A stretch of DNA of 64,000 nucleotides from Nemertoderma westbladi. Lineage: Eukaryota > Animalia > Xenacoelomorpha. Both the position numbers and the translations under genes were made by a program. The first letter of the stretch is position 1; every line of letters starts with the position of its first letter. The stretch covers positions 1 to 64,000 of the forward strand of contig JAUCBJ010000321.1 in the NCBI GenBank assembly GCA_032718475.1, in the 5' to 3' direction. Shown one piece after another: positions 1-64,000 of the stretch. Under the pieces are notes generated by a model. It saw only the letters and a program-made list of their open reading frames with translations, had not been told where the DNA came from and did not search any database.

Positions 1-172
1 GTAATAAACACGAATATATTGCACTATTCTACAAAATAATCGCTAAAATAACATTCTACTGAATAAAATTAAAGAAAACGATTATAATAGAATTACATAG
101 TAATACATACATAAATATAAAAATAATAAAATAATATAAAATAATAGAGTCACACACCCACTCCATATGTTG

Positions 173-3100
173 TTACGTTATGGAGTCCCTAGATGTTTGA
201 AGGATTAGGGAGGTGGTCGTGGGAAGAGAATCTTGCCTTCCACAGTTTCCGGAGAGTCCTCCATTCCCTTCCGATAAACACAAACGACCGACTGGGTGAT
301 TGAGTCGCTGCATCCTGAATACAATTCCAGGTTTCCTCTTCGTCCTGGAATAGTGACGATAGAAACATCGCTCAAAGTATATGACGGCGTCACAAAGCCG
401 ATTCCAGGAGCTATAGTGGTCCGTCGCTCTCTGCAGGAGAGGTGAGAGTCCCTGCGAGACGTCTGATGTTCCAGAGCTCCAATCGCTCTCTCTGATCTTC
501 ATGAAGGATCCACTCGCGGTGGGGAGGCCCAGATCCACGGCGTCGTCCCTGGCAACATGTAATACCGACAGATCTATCCCGGGTTCAAATAACTCCGATC
601 CACCCGTCCGGGTTTCAGGTTCAACTTTCTCCGCTCCCTTGGCTGGTCTAATCTCAGTCGGAGTAAGATGGGGAGGCCATTCATTCTCCTTACTCAGGAA
701 GTCGGGTTCACCTAACCAGTCTATAGTATCTGTCAGTTCTTGAGGAGTTGCTCCTCTGGAAGCGATGTCCGTTGGATTAAACTTCTTGGGGCAATATCTC
801 CATTGATCTACATTGGAGCTAAGATTGTCATTATCTGAGGAGTGTGGTGTTCCCTCAGCTGGGTCGTCTCCCTCACTAGTATCATCTTCCCATTCACTCA
901 CCTGGCAGACGCGATCTTGAAGCAGTCTTTCCCTGAGCGTTCTACGGGAAGGTCCAGTAAGGTACCAACCTACTCTAGTTCTTACCGCATATGTCTGTAG
1001 TGGCTGCGGTTGAGCAGGTCGTTTCTCTAATGTCTCCAGCGCCTCATGCGCGTTTTGGCCGATGAGTATTTGCACTCCAGGATAATCAGTCTGGAATCGA
1101 GGTATGTTAAGATGTTGGATGCTCTCATCCTCGTCCCAATTATAAAGGTCTGCTTGAGTAGTAGCGAAGTTCTTTATAGCCACCATTTTCACTGACCTTA
1201 TGCTATGTTCTCCTAGTTCGTCCTGGGGGGTGGACAACGCGCCTACATAATAATCAGCTGTTACTGTAGATTTCCAAACTTGCATGATTCCTGACATGTT
1301 TAGCTTGGTTCGGAACTTGGGTTGTCCAGCAAAGATGACTTCGGCTAGTTCTTTATCGATGAATGTTCCTGTGCTACCGGAGTCCAGGAGGGCGTTCACT
1401 ATATAGCTCTTCTGAGGTCCGTGGACCCGTAACTGGACTACAGGAAATTCTCGGATTCCTATATTGGAAGTTGGCGCTTTCCAAGATGGTTGTTGATCTG
1501 AAGTAGTTAGGGTGAGGTCGCTGTCTGTGTCTTTTTCATACACGAGTGCTCGATACACTGCGGTGGTGTTTATTAGGTAACAGGATTCGTTTTGGTCGGA
1601 GAACTCGTCCATATAGAATCCTTCCATCTCAGATTGATCAGTGTCGTTCACATCACTGAATTGGACATGTAGTTCGGACTCACTTACCTGACTCGGGCTG
1701 TTTCGTTCGAATTCCGTGTGCAACAAGATATGATGTTTTGCGCCGCACTGTGCACACCTTGCGTCGGAGTTACAGGTTCGCCGTTGGTGTCCTCGTCTGA
1801 GGCAATTATAACACAACCGCTTATCCCACATGACTTCACGTCTATCCTCGAGTGATTTCCTCAGGAATTTATCACACGCATTTAAACGGTGGGGCCCGTC
1901 GCACAGCACACATTTCGGCTTGATGTTACTTACTTTAACCTGTGCTATGTGGTGCACACTTGTTCTTTCCTCGGGCTTTCTCACCTGAATTCTTTTAGGA
2001 GACGTAGGAAGGGTTTTTTGTACCGGTTCCCTTCTGTCATTGGGTCGAGACTTGGATTTACTTACCTGATCTTTAGGCATTTTATTGACATAATAAGATC
2101 TGTCAGTGTCTTTCCCGCTGTCCTCTCCTTGAGAAGTTTGGCTTTCACCATCGTCGGTATAACATACTGGTGTTACCCTTCTCCTAGAAACGGGTTTCTC
2201 ACTTACCTTGTTTTCCAATGTCTTCTCTCTGGACTGCCTTAGGAGCTGTAATTTCACCTCGCTATCCAAGAATGACATGAGATCAGTCATGGTAGGGTCT
2301 CGTTGTTGTTGTTCCATCATATATAACACTTTCTTATCCCAGCGTGTACCTACTCCACCCTTCGGTAAAGCAGAAGCCACTGCTCTAATAACCATAGCAC
2401 TCTGATACTCATGAGACTTACCTAGCCAATCTAATTGTCTGCAGATCTCCTGAATTTCATCGGAAAACTCTATAATCCCGCTGCTAATAAACTTTCGGGG
2501 TGCTACCAACTTTGCATACAAATACCCAGCTATGTTATTCCTATTACCATACCTGATGTTTAGTGTATCCCAAACTTGTCTTAATCCGTCTGGATGTCCA
2601 ATAAACCTTAACGCCATTAACTTGGGAGATCCTTCCAAGCACTCGATGAGGTATCTAAGTTTTTCTCCATTAGATAGTACGGAGTTCTGTATGTTATCTT
2701 TGTAATATTCATTAAAAGGTAACCATTTCATCTCATCTCCATTGAACTTAACGATCTCTCCCACCTTTACCGCTTGCCGGGCTTCGGTTCTAGCCATTTG
2801 ACGCGTAAAACTTTCTTGGGCCATCATGCTATTTAATATCGAGTTATCGGCATATAAATTTCTCGGATTATGATCAGTTCTATATGGAATATCATTATCA
2901 ACAGGTCTATAATTACCCTTAATAGGGTTCACTATAGGAGTTTCTACTTCGCTAGCAGTATATATGCGTGTAGGCTCCACACCTTGCGCATGCGATACTT
3001 CAGACCTAACAGGTTGACACATTGTTACAGAGGGTGGTGGTATACCCCTTTGTGTATTTACTAATTTATCGCGTTCTAGCGCGATACTTTGCTGCACTTC

Positions 3101-5008
3101 TTGCAACTCTAGCCTACTTTCCCTTACTGTGCCCTTGAATTGCTGGACAGTCTCCTGCATCTGCCCGAGCAGGATATCCATCCCCCGCCGTCTCTCGTCC
3201 ACCCATTCGACCGCCGAAGCGGGAGTCGCCAACGTTGTAGCGGGCGGACGAGGGACAACGGGCGACAAATTATGAATATTTCGCTCGGGGTCCAGGACCT
3301 GAACTGTCTCTGGGGCAGTTCTACGGGGCACAGGTAGCTTAGTGCTATGCAGAGGGAATTTAGAAGTAGTTTCAGGGAGCACAGGTGTGTCTATCACCGA
3401 AGGGGTGGCTTCAAGAACAGGCCTAATTATTTCAGGCTCATCTACTATAGTAGGGAGTCTTTCTATTGTAATTATTTGGTCTGTGGGCTCTGTACTACCT
3501 AAGTTGGTGTTATTTAGTTGCCTTCTAACAGCTGGAGGCAAATCAGGCAATTTCTGACGGTGGAATGTTCTTTTACTTCTGCTTAGGCGAGATCGATTTC
3601 TTCCGCCTTCAGTGTAGGTGGTATCGCCTTCCTCAGATGATGTATACCCCTGTCTCTTGGGAGTAGATCGACTCATCATCTGCATATTGCTCGCTGTTAA
3701 CTGTTTATTGAAGTTGTCTTGCTTCTCTTGAAGAATTTCCAACTCTAGTTGGGTTGCCTCTTCCGATGCCCTCCATTCTGCTTCTACCACTGCCTCTGCT
3801 ATTGCCAGTGCCGCTTTTCTTTCGGTTTCTGCCGCTGCCTCTGCTACTGCCGCTTTCCTTTCCGCTTCGGCCTCTGCCATTGCCAGTGCCGCCTTTCTTT
3901 CCGCTTCTGCCTCTGCCACTGCTGCTGCCACTGCCGCTGCCTTTCTATCGTCTATACGTTTTTTCTTTAATTGTTCTTCTTGGTCTCTAGCGATGCGGAG
4001 TTGTTCATCGAATTTAGCTTGGTTTGCCGCTAACCTATCCACATCAATTGCATCCAACACACGCTGGGCTCCTTCACTATTAGGGCTAAGCCCATCTAGT
4101 CTTCTCCGCAACTCTTCATCACCTACGAAACGCTGATAGTCTGACAGATAGATGTCAATGGCATCCCTCTTATGCGGTTTCTCTGCTGTCGCTTCACTTT
4201 CCACTTGGGAAAAAGTAGCGTCTGTTGATTCTCCATGGGTTGAGCGCTCCTCTAACTGAGCTTTCCACTGAGCTGCTCCTTGAACCTGGCGACTCACCCG
4301 TTGAAACCAAGTCTTTACGGCAACTTGCAATGACGTGTCTTGTTTTCTTTTAGAAGCCTCCTCAAAGGCGGATAAGATTAGCCTAATCCGCAGAACTCTT
4401 TCTCTAACTTGATAAAGCAGCGATCCCTGCTCTTGAGGTCCTTGAGGTTGTTGAAAAAGTTGCTTTTCTATTCGCTCCATAGAGCTGAAGAATCCCTGTG
4501 CGTATCCGGCTGCGGACCTCTTCCATACAGCTGGATCGATGGTTTCCTTGGCTACTCCCATCCGGTGTATGTCTTCCCAGGCAGCTTCTGATAAATCAAA
4601 CGGGAATCCGGGTCCGGGGAAGTTCCATTGCGACTCGACAATAGACTTCAGTTCTTCACTAGTGTATCCCGCGTAGCTATCTCTAGTTGACTGCTGACTT
4701 CTCGCCCAATCGATCTGGTGTTCTTCCACCGCGATCAATAACCCAGCGAGCACGGCTGCAGGAAGGATGAGAAGGGGATCCGTATAAACCGCATCCGTCA
4801 TCTCTGCTCCGCTCTCGGGTGTCAGCTCTACAGTATCCTCACTACTGGAGCTGCTGGGCCGCTGAGGAATAAGTTCTTGACTAGTGGGTTGTTGCTGTTC
4901 CGCTGCCTTTTGGTCCCGCTTGACCTGAGCTCGGGTGCCTATGATAGACCTACGATGTTGGACTAGCCTAGGTTCTGTTATTACTACTGGAGGGATGACC
5001 TTCCTCAC
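173..5008 (-). CDS. BEL/Pao Gag-protease polyprotein lacking RT, most of RNase H and recognisable integrase
   Basis: DUF1759-like Gag core (KFNGDEMKWLPF...EKLRYLIECLEG); three knuckles CVLCDGPHRLNAC, CYNCLRRGHQRRTC, CAQCGAKHHILLH; protease ALLDSGS...ILIGQN...GWYLTGP; RNase H tail QWRYCPKKFNPTDIASRG; linker YSSWNRL. True start uncertain (first ATG at 4801). Confidence 0.9.
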   Translation of the reverse strand: MRKVIPPVVITEPRLVQHRRSIIGTRAQVKRDQKAAEQQQPTSQELIPQRPSSSSSEDTVELTPESGAEMTDAVYTDPLLILPAAVLAGLLIAVEEHQIDWARSQQSTRDSYAGYTSEELKSIVESQWNFPGPGFPFDLSEAAWEDIHRMGVAKETIDPAVWKRSAAGYAQGFFSSMERIEKQLFQQPQGPQEQGSLLYQVRERVLRIRLILSAFEEASKRKQDTSLQVAVKTWFQRVSRQVQGAAQWKAQLEERSTHGESTDATFSQVESEATAEKPHKRDAIDIYLSDYQRFVGDEELRRRLDGLSPNSEGAQRVLDAIDVDRLAANQAKFDEQLRIARDQEEQLKKKRIDDRKAAAVAAAVAEAEAERKAALAMAEAEAERKAAVAEAAAETERKAALAIAEAVVEAEWRASEEATQLELEILQEKQDNFNKQLTASNMQMMSRSTPKRQGYTSSEEGDTTYTEGGRNRSRLSRSKRTFHRQKLPDLPPAVRRQLNNTNLGSTEPTDQIITIERLPTIVDEPEIIRPVLEATPSVIDTPVLPETTSKFPLHSTKLPVPRRTAPETVQVLDPERNIHNLSPVVPRPPATTLATPASAVEWVDERRRGMDILLGQMQETVQQFKGTVRESRLELQEVQQSIALERDKLVNTQRGIPPPSVTMCQPVRSEVSHAQGVEPTRIYTASEVETPIVNPIKGNYRPVDNDIPYRTDHNPRNLYADNSILNSMMAQESFTRQMARTEARQAVKVGEIVKFNGDEMKWLPFNEYYKDNIQNSVLSNGEKLRYLIECLEGSPKLMALRFIGHPDGLRQVWDTLNIRYGNRNNIAGYLYAKLVAPRKFISSGIIEFSDEIQEICRQLDWLGKSHEYQSAMVIRAVASALPKGGVGTRWDKKVLYMMEQQQRDPTMTDLMSFLDSEVKLQLLRQSREKTLENKVSEKPVSRRRVTPVCYTDDGESQTSQGEDSGKDTDRSYYVNKMPKDQVSKSKSRPNDRREPVQKTLPTSPKRIQVRKPEERTSVHHIAQVKVSNIKPKCVLCDGPHRLNACDKFLRKSLEDRREVMWDKRLCYNCLRRGHQRRTCNSDARCAQCGAKHHILLHTEFERNSPSQVSESELHVQFSDVNDTDQSEMEGFYMDEFSDQNESCYLINTTAVYRALVYEKDTDSDLTLTTSDQQPSWKAPTSNIGIREFPVVQLRVHGPQKSYIVNALLDSGSTGTFIDKELAEVIFAGQPKFRTKLNMSGIMQVWKSTVTADYYVGALSTPQDELGEHSIRSVKMVAIKNFATTQADLYNWDEDESIQHLNIPRFQTDYPGVQILIGQNAHEALETLEKRPAQPQPLQTYAVRTRVGWYLTGPSRRTLRERLLQDRVCQVSEWEDDTSEGDDPAEGTPHSSDNDNLSSNVDQWRYCPKKFNPTDIASRGATPQELTDTIDWLGEPDFLSKENEWPPHLTPTEIRPAKGAEKVEPETRTGGSELFEPGIDLSVLHVARDDAVDLGLPTASGSFMKIRESDWSSGTSDVSQGLSPLLQRATDHYSSWNRLCDAVIYFERCFYRHYSRTKRKPGIVFRMQRLNHPVGRLCLSEGNGGLSGNCGRQDSLPTTTSLILQTSRDSIT

Positions 5009-6493
5009 AGTGGGAGGTGAACTGAACTTACGACCAGACGGTTGTACGTCTCAATCTGAGTTGCAGATAGTTACATCTAATAAACTGTCTGACAGGTTAT
5101 GCTTAGTATCAGACATGACTAGGTATGTACAGTTGAATGCCTACTGCTATATTACAGTCTAAGCAAGTCTAGTAACTCAGTATGAACTGCTAGCCTAGTA
5201 ATTAATTACCGTTACTGCTACTCAGTGTAGCGTGATATATATATAATATATTAGAATACCGGTATACTTATAGTATATATAACTATATAAGTATTATTAC
5301 AGACTAGGTTTATCACAGAATACCGGTATAATTTTAGCACAAATATATATAATATATAATAGGCCTATCGGAATACCGGTATACAGCTTACTGTTTGTAG
5401 TATATATAATTCTAGAATAGAATTAATTACAAGTACCGGTATAATTTCAGCCTAGATTTATTGAAATAAAGATAATAGGCCTATCGTAAATACCGGTATA
5501 TCAATTATTTTGGAATAATTGAATTTCTGAACTTTAGGGTTACTTGGTTACTTTAACTTACTTTTTTACCGTTATTTGAGCAGTAGTCCAACTGATATTG
5601 AGACCTAATTGTTATATGGTAGGCCTACTATTTATAAATCGTTAGATTTGATTTATAATATATATATACCCGTTTTAATGGGTTTTGTCAATGTTTGAAA
5701 TAAATGTTATTATTTCTGGGGTAATCACTACACAAAGCGGTACGCTTTTAGTGAAGTGTTACGTATAGGACACTAAAACAAATAATTCTAATTTACCTAA
5801 GTTACTTAATACTACAAATTACGTACAATTCGGGTGAGATTACAATCTCTAAATAAACACAAAAATTTACAAAAAACACAAAACACGAATTTTTAGGGTA
5901 ATTTTACAAGAAGTCTACAAACCAGCCTAACAAAGGGTTAGATAACCGGTTATTACAACGGACAGGGTACTACGGTATTTGAAATAATAAGTAGTAGTAA
6001 ATACACTGCGTTGTCTAGATAGGAAAATACCACCGCCTGACGACCTATAGCCGTATCGCTATAGGTTCTACGTTATGTATCACGGAGTGTTCCTACCTAG
6101 AAGTTAATAGAGCTAATCGAATGTGCCTATCAACCACTTTACAACACAAATATAATGCCTACACTAATTACTTCGGAAAGTACTGTACACTAAACCCTAA
6201 ATTAGGTACGAGTACTTGTACAACAGATAATCAGTAGTTAAATATACTTGAACAGCTAAAAGAACCACGGCATCTGCTGGAGTGACCGATGCACAAAATC
6301 ACCAGTCTTTACCTACGCCGAGCAGCCCGTGTAGTACCGGGGTTAATTTAACTATAGCGGTATGTATAACAAACACAATTACTGTAGGAACAAACTTAGG
6401 GAATGAATGTTGCGGATAATCGCATAAACTCTGAATAATAAATATTACGCTACGCGTACAAACTACTCAAACAAAATACAGACCGAACACTGA

Positions 6494-7010
6494 CAGACTA
6501 CTATCAAGCCTAAACAAACTACGGTATATGCAGACTCCGAAATGATTAGGGAGTATGCGCTCTAACCCAGTAGTGCGACTTATTCTTTAGTTGGGGGTTT
6601 ACCTTACAGCGTTCGCTGCCCCTACTGCCTAACCGTACTTAATCGGACAGATGATCTACACACGCGGCAATCCGTTCAGACCTAATAACAGCCAGACAAC
6701 TATCCAGCCTACAAATTATCTAAATAAAATTATACGCTACCTGTACAGACTTACACAAACAAAGTACAGACCAAACGATGGCAGACTACTCTCAAGCCTA
6801 AATAAACTACAGGACATGCAGACTCCGAAATGATTAGGGAGTATGCGCTCTAACCCAGTAGTGCGACTTATTCTTTAGTTGGGGGTTTACCTTACAGCGT
6901 TCGCTGCCCCTACTGCCTAATCGTACTTAATCGGACAGGTGATCTACACACACTGCAATTCGTTCGGACCTAACAGCAATCAGACAACAGCTCAGCCTAC
7001 TAATCGTCTG
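6494..7010. repeat. Tandem duplication (period ~288 bp) in the retrotransposon leader
   Basis: gactccgaaatgattagggagtatgcgctctaacccag...gatctacaca occurs at 6533 and 6821 with a near-identical core. Confidence 0.9.
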
Positions 7011-7327
7011 TACAATCTGATCAGGCTTACACGCCTTCTGTTCAATACTGGCCTACAAATAAATAAAACTTGACAGAAATAAGTAAAATCTCAATAAAAA
7101 ATCAGGGCGGCCGTTCCCTGATTAAGTACTAAGACCTACCGGTATACAACTATCAAAATCGAATAATACTGCTGTACCTGTACTGCTGTAGGTACCGGTC
7201 CGGGTGGTTAGGTAGTCAGGCCTACTGGTACCGGTTCTGGCAGTTGGGCCTACTGACCTACAGATGTACCGGTTGACCGGTACTTTCAACTTTATTGCTT
7301 ACTGCAATAAGAAGCTATATCCTTTAA

Positions 7328-8469
7328 TGTTCGCGCTTTCAGACCTTTGGCAGTTTAACCCACCAAATTAAGATGTCTTCTAGATATTAAATCGGTTTTT
7401 AGTCTATGACAAGTATTTGATTCACTACACTAGTCGAAACCAATCTGTGCGCGATCATTCACTATATACTCTATATAGTACTATATAATCTCTGACAATA
7501 TTATTCACCTTCGGTAATATTAACAGTTCCTTTAGGACGTGGCGCTTTATCTATATAAACAGAGTTATGACTTAAACTACTCACAACGATATGGCTTAAT
7601 TATAATTCACATATATGGCGCATTCTTTAGGAATTGCTTCTTTAACAGACTCACTCATACACAATGCTGCACAATACTGCACACTAATCTGCCAATCTTC
7701 ACTGATTTTAGTCACATATAAAAGGAACACAGACTGACTCATATAGGGTCTATCAAATAACATTAGATTCACTTCAAACCACTTTAACATAAGTCACAAT
7801 CGTTTATCTGTAACCCTTCTCTCTTACCTTCGGTATATCAAGAATATTGGGTTTCGGGGTTATTTATCGTTATTCCAAATATAATTATTCATCAACCATA
7901 TTATGAAGAACTGACGGTAAATAGCAGTATAAAAATAACACTGAACACTGATTGTTATGAGTTTGCAATGTTTCAGCAGTCAGTATGTATGATCAGTTAG
8001 CAGTGATTCCATGAGTTAAAGGATATATGCCCTTTATAATTAAACCTACTAGTGTAAGACTAAAAACTGAAACACGGAGGTGCCAAAAGCCGGTTCTTAG
8101 GCTCTGAGCAAAAACATAACACTGAACTACTGAGTTTCTGTATATACCTCCAACACAGAGATAACAAACGCTCTGATTGGTCAACCTGAACAACGAGAGA
8201 ACAGAGAAACAAAGAAACGTCGACGTGGCAATATCAGCTGCTAGCCGTCGTCATGGTAGCGACACTGTTTTCAAGAGTATCGAGCTTTTACGTCACGGAA
8301 TTACGGATTATGTCCTCTAAAGTACAAATACAGAAGAAATAGCTTTTATGTCCGCTAAAACACCAGTACAGCAAGGACCCGGCCTTTTTATGCCTGGTAA
8401 ACCAACTACAGAGTATTTTACGGGAAAAATAAGGAAAAATAACCGGACAATTCAGCAAAAGCTTTTACA
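7328..8469 (-). repeat. 5' LTR of element A (~1.14 kb)
   Basis: On the minus strand it starts TGTAAAAGCTTTT (8469) and ends GCGCGAACA (7328); colinear with 11842-13035 (shared blocks ccaatcagagcg, gcgccacgtcctaaaggaactgttaatatt, ggcagattagtgtgcagtattgtgc). Confidence 0.85.
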
Positions 8470-11400
8470 CAATTAATCGGTGGTGCCCCGGTAGTGGGTT
8501 CGTTAGACATTCGCCCATCCTACTTAGCCGGATTGGGATGCGGGCATCTAATATCCCCATTTGATCCTTACAATCGTCCAGGATTAAACCCGATGCAACC
8601 CGCCACGGAAGTCGAGGAGAGCGTTATAAGAAACGCTTTAGACGCTATTCGACAGAAGATCGGAAAGGGAACACAAGATTGTTTAGAGAAACGTAAATTA
8701 CAACAACAAGTCCAATCGGTGAAGGAGTTAGCCTTGCCACAGTTCGATAGAGAAATCCAAAACCTCGAGGAGGACATCGAGCTTGGACGCACTTATTCTC
8801 TACAAGAGTTTCTAGATGAACGCTTACAGAGACAAGCGGAGGAAAATCTACTCGAGGAGAAACACACTAAATTGGACGAGAGAGAAGAAGCCGCTTTAGC
8901 CCAACCCGAAGCTCAAATCCTTATGACAGATCTCTACTCTAAAACCGTCCGTCATCCCTCGATGGTTCCACATTTCGGAGACAAACTCTTCGCGACGATA
9001 CAACCCCAACCGGTTGATATCAGTACAGGATCGCAAAATCTTATCGCTGATGCCCCTATGTTACAGCGTCCGCCAATCGAGGCTGCTCGTGTTGACGGTA
9101 TACTCGTTGAACCTCCGGACAATCGAGCGGATCTTGTCCGTTGTATGGTACATGATGTCAACATACGCGCTAGACCTTTACAGAACTCGTTTTATGGGAT
9201 CAAAGACCACCCTTATTACGTTAATCTGACTCAATATTATATGGTAAAACCAGAAGACCCGACGCATAATTTAAAGTTTCTACCACTAATAAATCCTCTA
9301 GACGTTGTCGAACTCGAACAATTGCAGAAACATCTGGATCAGTTAGTAAAGGTAAACTCATTCAGAAAACCATATAACATTTCTCGAATCGAGAAGGATA
9401 TAGAACCTCCTTATAATCTCGATGGATTTATTAAAACTCGATTAGTCCATTGGAATCTAGATGTATTATTTGAAGAAGAGAAAATACAAAGATATGGAAA
9501 TGTGGAGACGTATACCACTCGGCACATGAAGTATAGTGATCTCCCAGACGCTAACCAATGCGCCACCTTGTGGCATCCAGTAGGGATGACCCTAGAGAAC
9601 GCCACCAAAGAGTGGAATGAAACTCTTAATGTCATTGAGATGTATGGAGTTGTCACCTACGATAATGAAGGTAGCGTTCCGGTCAGAGAACTAGGAACTA
9701 CGCGCATGATCCACATACGCGGATTAGCTGGTTCTACCCCACGTGTTTACTCGAGCGTGTTCCGACGTGATTGATTATTCCTTTGAAACTCTCACCGAAA
9801 CGCAAAAGAATCTCTGACATGGACAATTCGAACTCGCGCAGCGTTACGTCATTGACACCGAACGCAAACCGGCCATGGGTATCGATGGATCGATGTTACC
9901 CCAGCCCATACTCGAGATGTTGTTCAACGAAAGAATCCTTAAAATCGGCTCAGCTGTTTATGGAGATCTCCAAAACGACTTTCGGAATATGGAAAATATC
10001 CCATATCCTTTCGTGGATACGCAGCTGATTGCTCCCTGGGCAGAAGGTCGAGGTTTCTTTCGCACCATGTATGCTCATACGTCCAGCAACATTACAAAGG
10101 TGCAACGAACTTCCATCGGACATCTTGCCTTTCAGGAATACGGATGGAATTTCAAAGTCGGAAATCCCATCAACTATCAACAAGTATACGGAGACCATTA
10201 TTCTCGATTATACTTTGATGGACCATTGACCGCACCTGGCGCCGTGTATAGCTTCATGAGTGTTCCACTCCGTCCCTCCTTAGTTATCTACACGATCTTT
10301 GAAAACACCGCACTTTGCGGTTGGCTAGCCGATGTGTGCAGTCGTACTATACGCGCCCATCCATTAATACTTGGGACCAAACTCGCTAAGCTAGATGAAC
10401 ATAATAAATTCATCCGCTTCGAATGTTTCTGGCGATTTTTAACCCCGTTCCGCAACGTGGATAGCCAATTTAAAGACCGCGCTTTGACCAAGCTCAGCCT
10501 AAGAAACTCAGCTGCAGAGAAGTTAGATAGCGCTGGATTTGCCATTTTCAAAGAGATTTGTATATCGAACTTGCACTCCTCTGTTATACAAAGACATCGA
10601 ATCCCCACAGGTTATTCTGTCGTGGAAATTCAGACAATAGGTCCACTTGAAGAGACAGACACGCCCACCTCAGCTATGCACTGGGAAGACGAACCAATAT
10701 GCCTAGAATCTGAGGAGATTCAGCCTATCGCGCCCCGGAACAGCGACAACGATTACATCCTAGAATGGTATCAAGGTCCACAGTGTCTCACTGCGTACGA
10801 TTATCGCCATGCCAACTATGTTTCTCGGCAACGTTGTCGGTTATGCGCATCGAGAGACCATGTTACGCCCATGGACACAAACGTCCGCTGTTCCTATTTC
10901 CACGAACAACCGGCGATGGAAATTTATTGCGCATATTGCAGACTCAATAACTTGCTTATTTTTGCGGTTTGCCCTCAATTTATGACTCAATGTCACCATT
11001 GTCAACTAAAGGGACACGCCAGTTTCGATTGCCCTTTTAATCACGATTTGGAAAGCGTAGATGAAATGATCACACTACGTTACATCAGAGCTTGGGAAGC
11101 GAACGCTGATTTACATTGTGATTCGCACCATCGCTATTATCCTGGACGCGCTTACGAAGGAGTTTATGCGTTCCATCCTTATCTATTCGCTTCTGTCGAA
11201 CAGAAATCACGCATATCGAGTTACGAACTACTGAAGCGTGTCGGAGAATGTATTTCAACCAAATTCGTACGCAAATTTCTCAGGAGTGTTAATCCTAGCG
11301 ACCTTCATTCCTATAACTTAATCAATTTTATCCGTCAGGATCTGGACTATGGAGACTTATTTGTTAACTCACACCCCGAGTTACAGGAAGTATATCGACG

Positions 11401-11764
11401 GCCTTACGAATACCGAGCCCGCGAACGCGAGTTGGAAAGAACCATTAAACCCAGGAAGTTTCTGACTGCCTATGGTCCACCCACGGCTCTCGTTCAGACC
11501 ACTCGTAAAGGACCCGTAAGAGCGGCCGTCCTAAAAAGCGTTCTAAAGGCCGTTAGACCCCTCTCCCCCGACGTTGATGTCAACCAACCCGGCACTTCGA
11601 CTGGCGGATACACCGACCATAATCCTACACCCTCTGATGCAATCATATTGCACCCTTCACCCAGGAGTTATAGCCCTCCTTGTAAAGTGGCTCGCCCCAA
11701 AGAGAAAAAGACTCTGGCCAGCTTTAAAAAACTGCGTAAACGCCGTCCGCGCAAGAAAGACTAA
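8470..11764 (+). pseudogene. Retrotransposon accessory ORF (>=~1090 codons): coiled coil + DEDDy 3'-5' exonuclease-like domain + CCHC-type zinc knuckles; split by a frameshift (~9737-9740) and a TGA (9815-9817)
   Basis: ORFs 8494-9774 and 9875-11764 join if one C is removed from cccc at 9737-9740 and the TGA is read as CGA. Motifs VVTYDNEG, LPQPILEMLFNERILKIGSAVYGD, FVDTQLIA, SIGHLAFQEYG, PLRPSLVIYTIFE; CHHCQLKGHASFDC. Confidence 0.7.
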
Positions 11765-11828
11765 CTGTTTAGAGTATTTACGTATATTAGAAATTGTGAT
11801 TTTGTATATTTATAGACTTGAATCCCAT

Positions 11829-11841
11829 TTTCTGGGAGCGG
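11829..11841 (+). other. Short polypurine tract preceding the 3' LTR
   Basis: tttctgggagcgg abuts TGT at 11842. Confidence 0.6.
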
Positions 11842-13035
11842 TGTAAAAGCTTTTGTGGATATAATCAGTCCCCTTGCCCGCAAAGTACCGTGTGGGTGTT
11901 TTAACTGACATAAAAGTTGTTCTTCTATATGTGTGCTTTGGAGGACATGGCAAGACACAAAACCCGCAATGCGTCAAATCCTCTAGCACAGTGTAGCCTT
12001 GATGATTCAGATTACGACATCTAACAGCTGGTTGCTGGTATGGAAACGGCCATTGGACATATGGTTATTTGTTCAGCTTAACAGCCAATCAGAGCGATTT
12101 TTACTTTAGATGTGGAGATATTCTACAGATCGTACTAGGCGTGTTCAGTCTTAGAGTGTTACAGTTGTGTTGTTTCTATCTAGGCCAAGAACACCGGCTC
12201 TGGAGTCAATTGGTTTCAGACTTTAGAAGAAACATTAGTAGGCTTAGATTATAGAACGTATAACTGTTATCAACCCAATCAGTTCAGTCTTACATTATCG
12301 GTTCAGTGCACGGTGCAAGTCACTGCAACATACATTATTATACTGCTATTTACTGTTGTCATTATTTGTATCAGTTGGTTGAATATTATTACTTGGAGAA
12401 CATCAATAAATAACCCAAATTTCCCAATTTTCTTGATACACTACAGGTTAGAGAGACAGGTTACATATAGCGATTGCGACTTATATTATCGTGGTTTGTA
12501 GTGAATTTAATGCTATTTGATAGGCACTACATGAGTCAATTGCTGTTCTCTTTATGTATGATAAAATTCATTGACGGTCGGCAGATTAGTGTGCAGTATT
12601 GTGCGGTACCGGTAGTGTGCATGATTGTGGCTGATAACTAAGCATTTCCTAAAGAATGCGCCTCATACGTGAATCATAAGCCTTACCTTCTTACCGTTGT
12701 GTTTAGTATAAGTCATATCTCTGTTTACCTAGATAGAGCGCCACGTCCTAAAGGAACTGTTAATATTTCCCGAAAGTGAATAATATTCGTCAGAAATTAT
12801 TTATTAACGATCAATCGAATAATACAGTAAGCTTACACTGCAATAAAATCTAAGCCCTCCGAATCCAGTCTCCCGGGTATATCCAGCGGGTGAATGGACG
12901 CGCACTAGGCTGGCTTCGGCTAATGTTGTGTTTATTGGTATTAAATACTTGTCATATGTTAAAGTATATTTATAAACCAAAAGACATATAAATTTTGGCA
13001 GGTTAAACTGCTAAAGGTCTTCAAAAGCGCGTACA
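11842..13035 (+). repeat. 3' LTR of element B (~1.19 kb)
   Basis: TGTAAAAGCTTTT...GCGCGTACA; CCAAT box near 12085, TCAGTC initiator-like motifs, AATAAA near 12405 and 12842; diverged homologue of 7328-8469. Confidence 0.85.
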
Positions 13036-13366
13036 ATATATATCGCCACACTCATTGCACTAATAAATTCATAAATAGTAGACTTATACAGTATGTACTG
13101 TACTTTTGTAGTCCTAAATAAATTTCGGGACGGGACGGACGTCCCTAAATTAATTTCTGGACGTCCATAAAGTACCGGTAATTTCGGGACGTCCATAAAT
13201 TATTCAAGAATAAAAAATAGAGATATAATTAAGGCAGAATTCTGCCACAGTAAGTTACATCATTATTACTGTATAATTTAATTTAGTGAGTTATTTACTA
13301 CTGCTGTACTGTACGTAATGTAACTTAATTGTGTACTATACAGTACAATATACTGTATTGTATATG

Positions 13367-13401
13367 CTACTACTACTACTACTAGGTCGAGCGAACTCGG
13401 A
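13367..13401 (-). mobile_element. 3' tail remnant of an RTE-like LINE or its SINE
   Basis: Reverse complement ccgagttcgctcgacctagtagtagtag matches the 3' end at 50954-50983. Confidence 0.7.
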
Positions 13402-13681
13402 TTGTATATGCAACATTTGTAAATTATAGGAATCATAAAGGACCCCAACTGAAATAAGCCTTATAGGCTTCTCTGACTCTGATACAGTACATATATAGCA
13501 AACACTGTATTTCATGAATTTTGAAACAGTACTGTAGTGTACATATAATTTCAATATGAAACTGTATTTCAATGCCATTTCTAATCGATTCTGGAGACAT
13601 AATTTACGATTCTCGAATAGATCATAATTACATATATAAATTATCAATATTTTAGCTAAATATTTTACCTTTTCGTTTTAG

Positions 13682-13861
13682 GGGCAGACATTGCAATTGG
13701 AGATGGCATATACTCCGCCTACCTTGTGGGTGCCAATAAAGATGGACAGTACAGTATAAGAATCCGCGCAAACGACCCTTTTCAGTCAGCCACAATACCA
13801 GTTGCTAAGCAACAAGGAGGAAGAGTAGGAAGGACGGGAGCAATACCCATACCCAATAAAG
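13682..13861 (+). CDS. CLCA: CLCA-family (calcium-activated chloride channel regulator) internal exon
   Basis: ttttag|GG GCA GAC...; GADIAIGDGIYSAY...DGQYSIRI matches the CLCA GAD..DGIYS.Y motif; ends AAA G|gt. Confidence 0.85.
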
Positions 13862-13954
13862 GTTTTATTTAATAATAAATTTAATTTAATTTTGGGATAA
13901 AATTAATTTCAAGTTAATTTACAACCTACTATATAATCAGTGGTTTTCAGTGGA

Positions 13955-15492
13955 GGCCTACTGTTGGTCTATGTATTGTAGGTCTATATACTGTAGGTCT
14001 AGTGTATGTATGTATGTCTATGTACTGTTATGTAGGTCTACAGTCTGTACTGTAAGTCTATTTACTGTTAAGCCTATGTACTGTAGGTAGAGTTGTAGGA
14101 CTATGTACTGTAGATCTACTGTATGTATGTATGTATGTCTATGTACTGTTAATGTAGGTCTACAGTATGTACTGTACGTACAGTTGTAGGTCTGTACTGT
14201 AAGTCTATTTACTGTTAAGCCTATGTACTGTTGTAGGTCTATGTACTGTAGGTAGAGCTGTAGGTCTATATACTGTAGGTCTAGTGTATGTATGTATGTC
14301 TATGTACTGTTATGTAGGTCTACAGTATGTACTGTACGTACAGTTGTAGGTCTGTACTGTAAGTCTATTTACTGTTAAGCCTATGTACTGTAGGTAGAGT
14401 TGTAGGTCTATGTACTGTAGGTAGAGCTGTAGGTCTATATACTGTAGGTCTACTGTATGTATGTATGTCTATGTACTGTTATGTAGGTCTACAGTATGTA
14501 CTGTACGTACAGTTGTAAGTCTATGTACTGGTAGGTCTATGTTGTAGGTCTATGTATGTACTGTAGGTATATGTACTGTAGGTACAGTTGTAAGTCTACA
14601 GTATTTACTGCTGTATATGGCTGATATATTTACTGTGTTTGGTGGTGGTGCAGTTTAACTGTTTGTTGTTTAAGTTTTTAAATTTCCCGCGTTTCTGTAA
14701 TTACTGTTTTAATTGTTTGTTATAGTGCCTATAATTGTGCTTGTATTTCTGAAGGTTTTTTATTATTTTGTGAATAAATGAGGCTTGTAAAGTTAAAAAA
14801 AAAATTAACTGCTGTAAATCGACTGTTATGTAGCTCTACAGTATGTACTAGAAGTCTATGTACTGTAGGTCTACTGTATGTACTGCAGGTCTACTGTATG
14901 TACTGCAAGTCTACTGTATGTAGTGCAGGTCTACTGTATGTACTTGTAGGTCTATGTACTGTTATGTAGGTCTTATGAACTGTAAGTCTATGTAATGTAA
15001 GTCTATGAACTAAGTCTATGTACTGCAGGTCTATGTACTGTAAGGTCGTACTGTAAGGTCTTTGTACTGTTATGTACAGTAGTAGGTCTACAGTATGTAC
15101 TGGTCTATGTACTGTAGGTTATATACTGTAGGTCTACAGTTGGTATGTACTGTAGGCTTATGTACTGTAGGTATATGTACACTACTGTGTAGGTCTATGT
15201 ACAGTACTGCGGTCTATGTACAGTACTGTGTAGGTCTATGTCCAGTACTACGGTCTATGTACAGTACTGTGTAGGTCTATGTACAGTACTACGGTCTATG
15301 TAAAGTACTGTGTAGGTCTATATACTGTAGGTTTATATATTGTGGGTCTACAGTTTGTATGTACTGTAGGCTTATGTACTGTAGTGTAGGTCTATGTACA
15401 GTACTGTAGGTCTATGTACAGTAACCTACTGTAGGTCTATATACTGTAGGTCTACATACAGTACTGTGTATGTCTATGTGTTGCAGGTCTAT
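13955..15492 (+). repeat. Degenerate ~15-bp minisatellite (gtctatgtactgtag)n in two blocks
   Basis: Repeated tgtaggtctatgtac at ~13955-14600 and ~14820-15490. Confidence 0.85.
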
Positions 15493-15751
15493 GCAGGTCT
15501 GCTGTCTCGGACTAGCTGTTCGAGAACTCGAGACGGGGGGGGGGGGGGGGGCTGGACGCAAATCCTATCTCCCATCTCGGCGAAGAAATATTTCGTCTCA
15601 ATGTTAAATGACCAATTTATGGAGAGAAGCAGGTTACAGCGGAACTTTATTCTAACTAAAAATATAAACAAAAGTCAACGAAATCAGCTGTTACCCCCCC
15701 CCCCCCCCCCCCCTCCCACTATCTGTAAAATTTGCCCTCTTCTGTTTCCAG

Positions 15752-15970
15752 ATGCATCTGACATTGAGTTTGACTTGGAATCAGTTGGAGGTTTCTCGAG
15801 AGAAGCTACTCTAGAAGCATTCCAGATCTCTGGGTTGCCTAGCGATCCCAACGCAGACCTATATCCTCCTTCTAGGGTCACTGACCTCAGTGTTACAGCG
15901 GTACATTCGGCGAATAGTTCATTCGAGTTGAGTTGGACCGCTCCCGGAGACGATATGGATTCGGGAACCG
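15752..15970 (+). CDS. CLCA: CLCA exon (start of FN3-like domain)
   Basis: ttccag|AT GCA...; DLYPPSRVTDL...LSWTAPGDDMDSGT hallmark; phase matches the previous exon; ends ACC G|gttag. Confidence 0.92.
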
Positions 15971-16956
15971 GTTAGATCCCTTTTAGAAGTACAGTAATCC
16001 TCGTAATGGTATGTTATGTCGTACGGTAAGATAGGCCTAGGCCCACACAACGTGATAATTTATCGCAATTCGTACTTTAGTTAGTTCTATAATTCCTATA
16101 TTGTCGAGGCGTTTATGGGAGGCTAACCTGAAAATGCCTCGCAAGCCGTTATGTAGTTCTTATGAGTGTTATCAAAGCCCCGGGATACCTGCCGCATAGC
16201 AGGAACACTCACGAAAGTGTGGGGGTATATATATATTATAAGTGACATAATATATATATATGATAATATATTACAAATTGCAAATGACTAGGTAAAATAT
16301 CGCAGGCCACTGTAACTAATGTGGCTCGCTGGGCTATAAAATCGATGTAAATAACCTGAGATGTTATCAAGGTTAAGCCTATCGTGTCGAGATGGACACC
16401 GATTATATACGGATACACAATGCTCAGTAAAAACCGAACAGCCAATAAGACGCAGGAATACCGGCTTCGGTAGTTACCAATGAGAGTCCAGTAATACCAC
16501 AACTGTTGTTAGGCAACAATATAAACAACTTTATGGGCTATTCAATACGTACGAAGCACAAATATTATATGCACTGAAACCGAATAATAATCTGATAAAA
16601 ATATAAGATTTCTGTATACAGTTAGCATTGGCAGCAAAATATATTAATTTATGTTTATACAGAAAATTGGTTCGTTAATTCGTCATTCATTTTAATGTAA
16701 TAGTCGCAATTGAATTAGACCTACTCACTTTTTCACTCACTTTTTCAACCAATAAACAACTAACAGTAGGCCTACTGAAACTGAATATAACGCACTATGC
16801 TGTATATGGATATGGATATGGATAGGCTTACATGCTGTACTGTAATGTACAGTACATACTTTATAAAAATAATAATTGACCAGCTTTAACACTTATTCAC
16901 CCAAATTAATCAATTAACTTGAGGTAATTAGCAGACAGGGTTAGAGATTTTTACGG

Positions 16957-17567
16957 TGTAACGAGTTAGCTTCCTAACGAGGTAACGAGTTAGCTTCCTA
17001 ACGAGGTAACGAGTTAGCTTCCTAACGAGGTAACGAGTTAGCTTCCTAACGAGGTAACGAGTTAGCTTCCTGAGGTAACGAGTTAGCTTCCTAACGAGGT
17101 AACGAGTTAGCTTCATAACGAGTTAGCTTCCTAACGAGGTAGCTTCCTAACGAGGCAACGAGTTAGCTTCCTAACGAGGTAACGAGTTAGCTTCCTAACG
17201 AGGTAACGAATTAGCTTCCTAACGAGGTAACGAGTTAGCTTCCTAACGAGGTAACGAGTTAGCTTCCTAACGAGGTAACGAGTTAGTTTCCTGAGGTAAC
17301 GAGTTAGCTTCCTAACGAGGTAACGAGTTAGCTTCCTAACGAGTTAGCTTCCTAACGAGGTAGCTTCCTAACGAGGCAACGAGTTAGCTTCCTAACGAGG
17401 TAACGAGTTAGCTTCCTAACGAGGTAACAAATTAGCTTCCTAACGAGGTAACGAGTTAGCTTCCTAACGAGGTAATGAGTTAGTTTCCTAACAAGGTAAT
17501 GAGTTAGCTTCCTAACGAGGTAACGAGTTAGCTTCCTAACGAGGTAATGAGTTAGCTTCCTAACGAG
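16957..17567 (+). repeat. 24-bp minisatellite (gtaacgagttagcttcctaacgag)n, ~25 copies
   Basis: Direct reading. Confidence 0.95.
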
Positions 17568-17832
17568 ATTCGTTTGAGATAAGTGTTGGACGTAATGACA
17601 TACTTACATACTGTACATAGTAAGCCTATAATAATAATATTAGTAAAAGTAATAATAATACTGTATATTAACAGTACATATGTTAACTACATCTGCGCTG
17701 TACTGTATGTGCTTTCTTCGAAACTATTTCTATATTATTTCTGTCTTCTGCTTTATTACCCTGACTACTTTTACATTACTACTGTAACTTACTTTACTTA
17801 ATTACTGAGAAAGAACTGTTTGATACAAAACA

Positions 17833-18009
17833 ATTCTATAGGCCCATAGGCCCAATTCATTTTATAAAATTAATAAATTGTTATATTATTATTTTCAATA
17901 AATACTTGTATTTATTGAAAATAATAATATAATTATTTTAGTTAGACAATTCTATCTAATCTAACAATTTTTTATAATAATTTTATAAAATGAATTTGGC
18001 CTATAGAAT
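17833..18009. repeat. AT-rich nested palindrome / tiny MITE
   Basis: ttctataggcc..aattcattttataaaatta is inverted at 17977-18008; internal hairpin attattttcaataaatac/gtatttattgaaaataat. Confidence 0.6.
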
Positions 18010-18049
18010 CGGTTCTTACTTAAAATAATAATTTATTATTATTTTTTAG

Positions 18050-18169
18050 CGAGTCAGTATGTCATCCGATATTCTAGCAACTTTACGGCCGTCCGCAATG
18101 ATTTCAACAGCCAAACGCTCGTTGGAGAAACCGATGTTGTATTTGGAAATCTGATGAAACCATCTTTAG
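18050..18169 (+). CDS. CLCA: CLCA exon
   Basis: ttttag|CG AGT CAG TAT; ASQYVIRYSSNFTAVRNDFN...KPSL; ends TTA G|gtaaat; phase consistent. Confidence 0.88.
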
Positions 18170-18504
18170 GTAAATACATACTTAAATTCTCCCGTGTCTG
18201 TCCTAAATGCATAATATATTAGTTGGCCTACAATATAGACCATATTTTTTGGTAATATATCCCGAGTTATGATCTCGGAATGGCGTTTTTGGGTTGTTTG
18301 TTTGCATAGCTCCATTGTGTCTTCTGATACAGTGATAGTCGAAAACAGGAAAACATATAATATTATATTATCGTGGAGTCACATTTTATGGTAACGCTTG
18401 AGACCAACAATATTATTGATAATATTTTATCCCCCAAAAAGTTTTAAAGCCAAAATTGGCTGTCATCGTGATTGTTGCCATGGTAACGGACAACTATCGT
18501 TATA

Positions 18505-20315
18505 CTGGGTGGTTTGAATAAAAATTAAGCAATTGCTGAGACCTTTTGCTATGCCAATCAGCATTTTGCTAAAATTGATTTGAATAAAGTTTTCTTAATA
18601 GTAAAAGCTTTTGCTACCAAATATTTAAAAACTAAGCAATTATTGCTGTTATCTATTATTTGTTATTAAAACTTAAAGTTACACATACTATGTCTGATTA
18701 GCATCAAAAGGAACAAGGCAACTATTACAATTGCTTAACTATCGTTCAATAGGGGAGTTAAAAATTTACAAGTATTTGAAAATAAATTTATTTTTTACTG
18801 AAATAGCATTGTTGTGGAACCCAGCTGTGATTGTTTAGATTGTTGTGGAACCCAGCTGTGATTGTTTAGATTGTTGTGGAACCCAGCTGTGATTGTTTAG
18901 ATTGTTGTGGAACCCAGCTGTGATTGTTTAGATTGTTGTGGAACCCAGCTGTGATTGTTTAGATTGTTGTGGAACCCAGCTGTGATTGTTTAGATTGTTG
19001 TGGAACCCAGCTGTGATTGTTAGATTGTTGTGGAACCCAGCTGTGATTGTTTAGATTGTTGTGGAACCCAGCTGTGATTGTTTAGATTGTTGTGGAACCC
19101 AGCTGTGATTGTTTAGATTGTTGTGGAACTCAGCTGTGATTGTTTAGATTGTTGTGGAACCCAGCTGTGATTGTTTAGATTGTTGTGGAACCCAGCTGTG
19201 ATTGTTTAGATTGTTGTGGAACCCAGCTATGATTGTTTAGATTGTTGTGGAACCCAGCTGTGATTGTTTAGATTGTTGTGGAACCCAGCTGTGATTGTTT
19301 AGATTGTTGTGGAACCCAGCTGTGATTGTTTAGATTGTTGTGGAACTCAGCTGTGATTGTTTAGATTGTTGTGGAACCCAGCTGTGATTGTTTAGATTGT
19401 TGTGGAACCCAGCTGTGATTGTTTAGATTGTTGTGGAACCCAGCTGTGATTGTTTAGATTGTTGTGGAACCCAGCTGTGATTGTTTAGATTGTTGTGGAA
19501 CCCAGCTGTGATTGTTTAGATTGTTGTGGAACCCAGCTGTGATTGTTTAGATTGTTGTGGAACTCAGCTGTGATTGTTTAGATTGTTGTGGAACCCAGCT
19601 GTGATTGTTTAGATTGTTGTGGAACCCAGCTGTCATTGTTTAGATTGTTGTGGAACCCAGCTGTGATTGTTTAGATTGTTGTGGAACCCAGCTGTGATTG
19701 TTTAGATTGTTGTGGAACTCAGCTGTGATTGTTTAGATTGTTGTGGAACCCAGCTGTGATTGTTTAGATTGTTGTGGAACCCAGATGTGATTGTTTAGAT
19801 TGTTGAAGTAGTTCCAGAACGTGTTATTAGTTCACAAAAATATTGAGGGTTATAGGATGACAATTTTATTTAAATGATTACAATATTGTACTTAATAGCT
19901 TGTAAATCGGACATTTCTTAATGTATTTGAAAGATTATTTCACATTCGAATACCTTGTATAATTCTCCGTCCGTGCAATAGCTAATATATTTATAGTGCC
20001 ACCAAAAAAACAGAAAAATGCTGCTTGTATCAAAGTGAGCTTAGCTTATCCGTGAAATTAGCCTACTTTTGAGTATGCTGAAAAATCTTCAGCAATCATT
20101 GCAGATATTCCTGCATTGTATAATTTTTATTCAACACACATTAGCACAAGCAAATGCTGATTTAGCATTTGCTAAATTGATTTTAGCAATTGCTATGACT
20201 GTTTAGCAAGTGCTAGAACTACTAGCAGCTGCAAAACTTTATTCAAGTTATCTTCAGCAAATGCTGACAAAATCTTAAGTAAAAGCTACTGCTAATTTAT
20301 ATTCAAACCACCCAA
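18505..20315. mobile_element. Non-autonomous TIR DNA transposon containing a satellite
   Basis: TIRs tgggtggtttgaata (18506) / tattcaaaccaccca (20300-20314), TA on both flanks. Confidence 0.7.
18808..19804. repeat. 31-bp minisatellite (attgttgtggaacccagctgtgattgtttag)n, ~32 copies
   Basis: Direct reading. Confidence 0.97.
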
Positions 20316-21211
20316 TATTATAATTATAATTGATAACTTCATACTTTTCGTTCAAACAATAATTGTAACTCCTCACATACTATTGGCGTATGTTATTGTT
20401 CTTATTATTATTATTAAGAATTTACATAGTGATAATACTCGACATATGTATTGTACAGTTCGTATAGCGAGAAATTAAACTATATTGCATCACCATGAAG
20501 GGGTTGCCCCCCGATAAAAATAGAATTAGTAGACAATCTAAATACATATTAAATGCGCTGGGTAAGTAATTAAATGCAGCTGGGTAAGTAATTAAAATGT
20601 GTGGCACTGTCGCGTTATGTACTGTAGCTAAAACCTTCCGACATTTCAAGTCGACAAAATATTCATGGAACGAAATAAATAACTTCGCTACGATTTTCTT
20701 TAACACAATTTAATGTAAAATTGACAAAGACGATATAATGAATTAAAACTGCTGCCACTATTTAACGGTTGCGAGTTATATTTATAATAAATAGCACTAA
20801 ATTACAGCACTATATAATAAATAGCAACAAATATAATTCGTAATTATTGGTTACTCAAGTTTCTATTTCAATTTAACGGTTATTTTTTAACGGTCCGTTA
20901 TTTTATCCTACTATTTTTTTCCCCTTAGTTAGCTAAGGTACGTTTCTGTAGAACCGTACACGCCTTCCATATACAAATACAACTTTTTTTTGCACACTAG
21001 CCACACCCATTATTTTGTAAATTGTTTTTTTTGTATTGTTATTTCAATCTTCACCAGCCTTATTATTGTATTTTGTATTTAGTACTGTCTTTCACTAAGT
21101 TTCAGGTATTTGTTTTTGCTTTGATAATGACTATTGTTAAATAAATCGAAACGTCAGCTGTTTTTTAGTATCTTGATTTCTCAAATCATGAAGTTTAAGT
21201 TATTTAAAAGG

Positions 21212-21875
21212 TGAAAGCAATGTCCTGCAAAGTGGAGGCGGCATTGTTCTAGTGTCAAGCTTGGGGGAACCAATGAGACACCTCCAATGTTATATAGTGT
21301 CTGGTTGAAGATGTGTGCATTGTACTTGACACAATGAACCCGCCGTAGCATTCTTGTGAATCCAGAGATTTGGTGTCCTCAGCAGTTAGAGCCCAGCATG
21401 GACTCCCATAGAGGAGTACTGAAATTACTGCTGCTCTAAATAATCGGACCTTAAGTTTCCGATGAATTCTGTGTGACTACCAAATCCTGGAAAGCCCGTT
21501 CAAAGTTCTTTCCCTTACGTATTCGAAGGTGGTGACATGACTTCCGGATCCATGATTGTCTTATTGTGCAGTGCACGTATCGTGCGAAATGCATTTTATG
21601 GATAACTAAACTTTATGGTAAAGGATAACTTAAAGGGCTCTGGCCTTGAAGATGCGGATGATCTAGCAAATGTCATGGGTGATAGGGAGTTGTGGCGGCA
21701 CAATTTTGTCGGCAAGCCGGCACAGCATTCTTAATATATATGTAATATATATATAATGCAGCATGCCGATCGTAGTAGTAGTATTAGTGAAACTTGAACG
21801 AAACTGCCTCCGCTCTGTAGGACATTGCATTCGCCGTGAGGACCAGCCAGTACATAACCTTGTGCTTTGGCGGCC
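21212..21875. mobile_element. Rearranged RTE-like LINE fragments (inverted piece 21212-21555, then sense 3' end with (TAG)n tail)
   Basis: Matches 37800-38160 in reverse and 31738-31877 forward. Confidence 0.85.
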
Positions 21876-22116
21876 TCATTTGTGTTCCCTAAACATATAC
21901 AGTAGAGTATTTTTATAGACTTTTTGGGCAATAACAAGATAATATACAGTAGAACATAAAAAATTTAGTTTTGTTTGATTGCCAATTTCTTTTGGATTGA
22001 TCCCCTTTTTTGGCTAGATTGACTGGAATATAATATTTAATCCTAATGTATTATTACATTACTTATTACATAACTTATTACATTACTTATTTAAAATTAT
22101 GTTGATTATGTTACAG

Positions 22117-22391
22117 CCGGTCAAAAGGAGACTTACATTATTCACTTGCCGGGCGTTGAAGGAGACCGAGTATACGCTCTATCATTGGTCGCCGTTGACG
22201 AATCCAAACAGTCTGGAGAGTTGAGCAACGTTGTCTCGGTTCCTTTCGTGGGAGTGGCAGCCGGTCCCAATGTGGGTCTAATCGTCGGTCTGTTGGTTTT
22301 ATGTCTGGTAGTAGGAGCTGCTGTCGGAGTTGGAGTTTGGTACTTCCATAAACGGAGAAGCACAATGGATAAATTGCATTTAGTTAAATAG
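22117..22391 (+). CDS. CLCA: CLCA terminal exon with C-terminal transmembrane helix
   Basis: ttacag|CC GGT CAA AAG GAG; AGQKETY...YALSLVAVDESKQSGELSNVVSV; hydrophobic GLIVGLLVLCLVVGAAVGVGVWYF then HKRR; TAG. Confidence 0.9.
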
Positions 22392-22591
22392 AATTAATAT
22401 TAAGTGAAACTGATTAGTTCTAAAGTACTGTAATTCGACATAACGATCACGTACATGGAGGGGCTTGGGGGAGTGCGACTTAAAAAATTTAGTCAGAATT
22501 TCCAAGAAAGTGGTTCATAATGGATGGCTCCTTATTCGTAGAAATCCTTTCGATATTATATTATACTATTATATTATTAGGGTAATTTGTA

Positions 22592-23082
22592 CGGTGGCTG
22601 ATTGCGGCCAATTATTTCCATTTTTTAAATTCTTTTTCACCCGGTTGAAAAACATTTATCACCCGGGTGAAAAACATCAGAACTCTGAACAAATGTAGTT
22701 AGTTTCCTTATAAATAATATTGAAAGCTCATTTTGATCCAGATTCACTCTTGGCGAATTAATATCTCGACCAATCTTATTAATCAATTAAGGGAAAGGGT
22801 CACGTTACAGTGGTATGTTATTCTAACCAAAACAATAAACGAAAGTCAATAATTAAACATTTAAATATTTTTCACCCGGGTGATAAATGTTTTTCACCCG
22901 GGTGATAAATGTTTTTCACCCGGGTGATAAATGTTTTTCACCCGGGTGATAAATGTTTTTCACCCCGGTGATAAATGTTTTTCACCCCGGTGATAAATGT
23001 TTTTCACCCGGGTGATAAATGTTTTTCACCCGGGTGAAAAATAATTTAAAAAATGGAAATAATTGGCCGCAATCAGCCACCA
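22592..23082. mobile_element. MITE with TA target duplication and 22-bp subterminal repeats
   Basis: TA|cggtggctgattgcggccaattatttcca ... tggaaataattggccgcaatcagccacca|TA; palindromic unit ttcacccgggtgataaatgttt ~8x at 22870-23040. Confidence 0.88.
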
Positions 23083-23834
23083 TAAATTTGTGCTACAAAT
23101 TTATTTTAATTTCGTAATTATTCATATATTTAATTAAAATTATATATATGTATTGAATATATGCGACAGTACAATAAAGAAATGAGCAGTGTATGTATAT
23201 GTCCCTTTAACCCGCCATGACAGTGGCCCAGAATACTCTATGGTGGTAATAAATTTTTATATGGACCAAACAGTAATTGACGCTGGTTTAATATTACTAC
23301 ATATAAATACAGTATAAGCTATTTACATTCGTTTATTGCTTTGCTGTTAATTGGAGATGGGGATTTGAACCTCATCGGATTAATGATTAATTCCCATCGT
23401 CGAAGTGGGATAAGACTGCCTGAAGAATTAAAACAAACAAACTTCAAGCACGGCCTACTTAAATAGAAGTAGATAAATAGTAGATAAATAGATAGATGTA
23501 GATAAATATTTAAGTAGGCCATGCTTCAAGACTTCTATATTTTTTACTTTCAAAACAAAACATCCAAAACATTTCAATGCTGAAGTACTGTTCAAGTCCC
23601 TATGGCTGTACTGTTGATAAAGAGGGGCAGAGGCCAGACAGAGGGGATCAGGGTTGACTAAGTCCCGTGATGACTGGATTGATGGGGGACTTGGCACTGT
23701 TATAAACTTATAAATCAGAACGACGTTTGCTGTTAATAGAGTAAAACCTGTTGCCTGTTGTCTGACAACAGACAGACAGGTCTGCAGGTTGAGATCAGAG
23801 ATTGCCATTACATCCTGATTGACGACCCTGCATC

Positions 23835-26722
23835 GGTAGGTGCTAATGATGCATGAGCAACAATGAGCAACAATGAGCAACAACGAGCAACAATGAGCAA
23901 CAACGAGCAACAATGAGCAACAATGAGCAACAACGAGCAACAACGAGCAACAATGAGCAACAACGAGCAACAATGAGCAATACTAAAGTACAACAATGAG
24001 CAACAATGACCAACAATGAGCAACAATGACCAACAACGAGCAAAAATGAGCAACAACGAGCAACAATGAGCAACAACGAGCAACAATGAGCAATAATAAA
24101 GTACAACAATGAGCAACAATGACCAACAATGAGCAACAATGACCAACAACGAGCAACAATGAACAATAATGACCAACAATGAGCAACAATGACCAACAAC
24201 GAACGAGCAACAATGAGCAACAACGAGCAACAATGAGCAACAACGAGCAACAATGAGCAACAACGAGCAACAATGAGCAACAACGAACAACAATGAGCAA
24301 TAATAAAGTACAACAATAAGCAACAATGACCAACAACGAGAAACAATGACCAACAACGAGCAACAATGAACAACAATGACCAACAATGAGCAACAATGAC
24401 CAACAACGAGCAACAATGAACAACAATGAGCAACAATGAGCAACAATGAGCAACAATGACCAACAACGAGCAACAATGAACAACAATGACCAACAATGAG
24501 CAACAATGACCAACAACGAGCAACAATGAACAACAATGAGCAACAATGACCAACAACGAGCAACAATGAGCAACAACGAGCAACAATGAGCAATAATAAA
24601 GTACAACAACGAGCAAAAATGAGCAACAATGACCAACAATGAGCAACAACGAGCAACAATGAGCAACAACGAGCAACAATGAGCAATAATAAAGTACAAC
24701 AATGAGCAACAATGACCAACAATGAGGAACAATGAGCAACAACGAGCAACAATGAGCAACAACGAGCAACAACGAGCAACAATGTGCAACAACGAGCAAC
24801 AATGAGCATTAATAAAGTACAACAATGAGCAACAATGACCAACAATGAGCAACAATTTAGAAATAGTAAGTTACAATAATGTATTTTATATTAATTATAT
24901 TAATTATTTGTAATTACAATATTAATTAATTATATATAAATATATAATATATATATTAATAGCATTCGTAAACTATGTACATCATTTTAGATAATCGGGC
25001 CTATCAAAAGTATCATTTTAGATGTTTTAGACAATGTGTGTAGTTGACTACTTGACTTCCAGGTTCTTCCAGGTCATACCAATACGATTCAAAGGAGGAA
25101 CTGGACTCCATGTGGATCCAGGGGAAGTCATTTTGACGTTGGTACTGTAAGTCTGTCATTTGAGGCGTAGGTCCTAATTCTAACATTGGCACAGTCACGA
25201 TTCGGGTACCTACAAATGTTATAGGTACAGAATACTACTGCCAGACTGTACTACATAAATTTTGTACTAAAAACTAACTGGGCAAAGTCTACGGAACAGA
25301 CCTTTTGCTAAATTGACAGAACCCGCTGACCGGACCCATTGCCATTTAAAGGCAGAAAGGAGCAGGCAGCAGATTAGTAAAGGACCGGATTACAGAGGCG
25401 TGTTCAGGTGTTGGCGTTGGTGGGAACCGAACCAAAACAATAAACGAAAGTTAAGACATGTTACAAGATTATGGGTCAGGTCACAAAAAGCTCAGGTAAT
25501 AAGGGTCCGGTCAATAATACACTAGTAAAATATAAATCAAATATAAATCTTCAACATATAAATAAAAATTTAATATACCTAAAGTAAATAACAAATCAAA
25601 TACAAAATAGGCTTGGCCTACCCCATCCCACAAGCTACAGTAGTCTGTAATATAGAACGCTAGGCAGACTTCAGGACTGCCAGGCAATCACGGTCACTGT
25701 CCAACTGTATAAAATACAAAATGAATGGGAGAATCTTTTAGGCTTGTTAAGCCAAGGAATGCCTGTTCACTACCATGGGTGATCTTCCACAGTAAACCCT
25801 TCCACTCTGTTTCCCAAGTTGCCTTGGTTCCAAAATAATAATACGAAAACCAGTTCACACTTCACAGTACCGTACATCAGACAGTCAGAACCAGATAATA
25901 GGTTGAGGTAAGTTTCACCGACACTACCCAAACAGAACAAGACTGATAGACTGAAATCAGGTAAACTGATAAATATTTGTAGGCCTACCGGTCCCGGTAT
26001 AGCAGTATTGTGCACCATCTTGATGACATTGCGGGTATGGAAGCATTTTTTATTAAGTTCTTGGTTGGGAATTTATTTCTCATATCATACTTATATATTC
26101 GGGATTACTGGAATACATTATACTGCATAAATATAATGAATGTATCTGTGTAATCTGTTTAGTGGTGTACTCTAGTTACTTTATTATAGTTACTGTTATT
26201 GTAGTTACTGCTACTTTATTGTAGTTATTTTTTTATCACTTTATTATTTTTGCTCATTGTTGCTCATCATTTTTTCTCGTTGTTGTACTTTATTATTGCT
26301 CGTTGTTGCTCATTGTTGCTCATTGTTGCTCGTTGTTGCTTATTGTTGCTCATTGTTGCTCGTTATTGGTCATTGTTGCTCATTGTTGTACTTTATTATT
26401 GCTCATTGTTGATCGTTGTTGCTCATCGTTGCTCATTGTTGCTCATTGTTGCTCGTTGTTGCTCATTGTTCCTCATTGTTGCTCATTGTTACTCATCGTT
26501 GTTGTACTTTATTATTGCTCATTGTTGCTCGTTGTTGCTCATTGCTGCTCATTGTTGCTCGTTGTTGCTCATTGTTGCTCATTGTTGCTCGTTGTTGCTC
26601 ATTGTTGCTCGTTGTTGCTCGTTGTTGGTCGTTGTTGCTCGTTGTTGCTCATTGTTGCTCGTTGTTGCTCATTGTTGCTCGTTGTTGGTCCTTGTTGCTC
26701 GTTGTGCATTTTAGCACCTACC
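23835..26722. mobile_element. Foldback-like element with inverted arms made of 10-bp repeats
   Basis: Termini ggtaggtgctaa / ttagcacctacc; (gagcaacaat/c)n at 23853-24856 and its complement at 26250-26707. Confidence 0.8.
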
Positions 26723-27026
26723 CCCCCCCCCCGCATCGCATTATGCAAGTTGACACATCAATTACATTAATATCTACATCCAACCTACATTCACCCTTAC
26801 ACGTACACGTGCCACTACATGTAGGCTACCGCTACCGCCACACCAACCTAGCAAGAATGCATACATACCCCTGCCCTGTGTGCCCTGTTAATTGGACAAA
26901 TTGTGACCAGTGTTCCTGACTGAATTATCGGTAACTAGGCGTAGGCCTACTCTGCTGTACTACAGTACTGCATACTGTGCTACTGCTGTACTGTTCTGAA
27001 TTGTTTTTAATAAAAATAGATCCTAC

Positions 27027-28034
27027 TTGATTGCAGGATTGATGGCTTTAGAACAGATATCTGTAAGCGATTCCATTAACTTGCAGCCACTGCTGAATCA
27101 GTACGAATCTACTTACATCGCATCTATAAGTATTCCGGGAGATATGAATATAAAGGAGCCAATTACCACTAATGTAACCACGCCAAACACAAAATATCCA
27201 TCGAGAATTCAGGTAGAATTAACCGCGACAAATATGGTAGAATTAACTACACCAAATATAGTAGAATTAACCGCGACAAATATGGTAGAATTAACTACAC
27301 CAAATATAGTAGAATTAACAACGCCGAGTTTGATAGAATTAACAACGCCAAATATGGTACCGATAGAATTAACGACGCCAAATATGGTACCGATAGAATT
27401 AACGACGCCAAATATGGTACCGATAGAATTAACGAAACCAAATATAGTAGAACAAGAAGTACCCAATGCTGGCAATCTGATGAAATCCTCCCATAGCAGT
27501 CGCGTTACCTGTAGGCCTACCGGTACTGGGAAACGGAGACATTCGTGTTTAATCATCGATAAACCTACAACTATATCGAATATTTCTATGCGAAGCCAAC
27601 TAAAAGAAACTTCGTCAATAACAGCAGCTTTAGATTTAACCCCTCCTACCAAGAGATTAATTTATTGGAATGACTTTGGGAGGGTAGAGAGATTGTTTGC
27701 GGAACCGGGACGACAGCCCAGCTTAGCCTCACACCAACGCAGCTATTCCCGCAACTTGCACAACATTATTCCATCCGAACTTAAAGACAAGGAGGACCGA
27801 GAGAGAGACAATGAGAAAGAATTCCGTCGACAACAATCACTTCAGGTTGAGAGAATTAATAATTCCCTAGTCCATGTTGTCAGGAATCCCCAAATGCAGA
27901 CACTTCCAATAATTGGATTCAATGCCATCGATTTGGCTAACCAAGATAGTATATATATCTTAGAAGAACAAGATAACTCGGGTGAGGGAGAAGCAATAGA
28001 CTTTGATTACACCCATCAATCTGGTTTGGATTAA
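27027..28034 (+). CDS. Uncharacterised ORF/exon with 8-10 aa repeats (MVPIELTTPN)
   Basis: 335 open codons in AT-rich DNA; possible acceptor ttgcag| at 27037; no family recognised. Confidence 0.45.
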   Translation: MIAGLMALEQISVSDSINLQPLLNQYESTYIASISIPGDMNIKEPITTNVTTPNTKYPSRIQVELTATNMVELTTPNIVELTATNMVELTTPNIVELTTPSLIELTTPNMVPIELTTPNMVPIELTTPNMVPIELTKPNIVEQEVPNAGNLMKSSHSSRVTCRPTGTGKRRHSCLIIDKPTTISNISMRSQLKETSSITAALDLTPPTKRLIYWNDFGRVERLFAEPGRQPSLASHQRSYSRNLHNIIPSELKDKEDRERDNEKEFRRQQSLQVERINNSLVHVVRNPQMQTLPIIGFNAIDLANQDSIYILEEQDNSGEGEAIDFDYTHQSGLD

Positions 28035-28477
28035 ATCAGTTAGCCACTACTGTGGTTTGTGGCGCAACATCCTTAAATGTATGTGGAACATCTGCAATGT
28101 ATATAATGGCTGTTAGCCTACACTGTTTGTACGCCGTTTGTTTTATTACTATCAGTTTCATTTCGGTCACGTTTACATACCTAACGTACCCGTATTATAG
28201 AAACAAACATGATGTGTTTCATGGTAACTTGTTCAATTATATGCTAATGTAATTGTCTGGACTTGAGAACATTATTGGAGTGCCTGCTAGAGTGCTCGAA
28301 ACATTATTATTATTAATATCCGACAAGTATTGAACTATTATACTATTACGACCCATTTATTTAGCATTATTATTTGCAGACTTCTATTATTTCTATAAAC
28401 GAGTTTTACACGAAATACTCAAATTTACACCGAGGTACCATAAATGGACCATTAATAGTTTTTTCCATCTTGTATAA

Positions 28478-29136
28478 TACAACTTTGTATATTCCGAGCA
28501 CAACTTAGTATATTCGGAGCACAACTTAGTATATTCGGAGCACAACTTAGTATATTCGGAGCACAACTTAGTATATTCGGAGCACAACTTAGTATATTCC
28601 GAGCACAACTTAGTATATTCGGAGCACAACTTAGTATATTCCGAGCACAACTTAGTATATTCGGAGCACAACTTAGTATATTCGGAGCACAACTTAGTAT
28701 ATTCGGAGCACAACTTAGTATATTCCGAGCACAACTTAGTATATTCGGAGCACAACTTAGTATATTCCGAGCACAACTTAGTATATTCGGAGCACAACTT
28801 AGTATATTCGGAGCACAACTTAGTATATTCCGAGCACAACTTAGTATATTCGGAGCACAACTTAGTATATTCGGAGCACAACTTAGTATATTCCGAGCAC
28901 AACTTAGTATATTCGGAGCACAACTTAGTATATTCCGAGCACAACTTAGTATATTCCGAGCACAACTTAGTATATTCCGAGCACAACTTAGTATATTCCG
29001 AGCACAACTTAGTATATTCCGAGCACAACTTAGTATATTCCGAGCACAACTTAGTATATTCCGAGCACAACTTAGTATATTCGGAGCACAACTTAGTATA
29101 TTCGGAGCACAACTTAGTATATTCGGAGCACAACTT
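28478..29136. repeat. 21-bp minisatellite (cacaacttagtatattcSgag)n, ~31 copies
   Basis: Direct reading; two variants, ccgag and cggag. Confidence 0.97.
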
Positions 29137-29944
29137 ACGTGCTTATGTTTAATTTTAATTAGTCAAATTATTCAAAACAATTTGTGTGGAATTTCCAAAA
29201 TTGTATCCCATTCAATTTATGTCACAGAAAACTGAAATAGTGATACAGTGTAGTGTGGCAGTAAGGTAAATAACAAGTGTTGCGCACAACGTACGAATAA
29301 AAATATTTTATTTGAACAGTCTGCTTTTTCTCGCTAATATTTTTAAGAATGAGTGAATTAATCAAACATTTTTCAAAAAATTCAAAATTAAAAAGATATT
29401 TGTTTTACTAATTTATCTGAAAATTAGATTCAAAATTAGTTAAAAATAATTATTTATTACATAGGAAAAAAGTAGTACTTTTTTTCACTATTCTTGAGGC
29501 ATTTAATTTACCGAGCGCCACCGAGGTTAATAAAGGGTCGAAAGACGTTACGTTTTTTTTCTCATGTAATACGTAATTTTTATTCTTAAAATTCCTCACT
29601 TGGAGATGTTAAGAATAAATAACAAAAAACAATGTCATGAAAACGAGCGTTACATGGTGGACAAAATCCTAGTGACGGCGTAACTAATTGTTAGTAAATA
29701 GAATATATGTCCGACCTGACGGTTTATCAGTCAGTCTTTCTGACAGAGTGGTAGACTGTAGAACTGCAAAGTTTCCCATGTAAATTATTTTTTAAACTAT
29801 TGACAGACTTCGTGTGCAAAGAATATATTTCATCAAGAATTGAGTTACTGGTATTAACGTCCAAATATAATTCGGTACTCCAGAACGACTTGCTAATTAA
29901 TGATAAAAATTAAGTTATTGATCAACATGTGAAACACGAATATC

Positions 29945-30240
29945 AAAGGCACCCCGAAGACTCGTCTCTCTTGGCTGTTACCTATAATTCCGGGCGAGGG
30001 TGCCACAACTCCCAAGGATTAACTCTCGATAGCTGTCTTTAATCCCCAAGGTTCCCAGGTGAAGCCAGGTTCCCATTTCACCGCTGGGTTTGCGTATGGT
30101 AAGCAATAATAATATCTGAAGTGTCTAGTTTAGAGATTCAACGAAATTTCTGCAGCATTTAATCGAATTTGTACCTTCGCCGCCAAACACTGTCCTGAAA
30201 GAAGGTCATGCGCTGTATCCAATCGGACTGCGACAACATG
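29945..30240 (-). mobile_element. Degenerate tRNA-derived SINE candidate
   Basis: Minus strand: A-box-like gcagtccgattggatacagcgc, B-box-like aaattcgatt, then cccagcggtgaaatgggaacc resembling conserved SINE central-domain motifs. Confidence 0.4.
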
Positions 30241-30624
30241 ATTAATTGTACCCCTACCCCTGTATACGACATTATACGACTTACTTCGTGGCTCGCCCCT
30301 CGTGTGTTATGTTCATGCAGTACAGTAATAGTGCTATACCAAAGGCATCCTACTTGAAGACTCATTTACTACTGTAGCTCTATACCTTGTATGATACATT
30401 GGTACATACGTACAGTACCGGTACTTTGATCATTGTAATGCACTTACTAAGATACTGCATATTCAAGTTACTGTACAGAATATTCAAATTATCCAATTTG
30501 AATTAACCACAAAAAATTGATGCAAATTAAGGGAAAGGAGCAGGTTACAGTGGCGCGTTAATCTAACTAACCAAAACAATAAATGAAGGTCAGTACAGTA
30601 TAACAGATTACAGTACAGTTTTAT

Positions 30625-31877
30625 TTGATGATGGGGTGATGATAACTCCACCTACTGGCTCCAGAAGTCGAGGAAATCCTGCCAAGTACCTAACTGATCT
30701 AGACGTTGCTGATGACTTAGGAGTACTCTCAGAATCACTAGAGGGAGCCCAACGGCTCCTCAGCTCATTAGAACATGCTGCTTCTAGTGTTGGTCTTTTT
30801 ATTAACTCCAGAAAGACCAAAATTTGACAGTTAACTTTGAAAGTCATCAGCAAGTCTCTGATCGGATGAGCATAAGCTCAAAGGATGGTATGCTTGAGCA
30901 TGTGGACGACTTCTGTTACCTGGTATCATGGATCCGGAAGTCTGGTGAGGACCTTCGAATACGTAAGGCAAAGGCATGGGCAGCCTTGGATAGGCTTTCC
31001 AGGATTTAGAAGTCACCGAGAATTAATCGGAAACTTAAGGTTCGATTATTTAGAGCAGCAGTAGTTCCAGTACTCCTCTATGGGAGTCCATGCTGGGCTC
31101 TAACTGCTGATGACACCAAATCTCTGGATGGCACATTCACAAGAATGCTACGCCGGGTTCATCGCCGAGTACAATGCACACATCCATTTGAAAGTCATCA
31201 GCAAGTCTCTGATCGGATGAGCATAAGCTCAAAGGATGGTATGCTTGAGCATGTGGACGACTTCTGTTACCTGGTATCATGGATCCGGAAGTCTGGTGAG
31301 GACCTTCGAATACGTAAGGCAAAGGCATGGGCAGCCTTGGATAGGCTTTCCAGGATTTAGAAGTCACCGAGAATTAATCGGAAACTTAAGGTTCGATTAT
31401 TTAGAGCAGCAGTAGTTCCAGTACTCCTCTATGGGAGTCCATGCTGGGCTCTAACTGCTGATGACACCAAATCTCTGGATGGCACATTCACAAGAATGCT
31501 ACGCCGGGTTCATCGCCGAGTACAATGCACACATCTCCAACCAGACACTATATAACATTGGAGGTGTCTCATTGGTTCCATACCAAGCTTGACACAAGAA
31601 CAAAATCGCCTCCGCTTTGCAGGACATTGCTTTCGCCGTGGAGACCAGCCAGTGCATAATCTTGTACTTTGGCAGCCTCATGGAGTGAATAAGCATGGTG
31701 GACAGCCCATGACTTTCTTGAGACGCATCTTAAAGGACACTGGCCTTGAAAATTCGGATAATCTAGTAAATGTCATGGGTGATAGGGAGTTGTGGCGGCG
31801 CAATTTTGTCGACAAGCAGGTACAGCATTCTTAAAAATGCAGCTGCAATGCAGCATGCCGATCCTAGTAGTAGTAGT
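30625..31877 (+). mobile_element. 5'-truncated RTE-like LINE with internal 351-bp tandem duplication
   Basis: RT C-terminal motifs DLDVADD, VDDFCYL, KVRLFRAAV..VLLYGS..W, RLRFAGHCFR; tail gccgatcctagtagtagtag. Confidence 0.9.
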
Positions 31878-33365
31878 CGGAAATAAAAAGCGGGCCCGGA
31901 GCAACGTACAGTAATTGTGGAAAATCCGGGAGGCCCCCTTTATATTTTATGTGAAATAATTACTTGAATTACTTACACCAATTGTCAAAAAACTGTTTTA
32001 TTAACATTGGAGTGAAGGGGATGTCCCTTCCCTGCTTTGCGCCCTCACTCAACTCGGCTATCCGAGTCAGTTGTCAGCTTGATATGCAGGAAGCCAGATT
32101 TCAGATAACCAATAGACTTATAGAATCAACTCATCTTTACATCAAACTGGTCCACCAATTGTTAAATTATTTTAATGTTCTGGAATGAATATTTACGAAG
32201 TTGTCTCGTTTTAATCAACATGAAGGGATCCGAATAACAAGGTGATGGTTTAACTACTGTAGTCTAAGTTAAGAAAATTGCCCAGGGGGCCATTTCCGGG
32301 CCTCCTGGGCATCTCCCGGGCCCGGAGATTTTGCCCCCCTCCTCTCGGGAGCGCTGCCCCCCCCCCCCCCCCCCCCTCCCCACTATCTGCCAAAAATATA
32401 TAAAGCAACGTGTCTTTCTATTATTTGAATTTCATTGGCTATGGAGTAGTATGGAACCTTTTAGGATGATCTACCTATGGATGGAGGGAAATTTGAAAAA
32501 GTAGGTAAAGAGCTAAATCACTCCTACCATAATATAGTGATACAGCTGGATAGGCCTAGCAGCCCTGCAGTCTCAGAATCTCTAGCCTAGCATACATACA
32601 CTAGTACACATAACTACAGACGAGGACCGGTATGTTTTCATATCTATATTTACCACACATCCATACATCTGATCTATGTACAATTTGTTATTTATAAAAT
32701 ATACAATTTTATTATACAATATACAATTTTGTTATAAAATATACAATTTTATTATACAATATACAATTTGGTTCTACTTCATGTCAGATAGGGAGTGGGG
32801 GGGGGGGGGGGGGGGGGGGCTGGTCTCAATAAAAATTCATCCCTCACCAGGGGAAATTCGACGCAAATAATAGCTGTTTACTCTCAAAAATAAAACTGTA
32901 ACCTGTTCTATTGTAGGTATTTAGTTTATTGTTTTGGTTAAAATAACGTGCCACTCTAACCTGCTCCTTTTCCTAAATTGAGAATTTAACATTGAGGCGG
33001 GATATTAATTCGCCAAGATGGGATTTGCGTCCAGTCACCCCCTCCCCTGTCTCACATCAGTACTGGCACATTTAACCAAAACAATATAGGCCCTACTAAA
33101 CTTTACTTGTTGATATGCGACCAATTTGCGGTGGAGAACACTTTTTAGTCAATGTGCGCCACTATTCGCGTTATATGAATTTCAGTGTTTGACAGAGGAC
33201 ATAGATACAAAGATTACAGTATTTATTTATAATAATATTATAATTTTTTCTTATAATACACAGCAGTAATTATTGATTTATTATTGTAATATTATGTTGA
33301 CTGCGTACCACCGGTACCTCAGCGCTCGGTTGATGATGCACTGATACAGTTTGCTAGTTTTGGAT

Positions 33366-34061
33366 ATGACTTACAACGCTTTTGTCGCCAGTCGTAAAAC
33401 ATGGTTGGGGTCCGTACTAAACAACGGAATGGGCCGATATGTTCCGCAGTGTTCTAGAATAACTTTACGATTCAGTCAGAACGGCGGTGGTAGTAAAGGA
33501 ATTCGTGATTACATACAGAACGAAATGGTTGAGTTTGCTAAAGCGAATCCTTCTATTGTGGTTTATCTAGACCCCCGGTTTACCCACTGTCCCCTAATAA
33601 TCGGGGAATTTATGAACGGCACGACAAGAGAAATACTCGCTAATAAGTTTACACTCAAACACGTTGCAGAAACGCTTTACTTAATGCGAGGGATGTCTGG
33701 ACTAGAAGTTCTACGAACAATTAAACCTAATCGATCAAACTCCCCGTCTATACAGGGACAGTGGCATCCGTTCGCGTGGCTACCGGTACCGGGGGGGCGG
33801 GCTGACTGGCCGGAGTTGGATGTCGGCCCGTCCCGCTCCGTGGAACGAGTTGGGATATCTCCGGACCACCTCGGGGCTGCAGTAGAGACCCCGCTTCGCT
33901 CCAATCCCGAGAACGTCTCCAAGGGATCCAGGGATCGCAGTAGGGATTGGGATCCGGCCAGTAGAGATCCAGATTATGCCGTTAATGTGATTCACACAAA
34001 GAGGACGACAGACACGAAACAGTATTGGAGGAAAATAGGAAAGACAAAGAGGATGAAGTAA
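33366..34061 (+). CDS. MRPL43: Mitochondrial ribosomal protein L43 (mL43), intronless
   Basis: NGMGRYVPQCSRITLRFS..GGGSKGIRDYI...FAKANPSIVVY...GEFMNG...PSIQGQWHPF; ATG at 33366. Confidence 0.93.
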   Translation: MTYNAFVASRKTWLGSVLNNGMGRYVPQCSRITLRFSQNGGGSKGIRDYIQNEMVEFAKANPSIVVYLDPRFTHCPLIIGEFMNGTTREILANKFTLKHVAETLYLMRGMSGLEVLRTIKPNRSNSPSIQGQWHPFAWLPVPGGRADWPELDVGPSRSVERVGISPDHLGAAVETPLRSNPENVSKGSRDRSRDWDPASRDPDYAVNVIHTKRTTDTKQYWRKIGKTKRMK

Positions 34062-35694
34062 TGTACCAGTAGTCTCGATTTCCTAACTTTATTTGTAGTA
34101 ACTCAATGAAACCATAGTCCACTGTATGTTGCAATTATGCGCTTCATACAATTATTTACATGAGATGAACTTTTATAGTATTGTTGTAAATATGATTTCT
34201 CTGGTTCTTCACAATCGAATTTACAAACTGAATATATAAAACTTGAAAATTTATAGGTACCGGTCTCATATTCTTCGACCGCTGTTTTCAATGTTGATAG
34301 CCAAGCAATATTTTTTGTGAACCTGAAATTTTGGCCATATAATTTAATCGCAAAATCCTAAATATTGAAAAACATTAATTTTCAAATTCTAAGAGATCTG
34401 AGTCGTTATATTTTTGTCGCAATTACGACAAGCAAGCCCCATTCGCTGTCGAACCAAACCCCTTTAGAGGCCTGTGGTACGTTTAATCTCTATCGAAGTA
34501 AAAATCTACAAAGTAAATTAACTAAAATAACTATTTATTTACATCAAATTGTGTGAAATGTGACACTTTTTGACCCGAGAGTATTTATGTACCAGGTGAG
34601 CGCAGCGAGGGATGTTTACATAAATAAATAAGGGTCGATCAAGGCAGAATAGTGACCTTTTCATACAATTACGTGTGTTTGTGTGTTCGAAGTATTATAA
34701 TTCAATTCCATCGCTTCCTCAGAGTATATAGGGTGCATTCACAAAGGTGTTAGGCCCGGGTCACACATGAGCTTTCAACTTTCGGATAACTAAGTCCCGG
34801 TTCACACATAAACATTCAACTTTCAGCTCATAAAAATTATTGTATATATTGCTTAGACCAGATATAAAGGGTTGAACAATATTCAGTTGGCAGTTATAAA
34901 AATCTGTATTGTTTTCTATATTATAAGTGTTTTTTATTTTATCTAAAGTGATAATTTTTAATATGGATAACTAAATCGATGACGTAATATTAGCATAATT
35001 CTGCCTTACATAGGCGGCGAAATAAACGCCGATATTGGGTTGAACTGATCAATCAAAAAAGGTTGTTGTACTGCGTTATCGAAAAACTTTATCAAGATTT
35101 GCGGGCAGATGTTATAAAAGAAATAAAGGGAATTTTTTAATTACATATACGAGAATGTCAATTTCATCCTTTGATGAATTACTCTCATCTATAGAACCCC
35201 ATATATAGAGAGAGATACCAACTGAAGGAAGTTTATACCGGGCAATGCAAGACTTCTAACTTTAAAGGTAATACCTATTTACATACTTTGTGTGTAAAGT
35301 AGCACTTTACAGTGTGATGATCCGAGTGCTGTAACACGAACGAATGTAGTGAGTGAGTGAATGGAAATAAAGCCACGAGGATCAGAACACTTTAAAGTAC
35401 TTTGCAACAAGTATGCATGTTGTTTTATTCCAAAATTTTAACATTACGAAATGATTGTACATATACATTATAAGTGATAGAAACTGCACAAATTAAATTA
35501 GTTTCTGTATAAAATAAATGTAAAAATGACATAAATTATGTTATGAATAAGTTAGCTTATATTTATGGTGGCGTTTGGAGCCATGTTATAATAATATAGC
35601 TAGGCCCAACTGGTTATTAATAGCTATACCCCGCCTACCGGTAGGTAATGCAGTAGGCCTATCTGGCTGTCAGGCAAATTTCTACCTATTGTTT

Positions 35695-35770
35695 ACGTGG
35701 TAACCAATGACGGCGTTAAGTAATGTCCCCTTAGTGGACATTACTTAACGGCGTCATTGGTTACCACGTT
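35695..35770. repeat. Near-perfect 76-nt hairpin
   Basis: acgtggtaaccaatgacggcgttaagtaatgtcc ... ggacattacttaacggcgtcattggttaccacgt. Confidence 0.85.
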
Positions 35771-36284
35771 ACCAATAACACCAAATACAATACTAAATGT
35801 ACAGGCCAATACAATGCTGTAATGTCCTCTAAAGTTGTAAAGTTGTAAATAACAACTCGCTGTTAATACTAACGGCGTTGAGGAATGTTACAATTTTGGA
35901 ATAAAGTATATAACATAAATCGTATATACTGTAGCTGCTATAATTTATAAACATTACTTACTTCTGATTGGTTGTCAATGCTGGGAATGCCAGCTTTCAA
36001 CTTTCAACTTTAAGAAAGATAGAACATAGGACGGGTGCATTTTGAAAGTCCCCATAGGCTACAATATGTTATATCTTTTAGTTGAAAGTTGAAAATTGAA
36101 ATTGGTGTGATAATATGGTTTATTTATTAAATAGAATAAAATAGCCTCGCACAGTTGCAAAACCATGTAACTTTTGAACGCCTGTATCTCAGATATTTTA
36201 CGACGAAATTCAGATTGTGTTACATATTTGGAATCCTTGCACGGCACGGTCAGGTATTCTAGGTCATTGATCAAGAAAATTTGC

Positions 36285-38160
36285 CACCTCCATGCAGCAT
36301 AAAGGAGGTGCCACCTGTGGCTGCATAGACCCTTTCACTAGGGCAAATCTGGTCCGGTAACTAGGACCCCCTTCGTTCTGGGATAAGGACGCCCTTGGTC
36401 CTGGATTAAGGACCCATATACTTGGCTGCAGGGGTATATGGCCTGGCCAGGCAGATGGTGATCTACCAATGGCTGGTCAGGAGTAGAGTATTCTCATGTC
36501 CACTCTGAGTGCACTTCACTGCGACCTGCACCTGGCAGCAGGGGTAGGCCTACAGCGCATGGTCCAGCAAATGAGCTGCACAGCCAATGGTGGGTCATGT
36601 GCGTCAGAGTAGGTATGGGTGATGGGCCTCATATCTGACTCCACTGCGACACCCACCCTGTGGAATGGCAAACCAGGGTGTCCTTTCTGACCCAAACCCT
36701 GGGTCACCAGGGAGGCCAGATTGTGAGGGGGAGAGGGATTCTGGAGTTGGAGGCTACTCTCATGTTCCACCCCGACCAACTAAGCCATTGGTGAATCTGA
36801 GGCAAGTCACTAGACTAGCCTCACTTAACACCCTAACACTCAGGTGAGCTGACTGCCTTGGCAGATAAGCTTTCTCTTAGTGCATTAGCGGAGTGGTAAT
36901 TCAAGAGCACCGAATGCAGACTGGACAGACTGATGAGGTTCTGATTAAGGACATGGGGGGTGGTTGGCGACTCGCCCTCGCATCAGCAGATGATAGTGGC
37001 AATGGTGGAATTGGTCTATTGCTGAATCCAACTGCACATGCAGCATTGGAATCTCATTAATAGAACTAAACAATAGAATTCTATTAAATCGTATCAGGGA
37101 TCCCATTGAGAGACTGCTCCGTGGAAACCAGAATGGGTTCCGTAAAGGTCGTGGGACCACGGAGCCCATTTTGGCACTTAGAAGGATAATTTAAGAGTTA
37201 TCAAAAAAGAAAGACAGACATCTGGCTGTTATCTTTGTTGACTTCTTCAAGGCCTTTGATTCAGTCTCTCGCTCACGTATGTTCAGCATACTTTCATTAT
37301 ATTGGATTCCTGGTGAAATTATTGCAGCAATCAGATCAGTATACGATGGTTCGACAACATTTGTGTCTACTGTTGATGGTGAGACAGAACCATTTGAAGT
37401 ATTATGGGGAGTCTTCCAAGGAGACACACTTGCGCCATTCTTGTTCCTAATTGTGGTTGACTAATGTTCTACACATGTCCTTAGATCATCATAATGATGA
37501 TGGGGTGATGATAACTCCACCTACTGGTTCCAGAAGTCGAGGAAATCCTGCCAAGTACCTAACTGATCTTGACTTTGCTGATGACTTAGGAGTACTCTCA
37601 GAATCACTAGACGGAGCCCAACGGCTCCTTAGCTCTTTAGAACAGACTGCTTCTAGTGTTGGTCTTTTTATTAACTCCAAAAAGACCAAAATTTTGACAG
37701 TTAACTTTGAAAGTCCTCAGCAAGTCTCTGACCGGATGAGCATAAGCTCAAAGGATGGTATACTTGAGCATGTGGACGACTTCTGTTACCTGGGATCCGG
37801 AAGTCAGGTGAGGACCTTCGTATACGTAAGGGAAAAGCATGGGCATCCTTGAATAGGCTTTCCAGGATTTGGAAGTCACAGAGAATTAATCGAAAACTTA
37901 AGGTCCGATTATTTAGAGCAGCAGTAGTTACAGTACGCCTCTATGGGAGTCCATGCTGGGCTCTAACTGCTGAGGACACCAAATCTTTGGATGGCACATT
38001 CACAAGAATGCTACGCCGTTTTCATTGTGTCAAGTACAATGCACACATCTTCAACCAGCCACTATATAACATTGGAGATGTCTCATTGGTTTCCCCAAGC
38101 GTGACACTGGATCAAAGTCGCCTCCGCTTTGCAGGACATTGCTTTCGCCGTGAGGACCAG
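36285..38160 (+). mobile_element. RTE-like LINE with GC-rich 5' UTR, internally deleted and frameshifted
   Basis: APE start (LASLNTLTL, VVIQEHR); RT motifs QNGFRKGR, FVDFFKAFDS, GVFQGDTLAPFLF, DLDFADD; same family as 30625-31877; 5' boundary approximate. Confidence 0.88.
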
Positions 38161-39953
38161 GGGACTGGTGCAATATCTCAGGAGATACTTTTTTTAAAGG
38201 CTTGTAACTAAAGATTGAAATAAAAAATAGGGGGGGGGGGATGTGTAATAGAATTACTGTACGACACTATATTCCGGGGCATGGCGTTGTTGTATGTATA
38301 AAACGATACAATTATCCCAGTTCAATAACTTCTCAAATTAGCACGAAATTCCGTAACGATCTGGTTTGAAATTCCGTAACGATACCAATAAAGCTGTAAC
38401 TCCAAATTGCTCAGTAAATCTGCTTAATCTTTACCATGACGGGCATTTTGAACATCTCTTCTTACGCGCAATATGTTTAGTTAAAATTCAAAACTCAATA
38501 ATTCGCAGAACTTTCACTTTAAAAAAATTCCAAAAACCTCTTGTCTTTTTTTGTTTAATTCCGTGTGTAATTCTTATCAGAATAATTTTTCGCCAAGGAA
38601 AGGAACAGGTTGCAGAGACAGGTGGGGGAAGTTATGAACGCCCATGTGAAGAATACCAGGATTTCACTTTTCGGTCGACTTTTTATTGGAATTTTATATA
38701 TGAAGATTTTATATTTTTTTAAATTTATCTTTATTAAGTGTTTTATTGAGCTTATTACTGTCGTATCTGTACATACTGTATACTAATTAGTTTATTGTTT
38801 TGGTTAGATTTCAGCCCTTCTGGCCTTCTGTAAACTTTGTTTTTGGTGAAAACCTGGTATTCTTCACATGGGGGTACCTTCAAGGTGAAATATAACGGCA
38901 GAAAGTCTGGTATTCTTCACATGGGCCGTTATGAACATTGTATAGTTCAATTGAATTCGAAATCTCCAAGAAAAATGCTTTATGCCAATGTGGCTTCATT
39001 GGTTAGCGACTCTGGTGAAGCCTAAAACGCGTATAGCGCTCGATCAACCAGCGACCCAGTGACGTGCTTCCTCATTATTTACATTTCTGAACAAAATGTT
39101 ATAACATAGTTTTTAAGCCATGCCAATAATATTAATATCTACTGTATCAAGGCCTAACTCCTTTGTCTTGACTATGTGGTAAATATATAAGTTATATCGG
39201 GTCAGGTCTCAGGTGTATTGCGAACAGTCTGGTTAGAGTTTCTTAATTGGATGGAAATTAAGTAGATCTCGGAGGGGAATGATTACTTGTTTTAAATACT
39301 TCGTCAGCTGATTTAATACGTACTGCCAAAGTCAATGTTCGTTGCCTGGCACCATATACAACTGTCCGCTAAATCAACTATTCTGATAACATAGGCATAC
39401 AGTGTACTGCTGTAGGCCTAATATTGTACCCGGTATCGGTAACGCCATGGCCAAGGTACTACTGCTGTACTCTAGTTGTACCCTAGTACCCAAGCATGTA
39501 TGTATAATATTGATAGATGTTAGGCCCTACAACTACAGACAGCAGTTATTACAGCCGTAATAGTTAATTAAATCTAAATTACAACAAATTGAGCAGCAAG
39601 AACAGTAGTTTAGAGATCAGTTACAGCAGTACGGTAGCGGTGGGTAGGTCTACGCCTCGCATACAGTAAATGCACGTCATTCATCACTAACCCAGAATTT
39701 AAAGGCCCTTTTAAGTAAACCTTTGAGGTTTGCGATATTGATTTAGTTCCACCACAATACTACCGGTACACGTGTATGTCTGAATTTATTCACCAACGAT
39801 CAACGACTAACGACACTGTTCAGCAATCTGTATTTATAGTTCAGTAGTTCACTTGCTCGTTTTAAGTAGCCGGCAACATTGTGGCCCACTACCGTAGTGT
39901 AGCGGCGCTAGTTTACGCGAAATTGTTATACTCTCTATCTGTTCATTATATTT

Positions 39954-40715
39954 ATGGCGTCAATTAACCCGCTTTCCAACCCAAAAGGCGTCCAGCTGCT
40001 ATGCGAACTCTGTAAGAAACCAGCTTACCTACAATGCACGCGGTGTCGAGTTGCGTACTACTGTAGCTCAGAACACCAAAGGATTGACTATGTCGGCATC
40101 CACGAGAAGATATGCCAGTTGCTGATCCCGCTCCGACAGACAGGAGAGCCTTTCCTACAATCGGAGGAAGAGAGAGAGAACCGCAGACTCGCGTTGCTTA
40201 CCCGCAAACAGCATATGATCGACCTTACGCGAACCACAGGTCAGAAACTCCTGTTCCAGGGATCCTTCACTGAGGCTGTCCCGGCAGCTCTACAGTCGCT
40301 TGCGTTCAGCATCGACGTCTACGGACTGACTAGCGTCGAGTTGGTTCCTTCCTACCTGATCCTCGGTGAGGCGTCTATCGGCCTGGGACGGCTGGAACAG
40401 GCCGAGGAGTATCTCTCTCAGGCCCAGTGGACCGTCCTAAAATCTATCGACTGCGGGAACTTCTTTAAATCCCGTCTCTACCGCATTCTCGGTCTCCTCT
40501 ACTCAACCAAGGGGGATTGCGACGAGGCGCTTAGGAACTTTGCCGACGACGTCTTCCACGCTTCAGAGGAATTTGGTACCGACGATATTCGCACATCCGG
40601 TGGATATTACCATATGGCAAATGTGTTCTGGAAGTTGGAACAACCGGAAACCGCAAACAGTTTGTATCAACACGTTACTGAAATTTGGGCTGGTCATTTA
40701 CGTCGAATGGTAAAG
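39954..40715 (+). CDS. ZMYND12: ZMYND12 exon 1 (MYND finger + TPR-like repeats)
   Basis: INPLSNPKG..LLCELCKKPAYLQCTRCRVAYYC..EHQRID..GIHEKICQLLIPLR; AVPAALQSL; ELVPSYLILGEASIGLG; donor at 40716 (or 40710, same frame). Confidence 0.93.
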
Positions 40716-40805
40716 GTTGGTCAATTAATATTAGAGAGTAGAGGAATCCGGATGAGATTTACAAACTTCCATTGTATTTATTTTCCCAATTTTCTACCTT
40801 GGCAG

Positions 40806-40976
40806 ATACGATTACAGACTCCTGCGACACCCAAAGGCGTCGGACCCGAAGGCTCCGACAATGGGGTTGAGAAGCAGTTGGATGAGATGCTTGACGAAGC
40901 CCAAGAGGCGGAGGCAGTGCAAGTTCTCTCCCACATATACAATCAGAGACGGGACGATACCGACACAAAAGCCGAT
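40806..40976 (+). CDS. ZMYND12: ZMYND12 exon 2
   Basis: cttggcag|ATA CGA; LDEAQEAEAVQVL conserved; ends GCC GAT|gttagt. Confidence 0.85.
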
Positions 40977-41490
40977 GTTAGTAACCCAAACTACTCAGTG
41001 AGGGGGGCTGTAAAGGGGCGAAACACAACTGAAAAGCACTGTCACTTTAACCTGCTTCTTTCCCACAATATTAAATATGAAACAAATGCACTACTGTAAT
41101 ACCTACGACTGTATAATAGACTTCATGTTTTAATTAAATTTAATGGAATATCTTATTTATTACTTTACTAATTCTCACACCGCGCGGGGGTGTATCTTTA
41201 CTTTAATTTAAAAAATTAACTAAAAAAATATCCTCGCACAAATGCAACTTTCGAACGCCAATATTCGCCCTATTTTGCAACGAAATCGAGATTGTGTTTC
41301 ATATTTGGAGTCCTTGCGTGGCCAGGATTCCGAACAATGACCTACTACAATATTATTATTATAATTAGTTATATTTTAATATATCTTAAAACTTATGAAT
41401 CCTTCGCTTCATTATCTGTATAAAGCGCTATTTTCTCTGTATTTTCATTATGTGGTTCGAATTCATTTTATTTTATTTATGCTGAACAGC

Positions 41491-44400
41491 AATTTGTCAC
41501 TATCTCGCTGCAGAGGTTATGATGTTAATTTGCCACTATCTCGCTACAGGTAATCATGTTAATTTGCCACTATCTTGCTACAGATAATGATGTTAATTTG
41601 CCACTATCTCGCTACAGGTAATAATGTTAATTTGCCACTATCTCGCTGTGGGTAATGATGTTAATTTGCCACTATCTCGCTACAGGTAATGATGTTAATT
41701 TGCCACTATCTCGCTACAGGTAATCATGTTAATTTGCCACTATCTCGCTACAGGTAATCATGTTAATTTGCCACTATCTTGCTACAGGTAATGATGTTAA
41801 TTTGCCACTATCTCGCTACAGGTAATAATGTTAATTTGCCACTATCTCGCTGTGGGTAATGATGTTAATTTGCCACTATCTCGCTACAGGTAATGATGTT
41901 AATTTGCCACTATCTCGCTACAGGTAATCATGTTAATTTGCCACTATCTTGCTACAGGTAATCATGTTAATTTGCCACTATCTCGCTACAGGTAATAATG
42001 TTAATTTGCCACTATCTCGCTGTGGGTAATGATGTTAATTTGCCACTATCTCGCTACAGGTAATGATGTTAATTTGCCACTATCTCGCTACCGGTAATCA
42101 TGTTAATTTGCCACTATCTCGCTACAGGTAATCATGTTAATTTGCCACTATCTGGGCTACAGGTAATCATGTTAATTTGCCACTATCTCGCTGTAGGTTA
42201 TGATGTTAATTTGCCATATCTCGCTACAGGTAATCATGTCAATTTGCCACTATCTCGCTACAGGTAATCATGTTAATTTGCCACTATCTTGCTACAGGTA
42301 ATGATGTTAATTTGACACTATCTCGCTGTGGGTAATGATGTTAATTTGCCACTATCCCGCTACAGTTTATGATGTTTATTTGCCACTATCTTGCTATTAT
42401 CTTGCTACGGGTAATGATGTTAATTTTCCACTATCTTGCTACAGGTAATGATGTTAATTTGCCACTATCCCGCTACAGGTTATGATGTTAATTTGCCACT
42501 ATCTCGCTGTAGGTAATGATGTTAATTTGCCACTATCTCGCTACAGGTTATGATGTTAATTTGCCACTATCTGGGATACAGGTAATGATGTTAATTTGCC
42601 ACTATCTGGGCTACAGGTAATCAGGTTAATTTGCCACTATCTCGCTACAGGTAATCAGGTTAATTTGCCACTATCTCGCTGTAGGTAATGATGTTAATTT
42701 GCCACTATCTCGCTACAGGTAATCATGTTAATTTGCCACTATCTTGCTATTATCTTGCTACGGGTAATGATGTTAATTTGCCACTATCTTGCTACAGGTA
42801 ATGATGTTAATTTGCCACTATCTCGCTACTGGTAATGATGTTAATTTGCCACCATATCTCTACAGGTTATGATGTTAATTTGCCACTATCCTGCTACAGG
42901 TTATGATGTTAATTTGCCACTATCTTGCTACGGGTAATGATGTTAATTTGCCACTATCTTGCTACAGGTAATGATGTTAATTTGCCACTATCTCGCTACA
43001 GGTAATCATGTTAATTTGCCACCATCTCTCTACAGGTTATGATATTAATTTGCCACTATCTCGCTACAAGTAATAATGATGTTAATTTGCCACTATCTCG
43101 CTACAGGTAATGATGTTAATTTGCCATTATCTTATTACAGTTTATGATGTTAATTTGCCACTATCTCGCTACAGGTAATAATGATGTTAATTTGCCACTA
43201 TCTCGCTACAGGTAATAATGATGTTAATTTGCCACTATCCCACTACAGGTTATGATGTTAATTTGCCACTATCCCGCTACAGGTTATGATGTTAATTTGT
43301 CATTATCTTGCTACAGGTTATGATGTTAATTTGCCACTATCTGGGCTACTGGTAATCATGTTAATTTGCCACTATCTCGCTGTAGGTAATGATGTTAATT
43401 TGCCACCATCTCTCTACAGGTTATGATGTTAATTTGCCACTATCTCGCTGTAGGTAATGATGTTAATTTGCCACTATCTCGCTACAGGTTATGATGTTAA
43501 TTTGCCACTATCCCGCTACAGGTTATGATGTTAATTTGCCACTATTCCGCTACTGGTTTTGATGTTAATTTGCCACTATCCCGCTACAGGTAATAATGAT
43601 GTTAATTTGCCACTATCTCGCTGTAGGTAATGATGTTAATTTGCCACTATCTCGCTGTAGGTAATGATGTTAATTTGCCACTATCCGCTACAGGTTATGA
43701 TGTTAATTTGCCACTATCCCGCTACAGGTTTTGATGTTAATTTGCCTCTATCCCGCTACAGGTAATAATGATGTTAATTTGCCACTATCTTGCTACAGGT
43801 AATGATGTTAATTTGCCACTATCTCGCTACAGGTTATGATGTTAATTTGCCTCTATCCCGCTACAGGTTTTGATGTTAATTTGCCTCTATCCCGCTACAG
43901 GTTTTGATGTTAATTTGCCACTATCCCGCTACAGGTTTTGATGTTAATTTGCCTCTATCCCGCTACAGGTAATAATGATGTTAATTTGCCACTATCTTGC
44001 TACAGGTAATGATGTTAATTTGCCACTATCCCGCTACAGGATATGATGTTAATTTGCCACTATCCCGCTACAGGTTATGATGTTAATTTGCCACTATCCC
44101 GCTACAGGTTATGATGTTAATTTGCCACTATCCCGCTACTGGTTTTGATGTTAATTTGCCACTATCCCGCTACAGGTAATAATGATGTTAATTTGCCACT
44201 ATCTCGCTGTAGGTAATGATGTTAATTTGCCACTATCTCGCTGTAGGTAATCATGTTAATTTGTCACTATCCCGCTACAGGTTATGATGTTAATTTGCCA
44301 CTATCTCGCTGTAGGTAATGATGTTAATTTGCCACTATCTCGCTGCAGGTAATGATGTTAATTTGCCACTATCCCGCTACAGGTTATGATGTTAATTTGC

Positions 44401-46780
44401 CACTATCCCGCTACAGGTTATGATGTTAATTTGCCACTATCCCGCTACAGGTTTTGATGTTAATTTGCCACTATCCCGCTACAGGTAATAATGATGTTAA
44501 TTTGCCACTATCCCGCTACATGTTATGATGTTAATTTGCCACTATCCCGCTACAGGTTTTGATGTTAATTTGCCACTATCCCGCTACAGGTTATAATGAT
44601 GTTAATTTGCCACTATCCCGCTACAGGTTATGATGTTAATTTGCCACTATCCCGCTACAGGTTTTGATGTTAATTTGCCACTATCCCGCTACAGGTAATA
44701 ATGATGTTAATTTGCCACTATCTCGCTGTAGGTAATGATGTTAATTTGCCACTATCTCGCTGTAGGTAATGATGTTAATTTGCCACTATCTCGCTGTAGG
44801 TAATGATGTTAATTTGCCACTATCTCGCTACAGGTTATGATGTTAATTTGCCACTATCCCGCTACAGGTTATGATGTTAATTTGCCACTATCCCGCTACT
44901 GGTTTTGATGTTAATTTGCCACTATCCCGCTACAGGTTATGATGTTAATTTGCCACTATCCCGCTACAGGTTTTGATGTTAATTTGCCACTATCCCGCTA
45001 CAGGTAGTAATGATGTTAATTTGCCACTATCCCGCTACAGGTAATAATGATGTTAATTTGCCACTATCTCGCTGTAGGTAATGATGTTAATTTGCCACTA
45101 TCTCGCTGTAGGTACTGATGTTAATTTGCCACTATCCCGCTACAGGTTATGATGTTAATTTGCCACTATCCCGCTACAGGTTTTGATGTTAATTTGCCAC
45201 TATCCCGCTACAGGTAGTAATGATGTTAATTTGCCACTATCTTGCTACAGGTAATGATGTTAATTTGCCACTATCCCGCTACAGGTTATGATGTTAATTT
45301 GTCACTATCCCGCTACAGGTTATGATGTTAATTTGCCACTATCTCGCTGTAGGTAATGATGTTAATTTGCCACTATCTCGCTGCAGGTAATGATGTTAAT
45401 TTGCCACTATCCCGCTACAGGTTATGATGTTAATTTGCCACTATCCCGCTACAGGTAATAATGATGTTAATTTGCCACTATCCCGCTACATGTTATGATG
45501 TTAATTTGCCACTATCCCGCTACAGGTTTTGATGTTAATTTGCCACTATCCCGCTACAGGTTTTGATGTTAATTTGCCACTATCCCGCTACAGGTAATAA
45601 TGATGTTAATTTGCCACTATCTTGCTACAGGTAATGATGTTAATTTGCCACTATCCCGCTACAGGTTATGATGTTAATTTGTCACTATCCCGCTACAGGT
45701 TATGATGTTAATTTGCCACTATCTCGCTGTAGGTAATGATGTTAATTTGCCACTATCTCGCTGCAGGTAATGATGTTAATTTGCCACTCTCCCGCTACAG
45801 GTTATTATGTTAATTTGCCACTATCCCGCTACAGGTTATGATGTTAATTTGCCATTATCCCGCTACAGGTTATGATGTTAATTTGCCACTATCCCGCTAC
45901 AGGTTATGATGTTAATTTGCCACTATCCCGCTACAGGTAATCATGTTAATTTGCCACTATCTCGCTGCAGGTAATCATGTTAATTTGCCATTATCTTGCT
46001 ACAGGTTATGATGTTAATTTGCCACTATCTCGCTGTAGGTAATGATGTTAATTTGCCACTATCCCGCTACAGGTAATCATGTTAATTTGCCATCATTTCT
46101 CTACAGGTTATGATGTTAATTTGACACTATCTCGCTGTAGGTAATGATGTTAATTTGCCACTATCTCGCTACAGGTTATGATGTTAATTTGCCACTATCT
46201 TGCTACAGGTGATCATGTTAATTTGCCACTATCTCGCTACAGGTAATGATGTTAATTTGCCACTATCTCGCTGCAGGTAATCATGTTAATTTGCCATTAT
46301 CTTGCTACAGGTTATGATGTTAATTTGCCACTATCTCGCTGTAGGTAATGATGTTAATTTGCCACTATCCCGCTACAGGTAATCATGTTAATTTGCCATC
46401 ATTTCTCTACAGGTTATGATGTTAATTTGCCACTATCTCGCTGAAGGTAATGATGTTAATTTGACACTATCCCGCTACAGGTTATGATGTTAATTTGCCA
46501 CTATCTCGCTGTAGGTAATGATGTTAATTTGCCACTATCCCGCTACAGGTAATCATGTTAATTTGCCATCATTTCTCTACAGGTTATGATGTTAATTTGC
46601 CACTATCTCGTTGTAGGTAATGATGTTAATTTGACACTATCCCGCTACAGGTTATCATGTTAATTTGCCACTATCTCTCTACAGGTTATGATGTTAATTT
46701 GCCACTATCTCTCTACAGGTTATGATGTTAATTTGCCACTATCTTGCTACAGGTTATGATGTTAATTTGCCATTGTCTCG
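41491..46780 (+). repeat. 34-bp intronic satellite (gtWatgatgttaatttgccactatcYcgctacag)n, roughly 155 copies
   Basis: Direct reading; runs without a break into the final ZMYND12 exon. Confidence 0.97.
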
Positions 46781-46980
46781 CGATGCTACGGAACATCCAG
46801 AGAATCGACGTAGAATCCTTGGCTTTCGCTCGAGAGGCTCGTGGATACGCTGAGACGATAACCGGTAACCAAGGGAGACGATTGGTTACAGATGTTATTG
46901 AGTTTGCCAGCATGTTGGAGCCCTACAAGCCGCCAACGCCAATCGCTGGGGATGAGACAGATGTTATAGGCGCCGCCTAG
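46753..46980 (+). CDS. ZMYND12: ZMYND12 terminal exon
   Basis: ctacag|GTT ATG ATG TTA; VMMLICHCLAMLRNI...; phase 0 matches exon 2; TAG then AATAAA near 46999. Confidence 0.8.
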   Translation, partial: VMMLICHCLAMLRNIQRIDVESLAFAREARGYAETITGNQGRRLVTDVIEFASMLEPYKPPTPIAGDETDVIGAA

Positions 46981-47252
46981 AGAACAGATCAGAAAGTTAA
47001 TAAACCATATTTTTATCGCAAAAAAACATAATTTGATTTAAAATATCAATTATCATTGTAAATATTTGTATATATTGTAGAATGTTTATAACATTGTAAT
47101 TGTATTATATATTGTATAAATTGTTTATAATATTATAATTGTATATATTGAAATATATTTATTGTAATTATTTAACGAACCATCACCAAATTAATATTTA
47201 ACTTTTAAATTTATTGACATTATTTTAATTACTTTTGTTTCGCATTGCTTGT

Positions 47253-49644
47253 TATATTAGGTGTATCGTATACCTCCGATATAAAAAAACATTGGCGCTA
47301 TAATATTAGGTGTATCGTATATATACCTCCGATATAAAAAAACATTGGCGCTATAATATTAGGTGTATCGTATAACTCCAATATAAAAAAACATTGGCGC
47401 TATAATATTAGGTGTATCGTATACCTCCGATATAAAAAAACATTGGCGCTATAATATTAGGTGTATCGTATACCTCCGATATAAAAAAACATTGGCGCTA
47501 TAATATTAGGTGTATCGTATACCTCCGATATAAAAAAACATTGGCGCTATAATATTAGGTGTATCGTATACCTCCGATATAAAAAAACATTGGCGCTATA
47601 ATATTAGGTGTATCGTATACCTCCGATATAAAAAAAACATTGGCGCTATAATATTAGGTGTATCGTATACCTCCGATATAAAAAAAACATTGGCGCTATA
47701 ATATTAGGTGTATCGTATACCTCCGATATAAAAAAAACATTGGCGCTATAATATTAGGTGTATCGTATACCTCCGATATAAAAAAAAACATTGGCGCTAT
47801 AATATTAGGTGTATCGTATACCTCCGATATAAAAAAACATTGGCGCTATAATATTAGGTGTATCGTATACCTCCGATATAAAAAAAACATTGGCGCTATA
47901 ATATTAGGTGTATCGTATACCTCCGATATAAAAAAAAACATTGGCGCTATAATATTAGGTGTATCGTATACCTCCGATATAAAAAAACATTGGCGCTATA
48001 ATATTAGGTGTATCGTATACCTCCGATATAAAAAAAACATTGGCGCTATAATATTAGGTGTATCGTATACCTCCGATATAAAAAAACATTGGCGCTATAA
48101 TATTAGGTGTATCGTATAACTCCGATATAAAAAAAACATTGGCGCTTTAAAATTAGGTGTATCGTATACCTCCCATATAAAAAAACCATTGGCGCTATAA
48201 TATTGGGTGTATCGTATACCTCCGATATAAAAAAAAACATTGGCGCTATAATATTAGGTGTATCGTATACCTCCGATATAAAAAAACATTGGCGCTATAA
48301 TATTAGGTGTATCGTATACCTCCGATATAAAAAAAACATTGGCGCTATAATATTAGGTGTATCGTATACCTCCGATATAAAAAAACATTGGCGCTATAAT
48401 ATTAGGTGTATCGTATACCTCCGATATAAAAAAAACATTGGCGCTATAATATTAGGTGTATCATATACCTCCGATATAAAAAAAACATTGGCGCTATAAT
48501 ATTAGGTGTATCGTATACCTCCGATATAAAAAAAACATTGGCGCTATAATATTAGGTGTATCGTATAACTCCAATATAAAAAAAACATTGGCGCTATAAT
48601 ATTAGGTGTATCGTATACCTCCGATATAAAAAAACATTGGCGCTATAATATTAGGTGTATCGTATACCTCCGATATAAAAAAACATTGGCGCTATAATAT
48701 TAGGTGTATCGTATAACTCCGATATAAAAAAAACATTGGCGCTATAATATTAGGTGTATCGTATAACTCCGATATAAAAAAAACATTGGCGCTATAATAT
48801 TAGGTGTATCGTATACCTCTGATATAAAAAAACATTGGCGCTATAATATTAGGTGTATCGTATACCTCCGATATAAAAAAACATTGGCGCTATAATATTA
48901 GGTGTATCGTATACCTCCGATATAAAAAAAACATTGGCGCTATAATATTAGGTGTATCGTATACCTCCGATATAAAAAAACATTGGCGCTATAATATTAG
49001 GTGTATCGTATACCTCCGATATAAAAAAACATTGGCGCTATAATATTAGGTGTATCGTATACCTCCGATATAAAAAAAACATTGGCGCTATAATATTAGG
49101 TGTATCATATACCTCCGATATAAAAAAACATTGGCGCTATAATATTAGGTGTATCATATACCTCCGATATAAAAAAACATTGGTGCTATAATATTAGGTG
49201 TATCGTATACCTCCGATATAAAAAAAAACATTGGCGCTATAATATTAGGTGTATCGTATACCTCCGATATAAAAAAACATTGGTGCTATAATATTAGGTG
49301 TATCGTATACCTCCGATATAAAAAAACATTGGCGCTATAATATTAGGTGTATCGTATACCTCCGATATAAAAAAACATTGGCGCTATAATATTAGGTGTA
49401 TCGTATACCTCCGATATAAAAAAAACATTGGCGCTATAATATTAGGTGTATCATATACCTCCGATATAAAAAAACATTGGCGCTATAATATTAGGTGTAT
49501 CATATACCTCCGATATAAAAAAACATTGGTGCTATAATATTAGGTGTATCGTATACCTCCGATATAAAAAAAAACATTGGCGCTATAATATTAGGTGTAT
49601 CGTATACCTCCGATATAAAAAAAACATTGGCGCTATAATATTAG
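47253..49644. repeat. 49-51-bp satellite, ~48 copies
   Basis: gtgtatcgtatacctccgatat(a)ncattggcgctataatattag. Confidence 0.97.
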
Positions 49645-49647
49645 TAA

Positions 49648-50023
49648 GGGGCCGTCCAAGTATGACGTCAGCACTTTAGGGGGGGGGGGGGTTGGGAAAA
49701 TCTGATGACGCGCTGATGATGGGAGGGGAGGGGGTCAGCCAAAATCTGACGTCAGTATGTTCATTTATAGGTGCTAGAATAGATATAGCAGAAGAGTAAT
49801 TAGCTTGCCTATTTTAATTGTTCGAAGCCCCCGAAGGCCCGTAGCCGACCTTCTGTTTCAGTTACCAGTCACCATGTTTCAGTGATTAGGACGCGAAAAT
49901 TTATTTAATCTGATTTAGGGGAGGGGGGGGGGGGGTCAATGCCTATCTGATGACATCTGATTTAGGGGAGGGAGGGGGTCAACATTTTGGGGAAAAGTGC
50001 AGACGCCATACTTGGACGGCCCC
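49648..50023. mobile_element. PIF/Harbinger-type MITE
   Basis: TAA|ggggccgtccaagtatgacgtc ... gacgccatacttggacggcccc|TAA. Confidence 0.9.
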
Positions 50024-50423
50024 TAAAGTATCAACCAACCTGCTCCTTCCCCTTATATGGTGGGGTGGTCATTGGCTTTTGAAATTTTCCTATTCATTTA
50101 GAGGAAATTTTTATAAAAATTCCAAATTTTAAAACCGTTTATCAAGATCTGTACCCGTATGCTAAGCTCGCTGACTTTCGTGGCTCGTCCCACAACCATC
50201 CAGTTGTTTTCCATTTTCACACCATTGTTTATTATCCAATTTTCTGGTAAAGAAAATATAACCTTTCTAATCAATGTCATTTTTAATTCATTTTCCATAT
50301 TGAAATCCACAGAATATTAATTTATAAAATCTATGGACAAAAAGGGAAATTTATACACTTACACAAAGGTGCTTAGTTTAAAGAAAGGTTGGGCATAAAT
50401 GACAGGCAGAAAGACTGCGTAAG

Positions 50424-50983
50424 AGCCAAAACGGATTTCGACCAAGTAGATCAACAATAGCTCAGATACTTGCACTACGGAGATTGATTGAAGGAATTAA
50501 GTCAAAGAATCTCCCCGCAGTCATGACTTTTGTGGACTTCAAGAAGGCATTCGACTCCATCCATAGAGGTAAAATGCTTGAAATCCTAAGAGCTTATGGA
50601 ATACCAGAAGTAATTGTTGCTGGCATTGGATTGTTATATTGTGACACAGAAGCGCAGGTACTCTCACCAGATGGTGAAACTGAGTTTTTCTCAATCCTGG
50701 CTGGCGTACTGCAAGGTGACACATTAGCACCATTACTATTTGTAATTGTGCTGGATTATGCAATGAGGACGGCCACAAAGGGTGAAGATCTGGGATTCAC
50801 ACTTCAAGAACGCAGAAGTAGTAGGAAAGCGTAGTCGTGGACGACCTGCCATAACATATATAGTCAACTTGAAAGGGATACTGAACTTGGGAGAAACGAA
50901 ATTGCGACAACTATGGAGAGTCGGGAAGCCTGGAAGGATCTCATTTCCACTGTCCGAGTTCGCTCGACCTAGTAGTAGTAGTA
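50424..50983 (+). mobile_element. Internally deleted RTE-like LINE fragment (second family)
   Basis: FVDFKKAFDSI, GVLQGDTLAPLLFVIVLDY joined directly to the 3' end (RGRP...) and (TAG)n tail. Confidence 0.88.
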
Positions 50984-51137
50984 GGGCATAGAGATTTGGG
51001 GGACCCTTAAACAGAAAAATTTACAGAAACATTGCTGATTTTTTATACTCCATTTTCTGGTAAAAAGAAACATTACCTTTTAAATCAACGGCATTTTATA
51101 TTAGTTACCATATTGAAATCCATGGAATATTAAGTTA

Positions 51138-54100
51138 ACATTGCTGCCACTTACACCAAGGTATTTAGAGATACATTGCCGCCACTTACACTAAGGAAGG
51201 TATTTAGAGATACATTGCTGCCACTTACACCAAGGTATTTAGAGATACATTGCTGTCACTTACACTAAGGTATTTAGAGATACATTGCTGTCACTTACAC
51301 TAAGGTATTTAGAGATACATTGCTGCCACTTACACAAAGGTATTTAGAGATACATTGCTGCCACTTACACCAAGGTATTTAGAGATACATTGCTGTCACT
51401 TACACTAAGGTATTTAGAGATACATTGCTGCCACTTGCACAAAGGTATTTAGAGATACATTGCCGCCACTTACACTAAGGTATTTAGAGATACATTGCTG
51501 CCACTTACACTAAGGTATTTAGAGATACATTGCTGTCACTTACACTAAGGTATTTACAGATATATTGCTGCCACTTACACTAAGGTATTTAGAGATACAT
51601 TGCTGCCACTTACACAAAGGTATTTAGAGATACATTGCTGCCACTTACACTAAGGTATTTAGAGATACATTGCTGCCACTTACACTAAGGTATTTACAGA
51701 TATATTGCTGCCACTTGCACAAAGGTATTTAGAGATACATTGCCGCCACTTACACAAAGGTATTTAGAGATACATTGCTGTCACTTACACTAAGGTATTT
51801 AGAGATACATTGCTGTCACTTACACTAAGGTATTTAGATATACATTGCTGCCACTTGCACAAAGGTATTTAGAGATACATTGCCGCCACTTACACTAAGG
51901 TATTTAGAGATACATTGCTGCCACTTACACTAAGGTATTTAGAGATACATTGCTGCCACTTGCACAAAGGTATTTAGAGATACATTGCCGCCACTTACAC
52001 TAAGGTATTTAGAGATACATTGCTGCCACTTACACTAAGGTATTTAGAGATACATTGCTGTCACTTACACTAAGGTATTTACAGATATATTGCTGCCACT
52101 TACACTAAGGTATTTAGAGATACATTGCTGCCACTTACACAAAGGTATTTAGAGATACATTGCTGCCACTTACACTAAGGTATTTAGAGATACATTGCTG
52201 CCACTTACACTAAGGTATTTAGAGATACATTGCTGTCACTTACACTAAGGTATTTACAGATATATTGCTGCCACTTACACTAAGGTATTTAGAGATACAT
52301 TGCTGCCACTTACACAAAGGTATTTAGAGATACATTGCTGCCACTTACACTAAGGTATTTAGAGATACATTGCTGTCACTTACACTAAGGTATTTACAGA
52401 TATATTGCTGCCACTTACACTAAGGTATTTAGAGATACATTGCTGCCACTTACACAAAGGTATTTAGAGATACATTGCTGCCACTTACACCAAGGTATTT
52501 AGAGATACATTGCTGTCACTTACACTAAGGTATTTAGAGATACATTGCTGTCACTTACACTAAGGTATTTAGAGATACATTGCTGCCACTTACACAAAGG
52601 TATTTAGAGATACATTGCTGCCACTTACACCAAGGTATTTAGAGATACATTGCTGTCACTTACACTAAGGTATTTAGAGATACATTGCTGCCACTTGCAC
52701 AAAGGTATTTAGAGATACATTGCCGCCACTTACACTAAGGTATTTAGAGATACATTGCTGCCACTTACACTAAGGTATTTAGAGATACATTGCTGTCACT
52801 TACACTAAGGTATTTACAGATATATTGCTGCCACTTACACTAAGGTATTTAGAGATACATTGCTGCCACTTACACAAAGGTATTTAGAGATACATTGCTG
52901 CCACTTACACTAAGGTATTTAGAGATACATTGCTGCCACTTACACTAAGGTATTTAGAGATACATTGCTGTCACTTACACTAAGGTATTTAGAGATACAT
53001 TGCTGCCACTTACACAAAGGTATTTAGAGATACATTGCTGCCACTTACACCAAGGTATTTAGAGATACATTGCTGTCACTTACACTAAGGTATTTAGAGA
53101 TACATTGCTGCCACTTGCACAAAGGTATTTAGAGATACATTGCCGCCACTTACACTAAGGTATTTAGAGATACATTGCTGCCACTTACACTAAGGTATTT
53201 AGAGATACATTGCTGTCACTTACACTAAGGTATTTACAGATATATTGCTGCCACTTACACTAAGGTATTTAGAGATACATTGCTGCCACTTACACAAAGG
53301 TATTTAGAGATACATTGCTGCCACTTACACTAAGGTATTTAGAGATACATTGCTGCCACTTACACTAAGGTATTTACAGATATATTGCTGCCACTTGCAC
53401 AAAGGTATTTAGAGATACATTGCCGCCACTTACACAAAGGTATTTAGAGATACATTGCTGTCACTTACACTAAGGTATTTAGAGATACATTGCTGTCACT
53501 TACACTAAGGTATTTAGAGATACATTGCTGCCACTTGCACAAAGGTATTTAGAGATACATTGCCGCCACTTACACTAAGGTATTTAGAGATACATTGCTG
53601 CCACTTACACAAAGGTATTTAGAGATACATTGCCGCCACTTACACTAAGGTATTTAGAGATACATTGCTGCCACTTACACTAAGGTATTTAGAGATACAT
53701 TGCTGTCACTTACACTAAGGTATTTACAGATATATTGCTGCCACTTACACTAAGGTATTTAGAGATACATTGCTGCCACTTACACAAAGGTATTTAGAGA
53801 TACATTGCTGCCACTTACACTAAGGTATTTAGAGATACATTGCTGCCACTTACACTAAGGTATTTAGAGATACATTGCTGTCACTTACACTAAGGTATTT
53901 ACAGATATATTGCTGCCACTTACACTAAGGTATTTAGAGATACATTGCTGCCACTTACACAAAGGTATTTAGAGATACATTGCTGCCACTTACACTAAGG
54001 TATTTAGAGATACATTGCTGTCACTTACACTAAGGTATTTACAGATATATTGCTGCCACTTACACTAAGGTATTTAGAGATACATTGCTGCCACTTACAC

Positions 54101-55234
54101 AAAGGTATTTAGAGATACATTGCTGCCACTTACACCAAGGTATTTAGAGATACATTGCTGTCACTCACACTAAGGTATTTAGAGATACATTGCTGTCACT
54201 TACACTAAGGTATTTAGAGATACATTGCTGCCACTTACACAAAGGTATTTAGAGATACATTGCTGCCACTTACACCAAGGTATTTAGAGATACATTGCTG
54301 TCACTTACACTAAGGTATTTAGAGATACATTGCTGCCACTTGCACAAAGGTATTTAGAGATACATTGCCGCCACTTACACTAAGGTATTTAGAGATACAT
54401 TGCTGCCACTTACACTAAGGTATTTAGAGATACATTGCTGTCACTTACACTAAGGTATTTACAGATATATTGCTGCCACTTACACTAAGGTATTTAGAGA
54501 TACATTGCTGCCACTTACACAAAGGTATTTAGAGATACATTGCTGCCACTTACACTAAGGTATTTAGAGATACATTGCTGCCACTTACACTAAGGTATTT
54601 AGAGATACATTGCTGTCACTTACACTAAGGTATTTACAGATATATTGCTGCCACTTACACTAAGGTATTTAGAGATACATTGCTGCCACTTACACAAAGG
54701 TATTTAGAGATACATTGCTGCCACTTACACTAAGGTATTTAGAGATACATTGCTGCCACTTACACTAAGGTATTTACAGATATATTGCTGCCACTTACAC
54801 TAAGGTATTTAGAGATACATTGCTGCCACTTACACAAAGGTATTTAGAGATACATTGCTGCCACTTACACTAAGGTATTTAGAGATACATTGCTGCCACT
54901 TACACTATAAGGTATTTATAGATACATTGCTGCCACTTACACTAAGGTATTTAGAGATACATTGCTGCCACTTACACAAAGGTATTTAGAGATACATTGC
55001 TGCCACTTACACTAAGGTATTTAGAGATACATTGCTGCCACTTACACTAAGGTATTTAGAGATACATTGCTGCCACTTACACTAAGGTATTTACAGATAC
55101 ATTGCTGCCACTTGCACAAAGGTATTTAGAGATACATTGCCGCCACTTACACAAAGGTATTTAGAGATACATTGCTGTCACTTACACTAAGGTATTTAGA
55201 GATACATTGCTGTCACTTACACTAAGGTATTTAG
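51138..55234. repeat. 35-bp satellite, ~117 copies
   Basis: tacactaaggtatttagagatacattgctgccact. Confidence 0.97.
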
Positions 55235-55938
55235 AAATATATTACATACAATATGGACTTTAGCGATACAGCAATAAAAATGGATTGATCTGGTTGGATG
55301 ATAAACTTCATATTAATCAATTATACAATAAAGATGTTGAAACTCGGTAATAACTGTAGAAAGTATAATGTAACAAAGATCCTTGGAGATAAAATCCTCA
55401 TAACCTGACGACCTAATATTAATTAATTTCGAAAAACTTCGAAACACTCTACATAAAATTATATTAAATACAACAAATTAATAACATTCGAAGTAATGGT
55501 TGGATATAATACAACTAATTAAGTAACTATAAACAAAAAAAAATATAAATACAAATAAGTAATGAACATTAATCATATCAATACATTTTATAGGTTAATA
55601 TATAACAGATTTATAGAGAAAATATTAAATTAAAAGGAAAACTCGATTCGGAATATAAATAATTATTACAGGGACACCATGGTACCATGGAAACCCTGAT
55701 GGACACACCAGCAACGGGATAAATGATATTCTAATTAAAATGTATCTAAACAATGATTGTTGAACAATAATTAATTAAAGAAACTAACCTTAGTCAAATA
55801 TATGAATTACTTGGAAAAAAATAACACAAAACTATAAATAATTGTTGACGATTAAGAATCTGTTGAATTTATTGGGGTAAATTAGAAAACATTTAAACTG
55901 AAAATATTTAAACAATTGGAACATTTTATAATAAATAT

Positions 55939-58900
55939 ACGGGACCTACCAATGTACTGCAGATATAACAGGTTGTATAACGGGACCTACCAATGTACTG
56001 CAGATATAACAGGTTGTATAACGGGACCTACCAATGTACTGCAGATATAACAGGTTGTATAACGGAACCTACCAATGTACTGCAGATATAACAGGTTGTA
56101 TAACGGGACCTACCAATGTACTGCAGATATAACAGGTTGTATAACGGGACCTACCAATGTACTGCAGATATAACAGGTTGTATAACGGGACCTACCAATG
56201 TACTGCAGATATAACAGGTTGTATAACGGGACCTACCAATGTACTGCAGATATAACAGGTTGTATAACGGGACCTACCAATGTACCGCAGATATAACAGG
56301 TTGTATAACGGGACCTACCAATGTACTGCAAATATAACAGGTTGTATAACGGGACCTACCAATGTACTGCAGATATAACAGGTTGTATAACGGGACCTAC
56401 CAATGTACTGCAGATATAACAGATTGTATAACGGGACCTACCAATGTACTGCAGATACAACAGGTTGTATAACGGGACCTACCAATGTACTGCAGATATA
56501 ACAGGTTGTATAACGGGACCTACCAATGTACTGCAGATATAACAGGTTGTATAACGGGACCTACCAATGTACTGCAGATACAACAGGTTGTATAACGGGA
56601 CCTACCAATGTACTGCAGATATAACAGGTTGTATAACGGGACCTACCAATGTACTGCAAATATAACAGGTTGTATAACGGGACCTACCAATGTACTGCAG
56701 ATATAACAGATTGTATAACGGGACCTACCAATGTACAGCAGATATACAGTAACAGGTTGTATAACGGGACCTACCAATGTACTGCAGATATACAGTAACA
56801 GGTTGTATAACGGGACCTACCAATGTACTGCAAATATAACAGGTTGTATAACGGGACCTACCAATGTACTGCAGATATACAGTAACAGGTTGTATAACGG
56901 GACCTACCAATGTACAGCAGATATACAGTAACAGGTTGTATAACGGGACCTACCAATGTACAGCAGATATACGGACAGGTTGTATAACGGGACCTACCAA
57001 TGTACTGCAAATATAACAGGTTGTATAACGGGACCTACCAATGTACTGCAGATATAACAGGTTGTATAACGGGACCTACCAATGTACTGCAGATATAACA
57101 GGTTGTATAACGGGACCTACCAATGTACTGCAGATATAACAGGTTGTATAACGGGACCTACCAATGTACTGTAGATACAACAGGTTGTATAACGGGACCT
57201 ACCAATGTACTGCAAATATAACAGGTTGTATAACGGGACCTACCAATGTACTGCAGATATACAGTAACAGGTTGTATAACGGGACCTACCAATGTACAGC
57301 AGATATACAGTAACAGGTTGTATAACGGAACCTACCAATGTATTGCAGATATACAGTAACAGGTTGTATAACGGGACCTACCAATGTACTGCAAATATAA
57401 CAGGTTGTATAACGGGACCTACCAATGTACTGCAGATATAACAGGTTGTATAACGGGACCTACCAATGTACTGCAGATATAACAGGTTGTATAACGGGAC
57501 CTACCAATGTACTGCAGATATAACAGGTTGTATAACGGGACCTACCAATGTACAGCAGATATAACAGGTTGTATAACGGGACCTACCAATGTACTGCAGA
57601 TATACAGTAACAGGTTGTATAACGGGACCTACCAATCTACTGCAGATATAACAGGTTGTATAACGGGACCTACCAATGTACTGCAGATATAACAGGTTGT
57701 ATAACGGGACCTACCAATGTACTGCAGATATACAGTAACAGGTTGTATAACGGGACCTACCAATGTACTGCAGATATAACAGGTTGTATAACGGGACCTA
57801 CCAATGTACTGCAGATATACAGTAACAGGTTGTATAACGGGACCTACCAATGTACAGCAGATATAACAGGTTGTATAACGGGACCTACCAATGTACAGCA
57901 GATATACAGTAACAGGTTGTATAACGGGACCTACCAATGTACTGCAGATATAACAGGTTGTATAACGGGACCTACAAATGTACTGCAGATATAACAGGTT
58001 GTATAACGGGACCTACCAATGTACTGCAGATATACAGTAACAGGTTGTATAACGGGACCTACCAATGTACAGCAGGTATAACAGGTTGTATAACGGGACC
58101 TACCAATGTACTGCAGATATACAGTAACAGGTTGTATAACGGGACCTACCAATGTACTGCAGATATACAGTAACAGGTTGTATAACGGGACCTACCAATG
58201 TACTGCAGATATAACAGGTTGTATAACGGGACCTACCAATGTACTGCAGATATAAAGTAACAGGCTGTATAGCGAGACCTACCGATGTACTGCAGATATA
58301 ACAGGTTGTATAACGGGACCTACCAATGTACTGCAGATATAAAGTAACAGGCTGTATAGCGGGACCTACCAATGTACTGCAGATATAACAGGTTGTATAA
58401 CGGGACCTACCAATGTACTGCAGATATACAGTAACAGGTTGTATAACGGGACCTACCAATGTACTGCAAATATAACAGGTTGTATAACGGGACCTACCAA
58501 TGTACTGCAGATATAACAGGTTGTATAACGGGACCTACCAATGTACTGCAGATATAACAGGTTGTATAAGGGGACCTACCAATGTACTGCAGATATAACA
58601 GGTTGTATAACGGGACCTACCAATGTACTGCAGATATAACAGGTTGTATAACGGGACCTACCAATGTACTGCAGATATAACAGGTTGTATAACGGGACCT
58701 ACCAATGTACTGCAGATATAACAGGTTGTATAACGGGACCTACCAATGTACTGCAGATATAACAGGTTGTATAACGGGACCTACCAATGTACTGCAGATA
58801 TAACAGGTTGTATAACGGGACCTACCAATGTACTGCAGATATACAGTAACAGGTTGTATAACGGGACCTACCAATGTACTGCAGATATAACAGGTTGTAT

Positions 58901-59819
58901 AACGGGACCTACCAATGTACTGCAGATATAACAGGTTGTATAACGGGACCTACCAATGTACTGCAGATATAACAGGTTGTATAACGGGACCTACCAATGT
59001 ACTACAGATATAACAGGTTGTATAACGGGACCTACCAATGTACTGCAGATATAAAGTAACAGGCTGTATAGCGAGACCTACCAATGTACTGCAGATATAA
59101 CAGGTTGTATAACGGGACCTACCAATGTACTGCAGATATAACAGGTTGTATAACGGGACCTACCAATGTACTGCAGATATAACAGGTTGTATAACGGGAC
59201 CTACCAATGTACTGCAGATATAACAGGTTGTATAACGGGACCTACCAATGTACTGCAGATATAACAGGTTGTATAACGGGACCTACCAATGTACTGCAGA
59301 TATAACAGGTTGTATAACGGGACCTACCAATGTACTGCAGATATACAGTAACAGGTTGTATAACGGGACCTACCAATGTACTGCAGATATAACAGGTTGT
59401 ATAACGGGACCTACCAATGTACTGCAGATATAACAGGTTGTATAACGGGACCTACCAATGTACTGCAGATACAACAGGTTGTATAACGGGACCTACCAAT
59501 GTACTGCAGATATAACAGGTTGTATAACGGGACCTACCAATGTACTGCAGATATAACAGGTTGTATAACGGGACCTACCAATGTACTGCAGATATAACAG
59601 GTTGTATAACGTGACCTACCAATGTACTGCAGATATAACAGGTTGTATAACGGGACCTACCAATGTACTGCAGATATAACAGGTTGTATAACGGGACCTA
59701 CCAATGTACTGCAGATATAACAGGTTGTATAACGGGACCTACCAATGTACTGCAGATATAACAGGTTGTATAACGGGACCTACCAATGTACTGCAGATAT
59801 AACAGGTTGTATAACGGGA
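55939..59819. repeat. 41-bp satellite with 46-bp variant, ~90 copies
   Basis: gggacctaccaatgtactgcagatata(cagta)acaggttgtataac. Confidence 0.97.
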
Positions 59820-60550
59820 AAGCCAATCCCTCAGGTGGAAGTAAATCCTTTTATAATAGCCTTCTTGTTAATAATGATGTTAATACAGCGGCGACCATAA
59901 ACGAAGGAGTTGACATATAAAACACTAAATATGTGAAGTTAATAAAGTATGTGCGGTAAATATAGTATAGTAAAGAAAATATAGGAAATCCATTACATAC
60001 AACAGCATTTCGGTGACGGCAGGTACATTGAATGAACAGTTTCTAACATTTAGTACTCGAGTAACGTAACCTGTTGGAAATAAACTCACGTAGTATAAAA
60101 AAGGTCGGACGATATGATATGGGAAATTTTTACAAACAAAAAAAGGTATAAATTATAAGCGGCTTTAACTATTTATCAGCACCCACTAGATGGTATTGGG
60201 AATGGGTGATCTTTTAGAAACTTGTTATTGTAATATTGTAAACTATTATAAAATAAATTGAAACCATTAATGGCCCATCAACCGATTTATACTAATACTA
60301 TACGTGTTGGTGTTTTCATCTTTATTAGTAATATGAATCAAATATATTTCCTGAATAACTGTGTTTATTTCACAACGAGTTGCTAATTTATCATTCGTTA
60401 AAAAATTATAAAAAAAATCAGAATGATAAACAATACGAAAAAAACAAGCGATTTCCCATTAAAGGTAATAATTCTTGTGACACGAAATATTACTGCGGAG
60501 TTCCTTATTAAATGAGAATAAAGTTGGGGGAATTTAGTTAAAGTAATTGT

Positions 60551-61243
60551 TTAGTTCGAAGCGATGGGGACTGTTCCCTTGGTGATCCTAATGTCCCCGT
60601 AGGGTTCCCTTTGCATCACCTCGATGACAGACTGTTTCTTTAACTGAAGAATCGTGTACAACTTAGCCGCCGCCTGGGAGCGGTTGTTCCGGTGCGCCAA
60701 CGTAAAGAAGGACGTCGCCGATGAACCCGCTAACAACGCCGACAACGTCCTCGACATGAAGGCCGTCCGTTTGGAGCAGCGACGCTCATCGAACTCCTCC
60801 GCGGTCTCTCCCTCCTCCTGCTGCTCCTCCTCGCAGACGGCGGACTCCGGAGCCGGACTCGGTGCTCCGGCCGGACTCGGAACGCCGGCCGGACTCGGAA
60901 CGCCGGCCGACGGATCCGAGTCCCCGTCCGACTCCGAGTCGCCCTCGTCGTAGTAGCCATGGTAACCGCCACCGTCCTCGCTGTCGCTGTCCGGATGCAG
61001 GATGGGGAGGGTGAGGGGCGGCACTCTGAGTTCGGTTTGGCTCGGCTCGGTCGCGCTCGGCTCGGTAGCGACGTCCAGGCGGGGCGACTTGGCGGGCGGC
61101 GGGAGGAGCGAATCGGCTTCCATGACGGCGGGCGGAAGGATTCCGGAGTCGGAACCCCGGATGCCGGAGCCGCAATCGACGCGGAATCCCTCGATCGAGT
61201 CGGTGGAACGCAGGGATTGGACCGGAGCGAGAACGTTCTCAAC
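60551..61243 (-). CDS. RAD21: RAD21/REC8-family kleisin, terminal exon (C-terminal winged helix)
   Basis: ccgcag|GTT GAG AAC; KRTAFM...SFFTL..RSQAAAKLYTILQLKKQSVIEVMQREPYGDIRITKG matches the RAD21 C-terminus; upstream exons not seen in the window; paralog identity uncertain. Confidence 0.85.
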   Translation of the reverse strand, partial: VENVLAPVQSLRSTDSIEGFRVDCGSGIRGSDSGILPPAVMEADSLLPPPAKSPRLDVATEPSATEPSQTELRVPPLTLPILHPDSDSEDGGGYHGYYDEGDSESDGDSDPSAGVPSPAGVPSPAGAPSPAPESAVCEEEQQEEGETAEEFDERRCSKRTAFMSRTLSALLAGSSATSFFTLAHRNNRSQAAAKLYTILQLKKQSVIEVMQREPYGDIRITKGTVPIASN

Positions 61244-62379
61244 CTGCGGACCGAAAACGGAAATGTAGATGAGTAAATAATCAGAGTTTCCGCCGCCGAA
61301 TGGATTAATATATACCGGTACCGGATCCGTAATATATTTTTCTACAAATCTTTATCTTATTGCTTAAGATTTGGAACACAACTAGTTCCACTCACCGTCG
61401 TTGTTACCATGAAGCCGGGATTTTTGAGATTTGGATTTTAAAATATTTTTATATAAAAGCGCTTTAAAAAAGTGACACTTGCGAAATTACAACCATCGTG
61501 TCGCAGTAATTCTTCACATTGCCCTTAGTTTGTACATATTGGAAAGCTTACGTTGAATACAAAATGTTCTGGAACATTTTGTTTATGTATGCGCAAGTAA
61601 ATACGCAATATAGATATTGCATTGTCAGCTCGTAACACGTTCTAGAATTTTGCGTAAAAAAAAATGCCTATATCTCAGCTGTTTCTACATTGTTACATAT
61701 TTGGAATCCTGGCAACGAAAGCTTTCTAACGATATAAATAAATCAACTAAGGGTGCAATTCCGCAAGACACTTCTTTAAAACGCTTATAAAATTATTTAA
61801 AGGCTAAATCGAATACTCCGGGTTCAAGGGGTCCTCGACGGCGAGTTAAGAACTAATTGTACCGGTATTTAAAATATAAGTCTATTATTGTAATGATTGT
61901 AGAAATACCCCCCAGTAGTAATGGTTACCCCTTTTCGGCGACAGTTTAGTCCAACTTCACACCTTGGGTGTTAAGTAGGTCATTAATTAATTAAACAATT
62001 AATTAATTGGTCGATTAAACAATTAATTAATTGTTTAATCAATCGATTTGTATCAAATAATGTTGCCAAAGGCAATTTAATTTGACACAAATCAATCAGA
62101 TAGGGACGCGAGATGAATAAATTGTACTACAGTAGATAAAATATACAACACAATAGGAACCATACAATATAATATACAATACATTTGTATTATTTTTGCC
62201 ATACAGTAGGTAAAGGTAGAATTAAATATAAACATGCGAGCGGGGCCCAAAACATAAATTACCCTCACCCGAAAATAAAGTGGACCAGTTTGGCCCTGAG
62301 TCATCCCTCAATAATCTGCGGTCGTTGGGCTCTTATTAACCGTAGCATGACTAATCCAAACATCGAATCCTATACTGTA

Positions 62380-63658
62380 TGTCAACGCGTGAATGGGACC
62401 TGCGATAGAGTTTAAATTATTCAAACCTACAGCTGTGGGTGGGGACTGCCTTGGTATGTTGCCTTGATAGCCTTTAGCTTCGTTATCATGTAAGATTGGA
62501 AACCTTCGGTTTGCATCTTACGCGCCAGCATCACCTCAATCGCACATAGGCCAACTACAACCATTAATTACCGCATATGCGAGCGCATATGTTAATTTAA
62601 ACCTGCGCGCCTGATCGCACATAATTAAATAAGGCCCTCTTTTAATACATAAGTTATATACAGTTTATCTTCAATTTATTGAATTTGTTTTTATTTACAA
62701 CCCTAATTGTTCTACTGTATTATAATTTAAGTTTTATTATAACAAGCTATATCCTGTTAATCTTATTAATTTTATTTGTACTGAGGTTTTCGAAGGCGCT
62801 GTTTCCAATGGTCCTACTCTCAAAACGATCTAACCTACTGTATAATTAATTACTCAAGTCTGCGAGGTATGCGTAAGTAACAAATCTCGTTTACCAGTTT
62901 TCCTTAAAAAATATGAAGCTATATTGCTTAAGATTTCTGAGGGGCGAGCCATGAGGTAAGATGTTTGAGACTTTTTTAGATATATTATTACTTAATTTTG
63001 ACCCCCCAGTCGATATCTATTACAATATAGGCTATATCTTTTTGCGGAGTCACAGAGTAGTCTGAAGATTCGAGTCTGCTGCTAGAGGGTGAAATGTCTC
63101 AAAGTAAAAACCATACGGTAGCTATGAACTGGTTACTAGGCAATAATACTACATTTTGTATAGTTAGGCCTATTGCTGATCGAACGAAAACTGCCCTGGT
63201 CCATGTGAGGATTGAACCCACGACCTATTGGAGATGTGAATTCAAAGCAACCACTACACCAAGGTGGAACAACGTTTGAATTTGTTCGTTAACGTTCGAA
63301 TTTGTAAGACTCTGATTTAAGACCTGAGGCACTCCCCACAACCACAGCCACAGCCACAGCCACAACCACAGCCACAGCCACAGCCACAACCACAGCCACA
63401 ACCACAGCCACAGCCACAGCCACAGCCACAGCCACAGCCACAACCACAGCCACAACCACAGCCACAACCACAGTCACAACCACAGCCACAGCCACAACCA
63501 CAGCCACAGCCACAACCACAGCCACAACCACAGCCACAGCCACAACCACAACCACAACCACAGCCACAGCCACAACCACAGCCACAACCACAGCCACAGC
63601 CACAGCTGTAGGTTTGAATAATTTAAACTCTATCGCAGGTCCCATTCACGCGTTGACA
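62380..63658. mobile_element. Non-autonomous TIR element (~1.28 kb) in the kleisin intron
   Basis: Perfect ~60-bp inverted repeats tgtcaacgcgtgaatgggacctgcgatagagtttaaattattcaaacctacagctgtgg, TA on both flanks. Confidence 0.88.
63336..63606. repeat. (CCACAG/CCACAA)n hexamer microsatellite
   Basis: Direct reading. Confidence 0.97.
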
Positions 63659-64000
63659 TAGACATTCCACGGCTGTAGGCAGGACGTAGGATTAAGTCGA
63701 ACCTGTGAGCGACCTTGGGGTCCGATCGGATGGAGGCATTGTCACTTATTTGCTTTGATTCTGGTTGGATCGGTGCAGATGATTTTGACGCAATTATTGG
63801 CGTCTTCCCCTTACAGAAACCGCGGCGAATAAATTATGTTGTAAATAACTATTTATTTTACAAAAATAAGTAACTATTTTTTTGTCCGACTTGTTTATCC
63901 ACATTTTCGAGGAATAGTAGAATGTGGAATAATAATGCACATTCTACAAAGCTGATTGGATAAATAAATATTATATTATCCGCATTTTTGGAAGATTGAA

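Follow-up and report, generated by a model that had tools for sequence, protein, structure and literature searches.

RNase D-like DEDDy exonucleases with the motif DEED are encoded by the ORF3s of the rotifer Juno and Vesta LTR elements and of the Athena/Terminon retroelements, and in the available text of the report by Rodriguez, Kenefick and Arkhipova their activity is a prediction (PMC5408684); the available parts of two reviews repeat the rotifer DEDDy ORF3s (PMC6431247, PMC5718144). An LTR element with an exonuclease gene at its 3' end is an arrangement that we found described only for these rotifer retrotransposons, which belong to another group than the elements considered here. No exonuclease ORF of a BEL/Pao element was found in the open literature, while Repbase or supplements may contain one, and the available text of two further papers makes no mention of an exonuclease (PMC10309623, PMC2774666). 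The locus below is thereby less novel than was originally claimed, as the bdelloid ORF3s are already published (PMC5408684, in its available text). Two more distant systems are relevant. The Dada DNA transposons of Laccaria and Ectocarpus carry a DEDDy domain (PMC3706591), and the trypanosome RNase D TbRND is a 3'-5' exoribonuclease (PMC7797062) that, according to the available text, owes its RNA binding and the greater part of its cleavage to a C-terminal zinc-finger domain.

We analyzed a stretch of 64,000 nucleotides from Nemertoderma westbladi (contig JAUCBJ010000321.1, positions 1 to 64,000; hereafter the window), in which an LTR element (element A) carries a long ORF directly upstream of its 3' LTR and is interrupted by a second, oppositely oriented element (element B). 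Our preferred reading, which we hold with moderate confidence, takes the ORF as a disrupted copy of an additional 3' gene found in a high-copy LTR family that is likely related to BEL/Pao. The product predicted for its intact form is an RNA-trimming exonuclease of the RNase D type with zinc knuckles, acting most likely against host small or antisense RNAs. Like the ORF3s of bdelloid Juno and Vesta, it is a predicted RNase D-like gene in the env position at the 3' end of an LTR element, with an altered acidic motif. Juno and Vesta are gypsy-like, whereas the LTR kin here are BEL/Pao; the motif is D-E-D-E here and DEED there, as compared by description only; and the protein here exceeds 1,000 residues and has three knuckles and a basic tail. 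We therefore describe the gene as working like the rotifer ORF3s but class it apart from them, the separation being by description. TbRND shares the order of an exonuclease domain followed by several CCHC-type fingers and serves as a works-like model, not as a family assignment: unlike the protein of the window, it is cellular, trims U-rich guide RNAs and has four fingers (PMC7797062, available text). Dada is likewise a transposon bearing a DEDDy exonuclease, but it is a DNA transposon with the domain inside its transposase, where all four DEDD residues are kept (PMC3706591, available text). The features of the locus are as follows.

173–5050, minus strand: gag-protease ORF of element B, open for 1,625 codons, with DUF1759, three Cys motifs and an aspartyl protease motif
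7328–8469, minus strand: 5' LTR of element B (LTR B), running from 8469 to 7328, inserted head-to-head into the ORF of element A; a relative of LTR A
8470–11764, plus strand: accessory ORF of element A, about 1,097 codons (8470–11761), cut at its 5' side and with two breaks in this copy
9619–9672, plus strand: ExoI block, helix and strand with D-x-E (VVTYDNEG), D at 9661 and E at 9667
9735–9740, plus strand: frame shift in the accessory ORF of this copy, near 9737; fewer other copies differ here than at the stop
9815–9817, plus strand: in-frame stop, private to this copy; other copies differ at nearly all depth in four of four runs
9896–10024, plus strand: ExoII region and DTQ motif (LPQP..YGD at 9896–9967, with D at 9965; FVDTQ at 10010)
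10112, plus strand: SIGHL motif
10265–10306, plus strand: ExoIII-like block, PLRPSLVIYTIFEN, with Y at 10289 and E at 10301 for the usual D; aligned to the homolog P0002
10835–11032, plus strand: three Cys knuckle motifs, starting at 10835, 10928 and 10991
11726–11758, plus strand: basic C-terminal tail; the end of P0002 is also basic
11834–11841, plus strand: short purine-rich tract, directly 5' of LTR A
11842–13035, plus strand: 3' LTR of element A (LTR A), 1,194 bp, TG...CA

The accessory ORF lies in two plus-strand frames without stops (8443–9774 and 9818–11764), which we joined into one protein, with an X standing for each of the two breaks (frame shift near 9737, stop at 9815). The longest frame has 648 codons, whereas the longest in any of 300 mononucleotide shuffles had 270; the whole ORF is a single frame without introns. 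The original prediction had called a frame of at least 3.3 kb ahead of a polypurine tract and 3' LTR and had placed its two lesions near 9737 (frame shift) and at 9815 (stop); all of these were present, and every motif that it quoted was found at the position claimed. The frame abuts the first base of the minus-strand LTR B at 8469/8470, so bases 8443–8469 belong to the LTR and the ORF must start beyond its visible part. In other copies the ORF continues beyond 8469 with different letters (among the records listed, record 9 of sequencing run X3 and records 25 and 26 of run X5). The insertion of element B at 8469/8470 probably disabled this copy of the gene, with decay afterwards. The N-terminal part (8470–9200) has many charged, helix-forming residues and is a possible coiled coil, judging from its residues; it had no match in Pfam and no counterpart in P0002.

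The exonuclease was assessed with four sequence tests, each of them weak, which agree with one another and rest on the same residues. Using a block matrix made from 11 bacterial DEDDy proteins (without P0002), the ExoI block ranked first of 1,859 stop-free windows, with a score of 6.5 as opposed to 5.5 for the next, and D 9661 and E 9667 provide the D-x-E expected at the end of a strand that follows a helix. Taken alone, this block found nothing in hhalign, and its pairwise alignment to P0002 was not significant (247 of 2,000 shuffles reached the score). Two other placements of ExoI were rejected: VIDTE, a second D-x-E at 9854, has a lower block score and leaves a gap of only about 14 residues to the ExoII helix, and the MAFFT pairing of the P0002 ExoI with DYS near 9773 has no E at +2. 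In the alignment to the RNase D profile, the ExoII aspartate (D 9965) falls on the invariant D. In NCBIfam, the joined protein had only two matches, both to RNase D models (E 0.0085 and 0.068), the first of them over the ExoII region, and its score for TIGR01388 was 15.4 bits against a cut-off of 299. With an RNase D/PolA-type profile built from 11 bacterial domains, RNase D being the only DEDDy subfamily profiled, hhalign aligned 48 columns at E 8e-4; the probabilities for the exonuclease alignments were 25–77%. The HMM score also exceeded those of all 500 shuffles, most of which went unreported by the search.

A full HMMER search of 1.84 billion proteins with the joined protein returned two matches. 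P0002, an intact singleton of 648 residues from ENA that is encoded on a contig of 9,449 bases, matched at E 2.5e-6 (30% identity over 171 residues, plus the knuckles) and has the same layout of an exonuclease, three Cys knuckles and a basic tail. The other, P0003, was rejected as a homolog, being a repetitive acidic protein matched by composition. P0002 aligns to the RNase D/PolA profile over 143 columns, from ExoI to ExoIII (E 4.8e-5), with D62 and E64 at the RNase D ExoI and its ExoIII region at the RNase D ExoIII; PF01612 reached E 0.2 (11.9 bits against a cut-off of 23.6). Its neighbors in the Atlas are PF01612 clusters, with the best 10 family-bearing matches falling 10/10 in one family or clan. 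The top neighbor is a Euglenozoa cluster with PF01612 plus zf-CCHC, whose score of 0.86 is under the 0.9 mark and so a lead only, and the second is an EXD1-like cluster (0.77). Word-based searches found no homologs of the window ORF among 3,296 and 2,536 candidates, and the one with P0002 returned only P0002 itself. Related loci were absent from the viral contigs and prokaryote genomes searched, and one of 264 candidates in metagenome contigs was retained (L001; PF01612 E 0.05), which was picked by the motif itself and is weak support. In L001, a short fragment and possibly fungal, positions 644–1088 hold a DEDDy-like exonuclease in split form. PHROGs gave nothing useful, and tblastn of plasmids with P0002 and L001 gave chance-level matches.

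Together, these alignments make a DEDDy, RNase D-type exonuclease fold highly probable, to the extent that sequence comparison can indicate a fold. The DEDDy exonuclease as originally claimed is borne out by ExoI, ExoII, the RNase D profile and the alignments to P0002, but ExoIII has E for D, and the HMMER comparison with PF01612 proposed at the time gave no match in Pfam at E up to 10. In both the joined protein and P0002 the Y-x3-D of ExoIII is replaced by Y-x3-E, such that the four acids read D-E-D-E with the Y kept; the conserved W before ExoIII is absent in this copy, and the ExoI–ExoII spacing is about 30 residues longer in the joined protein than in P0002. Every profile score of the two proteins lies far below the curated family cut-offs. 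Because ExoIII lacks the Y-x3-D and the curated cut-offs are not reached, we class the accessory protein as DEDDy-like, set apart from the canonical DEDDy members. An HRDC domain, which follows the exonuclease in Rrp6 and in RNase D of that type, was matched in neither protein. Two AlphaFold models had pLDDT of 33 and 36, and Foldseek with the better of these low-confidence models gave 0 matches at E 0.001. A kinship to WRN-exo, Mut-7/Nibbler, EXD1 and Egalitarian had also been put forward. These proteins are of the same superfamily, and the LP..I..L..I.K.G block is one that we take to resemble theirs, but PDB sequence searches gave no exonuclease match and hence no direct match to them, and the best scores went to RNase D models, the one DEDDy subfamily for which there was a profile.

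The zinc knuckles and basic tail that had been read in the accessory protein were both located downstream of the exonuclease, and the knuckles match those of P0002. The third Cys motif is a full CCHC, while the second is without its His in this copy. The knuckle region matched zf-CCHC_3 of Pfam at E 0.028, under the cut-off, and its alignment score with P0002 beat 2,000 of 2,000 shuffles. The tail is a possible nuclear localization or RNA-binding segment by its composition. As the layout is that of TbRND, whose finger domain gives RNA binding and most of the activity, we read the gene as one for a knuckle-assisted RNA-trimming enzyme. The intact protein, a predicted RNase D-like 3'-5' exonuclease, would be expressed from the element's 3' end; its knuckles would hold single-stranded RNA for the nuclease, which would trim RNA ends, most likely those of host small or antisense RNAs that target the element. 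The purpose would most likely be to blunt small-RNA or antisense silencing of the element. Silencing RNAs are our best single guess for the substrate, a tentative one.

Catalysis in spite of the E at ExoIII is a prediction that we favor only slightly, and it is here that another reading of the fold has to be weighed. The protein may be a pseudo-nuclease adaptor that does not cut, with fold and knuckles binding RNA of the element or small-RNA complexes for RNA transport, packaging or the sequestering of piRNAs. EXD1 and Maelstrom are described as binding without cutting. The exchange of D for E in both proteins and the EXD1-like cluster second among the Atlas neighbors of P0002 would be consistent with such a role, and inactive DEDD derivatives are known in piRNA biology (PMC5408684, available text). 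However, both proteins, at an identity of only about 30%, have an acid at each of the four positions and retain the Y, which fits a preserved metal site better than decay, and we consider the adaptor possible but unlikely.

If the enzyme is active, it might instead serve replication, trimming the primer tRNA or a tRNA fragment, the 3' end of the genomic RNA, or the cDNA ends in the particle. RNase D works on tRNA ends. The usual primer site starts with TGG, which matches the CCA end of tRNAs; in the 30 bases after LTR B (7298–7327, minus strand) there is no TGG, so the primer site of element B looks non-canonical and a processed primer is conceivable. Processing of 3' ends has also been proposed for the rotifer ORFs in the available text of two papers (PMC5408684, PMC6431247). 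Against this, the site in question belongs to element B and not to element A. Non-canonical primer sites also occur in elements without an exonuclease gene, and to our knowledge most BEL/Pao elements lack one and replicate nonetheless, which leaves a replication nuclease distinctly unlikely. No tRNA genes were found in the window. The 5' leader of element B (5051–7327, about 2.3 kb) contains a 288-bp tandem duplication at 6430–7004, 88% identical.

The assignment of element A to BEL/Pao comes through element B. Comparison of the window to itself found an inverted LTR relative at 7325–7936, and the alignment extends to 8469. LTR B and LTR A are identical at 797 of 1,055 aligned bases (76%) and share the first 14 bases; identity over LTR positions 61–490 is 68%, and the alignment score of 596 compares with at most -176 in 30 shuffles. 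Element A has a TG...CA LTR after a purine tract, as BEL/Pao elements do; the far ends of A and B, where a 5-bp target duplication would be expected, lie outside the window. The element B ORF (5050 to 173, minus strand) matches DUF1759 at E 2.3e-11, which we take to be a marker of BEL gag. From this kinship to an element with a DUF1759 gag, it is likely that element A belongs to BEL/Pao as originally claimed; since the gag-pol of A lies outside the window, the label BEL stands for LTR kinship only. The further claim that the gene sits at the end of a BEL gag-pol did not hold within the 64-kb window: no gag-pol or integrase of element A was found upstream of the accessory ORF, which is cut by the oppositely oriented element B at 8469/8470, and the sole nearby gag-like ORF is element B's and not element A's.

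Element A might accordingly not be an autonomous BEL/Pao element, but a non-autonomous derivative like B or a member of another LTR lineage with this LTR, with the gene not behind a BEL integrase. No pol of A lies within the window, the LTR similarity is the sole link, and B shows that a 1,625-codon frame can stay open in an element without RT and integrase. Yet similarity across 1.1 kb of LTR with identical starts usually means one family, and a non-autonomous element would remain BEL-derived, so we give this reading a low probability. In the element B ORF, no RT, RNase H or integrase family was matched, and the RT, RNase H core and integrase core are absent. Directly after the gag and protease, the frame passes into short stretches left over from the RNase H and integrase ends. 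Depth shows no drop across the RT gap of element B, and, among the records listed, record 17 of run X4 (152–643, 4 differences) spans the integrase gap. Element B may be an abundant non-autonomous BEL family.

Returning to the accessory gene, other copies were surveyed in four sequencing runs (X1, X3, X4 and X5), from which contigs were placed on positions 7200–13200 at 80% likeness. There were 32,904 contig records in X1, 8,518 in X3, 159 in X4 and 540 in X5, with 30 of 30 bins covered in all four runs; the element A family is clearly abundant, though depth does not equal copy number. The stop at 9815 was missing from nearly all other copies in the four runs: 136,596 of 136,710 X1 depth differs from this copy there, as does nearly all depth in X3, X4 and X5. 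The frame shift near 9737 was not common to 14, 4, 1 and 1 contigs of X1, X3, X4 and X5, respectively, with 26,188/43,242, 11,946/20,362, 3/15 and 25/524 of the depth differing, a less complete signal than at the stop.

For selection, 40 of about 1,185 differences were listed, picked by support; 26 of them fall in the ORF, and 25 were classed, leaving out the stop. A change was called private to this copy if at least 98% of the X1 depth differs from it, a cut-off chosen after the rows were seen. Private changes were non-synonymous in 10 of 11 cases (1 synonymous), whereas 12 of the 14 changes mixed within the family were synonymous (2 non-synonymous); the Fisher p of 2e-4 for this split comes from 25 selected rows with a post hoc cut-off and is indicative. 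Mostly non-synonymous private changes along with mostly synonymous shared ones are the pattern of a defunct copy whose gene is otherwise preserved by selection. Purifying selection very likely acts on the accessory gene in the family, and the gene is apparently family-conserved. A captured host gene without function, or a chance frame, is very improbable: DEDDy plus CCHC proteins occur as cellular genes (e.g., TbRND), but this is one frame without introns, far longer than in shuffles and at very high copy number, its shared differences are biased to synonymous ones, and neither the word-based nor the full HMMER searches found a close cellular homolog.

The reading of an element-borne exonuclease would extend exonuclease capture from the rotifer Juno and Vesta to BEL/Pao, with another type of nuclease (no HRDC, D-E-D-E, three knuckles), and it suggests that an accessory protein for RNA trimming has been selected repeatedly among LTR retrotransposons. 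In its boldest form, a BEL/Pao lineage would have fixed, independently of the rotifer cases, an active D-E-D-E exonuclease with three knuckles that destroys small silencing RNAs of the host, an enzymatic counter to piRNA defense encoded by an animal retrotransposon itself. We regard this full version as quite improbable; if true, it would help account for the very high copy number of the family, and the exonuclease gene may travel even on derivatives without RT and integrase. With a family of very high copy number, a conserved gene and a clear biochemical prediction, the role of ORF3, in question since 2017, becomes testable as counter-silencing versus replication.

Elsewhere in the window, a Rad21/Rec8 C-terminal domain (60551–61351, minus strand; E 5e-13) and a mitochondrial L51/S25/CI-B8 domain (33345–34061; E 3e-7) are likely host exons by their domain content. 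An exon-like segment at 15700–15975 had no Pfam match and is presumably similar to the C-terminal region of CLCA chloride-channel regulators. Inverted 10-bp arrays lie at 23853–24856 and 26296–26705, and 41491–59819 contains four long arrays of satellites whose units measure 34, 49, 35 and 41 bp. A single-frame ORF at 39912–41099, in which zf-MYND matched at E 8e-8 and TPR repeats at E 9e-11, adjoins a satellite array.

What the first reader, a model, noticed from the sequence alone, without database searches (positions are those of the whole stretch)
41491..46790. Satellite built from the ZMYND12 splice junction: ~155 tandem AG|GT sites, candidate self-removing (recursively spliced) array
Seen: the 34-bp unit is the first bases of the last exon (GTTATGATGTTAATTTGCCA) fused to the intron end (CTATCTCGCTACAG). 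The array starts at intronic aatttgtcactatctcgctgcag (41491) and ends in exonic aatttgccattgtctcgc, a microhomology that could have seeded slippage. Only the last acceptor (46752) gives an open frame of the length I recall for ZMYND12; retaining units shifts frame into stops. Because the exon begins with GT, use of any earlier AG recreates a donor, and many units carry GTAATG/GTAATC, a better donor than the exon's GTTATG. Known: AG|GT ratchet points mediate recursive splicing. Inference: the gene tolerates 5.3 kb of decoy acceptors because the array splices itself out stepwise.
Basis: partly seen in the sequence, partly recalled or inferred. Interest (0 to 1): 0.82.

Follow-up and report, generated by a model that had tools for sequence, protein, structure and literature searches.

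The report
Splice-acceptor "mirage" repeat in ZMYND12
The start of the last exon of an animal's ZMYND12 gene, with a splice signal in front of it, is repeated about 153 times (5.3 kb) inside the preceding intron; this kind of repeat is already known from lancelets and human genes, and the cell likely skips all the copies in one step rather than removing them one by one.

Summary
The array is real: 41491-46781, 34-bp unit, about 153 copies, 133 of 153 junctions with intact AG|GT. Only the last acceptor (46752) restores a full-length ZMYND12. It fits a known class, the lancelet 'mirage' minisatellites spanning intron-exon borders (donor-side relatives in human F7, CBS).

A recursive ratchet from exon 2 is unlikely. 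Exon 2 ends in GAT and no unit has +5G, so every regenerated donor fits neither major 5' splice-site class. One-unit steps are under the ~60-nt intron minimum, the intron is only 5.8 kb, and AG|GT positions are not protected from mutation. Best reading: one-step splicing to the exon-adjacent acceptor, chosen by downstream exon sequence. Untouched CAG|GT sites could still splice to each other inside the array.

The intron position is absent from 3 of 3 informative homologous loci. No RNA run was listed, so splicing is untested. The scan has already noted many such arrays, some far larger, in other genes of this genome (unchecked notes).

The parts
39954..40715 (+). ZMYND12 exon 1 (coding part; zf-MYND and TPR repeats)
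   Evidence: Pfam zf-MYND and TPR_12 above cut-off; best homologs 60-61% identical
40716..40805 (+). Intron 1, 90 nt, donor AAG|GTTGGT; in frame and stop-free
   Evidence: Inferred: removal gives a gap-free alignment with homologs; sites listed
40806..40976 (+). ZMYND12 exon 2, ending GAT; native donor GTTAGT carries +4A +5G +6T
   Evidence: Alignment with 14 homologs
40977..41476 (+). Unique 5' part of intron 2; holds a fragment of a dispersed repeat at 41242-41317
   Evidence: blastn against the window: 79% over 76 nt to 36165-36240, E 4e-13
41477..41515 (+).
   Evidence: 7-of-8 match to exon nt 2-9; such a match occurs in 10 of 4,831 non-coding control windows
41491..46781 (+). 34-bp minisatellite, about 153 units, 133 intact AG|GT; each unit = exon-3 nt 1-29 plus a 5-nt acceptor end; branch-point-like TTAAT with its A 22 nt before the AG end
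46751..46752 (+). Last acceptor AG, the only one that restores full-length ZMYND12
   Evidence: 1 of 146 AGs tested gives 386 aa and profile coverage 2-360 of 365
46753..46980 (+). ZMYND12 exon 3 coding part to the stop codon; GC 0.51 and rich in GAA/GAG, unlike the array
46999..47004 (+). AATAAA, likely poly(A) signal of the terminal exon, 247 nt after the last acceptor
   Evidence: Only A(A/T)TAAA match in 46981-47260; function inferred

Best explanation
This is a 34-bp minisatellite of about 153 copies made from the start of ZMYND12's last exon plus its splice acceptor (a 'mirage'-type repeat), which is likely a tolerated by-product of repeat expansion and is likely removed as part of one ordinary 5.8-kb intron, exon 2 joining the last, exon-adjacent acceptor. 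Shown: the repeat, its derivation from the exon, and that only the last AG gives the conserved protein. Inferred: the decoys are passed over because only the last copy is followed by real exon sequence (purine-rich, enhancer-like, GC 52%) and lies next to the poly(A) signal; the acceptor motifs themselves do not differ. Predicted: some leakage to the one or two copies nearest the exon, giving C-terminally truncated protein. Slippage or unequal exchange would have built and homogenised the array.
For: Same anatomy as amphioxus BflGb6 (intron 3' end plus exon 5' part in tandem), where RT-PCR suggested normal splicing (PMC3087553, passages; PMC3902484, passages). In human donor-side cases the exon-adjacent site is used alone (F7, lamin B2, PDGF) or with two pseudo-sites (6-16, CBS) (PMC1557585, abstract, Introduction and passages). 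The last acceptor is not a better motif: 126 of 135 other AG|G sites have at least as many pyrimidines, 10 of 134 are identical over the 23 nt upstream and 34 of 134 identical from -3 to +20. What differs lies downstream: GAA/GAG 7.0 per 100 nt in exon +21..+120 against 0.0 in the array (a crude enhancer proxy). No protection of AG|GT: 8 variant alleles over 4 positions against 1.03 per other position, P(random 4 positions <= observed) = 0.98. AGGT-rich satellites are common here: 5 of 11 other long arrays examined carry 22-117 AGGT on the + strand, two of them inside introns of a CLCA-like gene, 98 and 988 nt from its donors. Structure does not hide the decoys: array folds are weaker than shuffles, z +1.6 and +1.9.
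Against: No transcript of this gene was seen, so one-step splicing is assumed from analogues. The first decoy is transcribed 5,237 nt before the true acceptor, a harder case than the donor-side human examples, and published mirages that I could read have 2-25 extra copies, not about 150. Tandem duplications of acceptors were spliced at the proximal copy in one classic study and the opposite in another (PMC1557585, passage). Intact CAG|GT sites fit the AG//GUNNN class, and 2 of 5 inferred real donors in this window lack +5G, so internal donors could work. The enhancer proxy is only a trinucleotide count. An unchecked scan note on another gene of this genome reports splicing from an internal variant copy (e1-10614089).
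Confidence: 0.68

Rival explanations
1. Intron-within-intron collapse: untouched CAG|GT sites act as dual-specific splice sites, so an early unit's donor splices to a later unit's acceptor (two or more units apart). Each jump regenerates an acceptor, the array shrinks in one or a few jumps, and exon 2 then joins the remaining acceptor.
For: 133 of 153 junctions keep AG|GT, most after CAG, which fits the AG//GUNNN donor class; inferred real donors AAG|GTTTTA and TAG|GTAAAT in this window also lack +5G. [quoted passage not shown] A duplicated AGGT segment is spliced in a minigene at about 6-16% (PMC3265369, passages).
Against: No selection to keep AG|GT. Collapse alone leaves the first unit's acceptor in place, so exon-side discrimination is still needed and the route is not required. 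Only 4 of 1,910 internal acceptor-donor pairs up to 600 nt would be in frame and stop-free if left in the mRNA, so errors are costly.
Confidence: 0.17
2. Recursive ratchet: exon 2 splices to an internal AG, a donor is regenerated, and the step repeats 5' to 3' until the real exon is reached.
For: AG|GT juxtaposition at 133 of 153 junctions, and +3A at 87 of 153. Internal acceptors are as strong as the true one and are transcribed first.
Against: Regenerated donors have -1T and +5T: 0 of 135 match NN//GURAG and exon 2 ends in GAT, whereas the native donor compensates with +5G. +5 is T in 153 of 153 units. 116 of 134 spacings are under 60 nt. The intron is 5.8 kb, below the lengths described for recursive splicing. 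AG|GT is not conserved above background. The mature junction itself reads GAT|GTTATG and has to be a poor donor.
Confidence: 0.05
3. The long array is an assembly inflation or a rare, damaging allele; the usual allele has few copies, or this copy of the gene is poorly spliced.
For: Minisatellites of this type are length-unstable, even somatically (PMC3087553, passage). I could not see raw reads or a second haplotype.
Against: 64 distinct unit types among 153, variants clustered by region, and a longest exact internal repeat of only 191 nt, unlike a copied-out assembly error. All three exons keep an intact, conserved frame. The window has several other arrays of 1-4 kb.
Confidence: 0.07
4. The array is a regulated switch or the gene uses another 3' end: internal acceptors are used on purpose to make a protein lacking the last 50 residues.
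For: Use of an internal AG gives a stop in the terminal exon, so exon-junction-dependent decay would not be triggered (inference); products of 334-336 aa keep the MYND finger and TPRs.
Against: The lost segment is an aligned helix region present in all 14 homologs shown. Nothing in the variant pattern points to selection.
Confidence: 0.03

Closest known systems
Amphioxus 'mirage' minisatellites (globins BflGb6 and BflGb9, Adh3, troponin C, PGBD5); PMC3087553 and PMC3902484, passages read; the Adh3 paper PMC117041 was not held
   Same: Tandem copies of an intron-exon border; BflGb6 is the acceptor-side form, as here. Many but not all copies keep AG/GT. Unit length within the 10-72 bp quoted for Adh3. 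Concerted evolution with divergent edge copies.
   Different: About 153 copies against 3-6 in BflGb6 and 2-7 in PGBD5 (Adh3 copy numbers not seen). The host is not close to a lancelet: 57% identity to Branchiostoma belcheri ZMYND12, below molluscs and hemichordates. At least 29 of 34 unit bases come from the exon, so the pyrimidine tract is recycled coding sequence.
Human boundary-spanning VNTRs: F7 IVS7 (37 bp, 5-9 copies), CBS intron 13 (15-20), 6-16 (25 pseudo-sites), lamin B2, PDGF; PMC1557585, abstract, Introduction and passages
   Same: A minisatellite reiterates a real splice site into the intron; the exon-adjacent site is used, sometimes with two pseudo-sites.
   Different: Those are donor-side, where the true site is transcribed first. 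Here it is acceptor-side, so over 130 decoys precede the true site by up to 5.2 kb.
Tandem dual-specific splice sites of human UBC; PMC10809524, abstract and passages
   Same: An AGGT in each repeat unit that could serve as donor or acceptor.
   Different: UBC units are in-frame coding monomers whose internal splicing is seen in RNA. Here units are 34 nt, frame-breaking, intronic, and no RNA was available.
Recursive splicing at ratchet points (Drosophila Ubx, luna; vertebrate RS-exons); PMC8758631, passages of a review
   Same: Juxtaposed AG|GT inside an intron.
   Different: Described in introns over 10 kb with 1-7 sites and segments of about 2-60 kb. Here a 5.8-kb intron, 34-nt spacing, and regenerated donors with neither -1G nor +5G.
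Intron gain by tandem duplication (Rogers model; ATP2A1); PMC3265369, passages; mirage-based gain model in PMC3087553
   Same: Intron sequence copies the neighbouring exon; intron position not shared with 3 of 3 informative homologous loci.
   Different: The first 500 nt of the intron are not exon-like, the ancestral exon has no AGGT at this site, and intron 1 is also at an unshared position with no repeat.

Membership tests
Mirage minisatellite | Head-to-tail repeat of minisatellite length | tested here: met
   Period 34, 153.5 copies
Mirage minisatellite | Unit spans an exon-intron border and the terminal copy holds the authentic border | tested here: met
   Last AG at 46752 alone restores the homologous protein; unit matches exon nt 1-29 at 26 of 29. 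Gene model is by homology, not RNA.
Mirage minisatellite | Many but not all copies keep AG/GT signals | tested here: met
   133 of 153 intact
Mirage minisatellite | Concerted evolution inside the array, divergent edges | tested here: met
   Variants cluster by region; degenerate 5' edge copy
Mirage minisatellite | Normal mRNA is still made | not testable with these tools
   No RNA holder listed
Mirage minisatellite | Length polymorphism between alleles | not testable with these tools
   No genome or second haplotype held
Recursive-splicing ratchet points | [quoted passage not shown] | tested here: met
Recursive-splicing ratchet points | A usable donor is regenerated after joining to the upstream exon | tested here: not met
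   0 of 135 sites with +5G and exon 2 ends in GAT; classes from PMC11732430. Sequence criterion only.
Recursive-splicing ratchet points | Long intron (over 10 kb) cut into kilobase segments | tested here: not met
   5,776-nt intron; 116 of 134 spacings under 60 nt; lengths from PMC8758631
Recursive-splicing ratchet points | Site is conserved above its surroundings | tested here: not met
   Within the array only: 8 variant alleles at 4 AG|GT positions against 1.03 per other position. No cross-species test possible.
Recursive-splicing ratchet points | Intermediates and lariats in nascent RNA | not testable with these tools
   One search listed no run
Tandem dual-specific splice sites (UBC type) | AGGT per unit whose donor fits a known class in its genomic context | tested here: met
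   CAG|GT or TAG|GT at 133 of 135 AGGT sites fits AG//GUNNN
Tandem dual-specific splice sites (UBC type) | Sites seen used as both donor and acceptor in RNA | not testable with these tools
Intron gain by tandem duplication | Intron position absent from orthologs | tested here: met
   L014, L016, L017 are continuous across it; L019, L020, L029 too divergent to judge. All are distant, unnamed animals.
Intron gain by tandem duplication | Whole intron derives from flanking exon sequence | tested here: inconclusive
   Array part yes; unit's last 7 nt match exon +33..39 at 6 of 7, but 63 of 1,092 control windows do as well; 40977-41476 shows no exon match

The most novel reading that the evidence does not exclude
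A self-made, self-collapsing intron: a tandem duplication of the exon's first 39 bases created the acceptor (and perhaps the intron) from coding sequence, the copy expanded to about 150 units, and the array is now excised in jumps between its own dual-specific AG|GT sites before exon 2 is joined. If the same holds for the many similar arrays noted in this genome, this animal would routinely build and remove kilobase introns out of its own splice junctions.
Probability: 0.1. Interest if true: 0.7.

Novelty: new member of a known kind. Interest (0 to 1): 0.3.

Why it matters
As a class it is known and apparently harmless. Its value is as a natural test of 3' splice-site choice: over 130 near-identical acceptors are transcribed up to 5.2 kb before the true one, and the only distinguishing information lies 21 or more bases into the exon and at the poly(A) site. 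Because all 134 other AGGT sites depart from the real exon by +23, ordinary junction reads can tell which copy was used. It also shows exon codons recycled as the working branch point and pyrimidine tract, which bears on models of intron gain and sliding by duplication.

Tried and rejected
No whole genome is held for this window, so a genome-wide count of junction arrays and an organism-specific splice-site model were not possible; only 5 inferred introns of the window served as reference (the CLCA-like coordinates printed were one base off and were corrected there). Sequencing runs for 39900-41480, kind rna: no RNA holder listed, so no reads were laid; this is no evidence either way. The protein search (2,036 candidates, best 61%) and the metagenome scan (45 loci, best 69% over the first exon among full-length matches) found no close relative, so the pre-array allele could not be seen. 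RNA structure as the selector was rejected: the array folds worse than shuffles, and local accessibility of the last site is mixed (internal sites at least as open: 3 of 134 at the AG, 60 at the tract, 124 at the branch region). A stronger last acceptor was rejected. Chance microhomology as the seed was rejected (0 of 20,001). A transposon target-site origin of intron 2 was considered from the shared GTTA at the intron and exon starts and dropped: only two of those bases are free to vary. The three arrays in the CLCA-like gene do not touch its exons and are not mirages. Paper searches: 2 papers; 2; 0; 10, listing only; 1: 'recursive splicing' + 'tandem repeat' + 'AGGT'; 5, listing; one then read in passages. 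None of the listings or passages that I read described a mirage array shown to be recursively spliced; the library lacks most subscription papers. The original Adh3 mirage paper was not held. No supplements were read; those of PMC3087553 hold the mirage alignments.
Full report
Observation. The sequence at 41491-46781 is a 34-bp minisatellite of 153.5 copies. It divides into 153 units of 64 types, 129 of them 34 nt long. 133 of 153 junction positions keep AG|GT and 20 are broken. Variants cluster by region and the longest exact internal repeat is 191 nt, which looks like a real, turning-over minisatellite rather than an assembly copy-out, although no raw reads were available. The window is rich in such arrays: 76 TRF rows, several of 1-4 kb.

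The gene. The upstream frame encodes a MYND finger and TPR repeats. Its best homologs are ZMYND12 proteins of molluscs and hemichordates at 60-61% (that query included the in-frame 90-nt intron 1). With exons 39954-40715 and 40806-40976 fixed, I tried all 146 AGs in 41401-46800 as acceptor. Only G=46752 gives 386 aa, covering positions 2-360 of a 365-position profile from 23 homologs and aligning without a gap at the junction; internal sites mostly stop at 334-336 aa.

What the unit is made of. In fact the phased consensus matches exon nt 1-29 at 26 of 29 positions, including the codons of the conserved CHxLAM motif, and a 15-of-18 match like the one at the array's two ends occurred in 0 of 20,001 random intron/exon window pairs. 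So the supposed intron end is a copy of the exon, and at most 5 nt of the unit are non-exonic. The real acceptor's pyrimidine run and its branch-like TTAAT, 22 nt upstream, are recycled codons. Two weaker hints point to a wholly exonic origin. The unit's last 7 nt match exon +33..39 at 6 of 7, but 63 of 1,092 control windows do too, so this is not significant. A degenerate copy of the exon start sits at 41477 behind a T-rich tract with no AG, a match seen in 10 of 4,831 control windows. I searched all 45 fetched loci and printed those with C-terminal hits, leaving out short transcript-like loci among L001-L012. L014, L016 and L017 are continuous across both intron positions of this gene and have introns elsewhere; L019, L020 and L029 were too divergent to judge. 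Both introns are thus at unshared positions, but intron 1 has no repeat, so the position alone does not prove gain by duplication.

Against the ratchet. [quoted passage not shown] Exon 2 ends in GAT, and its native donor GTTAGT carries the compensating +5G. A donor regenerated at any internal site would read GAT|GT(A/T)AT(G/C): +5 is T in 153 of 153 units and 0 of 135 AGGT sites have +5G. It fits neither class. The five inferred real donors of this window follow the rule: four end in G at -1, the two without +5G end in AG, and the one with -1T has +5G (a small sample). 116 of 134 spacings are under 60 nt, about the minimal intron length quoted by PMC3265369 (passages). The intron is 5,776 nt, against over 10 kb and kilobase segments for described recursive splicing (PMC8758631, passages). 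The four AG|GT positions carry 8 variant alleles against 1.03 per other position, so there is no sign that the sites are being kept; this counts alleles, not independent events. Finally, AGGT in a satellite is unremarkable here: 5 of 11 other long arrays examined carry 22-117 copies on the + strand, two of them within introns of a CLCA-like gene, and a third intronic array there has 29 copies of a T-rich AG.

How it most likely works. The decoys are as good as the true acceptor by motif: 126 of 135 other AG|G sites have at least as many pyrimidines, and 34 of 134 are identical from -3 to +20. They are not hidden by structure. What differs is downstream: exon +21..+120 has GC 0.52 and 7.0 GAA/GAG per 100 nt against 0.38 and 0.0 in the array, and the only AATAAA lies 247 nt after the last AG. 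A splicing model for animals and plants finds that exon-side elements within about 80-100 nt separate real from decoy sites (bioRxiv 10.1101/2023.12.29.573658, passages). I therefore infer one-step splicing to the exon-adjacent acceptor by terminal-exon definition, with leakage to the nearest copies (0.68). The main rival is collapse inside the array: untouched CAG|GT sites do fit the AG//GUNNN class, and tandem AGGT sites are used as both donor and acceptor in human UBC (PMC10809524, abstract and passages) (0.17). The ratchet gets 0.05, an inflated or damaging allele 0.07, a regulated truncation 0.03. Against my reading: no RNA was seen, the decoys have a 5.2-kb head start, and the published analogues I could read have far fewer copies.

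Known relatives. Tandem duplications of intron-exon borders are published as 'mirages' in amphioxus globins, Adh3, troponin C and PGBD5; BflGb6 is the same acceptor-side form, and they are reported not to disturb splicing (PMC3087553, passages; PMC3902484, passages). Human F7, CBS, 6-16, lamin B2 and PDGF carry donor-side versions with 5-25 copies (PMC1557585, abstract, Introduction, passages). All testable mirage features are met; normal splicing and allele length could not be tested. My reading was recorded before opening the scan's notes. Those unchecked notes describe donor- and acceptor-side arrays of up to about 2,100 copies in many other genes of this genome, several with transcripts joining the exon-adjacent copy, one with use of an internal variant copy and one suggesting removal in jumps; nothing was listed near this window. 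I could not verify them and do not count them as evidence.

Verdict. A real and large but known kind of repeat, in a lineage other than lancelets, and apparently routine for this genome. The recursive-splicing reading is disfavoured on sequence grounds. Interest 0.3; new member of a known kind. The boldest reading left open, an intron built from its own exon and removed in internal jumps, has about 0.1 probability.

Noticed in passing
window 39954-40976: ZMYND12 has lost introns found in homologous loci (L016 has several within the span of exon 1) and has two introns at unshared positions; intron 1 is 90 nt, in frame and stop-free, so retention would only insert 30 residues.
   Followed up: partly
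window 13683-22391: Last four exons of a CLCA-like gene (name recalled from resemblance; the Pfam scan of three separate pieces gave no hit). Each of its three introns holds an unrelated minisatellite rich in splice-like motifs, none touching an exon.
   Followed up: yes
window 47254-49644, 51138-55243, 55939-59819: Three more long minisatellites (49, 35 and 41 bp units) between ZMYND12 and the next gene, each with AGGT in nearly every unit; no exon link looked for beyond reading the flanks.
   Followed up: partly
window 8443-11764: Two adjacent long intronless ORFs (443 and 648 aa) with no Pfam hit. The second has a weak Atlas lead, score 0.82, to a cluster with a 3'-5' exonuclease and CCHC knuckles; possibly an undescribed mobile element.
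   Followed up: partly
window 173-5050 (minus): 1,625-aa ORF resembling the gag/protease part of a BEL/Pao retrotransposon (recognised by eye, not tested).
   Followed up: no
window 33345-34061 (+) and 60551-61351 (minus): Apparently single-exon mitochondrial ribosomal protein gene (PF05047) and the last exon of a Rad21/Rec8-like gene (PF04824). The latter's likely acceptor is also followed by GT.
   Followed up: no
window 30567-31834, 37190-38211, 50403-50834, 21200-21900: Several broken LINE-type reverse transcriptase fragments, recognised by eye from the ORF list.
   Followed up: no
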